Of a stretch of 64,000 bases of DNA, positions 1-64,000 are shown piece by piece. A model generated the notes under the pieces. That model saw nothing but the letters and a program-made list of their open reading frames with translations. It made no database searches and was not told the DNA's origin. This DNA comes from Candidatus Enterousia sp. (GTDB taxonomy: Bacteria; Pseudomonadota; Alphaproteobacteria; Rs-D84): NCBI GenBank assembly GCA_045634865.1, contig JAZRBB010000002.1, forward strand, positions 197,162 to 261,161. The letters run 5' to 3'. The translations under genes and the position numbers were made by a program. Within the stretch, counting starts at the first letter, position 1, and the number at the start of each line of letters is the position of its first letter.

Positions 1-227
1 ATATTGATTACATAGATTTAGATTATGGTTTAATTGGTGGTTATTATTCTTTGGGAATGCAAGGCCCAACAATGGGCAGTCGCACAGGATACCTTGTATT
101 CAAAACAGAATTCACAACAAATGGCATGCAGTTTCGTGCTGCCACATATAAAAACGCAGACAGCAAGAATTATCCTGGCCGAACAATAAAACCGGGTGAA
201 TATGCTGTTGATGCACTGGACGACTAA
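1..227 (+). CDS. 3' end of a gene that begins before the window (C-terminal fragment ...GEYAVDALDD*); function unknown
   Basis: Open frame from the window edge, in frame with the stop at 225-227. It lies directly upstream of the response-regulator gene. No recognisable motif. Confidence 0.3.
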   Translation, partial: IDYIDLDYGLIGGYYSLGMQGPTMGSRTGYLVFKTEFTTNGMQFRAATYKNADSKNYPGRTIKPGEYAVDALDD

Positions 228-239
228 AAAAATAAACCG

Positions 240-875
240 ATGGACAAAAGTGTTCTTGTTATTGACGATGATAAAATGTTGCGTGATACTTTGACAAATG
301 GGTTACGCAAACAAAATTTTACTGTATTGACAGCAGATTCAGCAGAAACCGCCCACGAAATATTGGGGCGGGTATCTGTTGATGCGATGATACTTGATAG
401 AATGATGCCTGGGCAAGATGGGCTAAGTTTTCTGAAACAAATTCGTGCCAAAGGTGATACAACACCTGTAATTATGTTAACGGCGATGTCTGGTTCAGAT
501 AATGCTATAAGTGGTCTGGCCGAAGGGGCTGACGACTACTTGCCAAAACCTTTTCAGTTTCAGGAGTTAGTTCTTAGATTAAAAAATATCACAAATCGCA
601 CAAAACCAACACACTCCCAGAACGTGTTGCCAACATGTTTAATATACACAGACGGTGAATTTTTTATAAATTTAGATAGTGTAGGGACCAAAAAACTGCT
701 TTCTTTGTCGACCGAAGAAAAAAAATTATTACAGAGTTTAACACAACCGTTTGGAAGCATTGTATCGGCTACACCAATGGTTGCAAAACGCTTGCGTAAT
801 AAAATAAATAGTGTATCATCAGACATAGATATTATAACCGTTCGCGGAATGGGTTATAAAATTATAAACACTTAA
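240..875 (+). CDS. OmpR-family two-component response regulator (receiver domain plus winged-helix domain)
   Basis: N-terminus VLVIDDD...DAMILDRMMPGQDG...KPF is a CheY-like receiver domain. C-terminal ...ITVRGMGYKI is an OmpR-type wing. The sensor kinase gene follows. Confidence 0.85.
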   Translation: MDKSVLVIDDDKMLRDTLTNGLRKQNFTVLTADSAETAHEILGRVSVDAMILDRMMPGQDGLSFLKQIRAKGDTTPVIMLTAMSGSDNAISGLAEGADDYLPKPFQFQELVLRLKNITNRTKPTHSQNVLPTCLIYTDGEFFINLDSVGTKKLLSLSTEEKKLLQSLTQPFGSIVSATPMVAKRLRNKINSVSSDIDIITVRGMGYKIINT

Positions 876-886
876 ACGGTAAAAAA

Positions 887-2167
887 ATGAGATTGATACC
901 TCGCAGTTTTTTATGGCGAACGATTTTAATGGTGTTATTACCACTGATTGTTGCGCTTTTGATTGTTGCAAATGCGTTTTTCGGGAACCACTGGCGTCGT
1001 GTTCATGCGACTTTGGCACGCACTTTGTCTGGTGAAATAACAACTATGATGCATTTTATGGATGAAGGTGATGCTAAATCAGTAAAAATGCTAGCACATG
1101 ATATTGGTATAAATGTCAGCATAAACGAAAAATTAAATCGTCCATCTAAAAATGACAACAACTCAATGGAGGCGGGACGGTTAGCCAACGAATTACAAAG
1201 GCGATTGAAACAACCTGCAGATATTTATGTTGATCGTGCAAACCGTTTATTATTCGTAGATATTCCAACAAAAGATGGAAAAATTGCTACTTTTGCGACA
1301 ACGATGTACCGTATTTATTCCACCAGCACCGAAGTGTTTTTGATTTGGCTGATTGGCGCTATATTAATAGTATCTGCACTTGTATCGCCATTTGTTATAT
1401 TTCATACACGCAGTATCCGCAGAATTGCCAAGGCTGCTAATAAATTCGGTCGCGGCATGGACGTACCTGGATTTCAACCAACTGGGTCTGCAGAAATCAG
1501 GGAAGCCGCTACTGCAATGATAACTATGAAGGAACGGTTGAACAGATATAACAAAACACGAACAGACATGTTGAACGCCGTTGGACACGACTTGAAAACA
1601 CCTTTGACACGTATGCGTTTGGCTGTCGAAACAGATTCTGCAAAAAAAGAAGATTTATTACATAATATTGATCGTATGACCGAAATGGTAAACGGTTATC
1701 TGGCTTTTGCACGTGGCGAAATGCCTGAAATAGAGCAGGCAACCGAACTACCAGCAACATTGACACGAATTGCACGTGATGCAGCGCCAAAGAAAAACAT
1801 TATTTTAGATTTTCCATCGACTCCTATTCAGTTCTATGCACGTCCATCTGCATTGACCAGCGCTTTTACTAATATCATTGAAAATGCGGCAAGATATGCG
1901 AAAAAAACAATAAAAATATCAGAACAAGATTCAGACGATTCGGTCACTGTAATCATAGAAGACGACGGTCCAGGTATCCCAGATAATAAAAAAGCCCAAG
2001 CATTACAGCCTTTTGTTCGTCTGGACGAATCGCGTAATGAATCCACCGGGGGAACTGGGCTTGGTTTATCCATAGCACAAACAGCCATCGAAAATCATGG
2101 TGGTCAAATATTCTTGGAAAACAGTGATTTAGGTGGCTTAAAGGTTCGTGTAGTTTTACCATTGTAA
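887..2167 (+). CDS. Sensor histidine kinase (EnvZ-like: two transmembrane segments, HAMP, HisKA, HATPase_c)
   Basis: H-box AVGHDLKTPLTRMRL, N-box IIENAARYA, G1 IEDDGPGIP, G2 GGTGLGLSIAQ. Two N-terminal hydrophobic segments. Confidence 0.85.
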   Translation: MRLIPRSFLWRTILMVLLPLIVALLIVANAFFGNHWRRVHATLARTLSGEITTMMHFMDEGDAKSVKMLAHDIGINVSINEKLNRPSKNDNNSMEAGRLANELQRRLKQPADIYVDRANRLLFVDIPTKDGKIATFATTMYRIYSTSTEVFLIWLIGAILIVSALVSPFVIFHTRSIRRIAKAANKFGRGMDVPGFQPTGSAEIREAATAMITMKERLNRYNKTRTDMLNAVGHDLKTPLTRMRLAVETDSAKKEDLLHNIDRMTEMVNGYLAFARGEMPEIEQATELPATLTRIARDAAPKKNIILDFPSTPIQFYARPSALTSAFTNIIENAARYAKKTIKISEQDSDDSVTVIIEDDGPGIPDNKKAQALQPFVRLDESRNESTGGTGLGLSIAQTAIENHGGQIFLENSDLGGLKVRVVLPL

Positions 2168-2183
2168 TTAAAGAGATTTCATT

Positions 2184-3839
2184 ATGAATTTATATAAATA
2201 TGTATCAGATGCGATAAACGATAAACTTGGACTTGTTGCCAATTTGGAGGTTCCAAAAAATCGTGATTTTGGTGATTTTTCTACAAATGCAGCAATGGTT
2301 GGTGCCAAGGCAGCAGGTAAAAATCCACGCGAATTAGCAAATGAAATCTTGCCAAAGTTGCAAGAACTAAATTTTGTTGAAGACGTTTCTGTCGCAGGTC
2401 CTGGATTTATAAACATTAAAATAAAAGATAATTTTATTCTGAATAACACAACAATACCTGAACACATTGCCACACAAAAATCATTAATGTTAGATTTAGA
2501 TTATGGCAGTTATAATATCGGCAAGGCATTACATATCGGTCATTTGCGTCCAATCGTTGTTGGCGATACTTTCAATCGCATTGCAAAATTCGTTGGACAC
2601 AAAACCAAAAGTTATAATCATGTTGGCGATTGGGGACGCCCAATGGGACTGATTATCGCATGGATTTTGGAATACGGTATGCCAAAAGACGCAGAAGAGT
2701 TTAACAAAATATACCCCGTATCTACAGCACGCGCAAACGAAGACGAAAAATGGCTGAACCATGCACGTGAAATAACATCTGAATTGCAACGTGGTAATCC
2801 TGAATATACCAAAATATATAACGAATTTATCCCTATGTCTTTGGCGCAAATGAACAGCGTTGTCCAAAGAATGAACGTTTTGCCTTTTGATATGATTATG
2901 GGCGAAAAGGGCGTATCTGAATATATCCCAGACGCAAAAGCAATTCTGGAAAACAAAAAATTGCTGGAACAATCTGATGGCGCTTTGGTTGTAAATATTC
3001 GTAATGAAGCAGATAACGCACCGATGCCACCATTGATTTTCCAAACGAATACAGGCGCAAACAGTTATGCGGCTGCAGATGTTGCTGCTATATATTACAG
3101 AAACAAAAATGACAATCCTGATAAAATTGTATACTTTACCGATTCGCGTCAGACGCTACATTTTCAACAACTGTTTCGTGCGGTAAAAATGGCGAATATC
3201 ACAACGGCAGATTTAATACACGTTGGCTTTGGAACAATAACAGGAATGGACGGAAAACCATTCAAAACGCGCGATGGGAATACCGCCAGTTTGTCTGATA
3301 TTTTAGACATGGTGGAAACGGCAGTTCGGGAACGTGTTGCCGAATCAAACAAATCACTTGATGACACAACAATCAACCAAATTGCATTGGCAGCAGTAAA
3401 GTTTAATGACTTGATTCACGACATAAAATCAGACTATGTTTTTGACCCAAAAGCCATCACTAGTTTTGAGGGACGCACAGGTCCATATATATTATATACT
3501 GCCGTTCGGTTAAATTCTGTATTAAAGCGTGCTGACACAACCATAGTAAAGCCAAAATCGTATGAATTATCATCTGATGAACGCAACATTTTGATTCAGA
3601 TTATGGATTTCGAACGTATGATATTGTCTGCTTGTGAAAATCATGCACCTGATTTATTGGCTAATTACACATACGATTTATGCCAACTGGCTAACAACTT
3701 CTATCACAACTGCCCAATTTTGCGCGATGATGTCGCACCAGAATTACGGGCAGGGCGTTTGTACATTGCAAAATTGGCCTTTGACACATTGAAAATCGCC
3801 ATAGATTTAATGGGATTGCAGATTCCAAATGAAATGTAA
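2184..3839 (+). CDS. argS: Arginyl-tRNA synthetase
   Basis: ArgS-like N-terminal domain, class I HIGH motif (ALHIGHLRP), typical length of 551 aa, C-terminus ending ...NEM. RBS AAAGAG upstream. Confidence 0.9.
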   Translation: MNLYKYVSDAINDKLGLVANLEVPKNRDFGDFSTNAAMVGAKAAGKNPRELANEILPKLQELNFVEDVSVAGPGFINIKIKDNFILNNTTIPEHIATQKSLMLDLDYGSYNIGKALHIGHLRPIVVGDTFNRIAKFVGHKTKSYNHVGDWGRPMGLIIAWILEYGMPKDAEEFNKIYPVSTARANEDEKWLNHAREITSELQRGNPEYTKIYNEFIPMSLAQMNSVVQRMNVLPFDMIMGEKGVSEYIPDAKAILENKKLLEQSDGALVVNIRNEADNAPMPPLIFQTNTGANSYAAADVAAIYYRNKNDNPDKIVYFTDSRQTLHFQQLFRAVKMANITTADLIHVGFGTITGMDGKPFKTRDGNTASLSDILDMVETAVRERVAESNKSLDDTTINQIALAAVKFNDLIHDIKSDYVFDPKAITSFEGRTGPYILYTAVRLNSVLKRADTTIVKPKSYELSSDERNILIQIMDFERMILSACENHAPDLLANYTYDLCQLANNFYHNCPILRDDVAPELRAGRLYIAKLAFDTLKIAIDLMGLQIPNEM

Positions 3840-3871
3840 TATACGGTAATATAATACCATAATGATTTTTC

Positions 3872-3900
3872 TTGACTTTTGTGCGTATTTGCGACATAAT
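3872..3900 (+). promoter_or_regulatory. Sigma70-like promoter for rplM-rpsI (TTGACT-17-CATAAT)
   Basis: -35 TTGACT at 3872-3877 and -10 CATAAT at 3895-3900, with a 17-nt spacer. Sits ~40 nt upstream of the rplM start. Confidence 0.5.
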
Positions 3901-3938
3901 ACGCACGTTATTTTTAACAACAACAAAGGTAAAAAACA

Positions 3939-4412
3939 ATGACAACGACAAAATCGTTAAAAAAATGCGAATTGGAAGCCAAATGGTATCTGATTGACGC
4001 AACAGATTGCACATTGGGTCGTTTGGCGGTATTTGCTGCCAATATACTGCGTGGCAAGAATAAACCAACATGGACACCAAATATGGATTGTGGCGACCAT
4101 GTTATTATCATCAATGCGGACAAGGTTGCTTTGACAGGACACAAAGATGAAAAGACAAAGTTCTTTTGGCATTCTTTGTGGACAGGCAGCACCAAAGAAC
4201 GCACATTGGGTCAGATGCGCTCTGAAAAACCTGAAAAATTGATTACAAATGCTGTTAAACGCATGATGGGTCGTCGCACAGCAGTTGCATTGGCAAACAA
4301 ACGTTTGACTAAATTGCACGTATATGCTGGCGCAGAACACAAACATTCTGCACAAAATCCAATCGTTATTGATTTTGGTAGTTTGAATCGTAAAAACAAA
4401 AGGGGCGAATAA
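3939..4412 (+). CDS. rplM: 50S ribosomal protein L13
   Basis: [23 protein letters not shown]...LGRLA...[16 protein letters not shown] is a canonical L13 sequence. Confidence 0.95.
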
Positions 4413-4930
4413 TGACAGAAGTTAAAAAAACAGCAGCAAAGAAACCAGCTGCGAAAACAACAGCAAAGAAAGCAGCCCCTGCAAAGAAAGCAACCGTTGC
4501 TAAATCAGCAACTGCAAAGGCTACAGTTGCAACAACAAAATTGTCTGGTGCAACATACGCAACTGGCAAACGTAAAGATTCTGTTGCACGTGTATATCTG
4601 ATGCCGGGCAAGGGTAATATGGTTGTAAACGGCGTTGCCATGAAAGATTATTTCAAACGTGCAGTGTTGCAAATGATTTTGGCACAACCATTTGATGTGA
4701 CAAAACGTGATGGCGCATACGACGTTGTTGCCATGGTATCTGGCGGTGGTTTATCTGGCCAAGCTGGTGCAGTAAAACATGGTATTTCCAAAGCATTGGA
4801 AAAAGCAGAACCAGAATTACGCAAAGCGTTAAAGGCTGCTGGATTCTTGACACGTGATAGTCGTGTTGTTGAACGTAAGCACTATGGTTTCCACAAGGCT
4901 CGTCGTTCTACTCAGTTCAGCAAACGTTAA
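4412..4930 (+). CDS. rpsI: 30S ribosomal protein S9 with ~43-aa Ala/Lys-rich N-terminal extension
   Basis: Canonical S9 core and C-terminus ...[14 protein letters not shown]. Start codon overlaps the rplM stop (ATGA). The N-terminal [19 protein letters not shown] tail is unusual. Confidence 0.95.
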
Positions 4931-4950
4931 TCGCTGGAACAAACACACAA

Positions 4951-4978
4951 AAAGCACCGCAAACGCGGTGTTTTTTGA
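4951..4978 (+). terminator. Rho-independent terminator after rpsI
   Basis: Hairpin aaagcaccgcAAACgcggtgcttttttg. Confidence 0.7.
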
Positions 4979-5044
4979 TAGGAAGGTATCTTGGTATAAA
5001 ACCAGCATGTTTGTTGTGGTTACTAATATTCCCAAATCTTTATG

Positions 5045-5073
5045 TTGCGTTTGGAAAAAAATGTTTGTATAAT
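5045..5073 (+). promoter_or_regulatory. Sigma70-like promoter for tig (TTGCGT-17-TATAAT)
   Basis: -35 TTGCGT at 5045-5050 and -10 TATAAT at 5068-5073, with a 17-nt spacer. Sits ~35 nt upstream of the tig ATG. Confidence 0.5.
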
Positions 5074-5108
5074 TGAACGCAACTTACTTAGTTCACAAAG
5101 GATGTATT

Positions 5109-6425
5109 ATGATTACAAAAGATAAAATCAAAGATTTACATTATTCTGTAAACGGCAAAATCGCCGCAGATGATTTGCAAAAAATTGCTGATGAGGTTTT
5201 AACAGAATTTGGTAAAACCGCAAAAATGGCAGGTTTCCGTCAGGGACATATTCCATTATCTGTATTGCGTCAAAAATACAATGCTTCCGCCTATGGCGAA
5301 GCCGTTGATAAAGCAATGAACAATGATTTGAATACTTATATTGCCGACAAAAAAATTCGCTTGGCCGGTCAACCAAAAGTTGATTTGAGTGGTTGGGAAA
5401 TCGGTAAAGATGTCGAATATTCTATGGAATTTGATATTTTGCCAACTTTGCCAGAAATCGATTTATCTAAAATTACCGTCACTAAAAAAGTCGCAAAACT
5501 GGATGAAAAGGAAGTCGATACGGCTTTGGAAAACATTCGTAAATCACGCAGTGTTGCTGAAAAGCAAGACGAAAAATACAAGGCACAAAATGGCGACGTT
5601 GCTGTGATTGATTTCAAGGGTTTTATGGACGGTGTTGCGTTCGAAGGTGGCGAAGCCAAAAAGCATCATTTGATTTTGGGTTCTGGTGCTTTCATTCCAG
5701 GTTTCGAAGACCAAGTTATTGGTCACAAAGCAGGCGATAAATTCGATGTAAACGTAAAGTTTCCAAAAGATTATCATGCCTCAAACTTGGCAGGCAAAGA
5801 TGCAAAATTCGAGATTGAATTACATGAAGTTCGCAAACATATTTTGCCAGAGATGAATGACGAATTGGCTAAACAAGTTGGTCAAGAATCTGTGGAAAAA
5901 CTGAAAGAACATATTCGTGAAATCATTTCTGGCCAATATACAGAAGCCGCTCAACGCGATATGCGCAATGAATTGCTGGACGTGTTGGCTGATAAAGTTA
6001 AAATGGATTTGCCTGAAACTTTGGTTGAACAAGAATACAATATGGCAAAACAAGAACATGATCACCAGCACGAACACTGTGAACACAAAGACGAAAAATG
6101 CAAAGATTGCAAGTGGGACGAAAAGCAAGAACGCAAAGACGCAGAACGTCGTGTTAAATTGGGCTTGATTTTGGCAGAGTGGGGCACACAAAACAAAGTT
6201 GAAGTGACCCGCGATGATTTGCAACAGGCAATCTGGGCAGAGGCTTCCCGTTATCCAGATCCAAAACAGATTTTCGAGTTCTATAACAAAAACCAAAACG
6301 CAGTTGCTATGTTGCGTGGTATGTTATTCGAAAGAAAGGCTTTGGACGAAATGCTGAAACAAGTAAATCAGAAAGAAAAATCTGTTCCAGCAGATGAATT
6401 GTTCAAGCAAGCATCTGTTAGATAA
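5109..6425 (+). CDS. tig: Trigger factor (ribosome-associated PPIase chaperone)
   Basis: MITKDKIKDLHYS...GFRQGHIPLSVLRQKY matches the trigger factor N-domain, followed by an FKBP-type middle domain. RBS AAAGGA sits 7 nt before the ATG at 5109. The listed ORF start at 5073 is probably too far upstream. Confidence 0.9.
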   Translation: MITKDKIKDLHYSVNGKIAADDLQKIADEVLTEFGKTAKMAGFRQGHIPLSVLRQKYNASAYGEAVDKAMNNDLNTYIADKKIRLAGQPKVDLSGWEIGKDVEYSMEFDILPTLPEIDLSKITVTKKVAKLDEKEVDTALENIRKSRSVAEKQDEKYKAQNGDVAVIDFKGFMDGVAFEGGEAKKHHLILGSGAFIPGFEDQVIGHKAGDKFDVNVKFPKDYHASNLAGKDAKFEIELHEVRKHILPEMNDELAKQVGQESVEKLKEHIREIISGQYTEAAQRDMRNELLDVLADKVKMDLPETLVEQEYNMAKQEHDHQHEHCEHKDEKCKDCKWDEKQERKDAERRVKLGLILAEWGTQNKVEVTRDDLQQAIWAEASRYPDPKQIFEFYNKNQNAVAMLRGMLFERKALDEMLKQVNQKEKSVPADELFKQASVR

Positions 6426-6430
6426 TTTAC

Positions 6431-6456
6431 ACCGCCCAATCGGGCGGTTTTTTCTT
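6431..6456 (+). terminator. Rho-independent terminator after tig
   Basis: Hairpin caccgcccaatcgggcggtttttt. Confidence 0.75.
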
Positions 6457-6599
6457 AGATTTTACTTGATTTTTGTAATTTTTACATATATAATTGCCTG
6501 GATTTCATGGGTGGGCATGATTTCAATCCGAATAACCCCACAAGACCTCGTCTTTACAAAACTACAATATGACGATGGCAAGCTTTGTTGAAAATTCTT

Positions 6600-8288
6600 A
6601 TGAAAGATTTATCCAAAGATTTATTTAATCCTGTATCTGGCGAAGATTTCGTCCAAATGTTTGATAAAAACTATGGTGCCCAGGAAACTTTGCAAGGATA
6701 CGCTACAAAAGGAACAGTCAAAGATATTCGTGGCGATTTTGCTATGGTTGATGTTGGCTTGAAATCCGAAGGTCGCATTCCATTAAAGGAATTCGGCGCA
6801 TCTGTCCCATCTGTGGGTGATATTATCGACGTTTTCGTTGAACGCTATGAATCCCGCGAAGGAACAGCAGTATTATCTTATACCAAGGCTCGTGCTGAAA
6901 AAGCATGGAAAGATTTGGAAAAAACTGTTGCAGAAGGTATCGATCCAGAAGGAACCATTATCGATGTTGTTCGTGGTGGTTATACTGTGGATATCAACGG
7001 TGTATTCGCATTTATGCCATCTTCCCAGGTTGATCATAAACCTGTGCGTGATGCAAAATCTTTGATTGGCTTGAAAGACAAATTCCGCGTTCTGAAAATG
7101 GATGCTTTGCGCACAAACGCTATTGTATCTCGTCGCGCAATCCAGGCTGATACTATCGCAGCACAACAGCAAGAAGCAATGAAAAACATTTCTTTGGGCG
7201 CTGTGGTCGAAGGTACAGTCAAAAACATCACAGACTATGGTGTATTTGTTGATTTGGGCGGTATTGATGGTTTGTTGCATGTGACAGATTTGTCTTGGAA
7301 ACGCATCAATCATCCACGTGAATTGGTTCATGTCGGTGAAAAAATCAAAGTGAAAGTTATTCAATTTGATCCAGAATCTCATCGTATTTCGTTGGGTGCA
7401 AAACAATTGGAAGAAGACCCTTGGGAAACAGCTTCCAAGGCTTTCAATATTGGCGATACAGTGACTGGCAAAGTATCATCTTTGACAGATTACGGTGCAT
7501 TTATTGATTTGGGCAATAATATCGAAGGTTTGGTCCATATGTCTGAATTGTCCTGGACAAACAAAAATATTCACCCAAGCAAAGTTTTGCAAAATGGTCA
7601 AGAAATCAATGTTGTTGTTTTGGATATCGACCAAGAAAAACGTCGTATTTCTTTGGGCTATAAACAACTGCAACCAAATCCTTGGAAAGATTTTGCAGAA
7701 TCTCACAAGGTGGGCGATGTTATTACTGGTCCAATTAAAAACACAACTGAATTCGGTCTGTTTGTCGCATTGACACCAGATTTAGACGGTATGATTCACA
7801 TTTCTGACTTGTCCTGGAACAAATTGGACGAAGAAGAATTAAAGAAATTTGTTCGTGGCCAAGAAGTCACAGCAAAAATCTTGGACATTAATCCAGAAAA
7901 AGAACGCATTACTTTGGGTATCAAACAATTGACTGAAAGTGCTGAAAATAACAACACTTCTATCAAGAAAGGTGCCGTTGTATGCGGAACAGTTTCTGAA
8001 ATCACACCTGATGAATTGATTCTGGCTTTGCCAGGTGATGTTCGTGGAACAATTCGTCGTACAGATTTGTCACGCGAAAAAGCTGAACAAGACACATCTA
8101 AATACAGCGTTGGCGATTCAGTAGAAGCATCTGTTGTTTCTGTTGATGGCAACAATGTAAAACTGTCTATTCGTGCATTACAAGTGACACTGGAAAAGCA
8201 GGCTGTAAAAGAATTTGCTAATGAAGCAGATTCTGGTTCTGTTTTAGGTGACATTTTAGGTGCTGCGATTGAAAACAGCAAAAAATAA
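6600..8288 (+). CDS. rpsA: 30S ribosomal protein S1 (six S1 domains)
   Basis: Repeated S1-domain signatures (GxV..I..G.FVD...GLLH.S....). ~560 aa. The ATG at 6600 (MKDLSKDLF...) is preferred over the TTG at 6585. Confidence 0.93.
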   Translation: MKDLSKDLFNPVSGEDFVQMFDKNYGAQETLQGYATKGTVKDIRGDFAMVDVGLKSEGRIPLKEFGASVPSVGDIIDVFVERYESREGTAVLSYTKARAEKAWKDLEKTVAEGIDPEGTIIDVVRGGYTVDINGVFAFMPSSQVDHKPVRDAKSLIGLKDKFRVLKMDALRTNAIVSRRAIQADTIAAQQQEAMKNISLGAVVEGTVKNITDYGVFVDLGGIDGLLHVTDLSWKRINHPRELVHVGEKIKVKVIQFDPESHRISLGAKQLEEDPWETASKAFNIGDTVTGKVSSLTDYGAFIDLGNNIEGLVHMSELSWTNKNIHPSKVLQNGQEINVVVLDIDQEKRRISLGYKQLQPNPWKDFAESHKVGDVITGPIKNTTEFGLFVALTPDLDGMIHISDLSWNKLDEEELKKFVRGQEVTAKILDINPEKERITLGIKQLTESAENNNTSIKKGAVVCGTVSEITPDELILALPGDVRGTIRRTDLSREKAEQDTSKYSVGDSVEASVVSVDGNNVKLSIRALQVTLEKQAVKEFANEADSGSVLGDILGAAIENSKK

Positions 8289-8307
8289 TAATTTATAGAC
8301 ATAAATT

Positions 8308-8340
8308 ATCCAATAAAGTCCAACTTTTTGTTGGACTTTT
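8308..8340 (+). terminator. Rho-independent terminator after rpsA
   Basis: Hairpin aaagtccaacTTTTTgttggactttttt. Confidence 0.75.
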
Positions 8341-8387
8341 TTATATTTATGTTAAAATTTATCAGGAAAATTACAAAAGGATGAAAT

Positions 8388-9032
8388 ATGGAAAAAGCAA
8401 AAAATAAAATTATTGTTTTGATGGGCGGTCAAGGTGCAGGCAAGGGCACACACGCAAAAAATTTAGTTGCACAGAAAGGGTTTAAATACATAGAAGTTGG
8501 CGCTATTTTGCGCGATTTACCACCTGAATCACCTACAAAACAAATTATGGCACGTGGCGAATTAGTTCCAGATTCAGAATTATTTCCAATTATCAGCAAA
8601 GCAATAGAAGCATGTGGCAAATCTGACATACTTCTTGATGGCTTTCCACGCAATGTTGAACAAGCCAAATGGTTGGTTAAACAATATGCCTCTGATAAAT
8701 CTCCTTATGACATTCACGTGTTGCATCTAAGTCTGCCTGAAAAAGTCATGATTCAACGTATCGCGAATCGGGTTAAAGAAGGCGGTGGTCGTGCAGACGA
8801 TGCGGATTCAGCAGTTGTCCAGAAACGTCTGGATGGGTTCAAGAAAGAAACATTACCTGCAATCGAGTTCTTGAAAAAATCAAACGGAATATATTTTTAT
8901 GCTGTTGACGTCAGCCCAGAAGACTTTACAACAAATTTTCTTAGCGTATGCAATGCACTGGGTATAGACAACATAGATAAAAATAAATTACAAGTAAATG
9001 TAGCCAATTTGCATTTATCAAACAATCGTTAA
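8388..9032 (+). CDS. adk: Adenylate kinase
   Basis: P-loop GGQGAGKGT, NMP-binding LLDGFPRNVEQA, short LID GGRADDADS. RBS AAAGGA upstream. Confidence 0.75.
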   Translation: MEKAKNKIIVLMGGQGAGKGTHAKNLVAQKGFKYIEVGAILRDLPPESPTKQIMARGELVPDSELFPIISKAIEACGKSDILLDGFPRNVEQAKWLVKQYASDKSPYDIHVLHLSLPEKVMIQRIANRVKEGGGRADDADSAVVQKRLDGFKKETLPAIEFLKKSNGIYFYAVDVSPEDFTTNFLSVCNALGIDNIDKNKLQVNVANLHLSNNR

Positions 9033-9039
9033 TATAAAA

Positions 9040-9068
9040 AGCCAACTTTTATGTTGGCTTTTTTTCAA
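9040..9068 (+). terminator. Rho-independent terminator after adk
   Basis: Hairpin aaagccaactTTTAtgttggcttttttt. Confidence 0.7.
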
Positions 9069-9162
9069 GCATATACTGATAAAAATTTTTTACTTGCACG
9101 AATCGGTGAAATGCTACTAGTATTGCACTGTCAAAAAACATTAAGCCAAAGGAAAGGACTTC

Positions 9163-9540
9163 ATGATAGTAGGAATCGGAATTGATTTGGTCGAAAGCGA
9201 CAGATTTCTTGATTGGTCTGCTTTCAAAAAACAACGCATTTTTACCAAGAAGGAACTGGAATATGCAGATGAAGATAACGCACGCGCCGAAAAACATCTT
9301 GCTAATTTCTGGGCCGCCCGCGAAGCAACATTAAAGGCATTAGGGACTGGATTTGGCGATGATATTTCTTTTTCGGATATATCTGTTGTTCATAATGATG
9401 CCGGGCAACCAGAATTGGTCGTTGCGGGTGGGGCAAAAAATGTATTGAAAGAATTAGCTGGACCAAACGCAAAAGTATTTCTGTCGATGACTGACCAAGA
9501 TAATTTTTCTGCTGCAATGGTCGTTATTGAAAAACAATAA
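9163..9540 (+). CDS. acpS: Holo-[acyl-carrier-protein] synthase (4'-phosphopantetheinyl transferase)
   Basis: MIVGIGIDLVE...AAREATLKALGTG... is the AcpS signature. 125 aa. Confidence 0.85.
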   Translation: MIVGIGIDLVESDRFLDWSAFKKQRIFTKKELEYADEDNARAEKHLANFWAAREATLKALGTGFGDDISFSDISVVHNDAGQPELVVAGGAKNVLKELAGPNAKVFLSMTDQDNFSAAMVVIEKQ

Positions 9541-9554
9541 AAACACTAACATAA

Positions 9555-9587
9555 AAAAATACCGTCCAAAATTGACGGTATTTTTTT
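9555..9587. terminator. Bidirectional terminator between convergent acpS and the 640-aa gene
   Basis: aaaaaaataccgtcAAAATTgacggtattttttt is a hairpin flanked by an A-run and a T-run. Confidence 0.7.
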
Positions 9588-11508
9588 ATTCTTCATAATC
9601 ATAAAAATATTCTTCATCAGATTCTTCTACAAAACCGGCAGGTTCTTGATAATCTTGCTCTGACACAACCATATCATCATTTTTAGAACCAACATCATAT
9701 ACTGGTTTATTTACAGTAATTTCCTCTACATTTTCTTCCACAGGTTCCTCTTCAACAAAATCACCCGATGTCATAACCTGGGCAGGCACAGAATCCATTA
9801 TCACTGGCTCTGCTGGTTCCTCTTGGACATCTTCTGCAATTGGTTCGGCAGTTTCTTCAACTGTTTCTTCTGGCACAGGTTCAGCCACCACAGACTCTGT
9901 CTCTGCAGGTTCTGTCTCTTCTTCTACAAAAACGAATTCTTCTGGTTCAGTCTCTTTTTCTTTACTAACCTGGACAGGTTCAGTTGTTTCTTCTGGAATA
10001 ACTATTTCTTCTTGGGCGTTTTCAACGGGTTGTTCGTCAACAACTTTCTCTTCAACCACAGCAGCCAATAATGGTTTAGTTTTACCAACATGTTTCTGAT
10101 ATAGCCACAAAGTAAACACCGATAAAATAATCAAAACGACCAACAATAAATAATATACGAAAGTCGGTTTGGAACGATTGGTTTGTTCAGAAACAGATAT
10201 ATTAGTAGAACTAATCGGTGGAACAACTGGCGGAACAGGCATCACAGGCTGTGAATATTGTGGTTCATTATTCATAACAGGTTGCGGTTCTAATTTTGGT
10301 TGTTCTGCAACAGGTTCCATATTTTCCGCTGGTACCATTGATTCTAATACAGGTTTCGGTTCTGATACTGTCGGCAAAATTTCTTCATCATGAACAGGCA
10401 CCATAGATTCCAAAACAGGTTTTGGTTCTTCCAGATGTGGCGTGAACATTGGTGTTTCTGTTTCAATTTCAGGCACAGTCTCTGAAATACTTTCCGAATC
10501 GAATACCGGCTCCTTTTCTTCTGGCGCTGAAATATTCAACGACGGCGCATCAAAAGTGATCGGCTTGAAAGCAATATCTTCATTTAATATTTCTGGGTCT
10601 TTATCAAACAGCGGTTTAATATCACTATCTGCGTTTGCATCTTCGTCATCATCATCAATTTCTTCTTCAATCTCTTCATCATCATCAAAATCATCATCTT
10701 CCAATTCGTCTTCATCCGGTTCAATCTTTTGTATTTCATGCTTTGGTGCAACCATAACAGATTTTGATGTTTTCGGACTTTGTTGTATTTCCAGCGCAGG
10801 CTGATTTAATAAATCGCTGGCCAGTTCTGCATCAACTGTGGCAACCTCTAACCGTTTCTGTGCAGAATCCAGCCTTTTCTTGGCGCGTTTCAGTTTTTCA
10901 TTTGTTGCATCAATCTGAGATTCCACTTTCAGAATCTTGGATGCAGATTGTTTGGTCGGAACCTTTCCAATTTCTTTCTTTTGCGCAGATAATTTTGCAC
11001 GCAAAGTTTTAACACGTTCCTGCAAGCGAACAATTGTTTCTTTGGTTTTTACAATCGTGATATTAGTTTTTGCAATAGTTTCATTCGCAACATTAAGGCG
11101 AATCATCGCACTATGGCGCGCAGCAGAATCACGTAAAATATTCAACTGATTCAAATGTTCAGACAAATCATCACCAGCAATATACGCATCGATAAGATTT
11201 TCATATACAGACAAACCGGAATATTCGATATCAAGTTTTTGATATTTATTATCTTGCTTTGGACGAATCGTTTCCAGATCAACATCATATTCCCCAGAAA
11301 GTATTTCATCCCATTTTTTATCGCCCATTGGGTTTATAACTAATAACACATTAGGTTTGTTCTGATTGATAGTGTTATCCAACACAAACACCAAATCATC
11401 AGAATCATCATAGAAAGCATTGATTGCATTACCATCTATGTTATACGAACGCATATTCAATGTTCCGTATTCTGTTTCATTCACTATATCTTCTCTCTCG
11501 CCTATCAT
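9586..11508 (-). CDS. Hypothetical large acidic single-pass membrane protein (coiled coil, Asp/Glu-rich and Pro-rich segments, one transmembrane helix)
   Basis: 640-aa ORF directly downstream of gcrA on the same strand. Coiled-coil region ~aa 150-230, acidic stretch EDELEDDDFDDDEEIEEEIDDDDED, duplicated PKPVLESMVP, transmembrane segment FVYYLLLVVLIILSVFTLWLY. No recognisable enzymatic motif. Confidence 0.55.
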   Translation of the reverse strand: MIGEREDIVNETEYGTLNMRSYNIDGNAINAFYDDSDDLVFVLDNTINQNKPNVLLVINPMGDKKWDEILSGEYDVDLETIRPKQDNKYQKLDIEYSGLSVYENLIDAYIAGDDLSEHLNQLNILRDSAARHSAMIRLNVANETIAKTNITIVKTKETIVRLQERVKTLRAKLSAQKKEIGKVPTKQSASKILKVESQIDATNEKLKRAKKRLDSAQKRLEVATVDAELASDLLNQPALEIQQSPKTSKSVMVAPKHEIQKIEPDEDELEDDDFDDDEEIEEEIDDDDEDANADSDIKPLFDKDPEILNEDIAFKPITFDAPSLNISAPEEKEPVFDSESISETVPEIETETPMFTPHLEEPKPVLESMVPVHDEEILPTVSEPKPVLESMVPAENMEPVAEQPKLEPQPVMNNEPQYSQPVMPVPPVVPPISSTNISVSEQTNRSKPTFVYYLLLVVLIILSVFTLWLYQKHVGKTKPLLAAVVEEKVVDEQPVENAQEEIVIPEETTEPVQVSKEKETEPEEFVFVEEETEPAETESVVAEPVPEETVEETAEPIAEDVQEEPAEPVIMDSVPAQVMTSGDFVEEEPVEENVEEITVNKPVYDVGSKNDDMVVSEQDYQEPAGFVEESDEEYFYDYEE

Positions 11509-11523
11509 CAGAAATCCCCCGTT

Positions 11524-12144
11524 TTATTTTTTCTTTGGTGCTGTAAATTGGTACGCTTGACGACAATGCTCATAACAATACGGCTTGCCAGCAAACACTG
11601 TTTCGCCACAGAAATGAAAATTATCAGAATCTGGATCGCCAATTGGCCAACGACATTGATTTGGTTTCAAGTTCGCCATCTGTAAAGCATGCTGAATCAA
11701 CAACTCATGCAAAGCCAAATCTTTCTTGGTCTTTTTAGAAGCGGTTTTTATCACAGGATTTTCAACAACCAAGGTCTTTTTATCTGCTTTATCTGCTTTG
11801 GGCGCCTTTTTTGTTTCAACTACTTTCTTAACTGGTTTTACAACAGATTTTTCAAGCGGTGCTTTTTTACCTTTCTTGACAACCTTCTTCAATACATCTT
11901 TCAGACTGTTTTTCTTAGCAACAACCTTTTTAGAAGTCTTTGTTTCTTTTACTTCTTTTTTCGACTTGGCAGATTTTTTATCTGTTGTATCAACAGCCTT
12001 GGAATTCCAACCCAAACGATTCAACTTGCCAATAACGGCATTTTTGGATACTTCCAATTTTTTACCAATTTCAGACGCAGACAACCCCTTGCCAACCAAC
12101 GCCTTTAATTTTTTCAGCATATTGCTGTCCCAACCCTTGCTCAT
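11524..12144 (-). CDS. gcrA: GcrA cell-cycle regulator
   Basis: N-terminus MSKGWDSNMLKKLKALVGKGLSASEIGKKLEVSKNAVIGKLNRLGW and C-terminus CRWPIGDPDSDNFHFCGETVFAGKPYCYEHCRQAYQ are typical of alphaproteobacterial GcrA. Confidence 0.85.
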   Translation of the reverse strand: MSKGWDSNMLKKLKALVGKGLSASEIGKKLEVSKNAVIGKLNRLGWNSKAVDTTDKKSAKSKKEVKETKTSKKVVAKKNSLKDVLKKVVKKGKKAPLEKSVVKPVKKVVETKKAPKADKADKKTLVVENPVIKTASKKTKKDLALHELLIQHALQMANLKPNQCRWPIGDPDSDNFHFCGETVFAGKPYCYEHCRQAYQFTAPKKK

Positions 12145-12216
12145 AATAAAAAGTCCTTGTGTTTATATCTGATATAATTGTATCATAAAAACGAATCGAA
12201 AGGCAAGAGAGAAAAC

Positions 12217-12678
12217 ATGATTTCTTATATATTTTTTTATGTGATTTTAATCGGCGCAATTTACTGTGCTGTCCGCATGGCAACCAATGATTTCAGGCAC
12301 CGCATCATACCAGACGTATACCTTTTTCCGTTTTTATTTGCAGGTTTATTGATTACGACCTTTTTCCCATGGCCTGTATCAATCGGTGATTCAGTTATCG
12401 GTGGTGCAATTGGATACTGTTTGGGACTGATTGTCGGATTTATATTCGAACACTTCCAGAAAAAGCAAAAATACCCAGCAATCGGTATGGGTGACATCAA
12501 ATTATTAGGGGCGGGGGGTATATGGCTTGGTACCATTGGTTTGGCGATTGCTATGGTTATTGCGTGCATATTATCTGTGATATGGGGAAAAAGAAAACAC
12601 CAAAAATATATCCCTTTTGCACCGTTCTTTTTAATGGGGGGATTTTTGTCTTTGATTATAATTCAATTTTTGATATAA
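12217..12678 (+). CDS. Type IV prepilin peptidase (A24 family, CpaA/TadV-like short form)
   Basis: Polytopic membrane protein with NDFRHRIIPD (first catalytic Asp) and GMGDIKLLGAGG (second catalytic Asp motif). ~154 aa from the MISYIFF start. Confidence 0.7.
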   Translation: MISYIFFYVILIGAIYCAVRMATNDFRHRIIPDVYLFPFLFAGLLITTFFPWPVSIGDSVIGGAIGYCLGLIVGFIFEHFQKKQKYPAIGMGDIKLLGAGGIWLGTIGLAIAMVIACILSVIWGKRKHQKYIPFAPFFLMGGFLSLIIIQFLI

Positions 12679-12682
12679 TCTG

Positions 12683-14593
12683 ATGAAGGAAAATATGAAA
12701 GCAGGAAAGATGAAATCTTTATTTATGTTCATAGTTGGCTGTTTTTACGCCATGTGCGCGCATTCAGCGGTTTCTCTTTTTTCGGATTATGGGCAAATCC
12801 AAAATGTCCAAAATTATTCTACAAACCCGTTTTGGTCACCAAACGCGCCATATAATCAAAAATTACCACAACCTGTGTATGTCCAGGGTAATGCTGTAAC
12901 CACCGAAGAATGCATAAATGTTATTCAATCCGCTGTTGCGTTTCAATGTGCTGCGCGCGATAATTGCAGAAACACCGCATTGACCGACATACGACCTGCA
13001 ATAATTGTTCAGTTGTCTAATCTACCTGGCAAGGCTTACAGTACCGCATGCGCGGGCTATCTGGACGGTGTGTTCGAATCGTACGTGGCTCAGTTTGGCA
13101 ATAATGCCCCTACGCGTCAGGTTGCATTTCCGGCTGGAACAGTTCCAAATTCAACATTAAATAATACAAACACAAACACGATTCAAATAAAAAATCCGTA
13201 TGAAGTTAAAACGCCCCAATGGCAACAGGAAATAGATGAACGAAGTCGTGAATTACAGGAATTACAGTCTGAAAATGGTGCGGGCAATTATGGATTGTCC
13301 GCAACTACGTTTCCAACGACATATAACGATTTGTCTTTCACTGACCGCATGGCAAACGAAGCAGCAGGTTATGCACCATACAAAGATAAAAGCGCATATA
13401 AAACAATAAATGTTAAAAGTGGTGACGAATGGTGCAAAGAACACCAAGGTTCCAAGGAATGTAAAGAATACGAAGAACAACAAAAATTGGCACAACAATC
13501 TAAGAATTCAACCAACCCAAACAACACTAAACAATCAACAACCACAAAACAATCAACAAACAAAGAAATACGTACTGATGCGGCAGAAATTGTTAAATTA
13601 CTGCAACCCGCTAACAAGGATCAAGAGTTCTTTTTTACTTCACTAGCGACAGATTACGTGACAGAAAAAGCAAAAAACTCATCGTTAGTTTTGGACAATC
13701 AGTTTTTATATGATTTTTTTTCTAGTAACAGTGGCGTTGATCGCATAAACACCTTCAAGGCTGGTTTACAAAACCTGGAATCTAAACAAGCAACCAAGGC
13801 AGCCAACATCGATATCAATTGGCAAGAAGCCGTAACCAAAATATCAACATTATTGGATGATAATAAAAAGTTATATGGCGCCATGGTATGCGAAAACAAT
13901 CGTTCTTATGAAGTTGGTATAGAAACGGCTTTGTGGGCAGCCACCGTAGGTGCTACAATTGCCACATTTTATGTTGGCGGTGCAGGTGGTGCAGGAACTG
14001 CAGCTGCTGGAACCGCGGCAAAAGTAGGAATTAAAACTCTTGCAAAAGCAGCGTTAAAACACGCTGTCACAACAGGGCTTAAATGGGCCATCTTAACTGC
14101 GGCTGGTGCCATTATTATAAATACAAAAGGTTCTTGGAATTATCCCAAAACTAACATTAATCAAACAAGTTTTGCCAAATCATCTGCAGGATTGCTTTAC
14201 AGTTTAGTTGACAGCGAACCAAGAACAGATATAGTGAATTGTCAAGGATTGGACGTAGCAGACCGAAAAAAATGTTACAGTGTATGCGGATACCCTGGCG
14301 CACCAAATGATGAACTGAACGAAAAAGTACTATCCGAAGTTATGGGTTCACGTTATTGTGTAAGCACAGAAGACTTTACTTTGTATGATATTAACACCAG
14401 AAAACCATTGATGATGACGTCAGCGCAATATAACCAAGTAATAGATAAACTGGCATTAATCAAAGACAAAGGTGGCTGTGATTGGAATGAAGATGACGTA
14501 GATATGTTTACAGGACGATATATTTATGATCCAAACACTATGGAACCGTCGTCATATTTATTGATTGAAAAAGTTGATCGTCTTGATGATTAA
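12683..14593 (+). CDS. Hypothetical secreted Cys-rich protein with a Gly/Ala-rich hydrophobic (glycine-zipper) segment
   Basis: Signal peptide MKSLFMFIVGCFYAMCAHSA. Thr/Asn/Gln-rich linker. GGAGGAGTAAAGTAAKVGIK...LTAAGAIIIN hydrophobic segment. Multiple Cys. Start ambiguous between 12683 and 12695. Confidence 0.6.
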   Translation: MKENMKAGKMKSLFMFIVGCFYAMCAHSAVSLFSDYGQIQNVQNYSTNPFWSPNAPYNQKLPQPVYVQGNAVTTEECINVIQSAVAFQCAARDNCRNTALTDIRPAIIVQLSNLPGKAYSTACAGYLDGVFESYVAQFGNNAPTRQVAFPAGTVPNSTLNNTNTNTIQIKNPYEVKTPQWQQEIDERSRELQELQSENGAGNYGLSATTFPTTYNDLSFTDRMANEAAGYAPYKDKSAYKTINVKSGDEWCKEHQGSKECKEYEEQQKLAQQSKNSTNPNNTKQSTTTKQSTNKEIRTDAAEIVKLLQPANKDQEFFFTSLATDYVTEKAKNSSLVLDNQFLYDFFSSNSGVDRINTFKAGLQNLESKQATKAANIDINWQEAVTKISTLLDDNKKLYGAMVCENNRSYEVGIETALWAATVGATIATFYVGGAGGAGTAAAGTAAKVGIKTLAKAALKHAVTTGLKWAILTAAGAIIINTKGSWNYPKTNINQTSFAKSSAGLLYSLVDSEPRTDIVNCQGLDVADRKKCYSVCGYPGAPNDELNEKVLSEVMGSRYCVSTEDFTLYDINTRKPLMMTSAQYNQVIDKLALIKDKGGCDWNEDDVDMFTGRYIYDPNTMEPSSYLLIEKVDRLDD

Positions 14594-14668
14594 GGGTATG
14601 GAATAAAACCTTGTTGTGTTTAATATAAAAAATTATTATAATGAACATGTGCAAGGAAAGGTTTATAC

Positions 14669-14983
14669 ATGAAAAAAATATTATTCATCATAATTACATT
14701 TATATCTATGTGCGGCAATACGTTCGGGTACCAGGTATTATCTACCAAAGAATTTGGCAAAAACGATGCAAAGAATCAAAACGTCGTTGTTAAATGCACA
14801 ACCGATACTGGCAAGTTGTCTGCCGAAACATGTTCTTTGCGCAGATATGCAAAATGCACAGACAAAGAAAAAAAGAATTGTAATCAATGGCAACCTTGGC
14901 GCGACTTACGCGATTCCAATGCTACATATGCAGATTGGAAATCCGCTGCATCTGCTTGTTGCAAGAAAAAGGGGTTAAGGTAA
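14669..14983 (+). CDS. Small secreted Cys-rich protein (104 aa, 8 Cys)
   Basis: Signal peptide MKKILFIIITFISMCGNTFG. No known motif. Confidence 0.5.
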   Translation: MKKILFIIITFISMCGNTFGYQVLSTKEFGKNDAKNQNVVVKCTTDTGKLSAETCSLRRYAKCTDKEKKNCNQWQPWRDLRDSNATYADWKSAASACCKKKGLR

Positions 14984-15148
14984 AGTTGGCTAATCAGCCA
15001 CAAGCATTTAATGTGGGCGGACTCCCTCGCACGCATATAAAATATGCGGCTGCGGGCAAAACGTAACGATTTGGTCGCGTTTTACTTACCAAATCTACTT
15101 ATTTTCGAACCAAACAACTTCGTTGTACGGTCGAATACCACAAACTAT

Positions 15149-15208
15149 ATCCACCACAAAAAAAGAACCACACAAAGTGGTTCGTTTTTTGTGGTGGATG
15201 TGGGCGGA
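15149..15208. repeat. Large perfect hairpin (atccaccacaaaaaaagaaccac...gtggttcgttttttgtggtggat) followed by a 22-bp duplicate of the tRNA-Val 3' end (ttttgtggtggatgtgggcgga)
   Basis: The 22-mer at 15187-15208 is identical to 15362-15383, which is the 3' end of the intact tRNA-Val. A second similar hairpin lies at ~15325-15366. Confidence 0.7.
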
Positions 15209-15366
15209 TTGGTCTCGTTCACACTCGACCTCACTACGCTCATCGGCATAAGCCGACCGCCATACTTCCGTCTGGCTTTCGCTTGTAGTCGAACCGCCAG
15301 CCGCCGTTTCTTCGTCACCCCCAACCACAAAATAAAAAATAGGGCATTCGCCCATTTTTTATTTTG

Positions 15367-15443
15367 TGGTGGATGTGGGCGGACTCGAACCGCCGACCCC
15401 TACGATGTGAACGTAGTGCTCTAACCAACTGAGCCACACATCC
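15367..15443 (-). tRNA. tRNA-Val (anticodon CAC)
   Basis: Reverse complement GGATGTGTGGCTCAGTTGGTTAGAGCACTACGTTCACATCGTAGGGGTCGGCGGTTCGAGTCCGCCCACATCCACCA. Cloverleaf with anticodon loop TTCACAT. Confidence 0.85.
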
Positions 15444-15602
15444 AAAAACCTAATAAAAAACCGCGTTTTGCGGTTATAATGCTTTTGTCCGTATTCGCTA
15501 TCGCTACGGCGAGACACTCAATTTTCTTAATTGTGCGCTTGTAATCACCCACAAAATTTTTTAATTTTGCGGGGCCCGAAGCGCGCGCAATAACGAAAAT
15601 CG

Positions 15603-15690
15603 GTGGTGGGGATAGTGGGACTTGAACCCACACGGTTGCAATAACCAAAGGATTTTAAGTCCTCAGCGTGTACCATTCCGCCATATCCCC
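15603..15690 (-). tRNA. tRNA-Leu (anticodon TAA), long variable arm
   Basis: Reverse complement GGGGATATGGCGGAATGGTA...GAGGACTTAAAATCCTT...GGGTTCAAGTCCCACTATCCCCACCA. Confidence 0.8.
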
Positions 15691-15741
15691 AGGACTTTTT
15701 TACACCCATTTGCCCTCAGAATACCTCTGATACAAAAAGGG

Positions 15742-15817
15742 TGGTGGAGCTGATGAGATTCGAACTCACGACCTCTGCATTGCGAACGCAGCGCTCTACC
15801 AACTGAGCTACAACCCC
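15742..15817 (-). tRNA. tRNA-Ala (anticodon CGC)
   Basis: Reverse complement GGGGTTGTAGCTCAGTTGGTAGAGCGCTGCGTTCGCAATGCAGAGGTCGTGAGTTCGAATCTCATCAGCTCCACCA. G3:U70 identity pair present. Confidence 0.85.
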
Positions 15818-15841
15818 ATGCTTCACATGCTTACAAACACA

Positions 15842-15928
15842 TGGTGGGCATAAGAAGACTCGAACTTCCAAGGTATTGCTACCACTAGTACCTGAAACTA
15901 GCGCGTCTACCAATTCCGCCATATGCCC
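15842..15928 (-). tRNA. tRNA-Leu (anticodon CAG), long variable arm
   Basis: Reverse complement GGGCATATGGCGGAATTGGTAGACGCGCTAGTTTCAGGTACTAGTGGTAGCAATACC..GGAAGTTCGAGTCTTCTTATGCCCACCA. Confidence 0.8.
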
Positions 15929-16067
15929 GTAAAAAGCACAAGGAATAATAAAACATATTCGCAACTTTTGCAACAAGAAAAAACAAAAAATTTACAAAAA
16001 ATATATTAAAAACTATGTAATTTTACTTGCCCCATATGGCATATTTCTGATAAAATTATAGCCAGAG

Positions 16068-18584
16068 ATGAAGAAAATTCTGACTTTTGTATTTACCACA
16101 ATTGTCTGCGTGTTTGGCGCGGACGCTGCAATACGTGACGAAAACACCACACAACGCGGAAAAAACACATCTGTCACAACAACACAAAACACACGTTCGA
16201 TAACTAATCGTTCTGCAATCAAGAAATCTGTTTCAGCGCGCACAGCGGGTTCTGTGAGCGTATTAAAATCACGCTCGGCATCACAAAATGTTGCGACACG
16301 AACACCGATGATACAAACAACAAAATCGCAACGTAGTGCCACAGTTAAAAAGCAAAACGTATTATCGCGTGCGGCAACCCAGACCAGTAATATCAATACT
16401 ACCGAAACACGCACTGGTGCCGAATACGAACAATGCAAAACCGCATTTTTTACTTGTATGGATCAGTTCTGCCAACTGAAAAACGATAATTTCAGAAGAT
16501 GTTCTTGCAATGACAAGGTGTTTAAGTACCAGGAAATTTCTGACACATACCAAAGCGCGAATGAACGTTTAACTGAATTCACTGAAAATCTTGATATCAT
16601 TGGCATGACAGCAGCCCAGGCAACCGCAATGAAAACCTCTACCGAGGGTGAAGACGCTTTGACCGAAGATAAATCGGCGTCCAAACAATTACTCCAGGCA
16701 ATTATGAATGCTATCAAGGGCGAAGATTCAACGGTTGGTGGAAAATATCAGAATCTGAACAGTTTGGTTATTTCGCCAGATATGTCAAACGCGTTTGGTA
16801 TGAATGATTATGGTCAAATTATCGCGTCTTATAACGGTGCAAATTTATACAAGGCTGTATATCCACAATGTCGTAATGCTGTCAAAGAAGATTGTAATAA
16901 CGCATCCTTGCAACGCGCAGTAAATGCATATTTAATGGCAATTGAACAAGATTGCAATACTGTTGAATCTGCTTTGTATGAAAAACAGAAAACATTAAAA
17001 GCATCAACATACGAAAGCAGTGCTATGCTGGATTTGGCACGCGTAGAAAATCGCCAAACACATAATTCTGATGATATTTCAACATGCTTGGCCAATGTAG
17101 AATCCGCAATCCAAAGTGAAGAGGTTTGTGGTGTCGCATATCATAAATGCTTGGATAACGGACAATTTATTGATGTAATGACTGGTGCGCCACTGACCGG
17201 TGTGAAAAACTTTTATGAATTGGGAACCTTGTTGACATTTAAAACAAATGAAAATATTCAGAACCAAAAATTATCTACTATCACAAGCAACAGGGATTTT
17301 GTTCAATTTTTTGAGAACAAGACCAAGAAATTTGCAACAGACGCTTTGGATAAATGCACAGAAAAATCTGATTATGTGTGGCAACAATATCTGGACCGCG
17401 CCTTGTTGGACATATACTATGCACAACAATCAAAGGTTAAAACCATTAAAAACAGTTGTTTTGATTTAGTAGCTGCATGTTATGACAACCAAACAGCCGC
17501 CATTGAAACTGCCATGGCTAATTTAACTGGGGAATACTCTATAGATCTTCAACCCGCTACATTGAAATTAACCCAAGAAATGTGCGACGATTACATAGAA
17601 TCTTGCAACAGCATGTTCGCTGGTGATGTAATAAAAGATTATATGAACAAAAAAACAGTGTCTGATTCTGAAAAAGCATGCCGTAAAATCGCCCAAAATT
17701 GTTTTGATAGTTTTGGCGGTGCTGGATACGAAAACTTTTATTCATTGCAAAACGATGTAATCAAAGCTGGCAAAGCACTGGATTGGTTCACTTTATACAA
17801 TTACGATGACAGCGGTAAAATTTTATCGCCCTGTGCCCAAGAATTAAATAATACCGCAGGTTGCAATTCCAAAGAAGTACTGGAACATACATTTGGTGGC
17901 TTTGATAAACATGCTGATGGTGATTACAGGTACATAGAAGACCATATCGACTATGACAGACATCTACGTTCATCAGGCGTTGCGAGTGAGGTTTATACAC
18001 AAATTATGGCAAGTTTGTCTGCCCAGTGTGAACAGATTCATGGTTTCTTTGTAGAGGCACACCTTGCAACATCTTATGGTTATACACAGAGCAACTTTTG
18101 TCAGATAAATAGTGGTAGTTTTATTTTTGTCGCAGGCAACAACAACACTTTGGGGTATTGGTACAATTTCAAAAAAGATGAAAACATGTGTCCGAAGGGG
18201 TATGCTTCCAAGATAGATACCCAGTCATGGGGTATGTGTTCATGTTGGGAAAATGGAAATTATCGCAGCAAAAACGGCCAAACAGAAACATGTATGCCAT
18301 TGCTACCTGTACCAAATGATGCGGTTGATAACTACACAATTTCTGACGGCGACCTCTGCACAGATGACGCAGTTAAAGACGCCACCAGCACAACAGGAGG
18401 TAAACAATACACTTATGATGTATGGTGTCAACAAACCGTTATGTCATCCAGAAGGCAAATCTGTCCCAGAATGCAAATAACAACCACCGACGACAACTCA
18501 CAAAAGATTTTTTGTGCATACAACAAAAACGACACGAAGAAGGTCATCAACGCAACAAAAGATCAAAAATTGCACAATCAATAA
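16068..18584 (+). CDS. Hypothetical large secreted Cys-rich protein (838 aa)
   Basis: Signal peptide MKKILTFVFTTIVCVFGADA. Ser/Thr/Arg-rich low-complexity N-terminal region, then many Cys. Promoter-like TTACTT-N17-GATAAAAT upstream. Confidence 0.6.
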   Translation: MKKILTFVFTTIVCVFGADAAIRDENTTQRGKNTSVTTTQNTRSITNRSAIKKSVSARTAGSVSVLKSRSASQNVATRTPMIQTTKSQRSATVKKQNVLSRAATQTSNINTTETRTGAEYEQCKTAFFTCMDQFCQLKNDNFRRCSCNDKVFKYQEISDTYQSANERLTEFTENLDIIGMTAAQATAMKTSTEGEDALTEDKSASKQLLQAIMNAIKGEDSTVGGKYQNLNSLVISPDMSNAFGMNDYGQIIASYNGANLYKAVYPQCRNAVKEDCNNASLQRAVNAYLMAIEQDCNTVESALYEKQKTLKASTYESSAMLDLARVENRQTHNSDDISTCLANVESAIQSEEVCGVAYHKCLDNGQFIDVMTGAPLTGVKNFYELGTLLTFKTNENIQNQKLSTITSNRDFVQFFENKTKKFATDALDKCTEKSDYVWQQYLDRALLDIYYAQQSKVKTIKNSCFDLVAACYDNQTAAIETAMANLTGEYSIDLQPATLKLTQEMCDDYIESCNSMFAGDVIKDYMNKKTVSDSEKACRKIAQNCFDSFGGAGYENFYSLQNDVIKAGKALDWFTLYNYDDSGKILSPCAQELNNTAGCNSKEVLEHTFGGFDKHADGDYRYIEDHIDYDRHLRSSGVASEVYTQIMASLSAQCEQIHGFFVEAHLATSYGYTQSNFCQINSGSFIFVAGNNNTLGYWYNFKKDENMCPKGYASKIDTQSWGMCSCWENGNYRSKNGQTETCMPLLPVPNDAVDNYTISDGDLCTDDAVKDATSTTGGKQYTYDVWCQQTVMSSRRQICPRMQITTTDDNSQKIFCAYNKNDTKKVINATKDQKLHNQ

Positions 18585-18606
18585 ATAAAAAATATTATAA
18601 TGAAAT

Positions 18607-19731
18607 TTATTCTGCTGAAATATCAGATGCAATTATGCTGGCAGGATTTTGATTTCCATGTTTCCATTTTGTGTCTGCACTTTTCAATTCTGCAATCATT
18701 TGTTTTCTGGCCAATGGCAAAGTCAATTGTTGCAAGCAATTTATTATATTATACGATGTGGCATTGCGTCCCAGTAATTCAGGATATATCATCTTGTTCA
18801 TCAATATATTTACCAAAGACACCCATTTAATTTTCAATAATATATGCCCCAACATTATTGTCAAAGGATTCATTTTATAAACAACGATTGCAGGTATATG
18901 CATTATTGCCAACTCTGCAGAAACCGTTCCGCTGGCCACTATCGCAATATATGTATTTGCATATAAATCATAGCGTTGACTTGCGGGTATTATTGTCGGT
19001 TTGATTTTCCAATTTTTAATATCTTTCTTTATATAGGCGTCTGTTGTTTCCACAGTCGGAATAACATATTTATAATCGCGATAACCACAATCAAACAACA
19101 TATCGACAGTCTTGTGAAACACCGGCAACAATTTTTTTACTTCGTTCATACGACTGCCCGGAACCAAAGTGATTATTTTGTCTTTCGATTCGGTTGCTAC
19201 AAACTTATCCAATCCATCTGCAATTGGATGTCCAACAGCGACTGTATTCAATCCATATTTGGTAAAATAGGGCACCTCGAAATCAAAAAAAGCATATAAT
19301 TTATCAAAAATTTTAGCGTATTTTTTTGCCCGCCATTTTCCCCACGCCCAAACCTGGGGCGCAACAACATGATAAAACCGCATAGATTCAGAATTGTTTT
19401 GCTTTCTGACCTGTTTCACAACAGATTTTGCAAATCCTGGCGAATCTATGGTTAAAACAACATCTGGTTTTTCTTGTAATATGGCATTTACTGTTTCTTT
19501 GATACGACTTGTCAAAGTCTTGGCATGCGCCAATACCTCAAATACACCCAAAACAGATAAATCAGACATCGGAAATAAAGATTGCAGTCCCATTTGTTGC
19601 ATATGTTGACCACCAATGCCAACAAATTTAACATCGGGCATCTCACGCATAATTTTAGCGCCCAGGACATCGCCTGAAACCTCTCCTGCGATAATAAAAA
19701 TCTTTTTCGGGGCAGATTTAGTGTTTGTCAT
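18607..19731 (-). CDS. lpxB: Lipid-A-disaccharide synthase
   Basis: N-terminus KIFIIAGEVSGDVLGAKIMREM...VGIGG and ~375 aa length match LpxB (GT19). Confidence 0.85.
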   Translation of the reverse strand: MTNTKSAPKKIFIIAGEVSGDVLGAKIMREMPDVKFVGIGGQHMQQMGLQSLFPMSDLSVLGVFEVLAHAKTLTSRIKETVNAILQEKPDVVLTIDSPGFAKSVVKQVRKQNNSESMRFYHVVAPQVWAWGKWRAKKYAKIFDKLYAFFDFEVPYFTKYGLNTVAVGHPIADGLDKFVATESKDKIITLVPGSRMNEVKKLLPVFHKTVDMLFDCGYRDYKYVIPTVETTDAYIKKDIKNWKIKPTIIPASQRYDLYANTYIAIVASGTVSAELAIMHIPAIVVYKMNPLTIMLGHILLKIKWVSLVNILMNKMIYPELLGRNATSYNIINCLQQLTLPLARKQMIAELKSADTKWKHGNQNPASIIASDISAE

Positions 19732-20539
19732 TTGCTGTTCTTATACCGCGTTTAGAACGATTTTCGATAAAATCAATCGCGTCCATTGCGTATTTGTTAT
19801 TTTTTACTTCTTTGCGAATTTTGTTCAGCTTGTCTGATACAGTACTGGTATCTGAATCACAACACCCAAACACAGAACAATACACATTATGAATTGCATG
19901 CATATCTTCGTTTGTAAAGCCATGACGCATTAAACCAACACGATTTATTGTTCGATATGTTGCACGTGCACCGTTGGCCCCTTCGTAAATAGCATAAGGC
20001 AAAACATCATCACCGACGCCACTCATCCCGCTAATAAAAGCATTACGGCCGATTCGAACAAATTGCAGTACCATCACACCGCCAGACAATATAGCATAAT
20101 CTTCGATTTCTACATGGCCGGCAACCTGAACCAAATTAGACATAACAACACCATTACCAATCTTGCAATCATGACCGACATGTGCGTTAACCATAATCTG
20201 ACAATCGTCGCCAATTTCTGTCCCGTCTGATGCAGGTGTTCCAGAATGAATTGTCACATATTCACGAATTTTGCATCTTTTTCCGATACGCAAACCTGTC
20301 ATTGTGGTTTCATCTTGCCATTTCAGGTCCTGACTCATCACGCCGAGAACCGCGAATGGATAAACAATAGAATCATCACCAATTGATGTTTTCCCGTCAA
20401 TTACAACATTGGAAACCAATTCAACACGATCACCCAAAACAACATTTGAACCAACAATGCAAAAAGGTCCGATTTTGCAGTCTTTACCAATGATTGCGCC
20501 TGGTTTAATAATCGCGCTGGGGTCTATAACACTAGCCAT
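19718..20539 (-). CDS. lpxA: Acyl-ACP--UDP-N-acetylglucosamine O-acyltransferase
   Basis: Left-handed beta-helix hexapeptide repeats (IDPSAIIKPGAIIGKDCKIGPFCIVGSNVVLGDRVEL...). 273 aa. Overlaps the lpxB start by 14 nt. Confidence 0.88.
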   Translation of the reverse strand: MASVIDPSAIIKPGAIIGKDCKIGPFCIVGSNVVLGDRVELVSNVVIDGKTSIGDDSIVYPFAVLGVMSQDLKWQDETTMTGLRIGKRCKIREYVTIHSGTPASDGTEIGDDCQIMVNAHVGHDCKIGNGVVMSNLVQVAGHVEIEDYAILSGGVMVLQFVRIGRNAFISGMSGVGDDVLPYAIYEGANGARATYRTINRVGLMRHGFTNEDMHAIHNVYCSVFGCCDSDTSTVSDKLNKIRKEVKNNKYAMDAIDFIENRSKRGIRTANDKH

Positions 20540-20619
20540 CTTTCATCCATTTTTTATTATTATTTACATCATATTATATGGGAAAAACGCATAAAAATAT
20601 ATTCAATAAATATAACAAA

Positions 20620-21615
20620 TTATAACAAACGCAAAAAATCTTTGACGCTGATTTGTTTAGAAACAAATGTCAAATATACAATCCCAAGTGCACTGATTAC
20701 AGGACATATAATTATTACCCCAAAACAAATCATCAGCATCGCCCACGATTGCCTAGACACAACATCTGACAATTTTGCGCTGTGATATACAGACAATGCT
20801 TCCAACAACCAAACACAAATCAACAATCCGATAAATACAGGTACTGATTCTGTAGCAATAAATAAAATCAAAGCCAGCAAGGCAAGAATCCTGAACAACC
20901 ACTTTAATTTGATAAATGCGCTTTGACGAATCCTGGCGCGCGCATTAGTGTATTTTGTTACCAAGGTAGTCACTGCAAAAAATCCAACAATCATAACGCC
21001 TACCAAGTGAATCAATGTCAAATTTCCCAACTGCCCAAATCTGAAATATTCAGGCTGCATTAAAATTAAGGTTGTCATCACAGCAAAAATCAATGTTGTC
21101 ATAGAAACCCAAGACCGATTAGTCTTTGACCGACAACCAACAATTGCCCCACATAAAATCGCGCTGACTTGCAACAATATTCCCCACCAAGTCATCATTC
21201 CTGAAAACACAGCACCAAGCAATATAGCAAAAAACAACACCCATTTTAATTTGCTGACACGCAATTTTTCCATATACTTTAATCGAACCATACCATTTGA
21301 AACAACAATCATAAGTAAAAATAAAATTACAGCCAAACCCAAAGACAGACACGACATACTGTCACGTATTACCGCATAATTCCCACCAAATAACAGCAAC
21401 CAAAACATCAAAAATACTGATGACCAGAACCCAGTTTGTGATTCCACATTCTGATTATTCCAACCAAAACGCGACACAAAATCACGTCCATATAAATAGA
21501 CCACAAAGAACAAAGGCAAAGCCAATAAACCCGCAGAAAAAAACAACGGATTCAGCAATGCCGCATTATTAAAAGAACTGACTGCTGTCGTAGCTATAAG
21601 AATATCGTTCAACAT
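20620..21615 (-). CDS. Hypothetical polytopic inner-membrane protein (about 10 transmembrane helices)
   Basis: Highly hydrophobic 331-aa ORF immediately upstream of lpxA on the same strand. No family motif recognised. Confidence 0.5.
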   Translation of the reverse strand: MLNDILIATTAVSSFNNAALLNPLFFSAGLLALPLFFVVYLYGRDFVSRFGWNNQNVESQTGFWSSVFLMFWLLLFGGNYAVIRDSMSCLSLGLAVILFLLMIVVSNGMVRLKYMEKLRVSKLKWVLFFAILLGAVFSGMMTWWGILLQVSAILCGAIVGCRSKTNRSWVSMTTLIFAVMTTLILMQPEYFRFGQLGNLTLIHLVGVMIVGFFAVTTLVTKYTNARARIRQSAFIKLKWLFRILALLALILFIATESVPVFIGLLICVWLLEALSVYHSAKLSDVVSRQSWAMLMICFGVIIICPVISALGIVYLTFVSKQISVKDFLRLL

Positions 21616-21626
21616 TTACTTGCCTT

Positions 21627-22340
21627 TTGTCTTTCCTGAATTATTATATAGGTATGTCAGAAAAACAAGGAAATTTTACATTATTAAACGGTCGCGTTAT
21701 TATGAAACGCGGTATATATAATCCGACTTCTGATGCCGTCTGGTTGGCAGCATATGCACCAAATACGGCAAAAACTGTTTTAGATGTTGGTATTGGCACC
21801 GGCGGGGTGTCTTTGTGTCTAATGACACATAACCCAAATGCGAATTATACAGGAATCGATATTTCACAAGAAATGCTGAATGCATGCAAAGAAAATGCAG
21901 AACTGAATAACAGACAAATAAATCTGATAAACACAAACATTTTAGATTGGTCTACAACCGAAACTTTTGATTTAGTTATAACAAACCCACCTTATTTTAA
22001 TGGAACACCTGCAAATCATCATGCGCACCATGGAATTGATATTGTTAAATGGGTGAAGCACAGCGCTGCACGCGTCAAACCGTCTGGACACTTTTGTATT
22101 ATATCTGATGCCAAAACAACTGATAACATAATATCTGCATTAAAAAGCAAAAACTTTGGGGATATTCAGATTTTTCCATTATTCAGTAATAAAAATACCG
22201 CCGAACGCGTATTAATTCGTGCAAAGCAGGGCGTAAAAACGGGTTCCACGATATATTCTGGGACAAATATGAATAATGAATCAATTTTACGCTCAGGCTT
22301 GACTATTGATATGTTATTGGCTAACATTAGTGCACAATGA
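21627..22340 (+). CDS. SAM-dependent methyltransferase with NPPY motif (TrmN6/YfiC-like N6-adenine MTase family)
   Basis: Motif I VLDVGIGTGGVS and motif IV DLVITNPPYF. Confidence 0.65.
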   Translation: MSFLNYYIGMSEKQGNFTLLNGRVIMKRGIYNPTSDAVWLAAYAPNTAKTVLDVGIGTGGVSLCLMTHNPNANYTGIDISQEMLNACKENAELNNRQINLINTNILDWSTTETFDLVITNPPYFNGTPANHHAHHGIDIVKWVKHSAARVKPSGHFCIISDAKTTDNIISALKSKNFGDIQIFPLFSNKNTAERVLIRAKQGVKTGSTIYSGTNMNNESILRSGLTIDMLLANISAQ

Positions 22341-23626
22341 TAAGTTTCATAGCAAGATATTTTTCGTCTTTGTGGGAACTGTTGACAGCGCCTTTTCGTG
22401 CGATATGGCGCGGTATTTCTGCATTATTTCCGCCACGCGACTGCACAGTTATGGATACCCCAGACGGCAGTGTTCACACATATCAGCAAAGCAGTTTTTG
22501 GCGTTTTGCCAAGTTCTGCGTAATTGTCACTATGTCTATATGGGCAGCATGGGCAACTTATGTTTATGTTTATCACAGACCATTATTGCAAAAACGCACA
22601 CAACAACTGGAACAGGCGCGCAATCAACATTATCGTCAAATGTCTGATTTGAAGGTATATCTAAAAAAATACAACGAATTGACACGCAGTTTGACTGCGA
22701 CAGATGATAAAATACTGAAAGCAGACAAAGAAAAACTATCTGATTCAGAAAAAGACAATTTATTAAACACAAAATCAAAAATTGCTGGTGAACTAGATTT
22801 CTTGCATACCCGAATTTCTGAAATGATGGAAGATGAACACTATACACCTGAATTTGAGAAAATAGCCGAAATATCTTTGGAATTTGAATTGGTTCGTAAT
22901 GAAAATGATTCTATAAAACAGAGAAATCAGGAAATAACAGAATCTTTTAATGAGATTTCTGAAGCAGATCAACAAATCATTGATACTGTATCAAAAATGA
23001 CATCTGATAATATCAAAGAGTTAAGAAATCAATTAAAACGCATAAATACCAGTATCACCAAACTTGGCCTGAACGAAACAAAAATGATTGAAAAAGCCAA
23101 CGATTATTCCAGTCCTTTTGTTGGTGGCGCATATAAACCAATTGAAATAAAGAAAAATGCCAACATAAAATACAAAAAAATAGCCAAAGATTTGGAACAA
23201 TGGCATGGCCTAAATAGATTAACCGAAATGTTGCCATTGGGTGCACCGGTCGAAAAGAAGGTTATAACTTCACCATATGGAACACGCGCCGATCCATTTA
23301 CGGGCGAGAAAAAACAACACAAAGGCATCGATTTTTCTGGTAAAATCGGAACAGAATTATATGCTGTGGCACCTGGTCGCGTAATATCGGCAGGCGAAAG
23401 GCATGGCTATGGTACAACCGTTGAAATTGATCATGGGCTTGGCTTTACAACATTGTATGCGCATTTGTCTAAAACAATGGTTTCGCGTGGTGATGGTGTC
23501 AGACCTGGGACAGTTATCGGTTTAGGTGGCTCGTCTGGTCGTTCTACTGGTCCACACTTGCATTATGAAATAAGATACAAAGGAAACCCATTTAACCCAA
23601 TTAACTTTGTAAAAGAAAAAGACTAA
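22337..23626 (+). CDS. M23 family metallopeptidase with N-terminal transmembrane segment and coiled coil (EnvC/LytM-like)
   Basis: C-terminal HKGIDFSG...YAHLS...GSSGRSTGPHLHYEIR is the LytM domain. Long coiled-coil region before it. Start overlaps the upstream stop (ATGA). Confidence 0.8.
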   Translation: MISFIARYFSSLWELLTAPFRAIWRGISALFPPRDCTVMDTPDGSVHTYQQSSFWRFAKFCVIVTMSIWAAWATYVYVYHRPLLQKRTQQLEQARNQHYRQMSDLKVYLKKYNELTRSLTATDDKILKADKEKLSDSEKDNLLNTKSKIAGELDFLHTRISEMMEDEHYTPEFEKIAEISLEFELVRNENDSIKQRNQEITESFNEISEADQQIIDTVSKMTSDNIKELRNQLKRINTSITKLGLNETKMIEKANDYSSPFVGGAYKPIEIKKNANIKYKKIAKDLEQWHGLNRLTEMLPLGAPVEKKVITSPYGTRADPFTGEKKQHKGIDFSGKIGTELYAVAPGRVISAGERHGYGTTVEIDHGLGFTTLYAHLSKTMVSRGDGVRPGTVIGLGGSSGRSTGPHLHYEIRYKGNPFNPINFVKEKD

Positions 23627-23637
23627 GGAAGGAAAAC

Positions 23638-23988
23638 ATGTTGGCATTTACAAACGCAGACGAAAAAAAATCCCCAACAATTATTGGGGCAGGTTGCAAT
23701 CTGAAAGGTGACATAAATACCGATCATACCGTTCAGATTCATGGCACAGTTAAGGGAAATATTGTCGCTGAAACACTTGTAATTGGACGTGGTGGTATTG
23801 TTCATGGCAATATCAAGGCGCAAACTTTGTTTTTGCATGGAACCTTAGATGGCGACGCAGTAATAAATGTTGCGAACGTTTTCGCTAATGCAGAAATGTC
23901 AGGAACACTTTCTTATAAAACTCTGAATATAACATGCAATACTGGTCTGGAATGCAAATTATCTAAACGAAAGGAAGATACAAAATGA
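23638..23988 (+). CDS. Bactofilin (polymer-forming cytoskeletal protein, DUF583)
   Basis: Beta-helical repeats HGTVKGNIVAETLVIGRGGIVHGNIKAQTLFLHGTLDGDAVIN are typical of bactofilin. Confidence 0.75.
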   Translation: MLAFTNADEKKSPTIIGAGCNLKGDINTDHTVQIHGTVKGNIVAETLVIGRGGIVHGNIKAQTLFLHGTLDGDAVINVANVFANAEMSGTLSYKTLNITCNTGLECKLSKRKEDTK

Positions 23989-24434
23989 GCAACCAAGATA
24001 TCACAACCGTTTATTTGGCCGCAGACCATCGTGGGGTAGGGCTGAAATTATATCTGTATGAAATGTTGATGGCGGACGGTTATCATGTTGTCGATTTAGG
24101 GACAAATGATTTGAATACGCCTGTCGATTTTCCTGATATTGCAAAAAAATTGGCAGATGAAATGCTGGATGATTCACAATCACGCGGTATTTTAATTTGC
24201 GGAACAGGGGCTGGCATGGAAATTGCTGCGAATCGGTACCGTCATATTCGTGCATCACGTTGTGAAAGACCAGAACAGGCACGCGACGATCGTTTTCATG
24301 ACGACATAAACGTTTTAACTTTGGCTGCGGACGATATAGACATTGAAATTGCGTTTTTATGCGCACAGTCTTTTTTGGAAAGTCCATTTGACAACTGTGA
24401 AAAACGTATCCGCAGAATTGAAAAAATATCATAA
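23985..24434 (+). CDS. rpiB: Ribose-5-phosphate isomerase B (RpiB/LacA/LacB family)
   Basis: TVYLAADHRGVGLK...ILICGTGAGMEIAANR is the RpiB signature. 149 aa. 4-nt overlap with the bactofilin gene. Confidence 0.8.
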   Translation: MSNQDITTVYLAADHRGVGLKLYLYEMLMADGYHVVDLGTNDLNTPVDFPDIAKKLADEMLDDSQSRGILICGTGAGMEIAANRYRHIRASRCERPEQARDDRFHDDINVLTLAADDIDIEIAFLCAQSFLESPFDNCEKRIRRIEKIS

Positions 24435-24436
24435 AA

Positions 24437-24466
24437 AACACCCCGCAAAATGCGGGGGATTTTTTA
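24437..24466 (+). terminator. Rho-independent terminator after rpiB
   Basis: aaaaacaccccgcAAAAtgcgggggatttttt. Confidence 0.75.
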
Positions 24467-24474
24467 TATAGGGA

Positions 24475-25239
24475 TTATAAACTTTTGGCTTGTTCTCTTT
24501 TAATCATCTCTACTATATGATTTGTGGCTCTGCTGGCACGTTCTCTTTGCGAGGTCCAGTGATCATCCTCACGCTTAGGTGCCTTTTCTACACAGATACC
24601 AAGTAATTTATTTATCAAGTTAGCATTTGATTTTGCACGATACCAATCAGACTTTTCAACACTTTCCATAACCCAACTTAAACCATGTTTTATTTCGTCA
24701 GCATTTTTGTTTGCTTTTTTGTAATCTCGGGTTGCTATGATTTTTATCAAACCAATTGTATTCGAATCTATTGGTAATCCTGCCCCCAAAGCACCGGACA
24801 CATCATACAATGTTGCTTTTGGATTATAAGCCAATTTCTGTAACAATCTGTTACCCATTTCTTCTGGCAACCAAGACCACAAAGCTTTGAACATTATGTA
24901 TTCTTTGTCGTCCGACAACAAACACAACAAATCCATAACACGCTTACCGTATATTGTATGAACAAAATCAACTTTTTCTTTATCGGTTTTTTTCACATAT
25001 TCTGTTGCATTTTTCAGAACACTAAATGTTTTTATCAATTCTTTACAAGTTGATTGCAAACTTTCATCTTGTGGATTTTTTGCAACAATTTCATTAAAAG
25101 CGTCAAAGAAAATATTAATATTCAAATAATTCTTTGGGTTGTATGACGCAATAACTTTGTCAACCACAGCAATAAACACCTTGTCTTCCAAAGAATATGG
25201 TTTTCTGTGATACATTATAAAATCGTTTTGTTTATTCAT
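24475..25239 (-). CDS. Hypothetical cytoplasmic protein (254 aa from MNKQNDF)
   Basis: ORF with RBS AAGGGG 8 nt upstream of the ATG at 25239. No motif recognised. Confidence 0.5.
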   Translation of the reverse strand: MNKQNDFIMYHRKPYSLEDKVFIAVVDKVIASYNPKNYLNINIFFDAFNEIVAKNPQDESLQSTCKELIKTFSVLKNATEYVKKTDKEKVDFVHTIYGKRVMDLLCLLSDDKEYIMFKALWSWLPEEMGNRLLQKLAYNPKATLYDVSGALGAGLPIDSNTIGLIKIIATRDYKKANKNADEIKHGLSWVMESVEKSDWYRAKSNANLINKLLGICVEKAPKREDDHWTSQRERASRATNHIVEMIKREQAKSL

Positions 25240-25325
25240 AATTTTAACCCCTTGATTTTTTGGTTGCGTATAATATAGCCAAAATATTAAAAATGTCAAG
25301 ACTTATATTGTGTTTTTTTATAATA

Positions 25326-25352
25326 TGCAAAAAAACGCCCTGAAATCAGGGC
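25326..25352 (-). terminator. Rho-independent terminator downstream of leuS
   Basis: On the minus strand: cgccctgatttcagggcg followed by a T-run. Confidence 0.65.
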
Positions 25353-25359
25353 GTAATCA

Positions 25360-27759
25360 CTACTTTTTAATTACAAAATTGACCAATTTATTTGGAACAA
25401 CAATTGTTTTGATAATTGTTGCACCAGCCAATTGACGTTCTGCCGCCTTTTTGGCTGCTTCTATCAAATCAGATTCAGATATACCAACCGGTACAACAAA
25501 ATCATTTGCACGTTTACCATTTACAGAAACAACAATCGTCATATCACTGGCAACCAACTTTGATTCATCGTATGTTGGCCATGGCTCAAAGACCAATATA
25601 TCTTTGTGTCCCAACTTTTCCCACATTTCTTCGGTCAAATGTGGTGCAAAAGGATTCAACAACTGAATCAGTATTTCATAAGCCTTGCGTGGCATTTTAC
25701 CGCCTGGAAATTCGTTTATAAATTCCATCATCGCAGAAATAGAGGTATTAAAGCCCATATTTTCAATACGATTTGTGACATCCGCAATCAATTGATTTAC
25801 TAATCTATCTTGTTCTGGTGTTAATTCGTCATCTGTTAAATTGTCAGAAAAAGCCTCGATTCGTTTCAAGAACCTCTGAACACCAGCTAGTGCCCCTTCG
25901 GTCCAAACAGTATTGTTTTTCCACGGGCCCAAAGATAAAATAGTCACACGTGCAGAATCTGCACCGACCCTGTCCAATAATTCAGCAGTCATAAACCCAT
26001 TGTTACGCGATTTTGACATTTTATAGCCATCACTGCCCATCACCAAACCTTGCGCAGTACGTTTTGCATACGGCTCTGGGGTATTTACCAAACCCAAGTC
26101 ATATAATGCATGGTGCCAGAATCTTGAATAAATCAAATGACGCGTGTTATGTTCGTGTCCGCCATTATAATGATTGACTGGCATCCATTTTTCCATTTGT
26201 TCGCGCGAACAAAATTCTTTGTCATTTTTTGGATCAAGATATCTTAAATAATACCAAGATGATCCGGCCCACCCAGGCATAGTATCCGTTTCACGCTTTG
26301 CAGGTCCACCACATTTGGGGCAGGTTGTATTTACCCAATCTGTCGCACGTGCTAATGGGCTTTCCCCGTCATCAGTTGGACGATAATCCATCATATATGG
26401 TTGCATCAGCGGAAGCTGTGATTCTGGTACAGGTTGCCACCCACATTTTTCACAATAAACCAATGGAATTGGTTCACCCCAATACATTTGACGTGAAAAT
26501 CCCCAATCTTTCAATTTATACTTTGTTGCCCCACGTGCAAAACCATGTTCGGTTCCATATTTAATAGCAGCATCTATCGCTTCCTGTTTGCCCATACCGT
26601 TTAAGAAATCGGAATTGATATGTTCGCCATCACCTTCCCATACCTCGTCTGGTTTACCGCCAGCCAATACAGGAATAATCTTTAACCCAAACTTTTTTGC
26701 AAAATCCCAATCGCGCGAATCGTGTGCAGGCACCGCCATAATCGCACCAAAGCCATAGTCTGCCAACACATAATCAGATATAAATACTGGGGTTTCAACA
26801 CTGTTATATGGATTGATTGCTTTGATACCCTTTAATTCGACGCCTGTTTTTTCCTTGGTTGCATCAGTTCTTTCGATTTCAGATTTCGCCGCAGATTCTT
26901 TGATATACTTTTCAACTTCATCTTTATTTGTTATGCGACCTTCATCCAACCATTTACGAACCAATTTATGTTCAGGCGCCAACACACAGAATGTCACACC
27001 AAATATAGTATCAACACGCGTTGTATAAACCGTCATGATATCATCGCCAACCTTGAAATCAACCTCTGCCCCAGTTGACTTACCAATCATATTGATTTCG
27101 TCTTTCTTGATGCGTTCATCAAAATCAACATCTTTCAGACCATCTAATAATTTTTCCGCATAATCACCAAGACGCAAATTCCACTGCAATTTCAATTTCT
27201 TTTCAACCAAGCCATGACAACGATCACATTTACCATCTTCTAATTCTTCATTGGTCAAAGTAGTTTTGCAATTCGGGCACCAATTCATTGGTAATTCGGA
27301 TTTATACGCCAAGCCATTCTTGAAAAATTGTATAAACATCCATTGGGTCCATTTAATATATTCTGGATCAGAAGTCGCGACACGCGTTTCTGGGTCAACA
27401 GACCAACCAGCCTGGTCAATAACATTTGAATACGACTTTTTCAGATCTTCAGCAATTTCTGCAGGATGACGTCCAATTTTTGTGGCGTAATATTCCGCCG
27501 TAATTCCCATGGCATCAAATCCCATAGGCCACAACACATCATACCCCAAACGACGACGGAAACGGGACATAACATCCATACCTGTATAAACCAACATATG
27601 TCCAGCGTGTAAACCTGCACCCGATAAAAAAGGAAACTCTGTCAAACTGTAAAAACGTTTTTTAGAACCATCATCTTTTGGTATAAACGCACGTTCATCA
27701 CGCCAACGTTTTTGCCATTTGGCTTCACGTTCTTTTATTTTTTGCATTTCGTCAGACAT
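25360..27759 (-). CDS. leuS: Leucyl-tRNA synthetase
   Basis: HAGH class I motif (LHAGHMLVYTGMD). KMSKS present (YKMSKSRNN). LeuS-specific GSSWYYLRY. Start MSDEMQKI at 27759 with RBS AAAGGA. Confidence 0.88.
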   Translation of the reverse strand: MSDEMQKIKEREAKWQKRWRDERAFIPKDDGSKKRFYSLTEFPFLSGAGLHAGHMLVYTGMDVMSRFRRRLGYDVLWPMGFDAMGITAEYYATKIGRHPAEIAEDLKKSYSNVIDQAGWSVDPETRVATSDPEYIKWTQWMFIQFFKNGLAYKSELPMNWCPNCKTTLTNEELEDGKCDRCHGLVEKKLKLQWNLRLGDYAEKLLDGLKDVDFDERIKKDEINMIGKSTGAEVDFKVGDDIMTVYTTRVDTIFGVTFCVLAPEHKLVRKWLDEGRITNKDEVEKYIKESAAKSEIERTDATKEKTGVELKGIKAINPYNSVETPVFISDYVLADYGFGAIMAVPAHDSRDWDFAKKFGLKIIPVLAGGKPDEVWEGDGEHINSDFLNGMGKQEAIDAAIKYGTEHGFARGATKYKLKDWGFSRQMYWGEPIPLVYCEKCGWQPVPESQLPLMQPYMMDYRPTDDGESPLARATDWVNTTCPKCGGPAKRETDTMPGWAGSSWYYLRYLDPKNDKEFCSREQMEKWMPVNHYNGGHEHNTRHLIYSRFWHHALYDLGLVNTPEPYAKRTAQGLVMGSDGYKMSKSRNNGFMTAELLDRVGADSARVTILSLGPWKNNTVWTEGALAGVQRFLKRIEAFSDNLTDDELTPEQDRLVNQLIADVTNRIENMGFNTSISAMMEFINEFPGGKMPRKAYEILIQLLNPFAPHLTEEMWEKLGHKDILVFEPWPTYDESKLVASDMTIVVSVNGKRANDFVVPVGISESDLIEAAKKAAERQLAGATIIKTIVVPNKLVNFVIKK

Positions 27760-27925
27760 AATTTTTCCTTTTTGGTTTATATTCAGGTTTAACTGAGCGA
27801 TTTTATATTGAATTGCTTGAAAAATCAAGTAATTTTACACAAAACCGCAGGGGATTATTCACAAAAAAATCGCCGATACGTTATGTACCAGCGATAAAAT
27901 AACCAATATCCACAAATTGTATCAT

Positions 27926-28399
27926 TTATTCCATTTTGATACTTTCTATGTCTTTGCCTTCTTCGATATAAAAGGTTGCCTGTGCATTTTTATCTGACTT
28001 TAAGTTGGCTTTGCCCGAAACCTTACCAATTTCTATCACAGTTGGGGCAGGCCCATAACAACCGAAAGTCAATGGCAAAATCATTCCAAACAGCAAAAAC
28101 ACAGAACCCAGAATCATATTGCCTGGCTTGTTATCTTTCTTGATCGTCAAAAACAGCAAATCAATAAACGCCCATACTGCGGACACAATAATTCCGACAA
28201 TCGTCAAATCCAATATAATAAACAGCCAACCCTGACCATTTTTCCCTTGGGCAAACTTATGGGCACCGACAAAGCCGAATAGGGCGCATAGTATAATCAG
28301 CCTTGCATTTTCAGTATCAAACCAAGAACAATCATTGTTCTCATTACGAACTTGTTTTTTTGCATTACGTTTCATAAACTCTCTCCTTTTTACACGCAT
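27926..28399 (-). CDS. TM2 domain-containing small membrane protein
   Basis: ILCALFGFVGAHKFAQGKNGQGWLFIILDLTIVG matches the TM2 domain pattern (GxHxF..G). Two transmembrane helices. Confidence 0.5.
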   Translation of the reverse strand: MRVKRREFMKRNAKKQVRNENNDCSWFDTENARLIILCALFGFVGAHKFAQGKNGQGWLFIILDLTIVGIIVSAVWAFIDLLFLTIKKDNKPGNMILGSVFLLFGMILPLTFGCYGPAPTVIEIGKVSGKANLKSDKNAQATFYIEEGKDIESIKME

Positions 28400-29244
28400 A
28401 AATTATACATTTTTTCACCCCAAAAAGCAAGTAATAGTTCGAGAACCAATTCTCCCTTTGGAGGGAGTACCGGCAAAGCCGGGGAGGGAGGGGAACTCAA
28501 AAAAAACTTTGATAGAAAAAATCCGATAAATATGTCAACAAGCGATTTATTTAACGAAAAATAGGGGACAAAGCGTCAAAAAAGCGTCGCAAACCTGCAG
28601 AAATCTAGGCTTTTTTTGCGATTTTGGGGACAAAATAGGGCACAAAACCCCAATTTTCAGCCATTTTGACCATTTTTTGATATTTTATGTAAAAATGCCT
28701 GTTTTATTATTAAATGCCCCGCACAACATAATTTATGGCACAAAAACGAAAACATAATAAAAAACAAAAAAATTATAAAAAATCAATTTTCAGAAAAACT
28801 TTTCAGATTTCCAATTTAACAAAACTTTATACAGCCACAAACACCCAGAAAACCGCCACTCTTTAGTATTTATGCAAAATTTGATATGAAACACAAATCG
28901 CCCCAGCCCGCACAAATCCGCAAAAAAAAATAATGATTGAATATATAAACCACATTCTTAATCGATTCTCTGCGATGTAAACATATAAACATACGATTGG
29001 AAACATTATAAGCCCAAAAACGCAATCAATTTTCAGCGACCTGAACCTATGATTATACAGTTAAATACAATCAGCAGGCTGAAAAATTCAACACACCAAA
29101 CCACCACAAAATCTGAACGAGATAAACATATAGATATATGATTGAAAACATTTATCTGGCTGATATCTGGCTGAAAATAAACCCATAATATGTGCCAACA
29201 AAGTTTGTTTATGTGCACCAGCATATACATTATATATCAATGTG

Positions 29245-29342
29245 TTATATTATGTATAGTTGTGTATGCAACAGCATATGATTGTTGTTATATTATGTAT
29301 AGTTTAGGAGTCCCCCCAGACGACTAAACTATACATAATATA
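29245..29342. repeat. 17-bp perfect inverted repeat (tatattatgtatagttt / aaactatacataatata) with a 20-nt loop aggagtccccccagacgact, plus an upstream direct copy of one arm
   Basis: Read directly: arms at 29289-29305 and 29326-29342. Extra direct copy at 29245-29261. Confidence 0.8.
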
Positions 29343-29396
29343 CATTATGCGCCTTTTATATATTCATCTATCAACACACCACTCCATAAAAAAACA

Positions 29397-29428
29397 CCGC
29401 CCGAAAAAGGACGGTGTTTTTTTCAATT
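29397..29428. terminator. Bidirectional rho-independent terminator (also serves mscL)
   Basis: aaaaaaacaccgcccGAAAAAggacggtgttttttt. Confidence 0.65.
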
Positions 29429-29443
29429 ACAACACATTAATTA

Positions 29444-29995
29444 TTATATTTTATTTGCGACTTTCTTTGCAACCTTGGTCACATTTAGAACTTTGCTTTT
29501 CAGATTTTTCAATCCTTTGGCCAAATCAGTCTCTTCTGCTGGCCCTATTTTTTCAGGTTTTACCGCAGAACAACAAAACGGACATTTCTTTGCTAACTTA
29601 CTGATTGATTGCTGGCAATACGGACACGCACGTGTTGTCACAGGCGCTTTGCTGCGCGCAGAATTCACAACCTTTACAAAAATAAATATCGCAACCATTG
29701 TTATAATAAAACTGATAACAGTATTCAGAAACGTCCCAATGTTCAATGTAGTTGCACCCGCAGCCTGAGCAGCAGCAATCGTTGTGTAATGCGCCCCTGC
29801 TTCACCACCACCAAGCACATAAAACCATTGTGAAAAATCAACATTACCCACCAAAAGCCCCACAGGTGGCATAATAACATCTTTGACCAAAGAATTAACA
29901 ACACTGGTCATCACAGACCCAACGATGATACCGACAGCCATATCAATCGCACTGCCCTTGTTAATAAATACCTTGAATTCTTTAACTATTTTCAT
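29444..29995 (-). CDS. mscL: Large-conductance mechanosensitive channel MscL with a C-terminal Cys4 zinc-ribbon extension
   Basis: The first ~115 aa align to MscL (MKIVKEFKVFINKGSAIDMAVGIIVGS...IMPPVGLL...). The C-terminal ~65 aa contain CPYCQQSISKLAKKCPFCC. Confidence 0.85.
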   Translation of the reverse strand: MKIVKEFKVFINKGSAIDMAVGIIVGSVMTSVVNSLVKDVIMPPVGLLVGNVDFSQWFYVLGGGEAGAHYTTIAAAQAAGATTLNIGTFLNTVISFIITMVAIFIFVKVVNSARSKAPVTTRACPYCQQSISKLAKKCPFCCSAVKPEKIGPAEETDLAKGLKNLKSKVLNVTKVAKKVANKI

Positions 29996-30557
29996 TTTTG
30001 TTTTCTCCTTGTTTCTTTACGTGGTTTTCTATTGCACACAACACCTTGTTCAGTGTTTTGTGAATATTCTCGTCTTTGGTTTCAACCATCATGTCTGCCA
30101 AAGCATAAATATCATAACGTTCTTTTATCAACTGAGCCAAAATTTGACGACTGTCTGTGTTTAATAACTGTGGACGGGTATGACGAAAATTTGTCCTTTT
30201 TACAAGGAGTTCTAGGTCAGCTTTTAACCAAATTGTTAACGTGTTGTCCAAAACCATTTTACGCACTGTATCGGTTATAAACGCCCCCTCACCCGTAGAG
30301 ATAACCTTTACCAACGGTGGTGTTTCAAGCAATCTTTCGATAACTTTTTCTTCTACACGTCTGAACTCTTTTTCGCCATACAAAGAAAAAATATCAACCA
30401 CGCTACAACCTGCGGCCTTTTCAATTTCTTTATCAGAATCAACAAATGGAATACCTAAATAACGCGCCAAAGCACGACCTATACTGGTCTTGCCTGCACC
30501 CATCAAGCCAACCATAACGATTGGTTTATCTATATCGATTTGTCTTTTTATTCTCAT
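29982..30557 (-). CDS. aroK: Shikimate kinase
   Basis: Walker A IVMVGLMGAGKTSIGRALARYLGIPFVDSD. ~190 aa. Confidence 0.85.
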   Translation of the reverse strand: MRIKRQIDIDKPIVMVGLMGAGKTSIGRALARYLGIPFVDSDKEIEKAAGCSVVDIFSLYGEKEFRRVEEKVIERLLETPPLVKVISTGEGAFITDTVRKMVLDNTLTIWLKADLELLVKRTNFRHTRPQLLNTDSRQILAQLIKERYDIYALADMMVETKDENIHKTLNKVLCAIENHVKKQGENKNENS

Positions 30558-30601
30558 GTTTTAACATTTTACCACAAATATTAAACCAGACAATAAAAAA
30601 T

Positions 30602-31666
30602 TCAATCCAAAGCCGCCAATCTTTCCAATTGATCAGCACTAATCAATGCATCTATCATTTCATCCAGACCTTCGCCACCCGCCAAAATGTCGTCCAATTT
30701 GTACAGCGTCAATTTAATACGGTGGTCTGTGACACGCTGTTCAGGGAAATTATAAGTTCGGATTTTTTCACTTCTGTCGCCAGAGCCAACCATACTACGA
30801 CGCGATGCATTAGAAGCATTTATTTGCTCATTACGTTGCTTTTCGTACAAACGCGAACGCAATACCGCCATAGCGGTTGCCTTGTTCTGTAATTGCGAAC
30901 GTTCGTTTTGACATGTCACGACAATACCGGTCGGAAAGTGCGTTATACGTATTGCAGAATCTGTTTTATTGACGTGCTGACCACCTGCCCCAGACGCGCG
31001 GAAAATATCAATACGAATATCTTTTTCATCAATTACAACATCAACATCTTGCGCTTCGGGCATAACCGCAACAGATGCTGCAGATGTATGAATACGCCCT
31101 GCTGCCTCTGTTTCAGGAACACGTTGCACACGATGAATCCCAGATTCGAATTTCAATCTGGCATACGCACCATGTCCATCAACCTTGAAAATAATTTCTT
31201 TATACCCACGAAGTGAGGTTGCATTTTCTTCGATAATCTCTATCTGCCATCCATGACGTAATGCATAAGATTGATATTGTCTGAACAAATCACCAGCAAA
31301 CAAAGCCGACTCTTCTCCACCAACACCGGCACGAATTTCCACAATGGCGCTGTTATCGTCTGCGCTGTCGCGTGGTAAAAGAGCAATCTGTAAATCACGT
31401 TCCAAGTCTGGCAAAGTATGCTTCAGTTCATTTAATTGTTCTTCGGCTATGCCTTTTAATTCAGGGTCTGCCAGCATTTCATTTGCGTCTTTGATGCCCT
31501 GCTGGGTTTGCAAGTATTTGTTTATCAACGGCAAAACTTCTGATAATTGTGAATACTCTTTGGATAAACGCGTCAATTCATCGCCAGATATTTCGCCAGA
31601 ATTCATTTTGGTTTCAATATCTTTGGCGCGCGCAATAATATCCAACAACTTTTGTTCAATAATCAT
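30602..31666 (-). CDS. prfA: Peptide chain release factor 1
   Basis: GGQ motif ([19 protein letters not shown]) and the RF1-type PxT tripeptide ([15 protein letters not shown]). Confidence 0.9.
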
Positions 31667-31667
31667 A

Positions 31668-32960
31668 TTATTTCACCTTTACTTTTTGGACAATGTCATC
31701 AAACGCGACAGATTCTTGAACACCAGACTCCATATTTTTCAGCGCGACAACTTTATTTGCAACCTCATCATCGCCAATGATAATGCTGTACTTTGCACCG
31801 ATTTTATCAGCATATTCAATTTGATTCTTGAATTTCTTGTCAGTATCCAAATACGGCACAGCAACAATGCCATCTGCGCGCAATTTTGCAACCAATTCCA
31901 TAGCATACGAAACATTTTGCTGTCCCATAACCAACACAGCCACATCAACAATGTTTGCAAATTTTGATAAATCGATTTTATTATCTTCTAATAATGCAAC
32001 CAACATTCTTGAAATACCAACAGAACCACCTATGCCGACAATTTTTGTCTTGGAAAATTTGGACACCAAATTTTCATATCGACCACCACCCCCAACTGCT
32101 GGTATTTCTGGAAAGTTATCCAAGAAAAATTCAAACACTATGCCAGTATAATAAGAATGTCCACGCATTATTGAAACATCAACAACAGCATTATTAACAC
32201 CCATTGTTTTTAACATTTCTATTAAATTATCCAGCTCTGCGATTGATTCTGCCAACTTTTCAGATTTAGACGCAAATGATTTATAACCAGATACAAATAC
32301 ATCTTCTATAACATCTGCTTTCTGTTCACCAATTATTTCAATCAAAGCATCCTTAAAATCTGCAATTTTATCGCGTTTATCAATCAAAATGAAGGTTTCG
32401 CGACTTTGCTTGTCATCTAATTCCAGATATTCAAACATTGCATTCCAAAACTTACGATTCCCAATTTTAATTGTCACCGGACCAATAAATTCTTGTACAG
32501 ATTTATATACTTGTGCCAAAGTCGCAATAATTTCCACTTCGTAATTCAATGACAAATTATCAATTCCCATAATGTCAATGTCCATCTGCCAAAATTCACG
32601 ATAGCGACCACGTTGTGGACGTTCTCCGCGATAATTTCTCGCAAATTGATATGCACGAAAAGGAAAAGTCAAATTATTCAAATGCCCAGCGATATAACGT
32701 GCTAAACCGACAGTTCCGTCATAGCGCAAGCCCATTTTTGTATCACCTTTTTGGAACAAGAACATTTGAGTTTCTATTTCATCCCAGTTTTCTTTATCAC
32801 TTAATACCTCTGCCCGTTCAATTGCCGGCAAATCAAGACGATTGAAACCTGCGTTTTTCAACACATTCTGCATACGTTGCGCACAATAATCAAAACAACG
32901 CTGTTGCGCAGGCAACAATTCTATAAATCCAGTCAAAGGTTTTGTTGGTTTCAAATCCAT
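31668..32960 (-). CDS. hisS: Histidyl-tRNA synthetase
   Basis: Class II motif 2 region [23 protein letters not shown]-terminal anticodon-binding domain. 430 aa. Confidence 0.88.
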
Positions 32961-33164
32961 TTTTTCCGCCCCTTGGTTAAATCAGTAAATCTATATCGTT
33001 TTTATAACGACAATTATATCATAACAAATATAAAAATGCTAGAGACGCACGCCACACGCGGCGTGATGTAAAAAAGATGAAAAAGATACAAATTTGTTAT
33101 TCATCATGTCCTAATTATACCAGTTCTTTTCTATTTTGCAACAAATTTTGATACAACTTAGAAT

Positions 33165-33345
33165 AAGTTCCCCACCCATGGCGGGGTGGCACGAAGTGCC
33201 GGGGCGGGTATTCTGGTGTATTCGTAATAACGAACGGGTGGAACAAAACTTTATCCACCCCTCCCCGTCTTGATGTTCGCTATGCTCTCATCAATCCACC
33301 CCGCCCAAGGCGGGGAACTTACTCTCATTCTTGAAACACCTCCTT
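33165..33345. repeat. GC-rich palindromic element, copy A (homologous to 59250-59425)
   Basis: Shared blocks cccatggcgggg, gggtattcYggtgt, gaacg..tggaacaa, cccctcYccgtcttg, caatccacccc. Internal palindromes ccccRcccatggcgggg and gggtgg..ccaccc. Confidence 0.7.
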
Positions 33346-33396
33346 CCCCAGCTACGTCGATACTCCCCCAAAAGTGAGAATTGCTATATCACTGAA

Positions 33397-33425
33397 AAAT
33401 AAAAAGTCCCCTTTTTTTGAGGGGA
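33397..33425. terminator. Bidirectional terminator downstream of the 33431 gene
   Basis: aaaaagtcccctTTTTTTgaggggac is a hairpin with flanking A and T runs. Confidence 0.65.
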
Positions 33426-33430
33426 CATAA

Positions 33431-34525
33431 TTATCTGCGCATACCGACAGTAAATTCATCGCCCCAATCAGCAATCTTTTGTCCACCAACCGTGCAATTC
33501 AATGCGTCAAACCCTTTTTCAACCTGACTTTTCTTGATAAGAACACCAGACACAACACCACCGACAGTTCCTAATACTACACCCGCGGTCAAGTCAGATG
33601 CCAAGCGAACACCATTGAAAGAGCCATCTGCATTTTTCCAAACACTTTTATCAGAATCCACTTTGCTGAAAAACTCTTTCAATCTTGCATGTGCCGCGCT
33701 AATTTTTTTAGAATCAGTATTTGCATTTTTATCTGTATCAGCCACAACACGAGCACTTGATGTATCAGGTGTTTCCACAGAAACATCACTAAAATTGACA
33801 GATGCTATCGAAGTCCCTTTACATATACTGTCAATTTTATCTTTATATTTAAGCTCTATTTTTCTGGCTATTTTTTCTGCATCGTCATTTTTATCAATTT
33901 TAAGATTATCTACCCTGAAAGAGCCGGTCTTTCCGTTATCACACCTAACTGTGATATCGCCTACAAATTCACAATCGCCATTTTCACACACTGTCCCCTG
34001 GGGAACATTACACGTTTCACAAAAACATCCGACAAAAGCTTTACCACCACTCATTTTGACAACACTGGTTGGTTTTAGCATTTTGTTAGCCTCAATATAA
34101 TCTACAATCTTTGGTTTACAAATTCCGTCACCAGCACAATTCTTTTCACATTTTTTCATTGCTTCTGCTTCTGAATAACAATAGCCTAAAATACGCGCAT
34201 TTTGGGTTTTAGAAACATCATATTTGGTTTCAAACACCAATGGCATTACTTGACCATCAGGACACTTTCTAGCAACGCAACGCAATTCACCACTATTAAA
34301 TTTTTTGCAAACACCGTCTTGCCCTGCACCATTTCCATCTTGCTCACAATCCTGGTCTACTTTTTTACAAGTAGGTTTTAATTCAACTTTTTTGTATTTA
34401 ATCCATGGACAAACATCATCATCATTTGATGTCAAACCAGATTGCACAGTTTCTGCATTGGAATCCTGGGCGACAACGCCACCAAATATAACCATCACAG
34501 ACAAAATAGAAATAAACTTCTTCAT
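33431..34525 (-). CDS. Hypothetical secreted Cys-rich protein with conserved C-terminal module (shared with 34675-36675)
   Basis: Signal peptide MKKFISILSVMVIFGGVVAQ. Many Cys. The C-terminal ~85 aa are nearly identical to the paralog downstream. Confidence 0.65.
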   Translation of the reverse strand: MKKFISILSVMVIFGGVVAQDSNAETVQSGLTSNDDDVCPWIKYKKVELKPTCKKVDQDCEQDGNGAGQDGVCKKFNSGELRCVARKCPDGQVMPLVFETKYDVSKTQNARILGYCYSEAEAMKKCEKNCAGDGICKPKIVDYIEANKMLKPTSVVKMSGGKAFVGCFCETCNVPQGTVCENGDCEFVGDITVRCDNGKTGSFRVDNLKIDKNDDAEKIARKIELKYKDKIDSICKGTSIASVNFSDVSVETPDTSSARVVADTDKNANTDSKKISAAHARLKEFFSKVDSDKSVWKNADGSFNGVRLASDLTAGVVLGTVGGVVSGVLIKKSQVEKGFDALNCTVGGQKIADWGDEFTVGMRR

Positions 34526-34640
34526 GATACTACCTCTTTATAAATATCACTATGGTGCGCATTGTAGCATAAAAATAATCAAATACAAATTTTTTTGATT
34601 TAACATATTCAGTTCAACAAACATCTATGCCTCAAAAAAC

Positions 34641-34658
34641 AGCCTCGAAAGAGGCTGT
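34641..34658 (-). terminator. Terminator hairpin downstream of the 34675 gene
   Basis: cagcctcTTTCgaggctg followed by a T-run on the minus strand. Confidence 0.6.
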
Positions 34659-34674
34659 TTGTATGGTACTAGCA

Positions 34675-36675
34675 TTATCTGCGCAGACCGACACTGAATT
34701 CATCACCCCAATCAGCAACTTTCTGCCCATTAATGGTGCAATTCAAAGCATCAAATCCTTTTTCAACTTGGCTTTTCTTGATTAACACACCAGATACAAC
34801 ACCACCAACCGTGCCCAATACTACACCCGCAGTCAAATCAGATGCCAAGCGCACACCATTGAATGAACCATCTGCATTTTTCCAAACACTTTTATCAGAA
34901 TTCACTTTGCTGAAAAACGCATCAAGATTTGACTTTGCCTTGGTTAATCGCTCTACTTTTCTGCGTTGTTCTTCGGCATCTTCTTGTTTTGGCAGTTTGT
35001 CTGCGTCATCATCTTGGATGTCATTTGAACAATTCTTATCTGCCAATTTCTTTGCCATATCTGCATTACCTGCAAATTTTTTATTAAAGTCTGCACAAGT
35101 AAGCCCATTTAGATCTTCCTTGCTCAAATTGATTTCCATACTGATTCCTTTGGAACAAGCAATCGTATATTTACACCCAGCAACAACATCAGACTTTTCA
35201 ACACATCTTGCAGCATTCCAAGTCTTAGTATCATCAGGCAACTGTGTTTCAGGAACAACACAATAACAACTACCATTATCTATATCACCAGTCCATTTTG
35301 TGTTTTTACCTGCTTTACAACACGCTAAACGTTTAGGATGTCCAGCATATAAATCATTACAAGTTTTCTTTGCACCCGGCTGTTCGTTATCTGGTTGTTC
35401 ATTTTTCGGTGTCGTCTTCTTGGCATTAGGATCAGGAACACAATCATTATTTTCCCATTTCATACCAGGATCTATACATCTCCATTTCCAACATGGTACA
35501 GTATGTCCGTTTTCCGTTTCCCAAAATGCAACAGGTTCATAATGAGCACCCTTTGCAGGAAAATTATACTTGACACCTCCTTCCTTGCACCAGCGAAGTT
35601 CTGGATCAGACCAATCATCATCCATTCCTTTGCCTTTCCATCCTTGATCCGTCTTATATACCCCACCCATAGGCCCTTTTTGTACACAATAATTGATATA
35701 ACCAAATTTATTACTGTGTATAGCGCGACCAATAGCCAGATTTTCCGTATAAGGCCCCATCAAAGCAGCATTTCCATCCGTAACATTACAACAATGTGTC
35801 CACTGCGGGTAAACATCGCTTTTTACACAATCAGACTGAGAAGCAACACGGGTCAGCATTAAACCACCACCAATCGCCGCACCAACACCAATTGCAACAC
35901 CATATCCAACTTGGCCGGCCATAGGAATCGCATTCAACGCCATTGCTATACCCCCCGCAGCCTTTGCGCCCCCCACAGCACCTTTAAATACACCAGACGC
36001 ACCAACTTCACCCTCTTCAAGGAAAGTATTTTTTACATCGTCTAAACCCTCTTTCTCAAGCATCAAACCCATACCAACTTGCAATGCCTGTCCAGCTGTT
36101 ATTTTCCCCACACCCTCATAACCAATCTTCTGTGCGATTCCACCAGTACCACCACCTGCCGCACCGGCACCAGATGCACCACCTGCTGTACCACCGCTCA
36201 TACGCTCTTTGGCTATTTTTTCAGCATATTTATTTGCTTTATCCAATTCTTCTAACTTATATGTTTTTATATTCTCACCTTTTGCACTAATTTGATTACC
36301 TGCTTGATCATAAAATCTATTTCCTTTCTTTGTTAATTTTTCCATGGCACCCGTTTCTCTGTTAACACCCCAATGAGTATTTGTAGCTGCAGTATTTGCA
36401 CTTGGCGTCGCAGAGGGTGTTGAATTTGGTATTGACGGTTCCAATTTAGGAGTAAGATTTTTAGTAAAGTCTGGGTCTATAAGATCCGCCTCTTTTATTG
36501 CAGAACCCATTTTATCTACGAATTTGCCCTCTGGAGTCATATACACGTCTCTTAAATAATTTTCGCCATCTGTCGAGGGTGCATAATATTTTGTTAACTG
36601 CCAATCTGAAACAGCAGACACAGCAGGACTAATTCCAAACACAATTACAGATAACATAAAAAGTATTTTTTTCAT
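34675..36675 (-). CDS. Hypothetical secreted protein with a Gly-rich glycine-zipper region, Cys-rich domain and conserved C-terminal module
   Basis: Signal peptide MKKILFMLSVIVFGISPAVSA (start at 36675, RBS AGAAGGGA). GGTAGGASGAGAAGGGTGG...GVAIGVGAAIGGG region. C-terminus paralogous to 33431-33700. Confidence 0.65.
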   Translation of the reverse strand: MKKILFMLSVIVFGISPAVSAVSDWQLTKYYAPSTDGENYLRDVYMTPEGKFVDKMGSAIKEADLIDPDFTKNLTPKLEPSIPNSTPSATPSANTAATNTHWGVNRETGAMEKLTKKGNRFYDQAGNQISAKGENIKTYKLEELDKANKYAEKIAKERMSGGTAGGASGAGAAGGGTGGIAQKIGYEGVGKITAGQALQVGMGLMLEKEGLDDVKNTFLEEGEVGASGVFKGAVGGAKAAGGIAMALNAIPMAGQVGYGVAIGVGAAIGGGLMLTRVASQSDCVKSDVYPQWTHCCNVTDGNAALMGPYTENLAIGRAIHSNKFGYINYCVQKGPMGGVYKTDQGWKGKGMDDDWSDPELRWCKEGGVKYNFPAKGAHYEPVAFWETENGHTVPCWKWRCIDPGMKWENNDCVPDPNAKKTTPKNEQPDNEQPGAKKTCNDLYAGHPKRLACCKAGKNTKWTGDIDNGSCYCVVPETQLPDDTKTWNAARCVEKSDVVAGCKYTIACSKGISMEINLSKEDLNGLTCADFNKKFAGNADMAKKLADKNCSNDIQDDDADKLPKQEDAEEQRRKVERLTKAKSNLDAFFSKVNSDKSVWKNADGSFNGVRLASDLTAGVVLGTVGGVVSGVLIKKSQVEKGFDALNCTINGQKVADWGDEFSVGLRR

Positions 36676-36751
36676 GATTTTTTCCCTTCTTTTCAATTTA
36701 TTCATGTATCTTATTTTATCATAACACACACACTAAAAAAAGCGTTTTTTA

Positions 36752-37456
36752 TTAAAAATATGTATGCAAATTGCAACCGTTTTGGTTCAGCCATCTTTTC
36801 GCCCTTTCCACACCAAAGCCATATAACTTTGATACAGTTGCCCAAAATTCAGGCGAATGATTCATATGTTCCCTATGCGCCAATTCATGCATTACTACAT
36901 ATCGCATTACTTCGTATGGTGCAAAAGCCAATCGCCAAGAAAACGACATATTCCCATTTGATGAACACGAACCCCAACGCGTTGTTGTATCACGCAAAGA
37001 AATATTTTTCGGCCAATATTGTTTTGGCGTTGTTCTGATAATACTTTTAATTTCTGCCAATAATTCAGACTTTATAAAATCACGCACACGCCGTTCGAAC
37101 ATATCAATTCCGCCACCGATACATAATACTGTTTTATCATCGTTCATATATTTGTTCGACCGCATGCCTGAATCATGTACCAGCCTGACCGTCCGTCCCA
37201 AAAATTCGATTGTATCATTTGGTTTCAGGTGTTCTTTGCGTGGCGCACGCGCAAAAATACTTTCTATCCATTTGCGTTTAGATTCTAAAAACTTCATAAC
37301 AAACGCAGTTGATGTCAGCCAAGGCTTGGATATATGTATTTCCAAATGCGGTGTTGTCTTTGGGCGCAGAGTCACATTACGCGCACCGCGTCGTGTTTCT
37401 ATGACAACAGGAACCTGACATCCCGACGACAAAGTAAAGAAATTATCAGACGACAT
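36752..37456 (-). CDS. YgjP/DUF45-family zinc metallohydrolase (HExxH)
   Basis: C-terminal YVVMHELAHREHMNHSPEFW motif. ~234 aa. Confidence 0.65.
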   Translation of the reverse strand: MSSDNFFTLSSGCQVPVVIETRRGARNVTLRPKTTPHLEIHISKPWLTSTAFVMKFLESKRKWIESIFARAPRKEHLKPNDTIEFLGRTVRLVHDSGMRSNKYMNDDKTVLCIGGGIDMFERRVRDFIKSELLAEIKSIIRTTPKQYWPKNISLRDTTTRWGSCSSNGNMSFSWRLAFAPYEVMRYVVMHELAHREHMNHSPEFWATVSKLYGFGVERAKRWLNQNGCNLHTYF

Positions 37457-39231
37457 TATTTTATATACTGCTTTATTTCACTAATAATTTTATCTGGATT
37501 AAAACCATATTCATTATACAAAGTATCCGCATCACCAGACGCACCAAAAGAATCAATTCCAATCACGGCATCTGCAATCTCGAACCAATTTCCTGGCGCA
37601 GCCGCTTCGATAGCAATTACACAGCCAGGCAAGATTTGGTTTTTGTATTTATCATCTTGGTTGCGGAATATTTCCATATTTAACATAGACGCAACCTGAA
37701 CATTTCTGAAACGCGATGCAATATCCACAGCCAATGGAACCTCGCTACCTGTTGCAATAATAGTCGTTTTTGCGTGGCCAGATTTCGCAGGATAAATTAC
37801 ATAAGCCCCACGCGACAAATCCGCATCAGTTGGTGTTGGAATCTGTCTGAATTTTTGACGCGATAATATAATCGCAGACGGATGTTCCGTATCTGCAATA
37901 GATACATTCCAAGCATATGCAACCTCTGTCATATTACAAGGGCGATAAACCATTAAATTCGGTATTAAACGTAATGACGGCAACTGTTCAATTGGCTGAT
38001 GCGTTGGCCCATCTTCGCCAACACAAATACTGTCATGCGAAAAAACATATATTGCTGGCAATTTAGACAAAGCCGCCAAACGAATCGCAGGTTTCATATA
38101 ATCGCTGAACGCCAAAAACGTAGAACCCACAGGTCGCAACCCACCGACACAGAGCCCGTTCATTATCGCACCCATTGCATGTTCGCGAACACCATAATTG
38201 ATATAATTTCCATCAAAATGATTTGTGCTTATAACCTTCGACACACTGGTTTTAACACGTGTGTTATCTGCCAAATCTGCAGACCCTGTTATTAAATCTG
38301 CACCCTGTTTCATCAACAAATCAAGATATATTCCAGACAATTCACGTGTGGCAATACGTTCTGGGGTCTTTGGCACACGCACGCGATCCAATACGGACAC
38401 AGCCTTGCTAGTTTTTGCGACTGGACGTTCTGAAACAATCGACCATAATTTCAATCCATCATTATCTTGGTTTCTGGAAATCAGACCCAACATCTCACTT
38501 TCTGACAAACCAAAACCATGTGCCTTTGGCGTATTTGCCACAGATGAACCACGTCCCAAAACATTTTTACATTGTATAAACACCGGCATAGTAGATTTTG
38601 TTGCACGATCCAAAGCACGTTCAATTGACGCAATATCATCACCGCGCATAGACATTACATTAAAACCCATCGCACGCATACGCGCATTGACATCAATATC
38701 AGTTTGCGCAACACCGTCTATGCTGATTTTATTATCGTCCCATAAAACGATTAAATTATTCAGATTTAATCGACCTGCCAAAGCCATCGATTCGAACGAT
38801 ACACCCTCCATCAAATCACCATCTGAACACAAACAATATGTTTTCGCACGAATACCGCGTATTTTTTGGGACAGCGCCAAACCAACCGCATTACCAACAC
38901 CCTGCCCCAAAGGGCCAGTTGTTGCATCAACACCATCAATTCCATATTCTGGATGTCCCGGCAAACCGTTGAATTTTCTGAAACTGTGTAAATCGCCAAC
39001 ATCATAGCCTGATAATTTCAACACAGAATATAACAAAGCGCTACCATGCCCAGCCGATAAAACAAATCTATCGATTCCACGACGCAAATAATTTGCAAAA
39101 ATACATGTGATTATTTCAGCCGCATCCAGCACAATTCCAACATGCCCACTTTGTGCAGATAAAATCGCACCCAGCGCGCTTGCACGCACTGCATTAGACA
39201 TCTGTTGTAATTGTTTGGCATTAAACTTCAT
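37456..39231 (-). CDS. tkt: Transketolase
   Basis: N-terminus SGHVGIVLD...DRFVLSAGHGSALLYSVLKLSGY...GHPE...TTGPLGQGVGNAVGLAL is the transketolase TPP-binding signature. 591 aa, which is somewhat short. Confidence 0.8.
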   Translation of the reverse strand: MKFNAKQLQQMSNAVRASALGAILSAQSGHVGIVLDAAEIITCIFANYLRRGIDRFVLSAGHGSALLYSVLKLSGYDVGDLHSFRKFNGLPGHPEYGIDGVDATTGPLGQGVGNAVGLALSQKIRGIRAKTYCLCSDGDLMEGVSFESMALAGRLNLNNLIVLWDDNKISIDGVAQTDIDVNARMRAMGFNVMSMRGDDIASIERALDRATKSTMPVFIQCKNVLGRGSSVANTPKAHGFGLSESEMLGLISRNQDNDGLKLWSIVSERPVAKTSKAVSVLDRVRVPKTPERIATRELSGIYLDLLMKQGADLITGSADLADNTRVKTSVSKVISTNHFDGNYINYGVREHAMGAIMNGLCVGGLRPVGSTFLAFSDYMKPAIRLAALSKLPAIYVFSHDSICVGEDGPTHQPIEQLPSLRLIPNLMVYRPCNMTEVAYAWNVSIADTEHPSAIILSRQKFRQIPTPTDADLSRGAYVIYPAKSGHAKTTIIATGSEVPLAVDIASRFRNVQVASMLNMEIFRNQDDKYKNQILPGCVIAIEAAAPGNWFEIADAVIGIDSFGASGDADTLYNEYGFNPDKIISEIKQYIK

Positions 39232-39267
39232 TTTATGATATTATATCACAAAGAAAGGTGAAATAAA

Positions 39268-39696
39268 ATGCTAAAAATATGGACAGACGGAAGTTGTTTA
39301 GGTAACCCAGGCCCAGGCGGATGGGGCTTTGTAGCCACAGACGGAATACATACCGCACAGCGTTCTGGTGGCGAAAAAGACACAACGAACAACAAAATGG
39401 AATTGACTGCGGTGATTCGGGCTTTGCGTGCCGCACGCAAACACAATGAATTGGAAATTCATACAGACAGTCAATATGTTAAAAACGGTATGCAATCTTG
39501 GATAAAAAATTGGAAGAAAAACAATTGGAAAACCGCAGACAAAAAACCAGTTAAAAATCAAGAATTATGGCAGGAATTGGACGAATTAGCATCCAAAATA
39601 AAAATTCATTGGGTTTGGGTCAAGGGACACGCCGGCGAAGAGTTTAATGAAATGGTTGATACATTGGCGCGAACCGCCGCCGAATCGTTTAAGTAA
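39268..39696 (+). CDS. rnhA: Ribonuclease HI
   Basis: MLKIWTDGSCLGNPGPGGWGFV...TNNKMELTAVIRAL...TDSQYV is the RNase H fold signature. Confidence 0.9.
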   Translation: MLKIWTDGSCLGNPGPGGWGFVATDGIHTAQRSGGEKDTTNNKMELTAVIRALRAARKHNELEIHTDSQYVKNGMQSWIKNWKKNNWKTADKKPVKNQELWQELDELASKIKIHWVWVKGHAGEEFNEMVDTLARTAAESFK

Positions 39697-39699
39697 AAA

Positions 39700-39730
39700 T
39701 GAAACCCTGAATTTTTCAGGGTTTTATTTT
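39700..39730. terminator. Bidirectional terminator after rnhA
   Basis: aaaccctgaatttttcagggtttt hairpin. Confidence 0.7.
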
Positions 39731-40229
39731 ATTTTCTATATTTATTATTTTTTTGCTTGCCAGGTAATAACGATATAATCGTTGCAAAGGCAAGGAAATA
39801 CCAAGGTGCTAGATCTGTAAACAGAGTTCCCGCTAACCATAAAACCAAAACAGGTATCCATACCCAATTTCCAGGAAGCCCCGCATCATGCAAACGACGT
39901 TCTAACAGAGCCATACATGGTATAAATGTGCCAACAATCCATATAACTCTGACCCAATTTAGCATCTGCCACAAAATCAAAGCGACAGAATCGGATACAA
40001 AATGCCATGTCACCAAACCCATATCTACCTGAACAATCATCAAATGCACCAAGAACACAAACAAAATTGCAAAAAAACATTCGCCACGTTGGGCAGTACC
40101 TTTGAAATTCGCATAATTTTTCCAAAAATTTGTGATTGCAGACCAGACACCAACTGTTTTTTGTTTTTGTATCTTAGATTTTGTTTTATTTTTATTTACA
40201 ACCATAATTCTCTCCCTTGACCTAAACAA
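39729..40229 (-). CDS. DUF805-family inner membrane protein
   Basis: Transmembrane helices and an RRLHDAGLPGNWVW motif. Confidence 0.55.
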   Translation of the reverse strand: MFRSRERIMVVNKNKTKSKIQKQKTVGVWSAITNFWKNYANFKGTAQRGECFFAILFVFLVHLMIVQVDMGLVTWHFVSDSVALILWQMLNWVRVIWIVGTFIPCMALLERRLHDAGLPGNWVWIPVLVLWLAGTLFTDLAPWYFLAFATIISLLPGKQKNNKYRK

Positions 40230-40404
40230 CGGGAATTATATCATAAATTTAACAAAAAGGAAATTTCTTTATCTTTGTCTTACATCTGCAACCAAGGTTC
40301 CAATGTCGTTTGGGGTAAATGTTCCACGAACACGAACCGGGATATTATGTTTTTGTGCGATCATAATAATCACGATAAACTAAACACTCCGAATTTTTCG
40401 GGGT

Positions 40405-40878
40405 TTATTTTGTTATGACATTGGCTTCTTTTTGTTTCTTTGCTGCTAAATTATTATTAATACGATTGTTATAAAGAAAACTATGAAGCATACCACGAAT
40501 TTTGTTTGTACTATAAATTGCAAAATAAAAAACATCACTACCTTGTACAGACTGTTTTTTTAAATTTATATTCTTAACATTATCTAATAAATACGACACT
40601 ATATATTCTTGATCATTTGCTACAGCATACATCAATGCTGTCCATCCATTATTGTTCTGTATATTGAAATCTGCATCATGTTCATAGCAATATTTAATTA
40701 AAGCTTTATCTCCACACTCGGCAGCATACATCGCCATTGTGCTTCCATTCTTATCTCGTGCATTTATATCCGATAAACTCATCGCAAAATCTACCCTTCT
40801 ATTGGCGCAAACACTACCTGCACCGTAAAATAATGGCACAAAACTAAGTGGCAAACAATTGTTTTTCTGTTTTGTCAT
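40405..40878 (-). CDS. Ankyrin-repeat protein (157 aa, ~3 repeats)
   Basis: NGSTMAMYAAECGDKALIKYCYEHDADFNIQNNNGWTALMYAVANDQEYIVSYLL follows the ANK consensus. Confidence 0.75.
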   Translation of the reverse strand: MTKQKNNCLPLSFVPLFYGAGSVCANRRVDFAMSLSDINARDKNGSTMAMYAAECGDKALIKYCYEHDADFNIQNNNGWTALMYAVANDQEYIVSYLLDNVKNINLKKQSVQGSDVFYFAIYSTNKIRGMLHSFLYNNRINNNLAAKKQKEANVITK

Positions 40879-40904
40879 TTTTATAATCCTTTTTTATTTT
40901 TATA

Positions 40905-41444
40905 TTATCTTACAAGATTTATCTCTTCTGTTTTTTTGTTTAACATTTCAACCAATTTAAATGGATATTTTCCTGTATTAACTGGCCAAATTTGATGTCC
41001 TTGCTTATTTATCACACAGTCTTTTTGGGTCAGTTCTTTCATATAAACAACAGAAACAGGTTGTCCCCACCCCCTTCGTAAATCGAACACAAAAGGTACT
41101 GCTTCTGTATTGTTTGGTAAATTTGCGTAATGCCAATCAAAACCTTCATAATTCTTGGTCATATACTTATCAACATCCTGTTTATACATCAAAGAATCCA
41201 TTAAATAAAAATCAAATTCGTCTGCTGTATAATCACACAACTTAAGATAATCACCAGACGCGACTGACACATCAGCATTATAAAGTTCAACAACACGAGC
41301 CACAGTTATAGGGTCGCTTTGGCTCATAAACTTTTTTGCCACAAGATCAAAAAAAGATGATATCGAATCAAATTTGATAATGTCAGGGGTAGATAACCAG
41401 TGTTTACCACGAATTTCATATCTAACCATTGATTTAATGTTCAC
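40905..41444 (-). CDS. Hypothetical protein (179 aa)
   Basis: ORF lying between the aspartokinase-like and ankyrin genes on the same strand. No motif recognised. Confidence 0.45.
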   Translation of the reverse strand: MNIKSMVRYEIRGKHWLSTPDIIKFDSISSFFDLVAKKFMSQSDPITVARVVELYNADVSVASGDYLKLCDYTADEFDFYLMDSLMYKQDVDKYMTKNYEGFDWHYANLPNNTEAVPFVFDLRRGWGQPVSVVYMKELTQKDCVINKQGHQIWPVNTGKYPFKLVEMLNKKTEEINLVR

Positions 41445-41503
41445 TTTTACAATCCTTTTTTATTCTGCCGAGAATTGTACACCAAACAAAACAATTGTCA
41501 AGA

Positions 41504-42238
41504 TTATTTTTGCCTTGACTTTGCGACCAAGGTTCCAAAATCTTCGGGTGAAAATGTTCCGCGAACACGAATTGGTATATTATGCTGACGCGCGGTCATA
41601 ACGCTGCGTGGATGCAATACTTTGGCGCCATTATTCGCCATTTTCAGCATATCATCATAAGATACAAAATCTAATTTCTTGGCATCTTTAACAACATTTG
41701 GGTCTGCATCATAAACACCATCAACATCGGTATAAATATCGCAATAATCAGCACCAATTGCCGCAGCAATCGCAACTGCAGATGTATCTGAACCTTCGCG
41801 TCCCAATGTTGTAATATCCTTGTTGTATGTTATGCCCTGAAAACCAGTAATAACAGGAATCGTGCCTTTTGACCAGTCATACCAAATTGGCGCGGTTATA
41901 TATTTGATTTTTGCATCACCAAAGTTTTCATCAGTCCATATTCCCATTTGAAACGCATTATAACTGCAAGCTTTACACCCAATCGCATTTAATGCCATCG
42001 AAACCAAAGCAACAGAAGTCATTTCGCCTGTTGCCAACAATGCATCTAATTCACGTAAATTTGGTTTATCTGTAATTTGATGCGCCAAGTTCGTCAAAGC
42101 ATTTGTTGTTTTTCCCATCGCAGAAACAACCACAGCAACCTTTGCTGTTTGGCGCTGCGTAGCGATAATATTCGCAACATTTTTTATTTTATCGATATCA
42201 GCGACCGAGGTTCCGCCGAATTTCATAACTATTTTCAT
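41504..42238 (-). CDS. Aspartokinase-like amino-acid-kinase family protein lacking ACT regulatory domains
   Basis: MKIVMKFGGTSVAD...AVVVSAMGKTTNAL is the aspartokinase N-terminal signature. The protein ends at ...IPIRVRGTFSPEDFGTLV, roughly where ACT domains normally begin. Confidence 0.65.
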   Translation of the reverse strand: MKIVMKFGGTSVADIDKIKNVANIIATQRQTAKVAVVVSAMGKTTNALTNLAHQITDKPNLRELDALLATGEMTSVALVSMALNAIGCKACSYNAFQMGIWTDENFGDAKIKYITAPIWYDWSKGTIPVITGFQGITYNKDITTLGREGSDTSAVAIAAAIGADYCDIYTDVDGVYDADPNVVKDAKKLDFVSYDDMLKMANNGAKVLHPRSVMTARQHNIPIRVRGTFSPEDFGTLVAKSRQK

Positions 42239-42267
42239 TACCATTGCCCTTTGACACAATAAACAAC

Positions 42268-42927
42268 CTAGCCCCTGAACCCCATGGCAACGATAAACAT
42301 TTCCACAGAATCTTTTCGTGAGGCTGGCGGTTTAATATGATGAACTGTCTCAAAATGTTCTTTGATTTGTTTCAGCAAATCGTTCGTCGTCCCCCCCGTA
42401 AAAGATTTAGCAATAAACGTCCCCCCGTTTTTCAATGCGCGAATTGCAAAATCCAGCGCATATTCCAACAAAACCATTTGACGAATATGGTCTGTTTTTT
42501 TATGTCCAACTGTATTTGGTGCCATATCAGACATAACAACATCTGCGGTACCTTTGCCCGCTTCGTCGTGCGATAAATTTAATTTATCTTCCAACCAATT
42601 TAACGCTTCATCAGTTGTAAAATCACCCTGATAAAATTCGACATTATTGATTGGTTTGATTTCCAATAAATCCATCGCAAATATTTTAGAATTCGGATAT
42701 TTACGCGCAACATATTGCGACCAAGAACCCGGCGCAGCACCTAAATCAACAACAACCTGACCATTACGAAAGAAATGATATTTTTCATCCATTTCGATAA
42801 TCTTGAAAGCCGCGCGTGCACGATAGCCTTCTTTTTGCGCCTTGGCAACGTACGGATCAGATGCTTGACGTTGAATCCAAGCCACAGACGATTTATGCCC
42901 AGCAATCTTTTTGTTCAGGATTTTCAT
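42268..42927 (-). CDS. rlmE: 23S rRNA (uridine-2'-O)-methyltransferase RlmE (FtsJ)
   Basis: VVVDLGAAPGSWSQYV motif I and a K-D-K-E catalytic context. 219 aa. Confidence 0.85.
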   Translation of the reverse strand: MKILNKKIAGHKSSVAWIQRQASDPYVAKAQKEGYRARAAFKIIEMDEKYHFFRNGQVVVDLGAAPGSWSQYVARKYPNSKIFAMDLLEIKPINNVEFYQGDFTTDEALNWLEDKLNLSHDEAGKGTADVVMSDMAPNTVGHKKTDHIRQMVLLEYALDFAIRALKNGGTFIAKSFTGGTTNDLLKQIKEHFETVHHIKPPASRKDSVEMFIVAMGFRG

Positions 42928-42936
42928 GATATAAAA

Positions 42937-43422
42937 CTAAGCCTGACCACCGTTTTTCAATTTTTCCATTACGGCTTCCATGCCACCCATTTTCTGAATC
43001 ATAGCCATCTGCTGTTTCATTTTGGTATATTGCTTGATTATGTGTTCTACTTCACGAACTGTGCAACCTGCTGTTTCAGCAATACGCGCCTTGGCATTTG
43101 CGAATATCTTTTCTGGATCTGCACGTTCAACCGCAGTCATCGCTTCCAATATCTTAATTTGCGCATCAACGCTGCCATCTGCTATTTTTTCCTTCATAGC
43201 ATTCACAGCATCTTTCATACCAGGAACCATTTTCAACAGACCGCTGAAACTGCTCATCTTTTTAATCTGCTTCAATTGCGCCAACATATCGTTCATATCA
43301 AATTGACCAGCCATCATACGTTGTGCAGTTTCTTTCATACCAGACGGCATTTTAGCCGCTTCTTGTTCCAAATCAGCATTTTCTTGTTCTGCTAATTTTT
43401 TCTTTTTACCAAATCCAAACAT
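42937..43422 (-). CDS. Standalone signal-recognition-particle Ffh M-domain-like protein
   Basis: Aligns by eye to the Ffh M domain: FDMNDMLAQLKQIKKMSSFSGLLKMVPGM...ERADPEKIF...KARIAETAGCTVREVEHIIKQY..MKQQMAMIQKMGGM. No NG domain upstream. Confidence 0.6.
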   Translation of the reverse strand: MFGFGKKKKLAEQENADLEQEAAKMPSGMKETAQRMMAGQFDMNDMLAQLKQIKKMSSFSGLLKMVPGMKDAVNAMKEKIADGSVDAQIKILEAMTAVERADPEKIFANAKARIAETAGCTVREVEHIIKQYTKMKQQMAMIQKMGGMEAVMEKLKNGGQA

Positions 43423-43444
43423 ATATATCCCCTTTGAATTGAAT

Positions 43445-43795
43445 TTATTTTTGTGCTTGTTTCATCAACTGTTGCATTTTATAACGTTCAACGAAGTTTA
43501 ATGATTTATATATTGCACCCGCTTCTACTTCATCCATTAGCATCAAAGCAGTCTGTAAATCACCATTTTTGATAATAACGTTATGAATAAATCTTGCGTG
43601 CGCCTGAACTTCTGGATATGTAATAAATTTTTTTTGTTCTTGCGCATTATAACAATCAAGCATTTGTAAAGATTTAATAACTGATGTTGCCTCTGGTTCG
43701 TCCATTGTTCCCAAAGCTGCCCGTAAATCACCATTTCTGATAATGGCATCACGAACAATTTTTGCATGTTTTAAATATTCTGCATGTGTAATCAT
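43445..43795 (-). CDS. Hypothetical protein with an internal ~55-aa tandem duplication
   Basis: The halves ITHAEYLKHAKIVRDAIIRNGDLRAALGTMDE... and ITYPEVQAHARFIHNVIIKNGDLQTALMLMDE... are clearly homologous. Confidence 0.45.
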   Translation of the reverse strand: MITHAEYLKHAKIVRDAIIRNGDLRAALGTMDEPEATSVIKSLQMLDCYNAQEQKKFITYPEVQAHARFIHNVIIKNGDLQTALMLMDEVEAGAIYKSLNFVERYKMQQLMKQAQK

Positions 43796-43838
43796 TTTTT
43801 CTCCTTTATTTATTAATTGTTAAATTACTCAAGACATA

Positions 43839-46697
43839 CTACTTATTTTTCTTTGGTTTGTCCAGATACTTTTTCAGATATTGTCCAGTCAAAGAATTTG
43901 GATTTTGTGCAACATCTTCTGGGGTTCCAATTGCAACAATTTGTCCACCACCTGCGCCACCACTTGGCCCCAAATCAACAATCCAATCTGCAGTCTTAAT
44001 AACTTCCAAATTGTGTTCAATTACAATCACTGTATTACCTGCATCAACCAATTCATGCAAAACAGACAACAAAGATTTTATATCTTCGAAATGCAAACCT
44101 GTAGTTGGCTCGTCCAATATGTATATAGTCTGACCTGTACTGCGCGCAGCCAATTCTTTGGATAACTTTATACGCTGGGCTTCACCGCCTGATAAATCAA
44201 GCGAACTTTGTCCCAATTTGATATAGTCCAATCCAACACGTTTCAACAATTCCAATTTGCGCGCAATCTGGGGGACATTTATAAAGAATCTGTACGCTTC
44301 TTCCACCGTCATATTTAATACATCAGCAATAGATTTACCTTTGTATTTCACAGCCAATGTTTCATCGTTATAGCGCTGGCCATGGCATTTATCACATTCC
44401 ACATAAATATCGGCCAAGAAATTCATCTCTATCTTAATTTGACCATCACCCTGACAAGCTTCACAACGACCGCCTTTGACATTAAACGAAAAGCGACCTG
44501 CATCATATCCACGTGCTTTGGCTTCTGGTAAATTGGCAAAGAAATCACGAATATTATTAAACACACCTACATAAGTCGCAGGATTACTACGCGGACTGCG
44601 CCCTATTGGCGATTGATCAATATCAACAACTTTATCTACATTTTCCAAACCGCGAATAATATCATGCGCACCTGTTTCCAGTTTAGAATTATATAATGCG
44701 CGCATAACCGCTGGATAAAGCGTACTTAACAACAAAGTTGATTTTCCAGACCCAGACACGCCAGTCAAAGCAATAAATTTGCCCAGTGGAAAATCTACTG
44801 TCACATTTTTCAGATTATTTTCACGTGCGCCTTCGATTCTTATGCATTTACCATTACCGACTCTGCGCTTTGATGGGACATCTATTTTGCGCTTGCCAGA
44901 TAAATATTGTCCAGTCAAAGAATCAGGATTTTTAATAACCTGGGCCGGTGTCCCTGCTGCGACAACATTACCACCATTAACCCCTGCACCACGACCAATA
45001 TCAACCAAATAATCTGCCTGACGCATCATGTCTTCATCATGTTCCACAACCAATACAGAATTATCTTTGTCACGCAACATCTTTAATGTATCAATCAGTT
45101 TATCATTATCACTTTGATGCAAACCAATAGACGGTTCGTCCAACACATATAGAACACCAGACAAACCACTACCAATTTGCGATGCCAACCTTATACGCTG
45201 GGCTTCGCCACCAGACAAAGTTCCAGCCATACGTGACATAGTCAAATAACCCAAACCAACATTTTTCAGAAAATATAAACGCGATGTAATTTCACGCAAA
45301 ATCATAGTAGCGATTTCATTTTCTTTTTGCGTCAAATGATTAGGTAAATCTTGGAACCAATTTAATGAATCGTCCACAGACATATCACAGACGTCCATAA
45401 TATCACAGCCATTTATCTTTATACACAACGCCTGAATATTCAACCGCTTGCCATGACAAACTGGACAAGTTTTTTCAGATTGATATTTAGCCAACTCTGT
45501 CCGCATTGAATCTGATTCAGATTCACGTAATCTGCGTTCAAGATTTGGTATAACACCTTCAAACGGTTTTTCATAAACAAAGCCGTTCCAATTTACCTTT
45601 ACAGGTTCATCGCCTGTTCCATATAACACAATATTTTTTTCTTTATCAGACAAAGTATGCCAAGGTTTAGACAATGGGATTTTGTATTTTTTATGCAAAG
45701 CATCCATTACATTTTCATACTGGCTCAGCATGCCACCACGCGACCAAGGCGCAATTGCACCGCCCAATATAGATTTCGTTGGATCTGGCACAACCAAATC
45801 TGGCGAAACATTTAATTGCACACCCAAACCATCACAAGCATTGCATGCACCCAATGGCGCATTAAAAGAAAACAATCGTGGTTCAATTTTTGGAACAGTA
45901 AAACCACTGACCGGACATGCATATTCTTGGGAATACAAAGAATCTTCATTTGTGTCTAATCTGCGAACAATCACCGCACCAGGAACCAAACGCAAAGCAG
46001 CCTCAAATGAAGAATACAATCTGGACCGAAATTCTTCTACTTCGTCACCAGCCAAATCATTATCAGGCATCGCAACCCTGTCAATTATAACAAAAATATT
46101 ATGTTTTTTATTTTTATCTAATGCCGGAACAGATGCCAAATCATACAACACACCATCAACAATAGCACGCTGATAGCCTTGCTTTATCAAAAACGCAATT
46201 TCTTTTTTATATTCGCCTTTTCTTTCACGAACCATTGGCGCCATTATATAAAACTTTACCCCATGCGGTATTTTCAGTGTCCAATCTACCATTTCTGCAA
46301 TAGTTTGCGATTTAATTGGTAATCCTGTCACCGGCGAATACGGAATTCCAATACGCGCCCACAACAAGCGCAAATAATCATAAATCTCGGTCACTGTTCC
46401 GACTGTGGAACGTGGATTTTTTGATGTTGTTTTTTGTTCGATTGAAATAGCAGGCGATAAACCTTCGATTAAATCTACATCTGGTTTTTTCTGCATATCT
46501 AAAAATTGTCGCGCATAACTGGACAAAGATTCAACATATCGACGTTGCCCTTCGGCATATATTGTATTAAATGCCAATGATGATTTTCCAGAACCAGATA
46601 CGCCAGTCAGCACCACCAATTTGTTTTTTGGCAGATCAACATCTATGTTCTTAAGATTATTTTCGCGCGCACCGCGAATTTTTATAAATCCTGACAT
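43839..46697 (-). CDS. uvrA: Excinuclease ABC subunit A
   Basis: [43 protein letters not shown]... Two ABC cassettes, zinc fingers, 952 aa. Confidence 0.93.
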
Positions 46698-46752
46698 GGC
46701 TTTTATAAAATAGTTCAGATTAAAGAAAATTCAATACGCAACGGGCAGAAAA

Positions 46753-47607
46753 TTATTCCGCAATCCCCGCACCTTTCAGAGCGCTTGGGGCCATAGATAT
46801 ACCAGATTTTCTGGTATTTGGAGCACCTAATTTATTTATGCGCTGGCCATCAACCCAAACATCTATGCCACCAACATTACCAAATGTTGCCTTGAAATTA
46901 TCGCCAAGTGGCATGTAATAAACGTCCCCAGGCAATAAAACGCGTGAAAACACAGAATTGCCTTTGGCATCATCTATGCGAACCCACGATTCTTTTTCAG
47001 CCTGCAAAACAACACGCGATTCTTTGCTATTTTTAACATCAAACTTTTCACGCACAGGATATCTGAAATCTGGTTCTGTGACAGTTGTAGCAACAACTTC
47101 TGTTGGTGCTTCTACGTTTTCCACAACTTCTGCTTTCTTGCCACCAAAAACCAAAGCCAGCACAACGGCCAAAACAACAATTCCAAAACCCGAAGCAAAC
47201 CAAATCCAATGCTTTTTGACATATTGACCGGCCGACTTGAACCATTTAACCAAAGTTTCTTTGTTGATTTTTACCTGACGTTTTGGTTTTTCAATAACCT
47301 TTTCAGGCTCAGATTCTGTTTCTTCTGGAACAATACCCAATTCACGTTTCAATTTTGCAATAACTTCATCAGGATTCAAGCCTAATTCCACAGCATAACT
47401 GCGTGCAAAGCCCAATATATATACATTTTCAGGGATAACGCGATAATTACCCTCTTCCAAAGCGGTCAAAAATTCTTCACGAATACAAAGCAATTTTGCA
47501 ATCGTAGCAATCTCACGTTTTCTGCGCCCAGTTGTACGCGCATTACGCAGCATTTCGCCAGCAGTTAGTTCCATAGAAGGTTGTAAAATTTCTTGTTTTT
47601 CGTCCAT
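46753..47607 (-). CDS. rodZ: RodZ-like cytoskeleton protein (HTH_XRE, transmembrane helix, C-terminal DUF4115)
   Basis: Start MDEKQEIL at 47607 (RBS AAAGGA). HTH GEMLRNARTTGRRKREIATIAKLLCIREEFLTALEEG. Transmembrane segment, then C-terminal beta domain. Confidence 0.65.
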   Translation of the reverse strand: MDEKQEILQPSMELTAGEMLRNARTTGRRKREIATIAKLLCIREEFLTALEEGNYRVIPENVYILGFARSYAVELGLNPDEVIAKLKRELGIVPEETESEPEKVIEKPKRQVKINKETLVKWFKSAGQYVKKHWIWFASGFGIVVLAVVLALVFGGKKAEVVENVEAPTEVVATTVTEPDFRYPVREKFDVKNSKESRVVLQAEKESWVRIDDAKGNSVFSRVLLPGDVYYMPLGDNFKATFGNVGGIDVWVDGQRINKLGAPNTRKSGISMAPSALKGAGIAE

Positions 47608-47654
47608 GATAAAATCCTTTGATAGATATATGTTATGATAGAATCTGTCCATTG

Positions 47655-48572
47655 TCAATCTATCGACCAAAAATCTTTTATAATTTTTCGCAGTTCTGAT
47701 TCGTCTGTGATTTGATTTACTTTTATACGAAATTGCGCAGCATTTGGGCGACCCGCAGAATACCATGCAGCATGCTTTCTGAACATTGGAATCGCAACCT
47801 TTGCCCCATAATATTCAATCATAAAATCCAAATGCTGCAAAACAACGTTGCCAATATTTTCTGGCTTGTCACATGCCCCACAAATCTGCCCCATAATCCA
47901 AGGTTGCCCAAGCATTCCACGCCCAATCATCGCACCATCATAACCCAAATTTTGGACACGTTCTATGTCCGCAAGTGATTTTATATCACCGTTTGCAATT
48001 ATTGGTATCGGCAAGTCTGGTTTGATTGGCAAAATCGATTGTCCCAAATATCCCTGGGCCCTTGTTCGACCATGAATTGTAGCAAACGAAGCACCAGATT
48101 CTGCGGCAACACGTACCAAATCTTGCCAATCTTTGTGCGCTTCATCCCAGCCCAATCGTGTTTTTATCGAAACAGGTATCTGAACAGATTTTACGCAACT
48201 TTCAATTATACGCCCTGCCAACGCATGATTTTTCATCAAAAAAGCGCCTGCACCTGCACGTGTTGCAACTTTTGGTACTGGACAGCCCATATTTATATCA
48301 ATCCATTTTGCACCCGCATCTTGTAAAATCTTAGCAGCCGTCCCCATCAATTCAGGTTCAGCACCAAAAATCTGGGCACCAATATTCCCTTCGTCATCAT
48401 AACTATCAAAATTACGAATACAATTTTTATGTCCGCCAACCAACGAATGACAAGATATCATTTCGGTCACCAAAGAAACATCGGGCGCAAACTGACGTAT
48501 AACCTTTCTGAAAGGCTTGTCTGTTATACCCGCTAATGGGGCAGCAAAAATTTGGTTATTATTTGTAAACAT
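47655..48572 (-). CDS. dus: tRNA-dihydrouridine synthase (DusB-like)
   Basis: MFTNNNQIFAAPLAGITDKPFRKVIRQFAP...INMGCP...HGRT is the Dus TIM-barrel signature. Confidence 0.8.
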   Translation of the reverse strand: MFTNNNQIFAAPLAGITDKPFRKVIRQFAPDVSLVTEMISCHSLVGGHKNCIRNFDSYDDEGNIGAQIFGAEPELMGTAAKILQDAGAKWIDINMGCPVPKVATRAGAGAFLMKNHALAGRIIESCVKSVQIPVSIKTRLGWDEAHKDWQDLVRVAAESGASFATIHGRTRAQGYLGQSILPIKPDLPIPIIANGDIKSLADIERVQNLGYDGAMIGRGMLGQPWIMGQICGACDKPENIGNVVLQHLDFMIEYYGAKVAIPMFRKHAAWYSAGRPNAAQFRIKVNQITDESELRKIIKDFWSID

Positions 48573-48591
48573 TTGTGATATAATACACGCT

Positions 48592-48924
48592 ATGTGGACA
48601 AAAATCAAAAATTTCTTTGACTTTATAAAAAGCGCATGGGCCTGTGGCGCACGTGGTAAATGGGGCATTTTATTTATGCTGGTCGCGATATTTTTCTTTG
48701 TCCGACTGTTTTTTGGCGCCCAAAATGTCCAGGGATTTGTTATAAACGCATGGCATTTGAATCGCAGTCGTACTGAATTAGCAGTTGCGCAAAAAAAATT
48801 ACAACAAATCCAGCACCATATATATTTGCTGCAAAATCCCGAAAATTCACCTGATTATATTGAAGAATTGGGGTTAAAGACATTAAACCTGGGCAACCCC
48901 GAATTCAAAGAATTAAAATATTAA
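48592..48924 (+). CDS. ftsB: FtsB/DivIC-like septum formation initiator
   Basis: Small bitopic protein with a transmembrane helix then a coiled coil (LAVAQKKLQQIQHHIYLLQN). Divergent from dus. Confidence 0.55.
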   Translation: MWTKIKNFFDFIKSAWACGARGKWGILFMLVAIFFFVRLFFGAQNVQGFVINAWHLNRSRTELAVAQKKLQQIQHHIYLLQNPENSPDYIEELGLKTLNLGNPEFKELKY

Positions 48925-49075
48925 AATAACCACCCCCAATTATAAATCCTTATTTAGTAGTCTGATTGAGCGATTATCACAAAAAATACTTGACATATAT
49001 GTTTTTTGTATTATATTTTGATTATCAAGAGAAAAATCTTGAACACAAAAACAACTAAACCAAAAGGAAAAACAC

Positions 49076-49516
49076 ATGTTTTCAGAAAAAGACTACGTAG
49101 ATGCTTTAAAATTTTGTAAAGAACAAAACTACCCTTTGGACAAACTAGGAGTTGTCACAAGAATCCGCCCAAATCCCTGCCGTCGAGAGCAAGGCTTTCA
49201 TTATATAGAATTTGTAAGACTAAGTTCATTTCTACGTTATGAGACCACGGAACACTTTTCTAGCTGCATTATAGGTAACTATCAAGTAAAAAATGGTGCA
49301 GAACATAGTTGTTGCGAGATGAATGCCGACGGTGAAGTAGATTTAAAATTTTACACCGCTATTGGTGATTTAATTTTACTTGGAGAACATAAAGGTACTT
49401 ATGGAATCTATTGTGATATTGTAAAAAATATTAGACATGAAATGATGCTTGAAAACTTAAAAAAAGCAAAAAATAAAGTTTTTGGCAACCTAGTAGAAAA
49501 TCAAAAAAAGAAATAA
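49076..49516 (+). CDS. Hypothetical protein (146 aa, 7 Cys)
   Basis: ORF with an AAAGGA RBS, followed by a terminator at 49524-49550. Confidence 0.45.
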   Translation: MFSEKDYVDALKFCKEQNYPLDKLGVVTRIRPNPCRREQGFHYIEFVRLSSFLRYETTEHFSSCIIGNYQVKNGAEHSCCEMNADGEVDLKFYTAIGDLILLGEHKGTYGIYCDIVKNIRHEMMLENLKKAKNKVFGNLVENQKKK

Positions 49517-49567
49517 AAAATAGATAAAACCCTGAAATTTTCAGGGTTTTTCTTTACACAATAAATC

Positions 49568-50047
49568 TTAGTTTAAATAAATTATCATCGCATTAAGATA
49601 AAATGCGAACATCAACCATATTATGTAAGGAACAACCAGCCAGAAAGAAGCCTGACTGACCCGATAAAACGCACGCGCCATAAATATTGCGGTGATAATC
49701 AAAGCCGTCAAAATTATCAACGCGGCTTCTGGTAAGTGTGCACCAAAAAACACAAACGACCACAAAAAGTTAAGAACTATATTTATACCAAATGCTGTAT
49801 AAGCACCCGCTTTGTCGTGCTCGTTTCTTGTTTGCTTGCGTTGCATAACCAAAAACAAAGCAATACCAATCAAGAAATATAGTATCGTCCAAACAACACT
49901 GAACACCCAACCATCTGGGGTTAGGAAAGAGTTGTTTAGTGTGTTATACCACAGATTTTGCCCAGATTGTATTGGTGAAAAAAATAATCCCAATAATCCA
50001 GGCAAGAAAGACAAAACCATTGCCAGAACAAATTTCCAAAAAGCCAT
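49568..50047 (-). CDS. tspO: TspO/MBR tryptophan-rich sensory protein
   Basis: Five transmembrane helices. W/Y-rich motifs (PDGWVFSVVWTILYFLIG) are typical of TspO. Confidence 0.75.
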   Translation of the reverse strand: MAFWKFVLAMVLSFLPGLLGLFFSPIQSGQNLWYNTLNNSFLTPDGWVFSVVWTILYFLIGIALFLVMQRKQTRNEHDKAGAYTAFGINIVLNFLWSFVFFGAHLPEAALIILTALIITAIFMARAFYRVSQASFWLVVPYIIWLMFAFYLNAMIIYLN

Positions 50048-60025: not shown

Positions 60026-60529
60026 CTAGCGGTTTATTATTCCACCCTTTTGTAACACTATTCGCAAAGGTTTTTTAATATAACGCGCATCATAGTCGTA
60101 AATATTTCTTAAAATTTCCGCTGCTTTACCATATGCTTCGACAGCTTTCTTTTCGTTTTTCTTTAATGTACTAAAACTCCAATCTTGTCCGCAATCTTCT
60201 TCAACAGCATACAAATGTCCAATTTTACCAGGCATATAAAAGAATTTTGCAAAATCAGAAAAGTAATACGATTTAAGATGTTTACCATGATTATACAAGC
60301 TGACTTTTTCAGGAAATACTTTGATTACTTGTTGTCCCACAATTTTATAGTTCGCCCTTGCCACCTTAAAAGAAATACCATGAAAACGACCATCTTTGTC
60401 CAATTCAGAAATTGAACCACCAGAAGTTACTTCATAAAACTGCTTGTCGCCATCATCCGCTAAGAAATAACGTGTTTCATACCAATAACCATCGGTCGAA
60501 AAACTCTTTTGTGCCATTTTATATTGCAT
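60026..60529 (-). CDS. Hypothetical protein (167 aa)
   Basis: ORF with no recognised motif. Confidence 0.45.
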   Translation of the reverse strand: MQYKMAQKSFSTDGYWYETRYFLADDGDKQFYEVTSGGSISELDKDGRFHGISFKVARANYKIVGQQVIKVFPEKVSLYNHGKHLKSYYFSDFAKFFYMPGKIGHLYAVEEDCGQDWSFSTLKKNEKKAVEAYGKAAEILRNIYDYDARYIKKPLRIVLQKGGIINR

Positions 60530-60551
60530 TTGTTAATACCTTTCTTGTTTA

Positions 60552-61310
60552 TTATAAAATCACATTTCCATCAATACGTGCATCACTTGGAATTGGACCA
60601 AATGAAGAACGTGGGGAAACATAAATATTACCCTGGACAGTAAATTTACCACAGAAACTTAATTTTTCAACATTGCGAACAAATAAATTGCCACGAATCT
60701 TTGCATCACAAGGCAAAGTATATTTACGCATATTTTGGATAAACAAATTACCATCAATCTTTACACCATTTGATAAAACTGGCGCAGATGGGTACATATC
60801 AACAATAACATCACCCATTAATCTTTGCTTTGGCAAAACTTGTGCCGGCAAAGAAATTTCCTTTACAACCACAGGCTTTTTAACACCGACTGTTTTAATT
60901 TGTGGTTTGATACCTGTTTCGGCACTTACTTTCAATGGCAAGGCTGTATTTATTTTGTACTTACGTTTAACAACTTTGCGATTATCCTGCTTTGCTGAAT
61001 TTGTTTTGGCAACAACAACACTTTTATTTGTTTTTGCAACCGTATCCACAGAATTATTATCATATCTGGTAAAATTGTGAATCAGACCTGTAAATAAAAC
61101 GATTATAGCGACCAACAAAGTCAAATTCACCATACCAACGATATCAATACTCTTTACCCAATTCCAGATTGCTTTGCATATACGGCAAATAAAACGCCAT
61201 GCTTTTTTACACAATTCCCAAGGGAACGAAACAACGCGTTTCAACCATTGTTTAATATTGCGCTTGCGCGTATTACGTGCAGCAGTTTTCATTTTTTGTG
61301 TTTTATTCAT
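60552..61310 (-). CDS. Hypothetical membrane-anchored protein with C-terminal ~20-aa [KR]I[DRQ]GN[LIV][FY][IV] repeats
   Basis: Basic N-terminus, one transmembrane helix, Lys/Val-rich linker, then four repeats (KIDGNLFIQ / KIRGNLFVR / VQGNIYVS / RIDGNVIL). Confidence 0.45.
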   Translation of the reverse strand: MNKTQKMKTAARNTRKRNIKQWLKRVVSFPWELCKKAWRFICRICKAIWNWVKSIDIVGMVNLTLLVAIIVLFTGLIHNFTRYDNNSVDTVAKTNKSVVVAKTNSAKQDNRKVVKRKYKINTALPLKVSAETGIKPQIKTVGVKKPVVVKEISLPAQVLPKQRLMGDVIVDMYPSAPVLSNGVKIDGNLFIQNMRKYTLPCDAKIRGNLFVRNVEKLSFCGKFTVQGNIYVSPRSSFGPIPSDARIDGNVIL

Positions 61311-61409
61311 ATCAAATCCTTTTGTTATGTTTGCATATAATATAGACTATTTATAACATTTGTCAAGAGATTTGTCAAAAAAAATATTAGAGCGCTATAA
61401 AAAAACGCC

Positions 61410-62450
61410 CTATTTTTTAGATTTTTGGGAAAAACGTTCAATAAAAGCATTCAGTTTGTATTCGTCTTCCAATTCCTGATCTTTCATCATCCCCTTAACA
61501 TCTTCAAGTGTAGCAGCAGCATTCTTTAATTTTATAATACCTTCTTTGAACCCCAAAACAAACATTTGACGCCGTTCTTCAAGATAATCTTCGATAGATT
61601 TTTTATCTATTTTGTCTATATCGTGTGCAAGTTGTGCCTGAAAAGTTCGCAATATATACATTTGCCCGGCACTTAAATTATGCTTTCTGTCACGATCAAA
61701 AGCATTTAAAATGTCCCTGTAAAAACCTGGAAAATATTTATAAAAAGAATCTAAAAATTGTTTAATCGATTGTCTAGAATATTCTTCATTGTAATATATT
61801 CCCACAGGTAATTCAATATTGTATGGATTTTTGACCGAAACAATTTCTGCAGATTTTTCTGGACGCAAAAAAGGCTTAGCCACTTCTACAATCTTATTTA
61901 ATAATTGCGGGGTTAAATCGTAAAAATATATAGTTATCGGATCATGACGACTTTGCCAATGATACAAACCTGACGGTGTTTTATATTGAGCAATATGCTT
62001 TCCCTTATCTTCGTTTACAATGTCATCCAAATGTTCTATCAACCCACTAGCCATATACACATTCAAAGACAAACGCGCCTTTAATGCCTTGTTTCGTTCG
62101 CTCTGAGGTTGATATTCACGATAATACCAGCCGTTTGTTGCCCCATCAGGCAAAGTATCAGCGTTAGTTAATAACTTAACAGATTTATATGGTGCCCTGA
62201 TTCTACTGAAACGTTTGTCTGCGAACTCTCTCACAGAAGTGGTATTGTTTTTTATTCCCGCTTTGGTATAATCAGTCAAAGGATATTCATCACCATCTTT
62301 GACATGCCGTAATTTTTCATATTTTTTATTCAAAACTGTAAATACATTTACATCGTCACCCTTTTCCCAATTTACATCACCAGCAAACTGTTTTAACCAA
62401 TCTTTGAATAACATAAAAACTACCTCTGTATCATAGGATGATTTTAGCAT
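61410..62450 (-). CDS. Hypothetical protein (346 aa)
   Basis: ORF with no recognised motif. Adjacent to the tRNA-Arg locus. Confidence 0.45.
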   Translation of the reverse strand: MLKSSYDTEVVFMLFKDWLKQFAGDVNWEKGDDVNVFTVLNKKYEKLRHVKDGDEYPLTDYTKAGIKNNTTSVREFADKRFSRIRAPYKSVKLLTNADTLPDGATNGWYYREYQPQSERNKALKARLSLNVYMASGLIEHLDDIVNEDKGKHIAQYKTPSGLYHWQSRHDPITIYFYDLTPQLLNKIVEVAKPFLRPEKSAEIVSVKNPYNIELPVGIYYNEEYSRQSIKQFLDSFYKYFPGFYRDILNAFDRDRKHNLSAGQMYILRTFQAQLAHDIDKIDKKSIEDYLEERRQMFVLGFKEGIIKLKNAAATLEDVKGMMKDQELEDEYKLNAFIERFSQKSKK

Positions 62451-62548
62451 ATTATGGGTTATAAAACAAACAAAATCGGGATAAAAAAGTCAACAAACAA
62501 AAATTAAAAGTTGCAATCGTAGGGTTTATGATATAAAATCTGGGACAT

Positions 62549-62589
62549 GCGCCCATGGCTCAATTGGATAGAGCAACAGATTTCTAATC
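62549..62589 (+). pseudogene. Duplicated 5' half of tRNA-Arg(TCT) (acceptor 5' strand, D arm, anticodon loop), not a complete tRNA
   Basis: gcgcccatggctcaattggatagagcaacagatttctaatc matches the 5' part of the intact tRNA at 62793 (gtgcccatggctcaactggatagagcaattgccttctaagc). No matching 3' half follows. Confidence 0.6.
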
Positions 62590-62792
62590 ATCCGTAATTT
62601 TTATGGATAGATTTGGATCTGAATGCATAAACGCCTGATTTGTGCGGATGTGCGCGAAAATCAGTTCTGTATAAAACTGGATACAGATTGATTGAAATGT
62701 ACGCAAATGGATGTAAAATGTTACATATTTGCTACATAGAATGTTACACAGGAATTGGACGATATATGCGTTGAATTCCGCAAAGCAGTTAA

Positions 62793-62869
62793 GTGCCCAT
62801 GGCTCAACTGGATAGAGCAATTGCCTTCTAAGCAATAGGTTGCAGGTTCGAATCCTGCTGGGCACGCCA
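62793..62869 (+). tRNA. tRNA-Arg (anticodon TCT)
   Basis: GTGCCCATGGCTCAACTGGATAGAGCAATTGCCTTCTAAGCAATAGGTTGCAGGTTCGAATCCTGCTGGGCACGCCA. Good cloverleaf. Confidence 0.85.
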
Positions 62870-63200
62870 GATATAAAAGCCCCGAAACTTCGGGGCTTTT
62901 TAAGTTCGAAAGTTTATAAAACACGAATCGTTAAGCATAAAATGCTATTGATTTTTTCGTCAATTTGTGGTATAATTGCAGACAAGGATGAGGGAGAATT
63001 TTATATTCCTTTGCTTGACTTGTAACGTTTCTTGTGCCAAAGTGCAAACAGATATAAGGGTAAACCTATGAAAGATATGCGTAATAATTTTGGTGTTAAG
63101 GGTGTTAGTACACCTGATGCAAGTTTTTTCAGTAATCTGAAAAAGCCTGTTGATGCTACAATGGTTAAACGCGCACAGAATATATTTAGGGGCATAGAGA

Positions 63201-63752
63201 ATGTTAAAGTTTGTCGCGTGGATGCCCAATAACTCTATTCCAGAGTTTGAATGTAAAGATTCTCAGATCAACAGATATTACAAAGAACAATTACAAACAG
63301 ACATAGATGTGCGTGCCTGTAAAGCGTATTTTTTGTTTCAAGATGATAATGTCGTCGGCTTTTTCACGTTATTACCGCATTCCATAAAAAATACGAATAA
63401 TCATAGTATCCGTAAAAGAAAATTTAAGGGTATGGGCAAATGGTTGTCGGGTGTGTTACTGGGGCATTTTGCAATAGATAACAAATTTTGCAGCCAGCAA
63501 CATATGAGCGGACTGAAATACAGTAGAATATTGATGTTATATGCATTGAGAATGTTTGAACACGTTGTTCGCAATTTTTGTGGTGTGGCTTTATTATTAA
63601 ATCCAATAAATGAAAGTGTCCGTGATAAATTTTACATAAAAGAATATGGTGGTTTATTTGAAAAGTATCCCACCAATGACGATTATATGTATGCACGTAC
63701 AGTTGATGTATTGGCTGTGTTAGATAAATGGTGGCCAGATCGTAATAAATAA
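63201..63752 (+). CDS. GNAT-family acetyltransferase-like protein (possible island cargo or toxin)
   Basis: YFLFQDDNVVGFFTL...LLGHFAIDNKFCSQQHMSGL...ALLLNPINESVRDKFYIKEYGG follows the GNAT beta4-alphaC-beta5 pattern. Confidence 0.4.
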   Translation: MLKFVAWMPNNSIPEFECKDSQINRYYKEQLQTDIDVRACKAYFLFQDDNVVGFFTLLPHSIKNTNNHSIRKRKFKGMGKWLSGVLLGHFAIDNKFCSQQHMSGLKYSRILMLYALRMFEHVVRNFCGVALLLNPINESVRDKFYIKEYGGLFEKYPTNDDYMYARTVDVLAVLDKWWPDRNK

Positions 63753-63790
63753 TCAGTCGCCGTTAGCGTGTAAAACATAACTCTATTAAA

Positions 63791-64000
63791 TTATCCCGTT
63801 ATCATGCTTGCGACATTGTTTGCGGTGCGACGTGCGGCGATGCTTGATGCGTGCGCATATATTTCTGTTGTGGTGATTTTGGTGTGTCCCAGTACGTCTT
63901 TTAATATTCTTATATCTTCGCCCATGCTGGTTGCCAGTGTTGCAAAGGAATGACGCAAGTCGTGTATGCGCATACGTGGCAATTCGGCACGGTCCAATGC
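63791..64000 (-). CDS. Tyrosine recombinase/phage-type integrase, C-terminal end (gene continues beyond the window)
   Basis: ...MRIHDLRHSFATLATSMGEDIRILKDVLGHTKITTTEIYAH is the catalytic R..H...LGH....T..Y box II with the tyrosine. Confidence 0.75.
   Translation of the reverse strand, partial: ALDRAELPRMRIHDLRHSFATLATSMGEDIRILKDVLGHTKITTTEIYAHASSIAARRTANNVASMITG

What the first reader, a model, noticed from the sequence alone, without database searches (positions are those of the whole stretch)
15140..15390. Duplicated 3' end of tRNA-Val with paired large hairpins and scrambled tRNA-like fragments: remnant of an integration or excision event, or a decayed tRNA copy
The 22-mer ttttgtggtggatgtgggcgga (the 3' acceptor/T-arm end of tRNA-Val) is repeated exactly at 15187-15208 and 15362-15383. 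Each copy is preceded by a long near-perfect palindrome (15149-15199 and ~15325-15366). Between them lie tRNA-like fragments (tcgaaccgcc). Direct repeats of a tRNA 3' end are the classic footprint of integrase-mediated insertion into a tRNA gene, yet only ~150 bp separates them here. That suggests either an excised element that left an att scar or a tandemly duplicated and decayed tRNA.
Basis: seen in the sequence. Interest (0 to 1): 0.55.

Follow-up and report, generated by a model that had tools for sequence, protein, structure and literature searches.

The report
RtT-like repeat units after tRNA-Val
The duplicated tRNA-Val tail is real, but it marks a short tandem array of conserved, folded RNA-like units built partly from the tRNA's own 3' end, the same design as the poorly understood RtT repeats behind the E. 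coli tyrosine tRNA genes, and not the scar of an integrated element.

Summary
The 22-mer occurs exactly twice (15187-15208, 15362-15383), both hairpins are real, and a third partial copy lies at 15011-15024.

Everything sits on the minus strand, downstream of tRNA-Val(CAC) (15443-15367). The layout is a 2.1-copy tandem array with periods of 175 and 187 bp. Each repeat holds the tRNA 3' end, a terminator-like hairpin and a structured body of about 110 nt (Unit B 15192-15324; Unit C 15011-15148).

Eight orthologous loci from related uncultured gut and rumen Alphaproteobacteria carry 0 or 1 such unit at this site. None carries a larger element or a second intact tRNA-Val.

The bodies are more conserved than flanking genes and show compensatory base-pair changes. 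They begin with an inverted copy of the tRNA T-arm region. A direct copy follows, split by an insert of about 80 nt.

E. coli RtT units (tyrT operon, 178-bp repeats) have the same design. A model built only from these units finds all four E. coli RtT units. RtT is the only Rfam family that touches Unit B, but at 15.5 bits against a threshold of 45.

Verdict: an RtT-like tRNA-operon trailer RNA, a new variant of a known kind. Its function is unknown.

The parts
15367..15443 (-). tRNA-Val(CAC), intact, CCA encoded. It is the last gene of a minus-strand tRNA cluster: Leu-CAG 15842-15928, Ala-CGC 15742-15817, Leu-UAA 15604-15690.
   Evidence: ARAGORN; Rfam tRNA 69.4 bits.
15362..15383 (-). Repeat copy X1: T-stem 3' strand, acceptor 3' strand, ACCA and CAAAA. 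This is the tRNA's own 3' end.
   Evidence: Exact 22-mer.
15324..15370 (-). Hairpin 1: a GGGC/GCCC core extended by A/T runs, with a 5' arm that includes the tRNA's ACCA end. It is terminator-like in both directions.
   Evidence: Inverted repeat I3; -29.7 kcal/mol, z -7.6. The simple terminator scan did not call it.
15192..15324 (-). Unit B, an RtT-like body. Segments: a (GGGGGTGAC) 15314-15322; b (GAAACGGC) 15303-15310; c (GGCGGTTC, then GA) 15289-15298; insert with two hairpins 15211-15288; copy of the tRNA 3' end, ending in CCA at 15192.
   Evidence: Model R1 134 bits. It is the only Rfam family touching the region: RtT, 15.5 bits, full-length. L053 and L059 carry orthologous units. GC is 0.55-0.59, the local maximum.
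15187..15208 (-). Repeat copy X2, the 3' end of Unit B.
   Evidence: Exact 22-mer.
15149..15199 (-). Hairpin 2: a GAACCAC/GTGGTTC core plus A/T runs and the ATCCACCA end. It is terminator-like on both strands, and L004 keeps it directly after its tRNA-Val.
   Evidence: Inverted repeat I1; terminator scan hits on both strands; -33.9 kcal/mol; alignment to L004.
15011..15148 (-). Unit C, a second and divergent unit. A closing helix (TGTGG 15138-15142 with CCACA 15012-15016) encloses three hairpins. Here it ends in GAGTCCGCCCACAT and has lost CCACCA; the L004 copy keeps CCACCA.
   Evidence: 91% identical to L004 against 72-78% for flanking genes; consensus fold; compensatory pairs against L052 and L050; R1 15.3 bits here and 31.4 bits in L004.
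15011..15024 (-). Repeat copy X3, partial: T-loop GAGT, T-stem 3' strand and CACAT.
15945..15973 (-). The only sigma-70-like promoter match near the cluster. It lies upstream of tRNA-Leu(CAG) and is the presumed source of transcripts that reach the units.
   Evidence: 9 of 12 consensus positions matched. This is a consensus match only.

Best explanation
The 22-mer repeat marks the period of a short tandem array downstream of tRNA-Val on the tRNA's strand. Each period (175 and 187 bp) consists of three parts: the last 17-22 nt of the tRNA, a terminator-like hairpin, and a structured body of about 110 nt.

The body is built in four segments:
- an inverted copy of the tRNA's T-arm and acceptor region (segments a and b);
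- a direct copy of the T-stem 5' strand plus TTCGA (segment c);
- an insert of about 80 nt with two hairpins;
- the rest of the tRNA 3' end (segment d, then CACATCC-ACCA).

As RNA it folds into a closing helix P0 (a:d), a hairpin P1 (b:c), two or three further hairpins, and a single-stranded tail ending in CCA. This is the design of the E. coli RtT units in the tyrT operon.

Shown: the anatomy, the conservation, the compensatory changes and the shared architecture with RtT.

Inferred:
- The units are transcribed by read-through from the tRNA operon.
- They are trimmed to a discrete RNA of about 130 nt by the machinery that matures the tRNA 3' end, as reported for RtT.
- The array arose by inverted plus direct duplication of the tRNA 3' third around the hairpin.
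- Copy number changes by recombination between the repeats, which would explain relatives with 0, 1 or 2 units.

The cellular role is unknown. It is probably regulatory or processing-related, as proposed for RtT.
For: 1. Orthologous loci. L004, L049-L053 and L059/60 carry tRNA-Val, a hairpin, and one unit ending in that genome's own tRNA-Val 3' end. Periods are 168-186 bp.

2. Selection. Inter-tRNA spacers are not alignable between the window and L004, yet Unit C is about 91-94% identical. The Unit B insert differs at about 3 of 71 compared bases between the window and L059, while tRNA-Val itself differs at 11 of 77 (read). Leaders and hairpin loops do differ, which argues against recent transfer.

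3. Compensatory changes.
- P1 is GAACAGCC/GGCGGTTC in L053 and GAAACAAC/GTTGGTTC in L059.
- In L059 segments c and d follow the resident tRNA's variant T stem, GTTGG/CCAAT.
- The C-type hairpin is TTTGGT/ACCAAA in one unit and TTTCAC/GTGAAA in another.
- One-sided changes keep G-U pairs only on the tRNA-sense strand.

4. E. coli tyrT/tyrV units have the same a-J-b-loop-c-GAC-insert-d-CCA order with Tyr-specific sequences. They repeat at 175/178 bp, and rttR is annotated on one unit.

5. Model R1 was built from five alphaproteobacterial units only. It finds all four E. coli RtT units full-length at 17.3-24.2 bits. In unit 1 all 15 pairs are standard pairs.

6. RtT is the only one of 4227 Rfam families touching Unit B, and its hit ends about 3 nt beyond the unit's CCA end (15189 against 15192).

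7. Independent minimum-energy folds of L053, L050, L052 and E. coli RtT all give P0, P1, further hairpins and a free tail.

8. The inverted copy extends past what pairing needs. TGTGGGCGGAC in L053 is an 11/11 match, and CCGCCGA in L052 a 7/7 match, to the reverse complement of the tRNA (read).
Against: - The Rfam RtT score is 15.5 bits, far below the gathering score of 45.
- Part of the R1 score is tRNA-derived. The tRNA-Val 3' third alone scores 18.6 bits, and tRNA plus leader 23-24 bits.
- Only about 7 distinct units are available. Covariation statistics are modest: 3 pairs with double changes, reached by 24 of 500 shuffles.
- P0 is imperfect in the window's Unit B (5 of 8 pairs) and in L059. 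There the leader pairs better with the acceptor strand instead.
- Homology with RtT cannot be told apart from convergence through a common generating mechanism.
- No promoter-like site lies next to the units, and there are no expression data.
- Close relatives L054, L055 and L056 lack units entirely, so the units are dispensable.
Confidence: 0.68

Rival explanations
1. The region is an att scar or a miniature, non-autonomous integrative element (CIME-like). A tyrosine integrase that crosses over in the T loop inserted DNA into tRNA-Val. The repeats are attL and attR, and the 153 bp between them is what remains, or a small element mobilised in trans.
For: - The repeat starts in the T loop and runs to the CCA end or beyond, as expected for T-loop-type tRNA integration (my own knowledge of tRNA att sites).
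- Units are present or absent among close relatives.
- Unit B plus hairpin 1 is a clean 175-bp insertion relative to L004, flanked by the 22-mer.
- Hairpin 1 resembles the hairpins of L050 and L053, while hairpin 2 resembles that of L004, as if the unit brought its own terminator.
Against: - None of the nine neighbours between 9.5 and 21.6 kb is an integrase or transposase.
- No relative has a larger element at the site.
- The body has no match in IMG/VR, phage or plasmid collections.
- The body shows compensatory changes and strand-specific G-U pairs, which a scar would not.
- Leaders and loops diverge while the interior is conserved, which fits vertical descent under selection.
- The same architecture exists in the E. 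coli tyrT repeats, where no mobile element is annotated.
- Recombination between the repeats explains gain and loss without an integrase.
Confidence: 0.12
2. The unit is a tandem duplicate of tRNA-Val that is decaying neutrally: a pseudogene with deletions and an insertion, and no function.
For: - The unit holds tRNA-derived pieces in the right order: the T-stem 5' strand plus TTCGA, then the T-stem 3' strand, the acceptor strand and CCA.
- In L059 and Unit B the leader resembles the acceptor 5' strand (GGTATGT, GGGGGTG) and is followed by CGAAG, as in the L059-type anticodon stem.
- The window's Unit C has lost its CCACCA end.
- Some relatives lack units.
Against: - No relative shows a second intact tRNA-Val.
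- ARAGORN and the Rfam tRNA model do not call the units.
- The interiors are more conserved than flanking genes, and for Unit B more than the tRNA itself.
- There are compensatory changes in P1 and in the hairpins.
- The 5' part is an inverted copy of the T arm, not a direct one, which a plain tandem duplicate does not explain.
- E. coli has the same design next to a different tRNA.
Confidence: 0.1
3. The unit is a tmRNA-related gene, either a two-piece (permuted) alphaproteobacterial ssrA or a miniature relative. It would use the acceptor/T-arm end for charging.
For: - Weak Rfam tmRNA_permuted hit at 15315-15394: 24.4 bits, E 0.022.
- The units contain GGTTCGAC and end in CCA.
- The Unit B leader could form a G3-U70-like pair with the acceptor strand (read).
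Against: - ARAGORN finds no tmRNA.
- The Rfam hit covers the real tRNA-Val T arm plus hairpin 1 and falls below the gathering score of 47.
- No frame or tag peptide is conserved between units, because loop length differences shift the frame (read).
- Most units have no proper acceptor stem.
- The length is about 130 nt.
Confidence: 0.02

Closest known systems
RtT RNA / rttR and the 178-bp repeats of the E. coli tyrT-tyrV operon (Rfam RF00391)
   Same: - Both lie directly downstream of a tRNA gene on its strand.
- Both form a tandem array of similar period: 175/178 bp in E. coli, 168-187 bp here.
- Every unit ends with the last 17-20 nt of the resident tRNA, including CCA, and the repeat starts in the T loop.
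- The unit starts with a segment complementary to the T-stem 3' and acceptor strands, followed by GA(R)GAA. Next comes a strand complementary to the T-stem 5' strand plus TTC, a short loop, and the T-stem 5' strand plus TTCGA(C). A hairpin-rich insert follows.
- The folds match: P0, P1, further hairpins and a free tail.
- E. coli unit 1 shares the short motif AGCGAAAGC.AGA with Unit B.
(PMC3318445 for rttR being one repeat unit of the tyrT operon)
   Different: - The host tRNA is Val(CAC), not Tyr.
- The host is an uncultured alphaproteobacterium, not a gammaproteobacterium.
- The Rfam score is 15.5 bits against a threshold of 45.
- A terminator-like hairpin sits right after each CCA here, in place of the 57-nt unstructured spacer of E. 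coli.
- The insert is longer (about 80 against about 66 nt), comes in at least three sequence types (B, C and the L049 type), and is not alignable to the E. coli insert beyond a short motif.
- No protamine-like ORF (tpr) is present.
attL/attR repeats left by tyrosine-integrase elements in tRNA genes
   Same: Direct repeats of the tRNA 3' part, starting in the T loop, with the tRNA gene kept intact.
   Different: There is no integrase and no cargo. Only 153 bp lie between the repeats, the content is conserved and structured, and no larger element occupies the site in any relative.
tRNA pseudogenes and tandem tRNA duplicates
   Same: The unit contains recognisable T-arm and acceptor pieces of the neighbouring tRNA.
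   Different: It has no D arm and no anticodon arm. Its 5' module is an inverted copy of the T arm. It carries an insertion of about 80 nt after position 58 of the T loop, and it is under purifying selection.

Membership tests
RtT RNA (Rfam RF00391; tyrT-operon repeat units) | Lies downstream of a tRNA gene on the same strand and ends with a copy of that tRNA's 3' end, including CCA | tested here: met
   Unit B ends TCCGCCCACATCCACCA at 15192, identical to tRNA-Val 15383-15367. The same holds in L004, L049-L053 and L059.
RtT RNA (Rfam RF00391; tyrT-operon repeat units) | Tandem repetition with a period near 178 bp | tested here: met
   Periods are 175 and 187 bp in the window and 168-186 bp in relatives. 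E. coli gives 175/178 bp.
RtT RNA (Rfam RF00391; tyrT-operon repeat units) | Outer helix between the unit's 5' segment and the copy of the T-stem 3' and acceptor strands, as in the Rfam consensus structure | tested here: inconclusive
   The helix has 6-7 of 8 pairs in L053, L050 and L052, and 9 of 9 in E. coli. It has only 5 of 8 in the window's Unit B and in L059, where an acceptor-like pairing is the alternative.
RtT RNA (Rfam RF00391; tyrT-operon repeat units) | Score at or above the Rfam gathering threshold (45 bits) | tested here: not met
   15.5 bits, E 0.84-2. The match is full-length and is the only family matched in 15186-15342. The E. coli controls score 133-137 bits.
RtT RNA (Rfam RF00391; tyrT-operon repeat units) | Reciprocal recognition: a model built from these units finds bona fide RtT units | tested here: met
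   R1 hits all four E. coli units full-length at 24.2, 17.5, 17.3 and 17.3 bits. E is 2e-5 to 7e-4 within L079, and 0.002-0.07 within 174 kb. Part of the score is tRNA-derived.
RtT RNA (Rfam RF00391; tyrT-operon repeat units) | Host gene is tRNA-Tyr (tyrT/tyrV) | tested here: not met
   The host is tRNA-Val(CAC).
RtT RNA (Rfam RF00391; tyrT-operon repeat units) | A discrete RNA is processed out of the tRNA operon transcript | not testable with these tools
   There are no expression data. The only promoter-like site lies upstream of the tRNA cluster.
Integrase att scar or miniature integrative element | An integrase gene (or remnant) next to or between the repeats | tested here: not met
   Pfam on nine neighbouring proteins finds GcrA, Peptidase_A24, LpxB and LpxA-type domains, or nothing. 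Only spurious ORFs lie inside 15011-15366.
Integrase att scar or miniature integrative element | A larger element occupies the same site in some related genomes, or the inter-repeat DNA matches mobile-element DNA | tested here: not met
   Eight orthologous loci hold 0 or 1 unit and no larger element. There are no hits in IMG/VR, phages or plasmids.
Integrase att scar or miniature integrative element | Direct repeats of the tRNA 3' part, with the tRNA kept intact | tested here: met
tRNA pseudogene (decayed tandem copy) | Residual cloverleaf detectable by tRNA finders, and neutral divergence | tested here: not met
   ARAGORN and the Rfam tRNA model give no hit in the units. The units are more conserved than spacers and flanking genes and show compensatory changes.
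tmRNA (two-piece / permuted) | tRNA-like domain with a proper acceptor stem, plus a tag reading frame | tested here: not met
   ARAGORN finds no tmRNA. tmRNA_permuted scores 24.4 bits against 47, and that hit lies on the real tRNA T arm. No frame is conserved between units.

The most novel reading that the evidence does not exclude
RtT-like units may not be an enterobacterial curiosity. They may form a widespread class of RNAs templated on a tRNA. Each would be assembled from an inverted plus a direct copy of the 3' third of its neighbouring tRNA, whichever tRNA that is, wrapped around a conserved structured insert.

In this reading the 5' antisense module, which tracks the resident tRNA's T stem (Tyr GAAGG, Val GGCGG, Val GTTGG), acts on that specific tRNA or its precursor, affecting folding, processing or abundance. 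The internal sense copy keeps the module masked.

One further case turned up by chance, in an Omnitrophota MAG. A tRNA-Lys there has a 22-nt repeat of its 3' end 180 bp downstream (L005). This hints that the phenomenon reaches beyond Proteobacteria.
Probability: 0.2. Interest if true: 0.7.

Novelty: new variant of a known kind. Interest (0 to 1): 0.48.

Why it matters
RtT was described in 1991, and a recent preprint still calls its mode of action unknown (bioRxiv 10.1101/2024.07.17.603846). As far as I could find, it is reported only next to tRNA-Tyr in Gammaproteobacteria (E. coli and relatives; Thioalkalivibrio in PMC8092127).

A second lineage, with a different tRNA in another proteobacterial class, shows the same architecture. 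There the T-stem-matching segments have changed in step with the resident tRNA. This gives three things:
- comparative leverage on which parts of the RNA matter (P1, the GA(R)GAA junction, the insert hairpins);
- a concrete origin model, namely inverted plus direct duplication of the tRNA 3' third;
- a search rule for finding more cases.

It is also a practical warning. Direct repeats of a tRNA 3' end about 170-190 bp apart need not mean a mobile-element scar.

Tried and rejected
- **Integrase or mobile-element origin.** Three pattern scans of IMG/VR (Unit C core, a gapped T-arm pattern, Unit B core) gave 0 hits. blastn of 15005-15366 against phages and plasmids gave no match. Pfam on nine neighbours found no integrase.
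- **tmRNA.** I considered it because the host is an alphaproteobacterium and tmRNA_permuted gave a weak hit. It was rejected (no conserved frame).
- **Small peptide in Unit B.** The ATG-led frame is not conserved, because loop length differences shift it (read).
- **T stem pairing across the insert (c:d).** This is possible (5/5 in several units, and it follows the L059 variant). The extended complementarity favours b:c and a:d, and c:d cannot be separated from homology to the tRNA.
- **Exact-protein look-up of the 838-aa neighbour.** Not on record.
- **Look-ups through homologues of the 104-aa protein.** L062-L078 show different synteny, have no tRNA-Val nearby, and were uninformative.
- **L001-L003.** In L001 and L002 only the first tRNA of the cluster (Leu-CAG) is found before the held sequence ends. 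L003's contig stops about 115 nt after tRNA-Leu(UAA). None reaches tRNA-Val.
- **Model R1 and Rfam on the L005 tRNA-Lys repeat.** Not RtT-like by either.
- **Bosl & Kersten 1991 (PMC329039).** The paper is not held, so statements about RtT processing rest on secondary citations and on my own knowledge.

Full report
**Observation**

The region was read on both strands. ARAGORN and Rfam place an intact tRNA-Val(CAC) at 15367-15443 on the minus strand. It is the last gene of a cluster: Leu-CAG, Ala-CGC, Leu-UAA, Val.

It has no other match in the window even with 3 mismatches, and none is expected by chance. On the tRNA's strand it reads TCCGCCCACATCCACCA+CAAAA. That is the T-stem 3' strand, the acceptor 3' strand, ACCA and five trailer bases.

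Both palindromes are real and very stable as RNA: -29.7 and -33.9 kcal/mol, z about -7.5. Because the gene is on the minus strand, they follow each copy. They look like terminators that work in both directions (calls hairpin 2 on both strands).

'tcgaaccgcc' (15289-15298) is the reverse complement of the T-stem 5' strand plus TTCGA. A third, partial copy (GAGTCCGCCCACAT) lies at 15011-15024. The layout on the minus strand is therefore:

tRNA-Val | hairpin 1 | Unit B (15324-15192) | hairpin 2 | Unit C (15148-15011)

The start-to-start spacings are 175 and 187 bp.

**Relatives**

LpxB (18607-19731) retrieved four related MAGs of uncultured Alphaproteobacteria, at 97, 81, 81 and 76% identity. A GcrA domain in a neighbouring protein agrees with that class.

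Only L004 reaches tRNA-Val. It has tRNA-Val, a hairpin like hairpin 2, and a Unit C that ends in GAGTCCGCCCACATCCACCA. It has no Unit B. In the same alignment the spacers between tRNAs cannot be aligned, yet hairpin 2 and Unit C are about 91-94% identical. Flanking genes are 72-78% identical.

A metagenome scan for two copies of the tRNA end 150-180 nt apart gave five contigs. All are syntenic with the window: tRNA-Leu(UAA), tRNA-Val, unit, then a homologue of the 104-aa ORF at 14669-14983. Each has exactly one unit ending in the tRNA's 3' end, usually followed by a near-copy of the first hairpin. The exact repeat is 17-52 nt long.

Further loci were fetched through homologues of the 104-aa protein:
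- L054 (92% aa), L055 (83%) and L056-58 (82%) have tRNA-Val plus a hairpin and no unit.
- L059/L060 (75%) have a tRNA-Val with a different T stem (GTTGG/CCAAT). Their B-type unit ends in GTCCAATCACATCCACCA, and its internal T-stem 5' copy is GTTGGTTCGAC.

So no relative has a larger element here, and none has two intact tRNA-Val genes. The site holds 0, 1 or 2 units.

**Anatomy of a unit**

All units share this order:
- a leader;
- segment a (GGCGGAC-like);
- a GAA junction;
- segment b (GAACCGCC-like);
- a short loop;
- segment c (GGCGGTTC) followed by GAC;
- an insert of about 80 nt with two hairpins;
- segment d (GTCCGCC), then CACATCC and ACCA.

Segment a is complementary to d, forming helix P0. 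Segment b is complementary to c, forming helix P1. Read together, a-GAA-b is an inverted copy of the tRNA's T arm and part of its acceptor strand.

This inverted copy extends beyond what pairing alone requires. In L053, TGTGGGCGGAC matches the reverse complement of the tRNA at 11 of 11 positions. In L052, CCGCCGA includes the complement of two variable-loop bases. This points to an origin by inverted plus direct duplication of the tRNA's 3' third, with a later or simultaneous insertion after T-loop position 58.

**Evidence for selection on an RNA fold**

- P1 keeps pairing through double changes: GAACAGCC/GGCGGTTC in L053 against GAAACAAC/GTTGGTTC in L059.
- In the C-type units the first insert hairpin changes from TTTGGT/ACCAAA to TTTCAC/GTGAAA, around a conserved 12-nt loop. 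The last hairpin changes from GCATAT/ATATGC to GGCAT/ATGCC to GACAAT/ATTGTC.
- In the B-type units only the loops vary. One hairpin has a GGTC-GA...GA-GACC frame with a distal stem of variable length and, in the window, a GTGA tetraloop (read).
- One-sided changes between the window and L004 keep G-U pairs only on the tRNA-sense strand.
- Unit B is the local GC maximum: 0.55-0.59 in a locus where flanking 120-nt windows run 0.23-0.46.

The counts are small. On five sequences, 83.8% of cells are paired against 20-42% when the partners are slid. Three pairs show double changes, a level reached by 24 of 500 shuffles.

**Link to RtT**

The design recalled the E. coli tyrT operon, so I fetched NC_000913 1286300-1288200. 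There, tyrT and tyrV are followed by units of 175/178-bp period. The last 19 nt of tRNA-Tyr occur six times: once in each of the two tRNA genes and once at the end of each of four units. rttR (171 nt) is annotated on the unit after tyrV and ends at that unit's CCA. [quoted passage not shown]

The E. coli unit reads GGGGAAGGA-TGA-GAACCTT-CGACT-AAGGTTC-GA(C/T), then an insert, then AAT-CCTTC-CCCCACC-ACCA. That is the same a-J-b-loop-c-GAC-insert-d order with Tyr-specific T-stem sequences.

Four computed results bear on the link:
- Rfam RtT scores the E. coli units at 133-137 bits.
- On the window, RtT is the only one of 4227 families touching Unit B. The match is full-length but reaches only 15.5 bits against a threshold of 45.
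- A covariance model built only from five alphaproteobacterial units (R1; P0 plus P1) finds all four E. coli units full-length at 24.2 and about 17.4 bits. In unit 1 all 15 pairs are standard pairs reached through compensatory substitutions. The first 55 positions are aligned with high posterior probability, including a shared AGCGAAAGC.AGA.
- Minimum-energy folds of L053, L050, L052 and E. coli RtT independently give P0, P1, two or three hairpins and a free tail of 7-8 nt ending in CCA.

One caveat applies. A tRNA 3' third alone scores 18.6 bits with R1. The scores therefore show a common architecture, not proven common descent.

**Interpretation**

The most economical reading is that the finding is one period of an RtT-like repeat array attached to tRNA-Val. 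Gain and loss (0, 1 or 2 units; Unit B absent in L004) follow naturally from recombination between the direct repeats.

The near-identity of the two hairpins within some genomes (52/52 in L049) fits recent duplication or gene conversion. So does the way segment d follows the resident tRNA. Segment b follows segment c, and that needs selection for P1.

Three steps are inferred by analogy with RtT: transcription by read-through from the operon promoter (one search finds a promoter-like site only upstream of tRNA-Leu-CAG), 3' trimming at the CCA, and a regulatory or processing role. [quoted passage not shown] None of these steps was tested here.

**Rivals**

The att-scar reading matches the shape of the repeat, but it fails on integrase, cargo, occupancy in relatives and database matches. 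It also does not explain the compensatory changes. Neutral decay of a tandem tRNA copy fails on conservation, on the inverted 5' module and on the E. coli parallel. tmRNA fails on every defining feature.

**Limits**

- Only about seven distinct units are available.
- The segment definitions and the alignment used for the model were partly chosen by eye.
- E-values from the shortened calibration are rough.
- The genome and metagenome scans are capped, so the taxonomic spread of such units is unknown.

Noticed in passing
L005:3580-3835 (minus strand): In a Candidatus Omnitrophota MAG, fetched only because of LpxB, tRNA-Lys(UUU) is followed 180 bp downstream by a 22-nt exact copy of its own 3' end (GAGTCCTTCGCGGCTCACCAGC). 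The repeat again starts in the T loop. The interval is not RtT-like by model R1 or Rfam, and its fold is not unusually stable.
   Followed up: partly
window 15011 and 18584; L004 11151-13910: Relative to L004, the segment 15011-18584 (Unit C, the tRNA cluster and the 838-aa gene) is inverted. One breakpoint falls inside the last bases of Unit C: CACAT|CCACCA in L004 against CACAT|TAAATG in the window. This is where the window's Unit C lost its CCA end.
   Followed up: partly
window 15481-15600; L004 11420-11850; L054 and L059 tRNA spacers: The spacers between the tRNAs carry repeated modules: CCRATTTTC...GAAAATTGAGTG, TCGCGCCGTAGCG..., and GCGAAGGCGGACGGAAAGCA. Copy number differs between relatives. 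A piece of them resembles the Unit B insert (GCGAAAGCCAGACGGAAG).
   Followed up: no
window 15459-15475 (minus strand): A terminator-like hairpin with a T run lies only 15 nt upstream of tRNA-Val, and relatives have the same. tRNA-Val and each unit are thus all preceded by a hairpin plus T run. These hairpins may be punctuation or attenuators rather than full stops.
   Followed up: no
window 12683-14593, 14669-14983, 16068-18584: Three neighbouring proteins (636, 104 and 838 aa) have signal-peptide-like N termini and are cysteine-rich. None has a Pfam match. The 104-aa protein has 445 homologues, and every source name shown for them is 'hypothetical protein' or blank. L060 carries a second, inverted copy of it.
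   Followed up: no
window 15217-15222 (loop of the second Unit B hairpin): The loop UGUGAA in the window's Unit B is complementary to the anticodon loop UUCACA of tRNA-Val. The L053 and L059 copies have unrelated loops, so this is probably coincidence (read).
   Followed up: partly
L001 (closest relative, LpxB 97%): The contig of the closest MAG ends at the first tRNA of the cluster (Leu-CAG). L002's held sequence ends about 76 nt past that tRNA, and L003's contig ends about 115 nt after tRNA-Leu(UAA), before tRNA-Val. The tRNA and repeat region seems to break short-read assemblies, which will bias any survey of these units.
   Followed up: no

Follow-up and report, generated by a model that had tools for sequence, protein, structure and literature searches.

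A lineage-core, Cys-rich protein of Candidatus Enterousia with a Sec-type leader, tentatively placed in the envelope or at the cell surface

Results

The gene and its locus

The window analysed here (the whole 64-kb stretch of 64,000 nucleotides from Candidatus Enterousia) carries, between a tRNA cluster and lpxB, a complete gene for an 838-aa Cys-rich protein, in exactly the reading frame first described for it. The features of the locus and of the protein (positions are those of the window) are:

15005-15215, unstranded: duplicated tRNA-Val 3'-end fragments (repeat families D1 and D2; hairpins I1 and I3)
15367-15928, minus strand: four-tRNA cluster (Val-cac, Leu-taa, Ala-cgc, Leu-cag; ARAGORN, Rfam)
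15929-16067, unstranded: divergent intergenic region from tRNA-Leu(cag) to the coding sequence, with promoter-like hexamers on both strands
16068-18584, plus strand: complete coding sequence, 838 aa plus stop (ORF listing; ATG start)
16068-16130, plus strand: putative Sec-type signal peptide, aa 1-21 (MKK, hydrophobic core and A-D-A before A; read from sequence)
16131-16415, plus strand: basic Thr/Ser/Arg-rich disordered tail, aa 22-116 (composition; pLDDT below 35)
16416-17777, plus strand: conserved helical Cys-stapled module, aa 117-570 (helix pLDDT 80-95 in model 2; invariant residues)
16590-16805, plus strand: conserved segment not folded by the models, aa 175-246 (pLDDT below 50 in both models)
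17778-18581, plus strand: C-terminal alpha/beta Cys-rich domain, aa 571-838 (pLDDT about 90)

No earlier start codon follows the in-frame stop upstream of the ATG, and the alignment with orthologues begins at M1. One database protein is 100% identical to the product, while full-length orthologues share 56-85% identity with it over 95-100% of its length. The tRNAs lie on the minus strand, so the gene, which starts 139 nt from the 5' end of the tRNA operon, is divergent from that operon: the first-pass annotation, which had put the gene directly downstream of the four tRNAs, was right about adjacency and wrong about direction. Promoter-like hexamers are found on the plus strand (TTGCCC-18-TAAAAT at 16027-16056) and on the minus strand (TTGCAA-17-TATTAT at 15973-15945); as the totals of the promoter and terminator scans of the locus were not above shuffled expectation, these are candidates only. 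The gene's other flank is lpxB. The two genes converge, and the tRNAs are transcribed away from the gene, so its synteny implies no operon link. Rfam detected no RNA families at the locus besides the tRNAs, and no paralogue of the gene was recovered in a search of the window.

Pfam, NCBIfam, PADLOC and PHROG scans of the 838-aa protein found nothing, and with the Pfam cut-off set at E 1 the only two matches (SPAR and KPP10_Orf10) were at chance level. PDB sequence searches with three profiles gave nothing beyond RNase A (E 0.07), which we rejected as Cys-composition noise, and the best Foldseek match against viral structures had an E of 0.08. Homology to a housekeeping periplasmic family, named beforehand as the outcome that would count against the first reading, turned up in none of the Pfam, NCBIfam and PDB searches, so that reading is not contradicted on this score.

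Signal peptide and export

The N-terminus, MKKILTFVFTTIVCVFGADA followed by A, combines a basic n-region, a hydrophobic core of 13 residues and a family-conserved A-x-A site; the leader consensus of the family is MKKIL...ADAAVRD, and the leader is the sole hydrophobic segment of the 838-aa protein. Thus the export leader proposed at first is present and appears to be of the Sec type. Cleavage between A-D-A and A, and export of the protein, are probable, and a signal peptidase I gene (LepB) lies inside the window at 54358-55296. The leader lacks a twin-arginine motif and is Sec-type, not Tat-type. Beyond it, the protein has no further secretion or anchoring signal of the kinds sought (beta-barrel, canonical lipobox, sortase or T9SS signal).

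Three exported classes were considered and set aside: i) a lipoprotein, since by inspection C14 is preceded by T-I-V, whose Val at -1 misfits the lipobox [LVI][ASTVI][GAS]C, and the conserved A-D-A before A fits signal peptidase I rather than lipobox processing; ii) a type V autotransporter adhesin, as Pfam gave no Autotransporter match and the C-terminus is a mixed alpha/beta Cys-rich domain; and iii) a TraN-like outer-membrane protein of F-type conjugation, as Pfam gives no match and the surrounding genes are housekeeping ones, tra and T4SS genes being absent among them.

The basic tail

Composition bears out the Ser/Thr/Arg-rich low-complexity region seen at first near the N-terminus: residues 26-125 are 21% Thr, 14% Ser and 9% Arg. 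The tail has 10 Arg at intervals of 5-14 residues; around each of them the sequence loosely follows (T/V)(A/S)-R-(T/S/A)-A, and some of the Arg positions are conserved among orthologues. Family-wide, the tail has a median of 124 aa with ~14 Arg, 3 acidic residues and 36% Ser plus Thr. It is hypervariable (median 49% identity between close genomes), and in the L089 paralogue its motif becomes an overt TSARSAT array. At the DNA level the tail-coding region has no tandem repeats.

The helical module and its cysteines

The module opens with Y120-x2-C123-x6-C130-M-D-Q-F-C135 ... R-C145-S-C147, is modelled with helices up to 55 residues long, and shows a conservation of 0.83 with no indels; all superfamily signature residues are among the columns that are invariant across 113 sequences. 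It contains five C-x6-C spacings against 0.86 expected (P = 0.0014), and the five invariant pairs fall on predicted helices. Such pairs probably pin the long helices together. Despite its low pLDDT, the segment at aa 175-246 has an orthologue majority-residue frequency of 0.80-0.90 and no gaps, and it is possibly a partner-binding or induced-fit region.

The dozens of cysteines reported initially amount to 31 (3.7%), 30 of them past the leader, and ~30 are invariant in 34 orthologues. In the models they are scattered across 700 residues, as staple-like i/i+7 pairs on helices. Of 117 orthologues, 87 have an even mature Cys count; the other paralogue types, with 122 even and 121 odd counts, show no parity bias, and their commonest count is 29.

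Several other exported Cys-rich proteins are encoded elsewhere in the 64 kb and point to oxidising conditions in the export compartment; three of them (p636, p684 and p857) are unrelated to the superfamily by hhalign. As the lineage reportedly lacks a respiratory chain, the classical DsbA/DsbB-quinone route to disulfides is uncertain.

The C-terminal domain and evolutionary rates

Eleven Cys of the C-terminal domain are invariant in orthologues (589, 599, 654, 678, 708, 724, 726, 742, 764, 787 and 799). Conservation there is 0.53-0.59, with indels in loops: the scaffold is modelled confidently, and the modelled surface is hypervariable. Against the nearest relative, dN was 0.075 for the gene versus 0.003-0.018 for neighbouring genes. 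At aa 121-480 omega (dN/dS) was at most 0.05, while the C-terminal part reached a dN of 0.1-0.37 and an omega of 0.14-0.52. Nucleotide identity to the same relative was 73-86% in the C-terminal part versus 93-98% in the flanks, a dip limited to the 3' half of the gene, and C-terminal dS peaks near 1 suggest recombined alleles.

The pattern recurred in 12 pairs of close genomes, drawn from four lineages or more: identity was 86-99% in the N-terminal module and 58-89% in the C-terminal domain (median 70%), and the helical core (aa 117-480) was as conserved as LpxA and LpxB. Thus the protein as a whole is not fast-evolving: the description of it as such applies to the C-terminal domain and the tail. 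Since omega was never above 1 (maximum 0.52), relaxed constraint rather than diversifying selection could explain the faster C-terminal evolution.

Superfamily, distribution and neighbours

A profile search returned 760 representatives of a superfamily, most of which share positions 1-513/540 (tail plus helical module) and have varied C-termini; the 838-aa protein matched the profile of distant members at E 4e-147. It has the features common to members: the MKK(I/L)... leader, an Arg-studded Ser/Thr tail (84-153 aa), the signature Y-x2-C-x6-C-M-D-x-F-C ... R-C-x-C-S, and the downstream invariant Cys, G-E, D-C, R and N. Moreover it is collinear with "type 1" members, including the C-terminal domain, and sits like them between the tRNA Val/Leu/Ala/Leu cluster and lpxB-lpxA. 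Judged by sequence and position, the gene is a type 1 member of this unnamed superfamily of Cys-rich helical proteins, and its product represents one of the ancient paralogue types, of which there are at least four.

Types 2-4 form a conserved group next to infA, an autotransporter gene and the gene for a small Cys-rich protein of roughly 240 aa. Paralogue clusters adjoin autotransporter and OmpA-family genes, and in other loci the autotransporter neighbouring the type 2 paralogue is a separate gene. That type 1 and the type 2-4 cluster occur together in one genome is judged from taxon names. The make-up of the paralogue cluster suggests an envelope structure of several components. One superfamily relative ends in a Big_2 Ig-like domain, which is typical of surface proteins. 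In Pfam scans of 34 distant relatives (28 of alignment A2, two of which had been scanned previously, and six further ones), the sporadic accessory matches were one Big_2 and weak Flg_new, DUF7631 and Mucin.

Orthologues were found in 191 GTDB species genomes, all from gut or rumen Alphaproteobacteria / Ca. Enterousia, and database matches came only from gut or rumen Alphaproteobacteria MAGs, in line with the original description of the protein as lineage-specific. Orthologues have the same four tRNAs upstream in ~40 of 43 loci, and the tRNA clusters of relatives show inversions and 1-6 kb insertions among the tRNAs: the cluster is an ancient neighbour of the gene and also a local hot spot of insertion and inversion. 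In the window, an exact 22-nt copy of the tRNA-Val 3' end lies at 15187-15208 (fragment 15187-15215) and a weaker copy at 15005-15028, each fragment adjoining a hairpin; a terminator-like hairpin lies at 15165-15183. These fragments are att-like scars. Flanking of the gene's region by the tRNA cluster and tRNA-remnant repeats had been proposed; the repeats do exist, but they lie beyond the tRNA cluster from the gene's viewpoint, and the gene's other flank is lpxB.

Discussion

A possible envelope or surface protein

The reading that we prefer, to which we give slightly less than an even chance, is that of a lineage-core protein of Candidatus Enterousia (Alphaproteobacteria, order Rs-D84) that is exported by Sec, rich in disulfides and located in the envelope or at the cell surface. 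Cleavage after A-D-A would release a mature protein in three parts: i) a flexible, strongly basic Ser/Thr/Arg tail of ~95 residues, made of degenerate SARSA-like motifs, which may tether the protein electrostatically to an anionic polymer, either the cell's own LPS or peptidoglycan or the surface of a partner; ii) an elongated bundle of very long helices, probably pinned by the conserved C-x6-C pairs, which would be the invariant stalk or assembly module common to the whole superfamily; and iii) a Cys-knotted alpha/beta domain with a fixed scaffold and fast-diversifying surface and loops, which may serve as an exposed head that contacts a ligand or partner and is subject to external pressure from phage, host immunity or partner specificity. 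A conserved helical body combined with a fast-changing tail and C-terminal domain is as expected for an exposed envelope or contact protein. The role in adhesion or host interaction that was suggested at first is plausible for such a protein.

Alternative readings

The first-pass annotation pointed to a possible horizontally acquired adhesin, which would be carried on a tRNA-associated genomic island, and the gene does adjoin a tRNA cluster with att-like remnants, in a neighbourhood where relatives carry integrase islands. Those islands (L001 and L002) were however inserted between the tRNAs and not around the gene, and islands and scars alike are found among the tRNAs or past them, at the tRNA 3' ends that face away from the gene. 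Moreover the GC, GC3 and codon usage of the gene are native; it adjoins lpxB-lpxA in 74 of 84 related loci and occupies the same site in 74 or more genomes; and its distribution is vertical, its identity tracking that of neighbouring genes across relatives. Island cargo is hardly credible on this evidence, the gene is lineage-core in Candidatus Enterousia and not imported, and for its annotation the use of tRNA proximity as a mark of foreignness is corrected. A native gene could also encode a strictly periplasmic, lineage-specific factor of envelope structure or biogenesis (for example a periplasm-spanning scaffold or a disulfide-cross-linked layer) whose C-terminal domain and tail drift under weaker constraint. 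Such a factor would suit a core, single-copy gene fixed beside lpxB-lpxA, a Sec leader accompanied by no recognisable outer-membrane targeting or secretion signal, an omega below 1 throughout, and modelled long helices plus a ~95-residue tail, the dimensions of which may be compatible with spanning the periplasm. The position beside lpxB-lpxA loses weight with the convergent lpxB and divergent tRNAs, which leave no operon link. In addition, divergence is sharply local, with dS about 1 in segments of a backbone that is otherwise ~95% identical, and resembles the outcome of allele exchange, a process commoner among exposed proteins; the Big_2 domain of one relative and the autotransporter beside the paralogues also speak against a periplasmic confinement, which we consider rather unlikely.

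The common N-terminal module and variable C-termini of the superfamily would also be found in a secreted effector or toxin that follows polymorphic-toxin logic, in which a conserved helical N-terminal module delivers or translocates a variable C-terminal activity domain. This is improbable: Pfam, NCBIfam and PADLOC/PHROG scans matched no toxin family, and the downstream gene is the convergent lpxB. More improbable still is an extracytoplasmic metal- or redox-handling protein of an anaerobe, the cysteines of which bind metals (Zn or Fe-S) or do redox chemistry. An anaerobic gut bacterium without a respiratory chain, invariant C-x-C and C-x4/6-C motifs and the odd Cys counts of other paralogue types are consistent with it, but the protein has no CxxCH, no known metal-cluster motif and no family match, its Cys are distributed like staples over the helices, and counts are even in three quarters of orthologues. 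The leader also argues against it, as a Sec-only leader without a twin-arginine motif is unusual among cofactor-loaded exported proteins.

A possible surface apparatus of Rs-D84 bacteria

If the preferred reading of an exposed, disulfide-rich envelope protein is extended to the paralogues, they may together form a fold-novel surface or envelope apparatus of several components, not described before, by which gut Alphaproteobacteria with tiny genomes (Rs-D84 / Enterousia and their relatives) attach to a partner cell or the host mucosa and live off it. Its parts would be disulfide-stapled helical stalks, hypervariable heads and polyanion-binding SARSA-repeat tails. This extension is speculative and we hold it unlikely; if true, the apparatus would be the key determinant of the dependent lifestyle of Rs-D84 / Enterousia. 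Enterousia and the wider order Rs-D84 are widespread uncultured gut and rumen bacteria whose genomes, all under 1 Mb, are missing respiration, most biosynthesis and standard transporters; the lineage has no respiratory chain and few transporters, and a dependence on partners has been proposed (PMC12306168). The protein is kept at a fixed locus in essentially every genome sampled, and its superfamily has several large paralogues per genome, a costly commitment for bacteria with about 850 genes. Both points make it a strong candidate for machinery behind the lifestyle of the lineage. Having no Pfam model, solved relative or predicted-fold match, the superfamily is a concrete target for structural and functional work, and its pattern of conserved stalk and variable head offers a testable handle on strain typing, partner specificity and phage or immune pressure.

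Comparison with known systems

Chlamydial OmcB (Chlam_OMP6) offers a purely architectural analogy, both being, as far as our protein's features can be read, Sec-exported Cys-rich envelope proteins of reduced-genome bacteria. In OmcB an N-terminal basic stretch mediates binding to polyanions (glycosaminoglycan) and the Cys-rich body then cross-links the envelope. However, OmcB is beta-rich, whereas the 838-aa protein consists mostly of long helices plus an alpha/beta head, and membership was rejected, with no Pfam match to Chlam_OMP6 or DUF11-type repeats and no sequence match. In Helicobacter Hcp (Sel1-like repeats) and in twin-CX9C/CX3C hairpins, regularly spaced Cys pairs pin neighbouring helices, as the C-x6-C pairs may do here; on the other hand, our protein has no Sel1 or CHCH match in Pfam, no 36-residue periodicity and a different Cys spacing, and Sel1 was matched neither in it nor in the 34 distant relatives. 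With polymorphic toxins and variable-tip proteins it shares an N-terminal module common to hundreds of relatives, divergent or accreted C-termini, and a C-terminus that evolves fast between close strains, but unlike polymorphic toxins it lacks both a toxin domain and an immunity gene, and its orthologues show no replacement of cassettes. A further analogy is with the Duffy-binding-like (DBL) domains of the Plasmodium PfEMP1 and EBA adhesins. These are disulfide-stapled helical extracellular modules of multigene families, in which conserved scaffolds carry variable surfaces, a design that the protein of Candidatus Enterousia may share.

Architecture of the target protein

The target gene is a + strand ORF with an ATG start at 16068..18584 that encodes 838 aa, its coordinates and length in the ORF listing agreeing exactly with the first-pass annotation, which had also called the product secreted, Cys-rich and Ser/Thr/Arg-rich in a low-complexity N-terminal region. 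These calls were borne out: i) the N-terminus, MKKILTFVFTTIVCVFGADA/A (slash, cleavage point), reads as a Sec signal peptide with an A-x-A signal-peptidase-I site, and this leader is the sole strongly hydrophobic segment; ii) 31 cysteines were counted, 30 of them past the leader, in a composition where Thr, Ala, Ser and Asn are abundant; iii) Thr, Ser and Arg make up 21%, 14% and 9% of aa 26-125. Since the window also carries a LepB gene (54358-55296), export is a well-founded prediction from the sequence.

Five consecutive C-x6-C pairs (123/130, 354/361, 464/471, 506/513 and 538/545) were observed against 0.86 expected under random placement (P = 0.0014). Nine of these ten cysteines are invariant superfamily-wide and C545 is nearly so; the second structural model (below) puts every pair wholly on predicted helices except 354/361, which is on one only in part. 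Residues i and i+7 share one face of a helix, thus the natural reading is that the pairs would form staples between neighbouring helices. The mature Cys count was even in 87 of 117 orthologues; the other paralogue types had no even/odd bias.

Genomic setting and origin

Features of the window (coordinates, strand):
12178-14983, +, CpaA-like prepilin peptidase (166 aa), then a 636-aa exported and a 104-aa exported protein
15005-15028, weaker third copy of the tRNA-Val 3' end, hairpin alongside
15187-15208, exact 22-nt copy of the tRNA-Val 3' end, 175 bp away, hairpin alongside
15367-15928, -, four tRNA genes, Val-cac, Leu-taa, Ala-cgc and Leu-cag (ARAGORN and Rfam)
33431-34525, -, signal-peptide-bearing protein, 364 aa, 18 Cys
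34675-36729, -, signal-peptide-bearing protein, 684 aa, 20 Cys
56657-59230, +, signal-peptide-bearing protein, 857 aa, 22 Cys

As the tRNA genes are on the minus strand, the target gene is divergent from their operon, whose 5' end is 139 nt away; the gene had been placed directly downstream of the cluster, which was right for adjacency and wrong for orientation. The tRNA-remnant repeats said to flank it are real, and the tRNA cluster stands between them and the gene. The copies with their hairpins (15005-15215 and 15324-15390) resemble att scars. On the other side lies lpxB, convergent and 22 nt off, followed by lpxA. In relatives the tRNA cluster carries inversions and insertions of 1-6 kb (changes listed for loci L001, L002, L017, L038-L040, L046-L049, L057 and L080); in L001 and L002 one insertion is an integrase island that separates tRNA-Val from tRNA-Leu(taa). 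Thus the tRNA-Val duplications and these changes mark the cluster as a recurrent hot spot of integration and rearrangement, on whose conserved side the target gene is intact.

Besides a single identical protein, a word-indexed search gave more than 900 relatives; the best 120 are without exception full-length, unnamed proteins with 56-85% identity. Scanning one genome per GTDB species gave 191 relatives; the 80 listed loci were all from rumen, gut or faecal MAGs labelled Alphaproteobacteria or Candidatus Enterousia, in agreement with the proposed lineage specificity. lpxB adjoins the orthologue in 74 of 84 related loci, and of the 43 with a full upstream flank about 40 have these four tRNAs no more than 1 kb away. 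Composition is native: GC, GC3 and codon-usage distance were 0.395, 0.361 and 0.098 (window means, 0.386, 0.313 and 0.113). Because composition is native, position fixed and the gene untouched by changes within the tRNA cluster, where the islands sit, the suggested horizontal acquisition is contradicted; the target is a lineage-core gene. The lineage, order Rs-D84, has genomes below 1 Mb and lacks both TCA cycle and respiratory chain; recognisable transporters are few, and it has been proposed to live in dependence on a partner (PMC12306168).

Two records with the Enterousia-type locus (orthologue, lpxB, lpxA), L070 (OZ246409.1, a 716,531-bp chromosome) and L080, bear the label 'uncultured Muribaculaceae', and a protein of type 2 (a paralogue group, below) bears that of Lachnospiraceae; the taxonomy is probably wrong in these entries. 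OZ246409.1 would be a complete genome.

The rest of the window is mostly housekeeping (RpsA, Cmk/Adk, GcrA, LpxB/A, M23 peptidase, LeuRS, HisRS, PrfA, UvrA, RodZ, LepB, RNase III and others). Six exported Cys-rich proteins within these 64 kb have no assigned function; such a proteome appears to be a heavy investment for so small a genome. No family match was obtained for the 104-aa protein (7 Cys) or for the 636-aa one, which has 14 Cys, a middle of low complexity and, around aa 410-470, a hydrophobic segment rich in Gly and Ala; in L003, L004 and many further loci both follow the prepilin peptidase in unchanged order upstream of the tRNA cluster. By hhalign, neither the 684-aa protein nor the 857-aa one is related to the target family. 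A 640-aa protein (9586-11508, -) lacking cysteines and leader, with weak coiled-coil-type matches (JetC/MukB-like, tape measure), is conserved beside gcrA in related loci at 38-58% identity. GC falls to 0.32-0.34, against 0.39, at 49000-52700 and 60000-62500, the former containing a 455-aa protein of unnamed function and a 327-aa ankyrin-repeat protein (51729-52712, -); an ankyrin protein is also found near the paralogue cluster of L090. In bacteria, ankyrin repeats are often a sign of interaction with eukaryotic cells.

A superfamily of paralogues with an apparently novel fold

No match to the target was found in Pfam, NCBIfam, PADLOC or PHROGs, nor in a PDB sequence search with three profiles. 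When 1.84 billion representatives were searched exhaustively with the profile (E up to 1e-3), a superfamily of 760 proteins emerged. Full-length matches numbered only about 30; what most members have in common is the leader, tail and helical module (profile positions 1 to about 513-540), and most are 700-1260 aa long with different C-terminal regions. Across 113 sequences the invariant residues were chiefly cysteines and a few motifs (Y120, C123, C130-M-D-Q-F-C135, R144-C145-x-C147, G194-E195, D295-C296, R325 and N333), with a common C-terminal core of L650, C654, G659 and W721-G722-x-C724. The tail is a family hallmark (median 124 aa, about 14 Arg, about 3 acidic residues, Ser+Thr 36%), its arginines in a loose (T/V)(A/S)-R-(T/S/A)-A setting that in the L089 paralogue becomes an overt array of more than 12 TSARSAT units.

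The first AlphaFold model (34 orthologues, pLDDT 63) resolved the C-terminal domain alone. The second (113 sequences including distant paralogues, pLDDT 75) predicted a disordered tail (aa 16-114), long helices at aa 118-174, 258-348 and 406-557 (single helices of 52-55 residues) and an alpha/beta C-terminal domain (about aa 571-838, pLDDT around 90), and left aa 175-246 unmodelled, yet these are among the best conserved stretches. The family is apparently fold-novel.

Type 2 proteins are about 30% identical to the target, one being named Ca. Enterousia avicola. In their locus, likewise conserved, two minus-strand genes come first, type 3 (about 850 aa) and type 4 (about 700 aa and bearing a hydrophobic Gly-zipper segment), whose products both end in CEDI(V/N)M; next, on the plus strand, are infA (minus in L090), type 2 and a Cys-rich protein of roughly 240 aa, which is followed in L086, L087 and L088 by an autotransporter with a faint Chlam_PMP match; OmpA-family genes were called nearby in L086 and L087. 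L089 has four paralogues in a single co-directional array.

Paralogue clusters (locus, coordinates):
L086, 4894-15796
L087, 4717-15682
L088, 2774-16128
L090, 2655-11612
L089, 1-11488

A Big_2 Ig-like domain forms the C-terminus of one distant relative. No second paralogue was found within the 64-kb window; taxon labels alone would place type 1 (the target and its collinear orthologues) in one genome with the type 2-4 cluster, giving several paralogues per genome.

Domain-specific evolution

Over 84 loci median identity was 49% for the target, 65% for LpxB, 84% for LpxA and 65% for M23, and a similar 41-48% for other lineage-specific envelope proteins. Against the nearest relative, L005, whose neighbouring genes are 96-99% identical, the whole target had dN 0.075 and omega 0.16 (neighbours, 0.003-0.018 and 0.01-0.07). 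Within the target, aa 121-480 had dN of at most 0.03 and omega of at most 0.05, while aa 480-570 and 633-838 reached dN 0.1-0.37 and omega up to 0.52. Nucleotide identity, 93-98% in the flanks, drops within the 3' half to 85% and further to 73%; since dS peaks at about 1 in segments of the fast regions, imported alleles are suggested. Omega is below 1 throughout, thus positive selection is not demonstrated.

The pattern recurs in 12 close genome pairs from at least four lineages (LpxA+B 90-98% identical): identity was 86-99% for the helical module, 58-89% (median 70%) for the C-terminal domain and a median of 49% for the tail, with indels confined to the tail and past residue 570. Thus the body is constrained like a housekeeping enzyme, while few sequences of the region change as fast as the head and tail; the protein had been called fast-evolving, which describes these two parts and not the helical module.

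A second sharp divergence from L005 lies at 24242-25441 (52-55% nucleotide identity, backbone 93-98%), covering a 274-aa ORF (24475-25299, -) that had no family match; ORF lengths there differ in relatives.

Interpretation and comparison with known systems

We tentatively read the target as a lineage-core, exported, disulfide-rich protein of the envelope or surface, a reading we hold at a little under even chances. The conserved helical module would be a stalk, the Cys-knotted C-terminal domain an exposed and rapidly diversifying head, and the basic, flexible tail could tether the protein to an anionic polymer, within a multi-paralogue system that may build a larger structure. It may also have an adhesive role, as the first-pass annotation suggested. 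The same constrained body and variable ends would also suit a purely periplasmic scaffold with relaxed ends, which we consider unlikely, at about one chance in four. A secreted effector or toxin is improbable. A metal or redox role would make use of the many cysteines; the leader is Sec-type and the target has no heme or cluster motif, and we judge such a role distinctly improbable. That the target is an island-borne adhesin, for all the nearby hot spot, is scarcely credible given its fixed position.

We rate the family as a new one of a known general kind, and not as a categorically new mechanism, because an unprecedented function is so far without demonstration. Its interest is that of a heavily retained family in poorly understood, reduced-genome gut bacteria. 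Three likenesses may be drawn: chlamydial OmcB has a basic N-terminal region and a Cys-rich body; Plasmodium DBL domains are disulfide-stapled helical adhesion modules of multigene families; and Hcp and twin-CXnC proteins have cysteine-pinned helical staples. Membership in any of these was rejected, all testable membership features having failed. By analogy, the target would act most like Cys-rich envelope or adhesion proteins whose scaffold is conserved and whose surface varies.

What the first reader, a model, noticed from the sequence alone, without database searches (positions are those of the whole stretch)
28400..29443. About 1 kb ORF-free region with a GC-rich double hairpin, a 17-bp perfect inverted repeat with a C6 loop, and a terminator
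No ORF of 60 aa or more occurs on either strand between 28400 and 29443, which is unusual in an otherwise gene-dense window. The region contains ctccctttggagggag and ccggcaaagccgg hairpins (28450-28495). It has scattered tttcagc/gctgaaa motifs. It has a 17-bp perfect palindrome, tatattatgtatagttt[aggagtccccccagacgact]aaactatacataatata (29289-29342), with an extra direct copy of one arm at 29245-29261. An intrinsic terminator lies at 29397-29428. The region could host one or more small RNAs, a decayed pseudogene, or a protein-binding operator.
Basis: seen in the sequence. Interest (0 to 1): 0.55.

Follow-up and report, generated by a model that had tools for sequence, protein, structure and literature searches.

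The report
Chromosome dif site with extra XerD half-sites
The "17-bp palindrome" is the chromosome's dif site, where the XerC/XerD recombinases separate joined sister chromosomes at the replication terminus; it is ordinary in kind but is flanked by extra, strictly conserved XerD-only half-sites that are not seen at the E. coli site.

Summary
The window comes from a gut or rumen alphaproteobacterium close to Candidatus Enterousia. The 1-kb gap lies between mscL and a TM2 gene followed by leuS, all on the minus strand.

**The dif site.**
- Its 20-nt core is identical to E. coli dif.
- It is unique in the window.
- It is nearly invariant in 25 related species, at the same position.
- GGGNAGGG (KOPS) motifs reverse strand exactly there: 29 of 29 in relatives and 6 of 7 in the window.
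- In one relative a Microviridae prophage sits between a dif/attP hybrid site and dif.

**The extra half-sites.** The other palindrome arm and its direct copy are exact XerD-arm half-sites with no XerC arm. Such half-sites occur in 22 of 25 relatives, and their outer end always faces dif. They are invariant while their flanks are about 41% identical. E. coli has none.

**The rest of the gap.**
- Conserved non-coding blocks with no RNA or coding signal.
- One block is an iteron-motif-iteron module like those in plasmid and phage origin regions.
- A lineage-specific TM2 cassette begins with the GC hairpins.

**Verdict.** This is a known kind of site (dif) in a new variant.

The parts
29328..29355 (-). 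dif site: XerC arm AAGGCGCATAA (29345-29355), central TGTATA (29339-29344), XerD arm TTATGTATAGT (29328-29338)
   Evidence: The 20-nt core matches the E. coli dif core exactly and is unique in the window. The E. coli dif sequence is taken from PMC2731167 Table 1. There is one near-invariant copy in each of 25 relatives. KOPS polarity flips here.
29289..29305 (+). Inverted XerD-only half-site 1 (TATA+TTATGTATAGT+TT; arm proper 29293-29303). There is no XerC arm.
   Evidence: The same site lies 23-44 nt from the dif XerD arm in L001, L002, L007, L009, L010, L011, L023 and L027.
29245..29261 (+).
   Evidence: Second copies also occur in L001, L002, L007 and L023.
29388..29423 (-). Intrinsic terminator of mscL, with T runs on both strands
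   Evidence: A 36-nt match at 97% lies directly after mscL in L001.
29118..29152 (-). Conserved block C, copy 1 (AATCATATATCTATATG...); binding factor unknown
   Evidence: Repeat family D1. The block lies about 290 nt from dif in 13 relatives.
28973..29007 (-). Conserved block C, copy 2 (AATCGTATGTTTATATG-N7-TCGC-N4-GAATCGATT). It holds two short palindromes, CATATA-TT-TATATG and AATCGATT.
   Evidence: It was not found in viral contigs.
28838..28922 (-). Two degenerate copies of the motif GGCGG(A/T)TTTCTGCGG(G/T)TTTG, at 28903-28922 and 28838-28857
   Evidence: the motif occurs only in the dif zone of Enterousia loci, with 0 hits in 497 kb of unrelated loci.
28730..28800 (.). AT-rich tract that precedes block B
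   Evidence: Read from the sequence. A similar tract is present in L020.
28553..28676 (-). Conserved block B: iteron CCCTATTTT (28632-28640), a degenerate central motif (about 28588-28610), and a second iteron CCCTATTTT (28558-28566)
   Evidence: Aligned in 11 loci. No RNA structure. The iteron is about 12-fold enriched in the dif zone, and pairs are 74 nt apart. The same central motif sits between iterons in plasmid and phage origin-like regions.
28450..28495 (.). GC-rich double hairpin at the 5' edge of a lineage-specific cassette. It contains GGGGAGGG (28481-28488, + strand), oriented toward dif.
   Evidence: Synteny with L001 ends at 28512.
27835..28512 (-). Cassette absent from the 26 relatives tested: the hairpins, a plausible promoter TTGCTT-17-TATAAT (28400-28431), a TM2-domain gene (27926-28399) and its terminator (27869-27895)
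   Evidence: The leuS promoter is retained downstream of the cassette.

Best explanation
The 1-kb gap is the dif locus at the replication terminus of this Enterousia-like alphaproteobacterium.

**Shown by sequence and comparison**
- A canonical 28-bp XerC/XerD site lies at 29328-29355 on the minus strand.
- FtsK-orienting GGGNAGGG motifs converge on this site.
- Microviruses integrate at the orthologous site in relatives.

**Inferred from established Xer/FtsK biology**
- XerC and XerD bind the two arms.
- FtsK, guided by the polar motifs, stops at XerCD-dif and activates XerD.
- One crossover then resolves a chromosome dimer at cell division.

**The extra XerD half-sites**
- The second palindrome arm and its direct copy are XerD-arm half-sites without XerC arms. 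They are under purifying selection across the genus, and their outer end always faces dif.
- I infer, with probability about 0.7, that they bind XerD monomers.
- Their role is less certain. They may work as orientation-dependent FtsK roadblocks that keep the motor at dif. Alternatively they may be XDS-like sites where XerD unloads SMC. I give roughly 0.25-0.3 to each.

**The rest of the gap**
- It is conserved non-coding DNA that probably binds proteins.
- It includes an iteron-motif-iteron module of plasmid/phage origin type.
- It ends in a lineage-specific TM2 gene cassette.
For: **Sequence match**
- The site matches E. coli dif (GGTGCGCATAATGTATATTATGTTAAAT; PMC2731167) at 22 of 28 positions. 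The 20-nt core is identical and unique in the 64-kb window.
- The XerD arm differs by one base from the XerD-arm end (TTATGTAAAGT) of the Caulobacter dif listed in that paper's table.

**Conservation**
- There is one copy per locus in 25 relatives. The arms are nearly invariant. Variation is in the central region (TGTATA, TTTATA or GATATA) plus one C/T position in the XerC arm.
- The site is always in the intergenic region downstream of mscL.

**KOPS and gene orientation**
- In the window GGGNAGGG occurs 7 times against 1.7 expected. It is on the + strand left of dif and on the - strand right of it, with one exception.
- In relatives it is 14 of 14 on the + strand to the left and 15 of 15 on the - strand to the right. 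Several sites lie antisense inside leuS, so the flip does not follow gene strand.
- Gene orientation converges at about 24.4 kb, 5 kb from dif.

**Use by Xer-exploiting mobile elements (IMEX)**
- L024 carries a Microviridae prophage (major head protein 8e-109, pilot protein, Rep). It lies between attL (XerC arm plus TTTA, then unrelated sequence) and a complete dif.
- L005 has a hybrid site next to a Rep fragment.
- Free microvirus contigs carry the XerC arm and central region with a degenerate XerD arm.

**Half-sites**
- Exact 11-mers TTATGTATAGT occur only next to dif. There are 3 in the window, all within 90 nt. There are 1-3 per Enterousia locus and none in 52 unrelated loci.
- 23 exact right-hand copies are inverted and 6 left-hand copies are direct, so the outer end faces dif in all 29.
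- The distal class is invariant over 13 nt in 11 species, while its flanks are 41% identical.
- E. coli K-12 has no extra XerD arm within 20 kb either side of dif.

**Literature**
- XerD alone binds a dif half-site (KD about 10 nM) and blocks FtsK when approached on its outer face (PMC2800217).
- XerD at dif-like XDS sites unloads Smc-ScpAB in B. subtilis (cited in PMC11840125 and PMC11894783).
Against: - xerC, xerD, ftsK and smc are not among the window ORFs I screened, and the rest of the genome is not available.
- GC skew does not change sign at 29.3 kb. It follows gene strand, and the nearest sign change is 5-20 kb to the left.
- Position 25 of the site is T, whereas A is highly conserved in proteobacterial dif sites (PMC2731167).
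- For the half-sites, each lineage has them on only one side of dif, which weakens a simple 'cage' model.
- The half-site classes may represent only 3-5 independent origins, so the orientation rule has modest statistical weight.
- B. subtilis XDS sites are, from my memory of the paper (not held in the library), spread over the terminus region rather than clustered within 0.6 kb of dif.
- No binding or recombination experiment exists for this organism.
Confidence: 0.87

Rival explanations
1. The extra XerD arms, and much of the non-coding kilobase, are non-functional debris. They would come from repeated integration and excision of Xer-exploiting elements (IMEX), or from hairpin-templated duplication at a recombination hot spot.
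For: - The dif neighbourhood clearly changes over time. Prophages and other genes are inserted on either side of dif in L001, L002, L005, L015, L019-21 and L024.
- The 100 nt after dif differ by duplications of the 'loop plus arm' unit between the window, L001 and L007.
- Block B resembles plasmid and phage iteron regions.
Against: - IMEX attP sites and their scars keep the XerC arm and central region and have degenerate XerD arms. This is seen here in L005, L024 and viral contigs and in the literature (PMC7062461; PMC5357621). The chromosomal extras show the opposite pattern.
- The central+XerD-arm 17-mer is at chance level in viral contigs: 22 hits, of which only one is a real dif.
- The distal half-site is invariant in 11 species while its flanks are near random. 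An 11-13 nt repeat is too short for efficient gene conversion (my inference).
Confidence: 0.2
2. The palindrome and neighbouring hairpins act at the RNA level, as one or more small RNAs or a structured 3' UTR or terminator.
For: - The hairpin is very stable.
- Several terminator-like hairpins occur in the gap in relatives.
- Transcription could not be measured.
Against: - No Rfam family matches at gathering thresholds, and only microRNA-type noise appears at E <= 10.
- The invariant unit extends 13 nt beyond the stem into the XerC arm.
- L004, L008 and L018 keep dif but have no inverted half-site within 150 nt.
- Equally invariant half-sites lie 290-550 nt away, where they cannot pair locally with dif.
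- Block B has no consensus fold and no covariation.
Confidence: 0.04
3. The gap is a degraded protein-coding gene.
For: Mechanical ORFs of 30-70 aa are present.
Against: - These ORFs have no Pfam hits at E <= 0.01.
- Frameshifting indels separate the window from L001 at 87% identity.
- The conserved stretch of block B reads in different frames in different species and holds a stop codon in the window.
- I did not run a full database blastx.
Confidence: 0.02
4. The gap is a replication origin: oriC, or a functional secondary origin. This is suggested by the AT-rich tract and the iteron-motif-iteron module.
For: - An AT-rich tract (28730-28800) is followed by paired iterons around a motif.
- The same motif sits in oriV-like regions of pGO128, Apa386Bp6 and a P4-like viral contig.
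Against: - KOPS motifs converge on the site, and dif marks a terminus rather than an origin.
- Genes on both sides run the same way, and the cumulative skew has no minimum here.
- No rep gene is present.
- By eye I saw no TTATCCACA-type DnaA boxes (not scanned formally).
Confidence: 0.03

Closest known systems
Proteobacterial chromosomal dif (E. coli dif; XerC/XerD/FtsK dimer resolution)
   Same: It is 28 bp, with 11-bp XerC and XerD arms around a 6-bp central region. The 20-nt core and the central TGTATA are identical to E. coli dif. It is intergenic, unique in the window, lies at the point where KOPS motifs converge, and is exploited by IMEX elements.
   Different: The outer XerC positions and three XerD-arm positions differ (TTATGTATAGT against TTATGTTAAAT). 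It is flanked by XerD-only half-sites, which E. coli lacks within 20 kb either side of dif.
B. subtilis XDS sites (XerD-specific, dif-like sites that unload Smc-ScpAB; Karaboja et al. 2021, as cited in PMC11840125 and PMC11894783)
   Same: They are dif-like sequences in the terminus region that offer a XerD arm without a working XerC partner.
   Different: The phylum is different. Here the sites cluster within about 0.6 kb of dif, on one side per lineage, with a fixed orientation. XerD binding and SMC unloading have not been tested. The primary paper could not be read.
XerD bound to a dif half-site as an orientation-dependent FtsK roadblock (E. coli, in vitro; PMC2800217)
   Same: The half-sites here have the same make-up as the substrates used in that work: a XerD arm plus 0-4 bp of central region.
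   Different: In E. coli this was an engineered substrate. Here the half-sites are natural and conserved, and their outer face points toward dif.
IMEX attachment sites (CTX, TLC, GGI, gokushovirus prophages)
   Same: Relatives L024 and L005 show classic integration of a microvirus at this dif. L024 has a 17-nt direct repeat covering the XerC arm and the start of the central region.
   Different: The window itself carries no IMEX. Its extra sites have perfect XerD arms and no XerC arm, which is the reverse of attP sites and their scars.
Iteron-type origin regions of small alphaproteobacterial plasmids (pGO128, Apa386Bp6) and P4-like phage ori/crr
   Same: Block B has paired short iterons around the motif GGCGG(A/T)TTTCTGCGG(G/T)TTTG, with an AT-rich tract beside it.
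   Different: No rep gene is adjacent. The module is chromosomal, next to dif, and conserved across species. The factor that binds the motif is unknown.

Membership tests
Chromosomal dif (XerC/XerD type) | 28-bp site: two 11-bp imperfect inverted arms around a 6-bp central region, matching the proteobacterial consensus | tested here: met
   AAGGCGCATAA-TGTATA-TTATGTATAGT. It matches E. coli dif at 22 of 28 positions and the 20-nt core is identical.
Chromosomal dif (XerC/XerD type) | Single copy per chromosome | tested here: inconclusive
   It is unique in the 64-kb window and occurs once in each of 25 relatives' 3-10 kb loci. Whole genomes are not available.
Chromosomal dif (XerC/XerD type) | Located at the replication terminus, at the junction of oppositely polarised sequence elements (KOPS, skew) | tested here: met
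   GGGNAGGG flips strand at the site: 6 of 7 in the window and 29 of 29 in relatives. Gene orientation converges 5 kb away. GC skew itself follows gene strand and does not flip exactly here.
Chromosomal dif (XerC/XerD type) | Conservation pattern: arms conserved, central region free to vary between species | tested here: met
   The XerD arm is invariant and the XerC arm varies at one position (C/T). The central region is TGTATA, TTTATA or GATATA.
Chromosomal dif (XerC/XerD type) | Cognate XerC and XerD recombinases and FtsK encoded in the genome | not testable with these tools
   None was found among the 20 window ORFs scanned against Pfam.
Chromosomal dif (XerC/XerD type) | Acts as a recombination substrate in vivo | tested here: met
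   The evidence is indirect and comes from relatives. A Microviridae prophage lies between an attL hybrid site and dif in L024, and L005 has a hybrid site. No experiment exists.
XDS-like XerD-only sites | XerD-binding arm present, XerC arm absent or degenerate | tested here: met
   The 17 nt upstream of every extra arm show no CATAA-type XerC arm.
XDS-like XerD-only sites | Located in the terminus region | tested here: met
   All lie within 23-550 nt of dif. The exceptions are one at +1364 and one displaced by a prophage.
XDS-like XerD-only sites | Bound by XerD independently of XerC; unloads Smc-ScpAB | not testable with these tools
   This needs ChIP-seq, Hi-C or in vitro binding.
IMEX attachment scar | XerC arm and central region like dif, XerD arm divergent | tested here: not met
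   The extras have perfect XerD arms and no XerC arm. Genuine attL and attP examples show the expected opposite pattern.
Known structured RNA (Rfam) | Match to a covariance model at its gathering score, or covariation in an alignment | tested here: not met

The most novel reading that the evidence does not exclude
In this alphaproteobacterial genus, dif comes with dedicated XerD-only accessory sites whose outer face always points at dif. They would be functional landing pads for XerD monomers. In one version they stop FtsK motors that overshoot dif. In the other they unload or stall SMC complexes, which would extend the B. subtilis XDS principle to Proteobacteria. In addition, the neighbouring motif GGCGG(A/T)TTTCTGCGG(G/T)TTTG, shared with plasmid and phage iteron origin regions, may mark an undescribed host DNA-binding factor that acts both at replicon origins and at the terminus.
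Probability: 0.3. Interest if true: 0.7.

Novelty: new variant of a known kind. Interest (0 to 1): 0.5.

Why it matters
- **Genome map:** locating dif fixes the replication terminus of an uncultured gut lineage known only from metagenome bins. It also shows that GGGNAGGG-type FtsK guidance operates there.
- **Phage hosts:** it identifies the integration site of resident microviruses, which helps assign hosts to gut Microviridae.
- **XerD half-sites:** these are the unusual part. If they bind XerD, they are a natural, compact arrangement for studying how XerD acts outside recombination (FtsK stoppage, SMC unloading). So far this is known from engineered E. coli substrates and from B. subtilis.
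- **Shared motif:** the motif common to the dif zone and to plasmid and phage origin-like regions is a lead to an unknown DNA-binding factor.

Tried and rejected
- **Rfam:** the whole window at gathering thresholds and the region at E <= 10 gave only tRNAs elsewhere and noise. Twelve viral loci that carry the shared motif had no family on it.
- **RNA structure of block B:** no fold and no covariation.
- **Pseudogene or small protein:** no Pfam hits, and frames are not conserved.
- **oriC:** rejected on KOPS convergence, gene orientation and skew.
- **IMEX-scar origin of the XerD arms:** rejected.
- **Exact-protein look-ups** of the TM2 and MscL proteins found nothing.
- **xerC/xerD in the window:** none among the 20 ORFs scanned.
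- **ZapT as the binder of blocks B and C:** no motif is known for it.
- **Block C in viral contigs:** no match.
- **Literature search for the shared motif sequence:** no paper.
- **Is the shared motif dif-linked on alphaproteobacterial chromids?** One hit was coding and chance-like. The other was an iteron-flanked intergenic site with no dif nearby, and no dif-like site lay near the motif in 55 viral loci.
- **Comparison by eye** of the motif with the sigma-54 (spacing is one base short), IHF, DnaA-box, CtrA and GANTC consensus sequences found no fit. This was not tested formally.
- **Karaboja et al. 2021** could not be read.

Full report
**1. The observation**

- The palindrome has arms at 29289-29312 and 29319-29342, 92% complementary over 24 nt, with a perfect 17-bp core.
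- A 19-nt exact direct copy of one arm lies 43 nt away (29243-29261 = 29286-29304).
- As single-stranded DNA the palindrome folds at -16.2 kcal/mol (z = -7.8). The terminator folds at -13.5 kcal/mol (z = -6.0). The two GC hairpins at 28450-28495 fold as described (z = -3.0).
- TTTCAGC/GCTGAAA is about 10-fold enriched in the region.

The "no ORF of 60 aa or more" statement is slightly wrong.
- A mechanical 65-aa ORF lies at 29033-29230 on the minus strand, and three others overlap the edges.
- None has a family hit.
- The 65-aa frame is broken by indels in the closest relative.

**2. Context**

- Genes on both sides are on the minus strand: aroK, mscL (29444-29995), the gap, a TM2-domain ORF (27926-28399) and leuS.
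- MscL homologues are named Candidatus Enterousia or Alphaproteobacteria bacterium and come from gut and rumen metagenome bins.
- A genome scan returned 28 Enterousia-type loci, L001-L027 and L030.
- In most of them mscL is followed by 920-1150 nt without a convincing gene, and then directly by leuS. None carries the TM2 gene.
- The long gap is therefore a conserved property of this genus.

**3. What is conserved**

- BLASTN and a multiple alignment of the gaps show that most of the sequence is free to vary.
- One stretch is identical in nearly all species: AAAAGGCGCATAATGTATATTATGTATAGTTTA. This is one palindrome arm plus the 13 nt beside it.
- It reads as a dif site: XerC arm AAGGCGCATAA, central region TGTATA and XerD arm TTATGTATAGT.
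- E. coli dif is GGTGCGCATAATGTATATTATGTTAAAT (PMC2731167 Table 1). The 20-nt core GCGCATAATGTATATTATGT is identical and occurs once in the window, at 29333-29352 on the minus strand.
- Twenty-five relatives have exactly one such site. The arms are almost invariant, and variation is concentrated in the central region. This is the pattern described for dif.

**4. Independent support for dif and the terminus**

*KOPS polarity*
- GGGNAGGG, the FtsK-orienting motif of E. coli and Vibrio (PMC5357621), occurs 7 times in the window against 1.7 expected.
- It lies on the + strand at 3748, 24034 and 28481. It lies on the - strand at 33259, 38900 and 53891. There is one exception at 59319.
- In the relatives the split is perfect: 14 of 14 on the + strand to the left of dif and 15 of 15 on the - strand to the right.
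- Several right-hand sites lie antisense inside leuS, so the flip is not a by-product of gene strand.

*Gene orientation and skew*
- Gene orientation changes from + to - at about 24.4 kb, 5 kb from the site.
- GC skew follows gene strand and does not flip exactly at dif. The dif survey reports offsets of hundreds of bases to tens of kilobases between dif and the skew maximum, so this is compatible.

*Integration by microviruses*
- In L024 a 4.4-kb Microviridae prophage (major head protein 8e-109, DNA pilot protein, replication initiator) lies between two sites.
- On one side is AAAAGGCGTATAATTTA followed by unrelated sequence. On the other is a complete dif.
- This is the signature of Xer-mediated integration, already known for microviruses in Bacteroidetes and Escherichia (PMC3091885; PMC7062461).
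- L005 has a dif hybrid with a foreign XerD side, next to a Rep fragment.
- Free microvirus contigs carry AAGGCGCATAATGTATATT followed by a degenerate XerD arm.

**5. The other palindrome arm**

*Distribution*
- The arm at 29289-29305 and its copy at 29245-29261 contain the exact XerD arm, with TATA of the central region in front and (for the first) TT behind. No XerC arm lies upstream.
- The 11-mer occurs three times in the 64-kb window, all within 90 nt.
- It occurs 1-3 times in each of 26 Enterousia loci, always beside dif where dif is within the locus, and never in 52 unrelated loci.

*Three position classes*
- Inverted copies lie 23-44 nt past the dif XerD arm. Some loci have a second copy 43-67 nt further on.
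- Inverted copies lie 480-550 nt past dif, just before the leuS promoter.
- Direct copies lie about 290 nt before dif.

*Orientation and selection*
- In all 29 exact copies the outer end of the arm faces dif.
- The distal class is invariant over 13 nt in 11 species, while its flanks are 41% identical. This indicates selection on the sequence itself rather than on hairpin formation.

*Why these are not IMEX scars*
- Real attP and attL sites keep the XerC arm and lose the XerD arm.
- The central+XerD-arm 17-mer is at chance level in viral contigs.

*Controls and literature*
- E. coli K-12 has no such copy within 20 kb either side of dif.
- In vitro, XerD alone binds a half-site with KD of about 10 nM. 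It blocks FtsK about 5-fold better when met on its outer face (PMC2800217).
- In B. subtilis, XerD at dif-like XDS sites unloads Smc-ScpAB.
- Either activity could explain conserved XerD-only sites. Neither can be tested here.

**6. The rest of the gap**

*Block C*
- Block C is AATCATATATTTATATG-N7-TCGC-N4-AAATCGATT. It lies about 290 nt from dif in 13 relatives and is present twice in the window.
- It holds two short palindromes. I found no match in viral contigs and have no assignment for it.

*Block B*
- Block B (28553-28676) is alignable in 11 loci. It has no consensus RNA fold or covariation and no conserved reading frame.
- Its core in relatives is AATGGCGGATTTCTGCGGGTTTGCGG, flanked by CCCTATT(T/C)T iterons 74 nt apart.
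- The motif (up to 4 mismatches) occurs 36 times in Enterousia loci. All copies lie in the intergenic zone that contains dif, some overlapping the mscL terminator. It occurs 0 times in 497 kb of unrelated loci.

*The same motif elsewhere*
- The exact 17-mer occurs in 55 viral contigs, usually between contig-specific iterons. One example lies next to P4-type TGTTCACC iterons and a primase-helicase gene.
- It also occurs in iteron-rich intergenic regions next to the rep-type genes of the small plasmids pGO128 and Apa386Bp6.
- It is not linked to dif in those replicons.
- I read block B as a plasmid/phage origin-type module. It could be a fixed relic or a landing site for an unidentified host factor.

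*The TM2 cassette*
- Synteny with the nearest relative ends at 28512.
- The GC hairpins, a plausible promoter, the TM2 gene and its terminator form a cassette of about 680 bp that the other species lack.
- The leuS promoter is retained downstream of it.

**7. Mechanism**

*Shown*
- A canonical dif site at the point where KOPS motifs converge.
- Use of the orthologous site by Xer-dependent mobile elements in relatives.
- XerD-only half-sites under selection, with a fixed polarity.

*Inferred*
- XerC and XerD bind dif.
- FtsK translocates toward it along the polar motifs, stops at XerCD-dif and activates XerD.
- One crossover then resolves a chromosome dimer at cell division.
- XerD monomers occupy the accessory half-sites. 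I put this at about 0.7.
- These monomers act either as FtsK backstops or as XDS-like SMC unloaders. I put each at about 0.25-0.3. The alternative is that they have no function.

**8. Verdict**

The finding is real and explained. It is a member of a very well-known class, which lowers surprise. However, it comes in an arrangement I could not find described for Proteobacteria, and it is accompanied by an unexplained motif shared with replicon origin regions. My scores are interest 0.5 and novelty "new variant of a known kind".

Noticed in passing
L024:5873-10302: An intact-looking Microviridae prophage of about 4.4 kb (major head protein, pilot protein, Rep) is integrated at the Enterousia dif. 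It is flanked by a 17-nt direct repeat that covers the XerC arm and the start of the central region.
   Followed up: yes
L137, L142 (viral contigs); also L103, L106, L110, L136, L138: Free microvirus-sized contigs carry AAGGCGCATAATGTATATT followed by a degenerate XerD arm. These are candidate attP sites, and they suggest hosts with this dif type.
   Followed up: partly
window 28838-28922 and 28588-28610; L016, L019-21, L030 about +390 to +600 from dif; L214:1400-1620; L215:1900-1990: The motif GGCGG(A/T)TTTCTGCGG(G/T)TTTG is confined to the dif zone in Enterousia loci. It also sits between iterons in the origin-like regions of plasmids pGO128 and Apa386Bp6 and in many viral contigs. Its binding factor is unknown.
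   Followed up: partly
window 29444-29995 (-): MscL carries a C-terminal Cys-rich extension of about 50 aa (CPYC...CPFCC). The extended length of about 183 aa is kept in more than 100 homologues, and one homologue is annotated with a zinc-ribbon domain (PF13248).
   Followed up: no
window 33431-34525 and 34675-36729 (-); L001:6750-8064: Paralogous Cys-rich secreted proteins share a nearly identical C-terminal region and have no Pfam hit. In L001 the gene that takes the place of the TM2/leuS segment to the right of the dif zone is also Cys-rich.
   Followed up: no
window 23985-25299: Gene strand changes from + to - between rpiB (23985-24434) and an unknown 274-aa ORF (24475-25299). This convergence point lies 5 kb from dif.
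   Followed up: partly
L020:5703-5873 (also L019, L021): A 56-aa predicted membrane ORF with a ribosome-binding site lies between the left XerD half-site and dif in one sub-lineage.
   Followed up: no
window 15367-15928 (-): A cluster of four tRNA genes: Val, Leu, Ala and Leu.
   Followed up: no
window 51729-52712 (-): An ankyrin-repeat protein (327 aa), which is uncommon in free-living bacteria and may point to host association.
   Followed up: no
L100:89-125: A 37.8-kb viral contig with a terminase gene has an Enterousia-type dif about 100 nt from the start of the fetched stretch (central region TTTATA). It may be a prophage boundary or host DNA flanking the prophage.
   Followed up: no

What the first reader, a model, noticed from the sequence alone, without database searches (positions are those of the whole stretch)
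33165..33345. Two copies of a ~170-nt GC-rich palindromic element, each just past the 3' end of a large secreted-protein gene
33165-33345 and 59250-59425 share ordered blocks: ccccRcccatggcgggg (a perfect palindrome), gggtattcYggtgt, gaacgKctggaacaa, cccctcYccgtcttg and caatccacccc. The surrounding genome is AT-rich, so the GC content stands out. Each copy sits just past the 3' end of a big signal-peptide protein gene (33431-34525 and 56657-59230), and both are in the same plus-strand orientation. Copy B carries an extra GC-rich insertion. This looks like a dispersed structured element, either a small non-coding RNA family or a REP- or MITE-like mobile repeat, rather than a coding remnant. No ORF spans either copy. 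I cannot assign it to any RNA family I know.
Basis: seen in the sequence. Interest (0 to 1): 0.75.

Follow-up and report, generated by a model that had tools for sequence, protein, structure and literature searches.

The report
Nuclease-linked GC-rich palindromic repeats, ORF-less copies
The two GC-rich elements are real, gene-less copies of a selfish palindromic DNA repeat family of uncultured gut and rumen Alphaproteobacteria, whose full-length relatives carry one small DUF559 (Vsr-like) nuclease gene between the same hairpin arms; they are most likely not RNA genes.

Summary
Copy A (33165-33320) and copy B (59242-59424) are homologous (76% over 93 nt, E 3e-13), 56% G+C in a 38% genome, and non-coding. 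They match no Rfam family. More than 15 related copies occur in uncultured Alphaproteobacteria (UBA1218, RUG12675, rumen and gut metagenomes). All are intergenic, in either orientation to neighbouring genes.

The key result is that the same GC-rich hairpin arms flank a 115-aa DUF559 (Vsr-like PD-(D/E)xK) nuclease gene in relatives. Copy B's 5' arm is 91% identical to both terminal inverted repeats of such an element. Intermediate copies keep a remnant of the nuclease ORF.

Copy A is absent from the same hisS-upstream site in a conspecific strain (HisS 98% identical).

The nuclease gene is under purifying selection (dN/dS 0.03-0.17). The arms are better conserved than its synonymous sites.

I read the window copies as miniature, partly decayed derivatives of a nuclease-bearing selfish element that acts as DNA. 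Spread by nuclease-stimulated recombination is inferred, not shown. The small-RNA reading has little support: few compensatory changes and no strand consistency. The window also holds two solo arms of a second subtype (28448-28493, 33339-33382).

The parts
33165..33320 (+). Copy A, an ORF-less type-1 element. Layout: hairpin H1 33170-33186; small hairpin 33188-33200; inner-helix 5' arm CGGGGCGGG 33200-33208; core 33209-33257 (TATTCTGGTGT, a hairpin, then GAACGGGTGGAACA and an AT-rich tail); inner-helix 3' arm CCCCTCCCCG 33258-33267; GTCTTG-hairpin-CAAT 33268-33295; terminal hairpin H1' 33299-33315.
   Evidence: nhmmer E 1.7e-32; 30-nt TIR, 83% complementary
59242..59424 (+). Copy B, an ORF-less type-1 element. 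Layout: left end CTGATAC 59242-59248; H1 59254-59270; H2 GGGACCGCttgcGG up to 59284; 33-nt GC-rich insertion 59285-59317; GGGGAGGG 59319-59326; core 59327-59376; 3' arm CCCCTCTCCGTCTTGC..CCACCCCTCCGGTGGAAAGGAAT 59377-59424, whose terminal hairpin has decayed.
   Evidence: 5' arm 91% identical to both TIRs of the DUF559 elements L023-L029; E 3.9e-34; 3' arm matches the L049 DUF559 3' arm
33339..33382 (+). Fragment D, a solo decayed type-2 3' arm (CCTCCTTCCCC-AGCTACGTCGA-TACTCCCCCaaaaGTGAGAATT) next to copy A. It is part of the same strain-specific block.
   Evidence: 80% to fragment C, inverted; the whole block 33146-33426 is absent in conspecific L048
28448..28493 (+). Fragment C, a solo type-2 5' arm (AATTCTCCCtttgGAGGGAG-TACCGGCaaaGCCGG-GGAGGGAGGGG) with no core and no 3' arm. 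It lies at a synteny breakpoint with the conspecific strain.
   Evidence: (93% to the TIR of the P0152-type DUF559 elements, E 7.7e-11)
33406..33426 (-). Intrinsic terminator of the 364-aa secreted-protein gene. It is not part of the element, but it belongs to the block that replaces the ancestral terminator.
33114..33141 (-). Conserved hisS promoter (TTGCAA, 16 nt, TG-TATAAT), 24 nt from the left end of copy A. It marks the left boundary of the strain-specific block.

Best explanation
Copies A and B are miniature, ORF-less members of a modular family of GC-rich inverted-repeat DNA elements. The family is confined, as far as these searches show, to a clade of low-GC uncultured gut and rumen Alphaproteobacteria.

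Anatomy. A full-length element has outer hairpin arms (GTTCCCCNCC-loop-GGNGGGGAAC), one or two small GC hairpins and an inner helix (GGGGNGGG...CCCNCCCC). The central loop holds a promoter-like AT-rich leader and a single 115-aa DUF559 (Vsr-like PD-(D/E)xK) nuclease gene. In the window copies the nuclease gene is gone. What remains between the arms is a core of about 50 nt, which aligns with the start of the nuclease gene's 5' leader.

Shown:
1. The arms of the window copies are homologous to the arms of DUF559 elements.
2. Intermediate copies retain an ORF remnant.
3. Copy A is present or absent between conspecific strains, and DUF559 elements sit at different loci in syntenic relatives.
4. 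The nuclease ORF is under purifying selection, and the arms are better conserved than its synonymous sites.
5. Modules are shuffled, nested, tandemly amplified and inverted between strains.

Inferred: the elements are selfish DNA that acts as DNA. They spread and homogenise by nuclease-stimulated recombination. In this model the nuclease cuts in or near ORF-less copies and the break is repaired from another copy, with the shared arms serving as homology. That is homing-like gene conversion rather than cut-and-paste transposition. The window copies themselves are probably inert relics. Copy B has lost its 3' hairpin, and copy A came in as part of a 281-nt block that replaced a terminator. Any effect on transcription or mRNA 3' ends would be incidental.
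For: Family and distribution:
- Pattern scans found 5 loci in the MAGs UBA1218 and RUG12675 and 2 true metagenome loci.
- nhmmer with 9 copies finds at least 15 distinct copies with E from 1e-22 to 1e-44.

Link to DUF559:
- In L002, the ORF at 4691-5035 is DUF559 (Pfam E 2.4e-27; PDB 3HRL E 2e-16). It sits between the same arms.
- Copy B nt 11-45 is 91% identical to both TIRs of L023-L029 (E 2.5e-6). Copy A's ends match the 3' arm of the L002 element (93% over 31 nt). Fragment C is 93% identical to type-2 TIRs.
- In L049, a second DUF559 gene of UBA1218 is followed by two tandem ORF-less copies, and its 3' arm matches copy B's 3' arm.
- The insert of the L009/L005a-type copies aligns to the codons for NLAEVLLWHEL in the DUF559 ORFs of L002 and L023; 2-3 of 300 shuffles score as well.

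Mobility:
- The block 33146-33426 is absent in L048 (HisS 98% identical), while the flanks match at 95%. It is also absent in L022 and L020.
- The DUF559 element lies at different loci in the syntenic pair L030 and L040.
- There are inversion and tandem-amplification polymorphisms.
- Most DUF559 homologues are on short contigs, as expected for repeats.

Selection:
- dN/dS is 0.03-0.17. D51, E62, D64 and H68 are conserved.
- ORF third positions are 59-67% identical, while the 5' arms of L002 and L023 are 46/46 identical.

DNA rather than RNA:
- No Rfam hit.
- 15 of 15 copies are intergenic, with 3 sense and 7 antisense to the abutting gene.
- The better-folding strand differs between A and B.
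Against: - No DUF559 gene lies in this 64-kb window, and the rest of the source genome could not be read. The partner element in this organism is therefore predicted, not seen.
- No nuclease activity, target site or transfer event has been shown.
- No clean empty site with a target-site duplication was found. Strain differences are segment replacements, which fits recombination but does not prove that the nuclease causes it.
- Arm types are shuffled among DUF559 protein groups and many copies have hybrid arms. The arms might be mobile modules independent of DUF559 that merely accumulate around it.
- The type-1 core contains a helix UUCYGG/CUGGAA with a fixed G.U that pairs only on the + strand. 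This is a weak hint of an RNA-level constraint.
- The ORF-remnant alignment is short (31 columns, p about 0.01).
Confidence: 0.72

Rival explanations
1. The elements are genes for a structured small RNA, or a cis-acting 3'-UTR RNA motif, transcribed from the + strand. The conserved core and hairpins would be its functional fold.
For: - Both copies fold well as + strand RNA (z -5.9 and -3.3).
- The consensus fold has three hairpins or helices.
- The core helix UUCYGG/CUGGAA carries G.U pairs that work only on the + strand: 21 G.U against 8 A.C cells.
- The arms are more conserved than synonymous sites of the neighbouring ORF.
Against: - No Rfam family matches in the window or in 77 kb of related loci.
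- Only 3 of 27 pairs show double changes, and the covariation term is -0.95 kcal/mol.
- Copy A folds better on the - strand (-89.6 against -75.4 kcal/mol), and its H1 has an A.C on + that is a G.U on -.
- Copies lie sense or antisense to the abutting gene.
- The element is absent in a conspecific strain.
- Modules are lost, nested and shuffled, and copy B has lost its terminal hairpin.
- Fourteen of the 21 G.U cells come from two fixed columns in related copies, so they are not independent.
Confidence: 0.08
2. They are classical MITEs moved in trans by a conventional transposase (for example IS630/Tc1-like, or a Y1 RAYT/IS200-type enzyme acting on hairpins) encoded elsewhere. DUF559 would be only a passenger or a neighbour.
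For: - Copy A has 30-nt terminal inverted repeats, and a TA dinucleotide can be read on both sides of AGTTCCCC...GGGGAACT (by inspection).
- Modules are nested in hairpin loops of other modules, as seen for IS elements that target REP sequences.
- Arm types are shuffled relative to DUF559 protein groups.
Against: - No transposase Pfam family appears among about 150 called genes around elements in L020-L049.
- No consistent target-site duplication is seen, and the termini differ between copies (CTGATAC.. against ..CTCTCGAACTAG).
- The REP tags GTAG and CGTC are absent.
- In five of six independent loci the only ORF found inside the arms is DUF559, with its stop codon within 30 nt of the 3' inner arm.
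- An ORF remnant survives in intermediate copies.
Confidence: 0.12
3. The hairpin blocks are host-serving punctuation: transcription insulators, mRNA 3' stabilisers, or recombination sites that drive turnover and inversion of variable surface- or secreted-protein genes. On this view they are kept by the host rather than being selfish.
For: - 12 of 15 copies face the 3' end of a gene, and copy B starts 12 nt after a stop codon.
- Copies sit beside fast-evolving secreted or surface genes.
- Fragment C and block A lie at synteny breaks with a conspecific strain.
- In L023-L027 the inverted repeats reach into the 3' ends of convergent large genes, and inversion swaps their C-terminal 40 residues.
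Against: - No T-run follows the hairpins. Copy A sits after a separate, normal terminator, and the conspecific strain does without the element.
- Copies decay (copy B, fragments C and D).
- This reading does not explain the conserved nuclease ORF inside the arms.
- It does not exclude the selfish-DNA reading.
Confidence: 0.08

Closest known systems
[quoted passage not shown]
   Same: Short, non-coding and multi-copy, with terminal inverted repeats. They are intergenic and polymorphic between strains. A longer partner shares the same ends and has one ORF in the middle.
   Different: The partner's ORF is a 115-aa DUF559/Vsr-like PD-(D/E)xK nuclease, not a known transposase. No target-site duplication was seen. 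The ends are modular hairpins that vary between copies. Differences between strains are replacements and shuffling rather than clean insertions.
REP/BIME and REPIN elements with RAYT transposases (PMC2817692, PMC3116915, PMC3733652)
   Same: GC-rich extragenic palindromic hairpins, clustered in mosaics in both orientations, mostly downstream of genes, and associated with one dedicated small gene.
   Different: There is no GTAG or CGTC tag. No Y1 (RAYT) gene was seen; the associated gene is DUF559. The units are longer (150-180 nt) and have a non-palindromic core.
Free-standing and intron-encoded homing endonucleases of the Vsr-like (EDxHD) family, e.g. I-Bth0305I (PMC3239194, PMC2677866). DUF559 is grouped with Vsr and I-Bth0305I in PMC3424549.
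   Same: A small nuclease of the same structural group is the only gene of a selfish insert. ORF-bearing and ORF-less versions share homologous flanks, which is the arrangement homing needs.
   Different: The element is not in an intron, an intein or a conserved host gene. The 'target' would be a dispersed repeat. No cleavage or homing has been shown. DUF559 proper has no characterised homing member that I know of (own knowledge).
GC clusters of yeast mitochondrial DNA (PMC4478555)
   Same: Mobile, GC-rich palindromic hairpin elements scattered in the AT-rich intergenic DNA of an alphaproteobacterium-derived genome. They are polymorphic between strains and prone to nesting and recombination.
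   Different: The yeast elements are much shorter (about 30-60 bp). The sequences are unrelated. No dedicated nuclease ORF sits inside them. The resemblance is one of behaviour only.
Rickettsia palindromic elements, Correia/NEMIS, ERIC and BOX (own knowledge)
   Same: 100-200-nt palindromic or modular dispersed repeats of small bacterial genomes. BOX elements are likewise built from modules.
   Different: No sequence similarity is expected, and none could be tested here because no models of these families are held. None of them is known to have a DUF559-bearing full-length form.

Membership tests
MITE | Terminal inverted repeats | tested here: met
   Copy A has arms at 33160-33189 and 33296-33325, 30 nt, 83% complementary. 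Copy B has lost its 3' arm hairpin.
MITE | No coding capacity, small size | tested here: met
   The copies are 156 and 183 nt. No ORF spans A. B lies only in a stop-free stretch of element length.
MITE | Target-site duplication flanking each copy | tested here: not met
   No shared direct repeat is found at the ends of 15 copies. Comparison with a conspecific strain shows a 281-nt block replacing 24 nt, not a clean insertion.
MITE | Autonomous partner with the same ends that encodes a transposase | tested here: inconclusive
   Partners with the same arms exist (L002, L023-29, L030-45, L049). Their only ORF is a DUF559 nuclease, which is not a recognised transposase.
REP/BIME (RAYT-dependent) | GTAG or CGTC tetranucleotide tag at one end of each 20-40-nt palindrome (PMC3733652) | tested here: not met
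   The hairpins start with GTTCCCC, ATTCCCC or ATTCTCC.
REP/BIME (RAYT-dependent) | A Y1 (RAYT) transposase gene flanked by the repeats | tested here: not met
   No Y1_Tnp or other transposase family appears among the genes called in L020-L049. Only parts of the genomes were available.
Any Rfam RNA family | Score at or above the family's gathering threshold | tested here: not met
   Only tRNAs pass in the window and in 7 related loci. The best sub-threshold hits on the elements are CRISPR-DR10 (E 2.7) and DUF3800-XI (E 3.7).
Structured RNA (generic) | Compensatory base changes that support one strand-specific fold | tested here: inconclusive
   3 of 27 pairs show double changes. There are 21 G.U against 8 A.C cells, mostly from fixed columns in related copies. 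Strand preference differs between A and B.
Homing-endonuclease element (Vsr-like/EDxHD group) | An intact nuclease ORF of a homing-endonuclease-related family inside the element | tested here: met
   This holds for full-length relatives only: DUF559 E 2.4e-27, 3HRL E 2e-16, conserved D51/E62/D64/H68, dN/dS 0.03-0.17. It does not hold in the window copies.
Homing-endonuclease element (Vsr-like/EDxHD group) | ORF-less alleles that share flanks with the ORF-bearing allele | tested here: met
Homing-endonuclease element (Vsr-like/EDxHD group) | The nuclease cleaves the ORF-less site, and repair copies the ORF in | not testable with these tools
   This needs biochemistry or a genetic conversion assay.
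Integron attC site | RYYYAAC ... GTTRRRY core sites and a nearby IntI integrase | tested here: not met
   The ends read GTTCCCC...GGGGAAC, which is the opposite arrangement. No integrase was called near any copy.
CRISPR array | Regularly spaced identical repeats with unique spacers | tested here: not met
   The window has three hairpins, two of them the ends of one element. There is no array. The only tandem array seen (L040) has identical 'spacers'.

The most novel reading that the evidence does not exclude
DUF559 nucleases together with modular GC-rich inverted-repeat arms form a previously undescribed class of autonomous selfish element in bacteria. The small Vsr-like nuclease would recognise the hairpin or core DNA of its own ORF-less copies, possibly at the fixed T.G/G.T mismatches that appear when the arms extrude. 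It would then drive copy-to-copy gene conversion and new insertions. This would be a bacterial counterpart of mitochondrial GC clusters, and it would give a first function to the widespread stand-alone DUF559 proteins.
Probability: 0.3. Interest if true: 0.75.

Novelty: new variant of a known kind. Interest (0 to 1): 0.52.

Why it matters
Dispersed palindromic repeats are common and usually dull. What is unusual here is the partner gene.

Stand-alone DUF559 proteins are very widespread and have no assigned role. This search alone returned 977 close homologues at E 1e-10 or better. In this clade the DUF559 gene sits, under purifying selection, exactly in the central loop of inverted-repeat elements, and the ORF-less miniatures of those elements litter the intergenic DNA. 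If the nuclease moves or homogenises these repeats, DUF559 gains a function, and a Vsr-like nuclease joins the short list of enzymes that propagate miniature repeats (DDE transposases and RAYTs).

There are also practical consequences:
- These repeats break metagenome assemblies; most DUF559 contigs are under 3 kb.
- They mark the borders of strain-variable surface-protein regions.
- They can mimic small-RNA genes in screens based on G+C content and folding energy.

For this window alone, the finding is two decayed repeat copies with no evident function.

Tried and rejected
- Rfam at gathering and at permissive thresholds on the window, on both copies and on 7 related loci: only tRNAs.
- Viral contigs scanned with the core pattern: no hit.
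- 12 of the 14 metagenome pattern hits were chance matches inside unrelated coding DNA.
- Exact look-ups of window proteins (HisS, PrfA, P0241) to reach the source contig failed. The rest of the source genome could not be searched for DUF559 genes.
- tblastn of the DUF559 and GIY-YIG proteins against the window: nothing.
- Copy B's site could not be compared with relatives. The 857-aa gene has no homologue above 61% identity apart from its own entry, and it shares no synteny with the L023-type loci.
- Looking for clean insertion boundaries in L024/L025 and in L040/L041 gave identical sequence or complex replacements, not empty sites.
- A G.U against A.C strand-asymmetry test was not decisive because the copies are related.
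- Literature searches for DUF559, ycjD, Vsr-like homing endonucleases and palindromic repeats found no description of this association.
- DUF559 homologues are rare in phage records: 3 weak hits.
- Considered and dropped: attC sites, CRISPR repeats, group I/II intron fragments, retron msr/msd, and IS200/605 omega-RNA remnants. None had the associated gene, a model hit or the required end motifs.

Full report
**1. The observation**

- The hairpin motif CCCCRCCCAWGGCGGGG occurs three times in the window, against 0.01 expected. Two occurrences are the two ends of copy A and one is the 5' end of copy B.
- blastn gives 76% identity over 93 nt, E 3e-13.
- Both copies have 56% G+C in a window of 38%.
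- Neither copy is spanned by a real ORF.

The refined limits are A = 33165-33320 and B = 59242-59424. A further solo arm lies at 28448-28493.

Copy A has 30-nt terminal inverted repeats. Copy B's 3' hairpin has decayed, and B carries a 33-nt GC-rich insertion (59285-59317).

Both copies are on the + strand. However, the gene abutting A is on the - strand and has its own terminator in between, while the gene abutting B is on the + strand. Their orientation relative to the neighbouring gene is therefore opposite.

**2. Not a known RNA**

Rfam gives only tRNAs at gathering thresholds, and only insignificant hits on the elements at E up to 10. The same holds for 77 kb of related loci.

**3. A family exists**

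A pattern drawn from the core found copies in two uncultured alphaproteobacterial MAGs, UBA1218 and RUG12675, and in two rumen or gut metagenome contigs. The other 12 metagenome hits were chance matches. None was found in viral contigs.

A profile built from nine copies then detected at least 15 distinct copies with E from 1e-22 to 1e-44. It also matched the reverse strand more weakly, as expected for palindromic elements.

All 15 copies are intergenic. Twelve face the 3' end of a gene, but they lie sense (3) or antisense (7) to that gene.

**4. The link to a nuclease gene**

In L002 (UBA1218), next to an ORF-less copy, the same arms enclose a 115-aa ORF. The 5' arm reads CTGATACTAGTTCCCCGCCtggGGCGGGG-GGGACCGCttgcGGTGG-GGAGGG. 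The 3' arm reads AACCCTCCCCGTC...CCCCGCCtcaGGCGGGGAACTTACTCTCGAACTAG.

The ORF is DUF559 (Pfam E 2.4e-27). Its nearest solved structure is 3HRL, and it hits the YcjD-type NCBIfam model below that model's cut-off (55.8 bits against 218). The literature groups DUF559 with Vsr and with the homing endonuclease I-Bth0305I (PMC3424549; PMC3239194).

A database search gave 977 homologues at E 1e-10 or better. Most are exactly 115 aa and most sit on short contigs.

I fetched the flanks of five further DUF559 loci. In all of them the gene lies among GC-rich hairpin arms of this family.
- L023-L029: about 125-nt perfect inverted repeats.
- L030-L045: a second arm type, ATTCTCCCCttggGGGGAG-TACCGGC..GCCGG-GGAGGGAGG.
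- L049: a third arm type.
- L046: arms of the third type follow the stop codon, but no matching inner arm lies directly upstream of the gene.

How the window pieces match these arms:
- Copy B's 5' arm is 91% identical to both inverted repeats of L023-L029.
- Copy A's ends match the 3' arm of the L002 element (93% over 31 nt).
- Fragment C is 93% identical to the type-2 arm.
- Copy B's 3' arm matches the 3' arm of the L049 element.

The window itself has no DUF559 gene.

**5. Direction of descent**

The type-1 core (TGTGTTTGTAATTATGAAC..) aligns with the start of the leader of the L002 and L023 nuclease genes (TGTGTTTTTAATATTGAAC..), which contains their -35-like hexamer (by inspection).

Longer copies (L009, L005a, L003) keep an extra 55-60 nt. 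Part of it aligns with the codons for NLAEVLLWHEL in two independent DUF559 genes; only 2-3 of 300 shuffles score as well.

The ORF-less forms are therefore best read as internal-deletion derivatives of ORF-bearing elements. The alternative, that the nuclease gene inserted into a pre-existing repeat, is not excluded.

**6. Mobility and instability**

- At the hisS-upstream site, a conspecific strain (L048, HisS 98% identical, flanks 95% identical) has a 24-nt terminator stretch where the window has a 281-nt block. The block holds a new terminator, fragment D and copy A. Two more distant relatives also lack it.
- Fragment C sits at the edge of a synteny block with L048.
- In the syntenic relatives L030 and L040, the DUF559 element lies at different loci.
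- Within one species the DUF559 segment is inverted between samples. The inverted repeats run into the 3' ends of convergent large genes.
- A 53-nt terminal module is amplified four to five times in L040 but occurs once in L041.
- Modules are nested in hairpin loops of other modules, and many copies have arms of two different types.
- UBA1218 has at least two DUF559 genes and at least seven ORF-less copies on five contigs.
- I found no target-site duplications. Strain differences look like replacements.

**7. Selection**

DUF559 genes from five loci give dN/dS of 0.03-0.17 with saturated synonymous sites. The catalytic-type residues D51, E62, D64 and H68 are conserved in 22 sequences.

Third codon positions are only 59-67% identical. 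By contrast, the 5' arms of L002 and L023 are identical over 46 nt, and 23 nt of their leader are also identical. The arms are thus either constrained at the nucleotide level or repeatedly homogenised.

**8. RNA or DNA?**

The consensus + strand fold has hairpin H1, an inner helix, a core helix UUCYGG/CUGGAA and a terminal hairpin. Only 3 of 27 pairs show double changes.

G.U cells outnumber A.C cells 21 to 8. However, 14 of the 21 come from two fixed columns, and five of the A.C cells from one column.

Copy A folds better as the - strand and copy B as the + strand. Taken with the inconsistent orientation relative to neighbouring genes and the presence/absence within a species, the evidence favours DNA-level palindromes. 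The fixed G.U helix in the core is a small unexplained point in favour of RNA.

**9. Mechanism**

Shown: homology with the arms of DUF559 elements, polymorphism, an intact and selected nuclease, and conserved arms.

Inferred: the nuclease makes breaks in or near element copies, and repair from other copies uses the shared arms as homology. This would spread the ORF, homogenise the arms and generate the replacements, inversions and tandem amplifications seen. This is how homing endonucleases work, and DUF559 belongs to the Vsr/I-Bth0305I structural group. I put about 0.4-0.5 on this specific mechanism, and about 0.85 on the broader statement that the window copies are ORF-less relatives of DUF559-bearing palindromic elements.

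Rivals: an sRNA gene, a classical MITE moved by an unseen transposase, and host-serving punctuation or recombination sites. None is excluded outright, and the last is compatible with the main reading.

**10. Comparison with known systems and novelty**

The elements behave like MITEs or REP/BIME mosaics and, in an AT-rich genome, like yeast mitochondrial GC clusters (PMC4478555).
- They fail the REP tests: no GTAG/CGTC tag and no RAYT gene.
- They fail one MITE test (no target-site duplication), and the partner ORF is not a known transposase.
- They match no Rfam family.

I found no paper linking DUF559 to dispersed palindromic repeats.

I classify the finding as a new variant of a known kind. 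For this window it is two decaying repeat copies. The wider association with DUF559 is what deserves follow-up.

Noticed in passing
window 33110-32961 (- strand), upstream of hisS: Downstream of the conserved hisS promoter lies a 22-codon ORF, MMNNKFVSFSSFLHHAACGVRL*. Its two adjacent His codons overlap the 5' arm of the hairpin CACGCCGCG..TGGCGTG. The region is almost invariant in relatives. In L020 the hairpin changes on both arms (CACGCCC..GGGTGTG) and the His-His pair is kept. This may be a histidine-sensing leader peptide or attenuator for the histidyl-tRNA synthetase gene.
   Followed up: partly
window 28448-28493: A solo type-2 5' arm (fragment C), 93% identical to the inverted repeats of another DUF559 element subtype. 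It has no core and no 3' arm, and it lies where synteny with the conspecific contig L048 ends (window 28512 matches L048 16541).
   Followed up: yes
window 33339-33382: A solo, decayed type-2 3' arm (fragment D) between copy A and the terminator of the 364-aa gene. It is part of the 281-nt block missing in the conspecific strain.
   Followed up: yes
L023-L027, about 9840-10470 in each locus: The DUF559 segment is inverted between samples of one species. The inverted repeats extend into the 3' ends of two convergent large genes (both end ..WGKWEEP.CNEL*). Different crossover points swap about 40 C-terminal residues (893/209 aa against 933/169 aa).
   Followed up: partly
L040 6380-6600 compared with L041 6380-6425: A 53-nt unit (terminal hairpin plus linker) is repeated four to five times in tandem downstream of the DUF559 gene in one sample and occurs once in another.
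   Followed up: partly
L046 3651-3962 and flanks 3420-3470 / 4080-4130: A 103-aa GIY-YIG nuclease gene lies 480 nt from a DUF559 gene and has its own inverted repeats. Half of that repeat (AAAGTCTCGACGTAGCGACAGCAAAGACGGAC) is found inside the H1 hairpin loop of the ORF-less copies L002b and L004. A second nuclease-bearing element family appears to nest in the first.
   Followed up: partly
L010 3367-3453, L002 4250-4393, L040 5766-5865: Another conserved module of about 90-140 nt (..TTCGCTCG..GCGTATACCGTRACG..CACTTCGTTTGCRAAAYCTACTTGT) directly precedes the 5' end of elements in three different genomes. Its nature is unknown.
   Followed up: no
window 33431-36729 compared with L048 8666-9787: The window has two secreted-protein genes (684 and 364 aa) where the conspecific strain has one (373 aa). 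Both window genes share the conserved last 245 nt or so with the single L048 gene (89% and about 70-90%). This suggests duplication or replacement of surface-protein genes anchored on a conserved 3' end.
   Followed up: partly
window 15370-15928 and 62793-62866: A cluster of four tRNA genes on the - strand and a single tRNA gene on the + strand. These are ordinary.
   Followed up: no
L002 4655-4693, L049 9960-10003, L023 9965-10003: The promoter-like hexamers of the DUF559 genes (TTGAAC or TTGAAT, 15-17 nt, then TAAAAT or TATAAT) lie so close to the ATG that the mRNA would be leaderless or nearly so, with no Shine-Dalgarno sequence.
   Followed up: no
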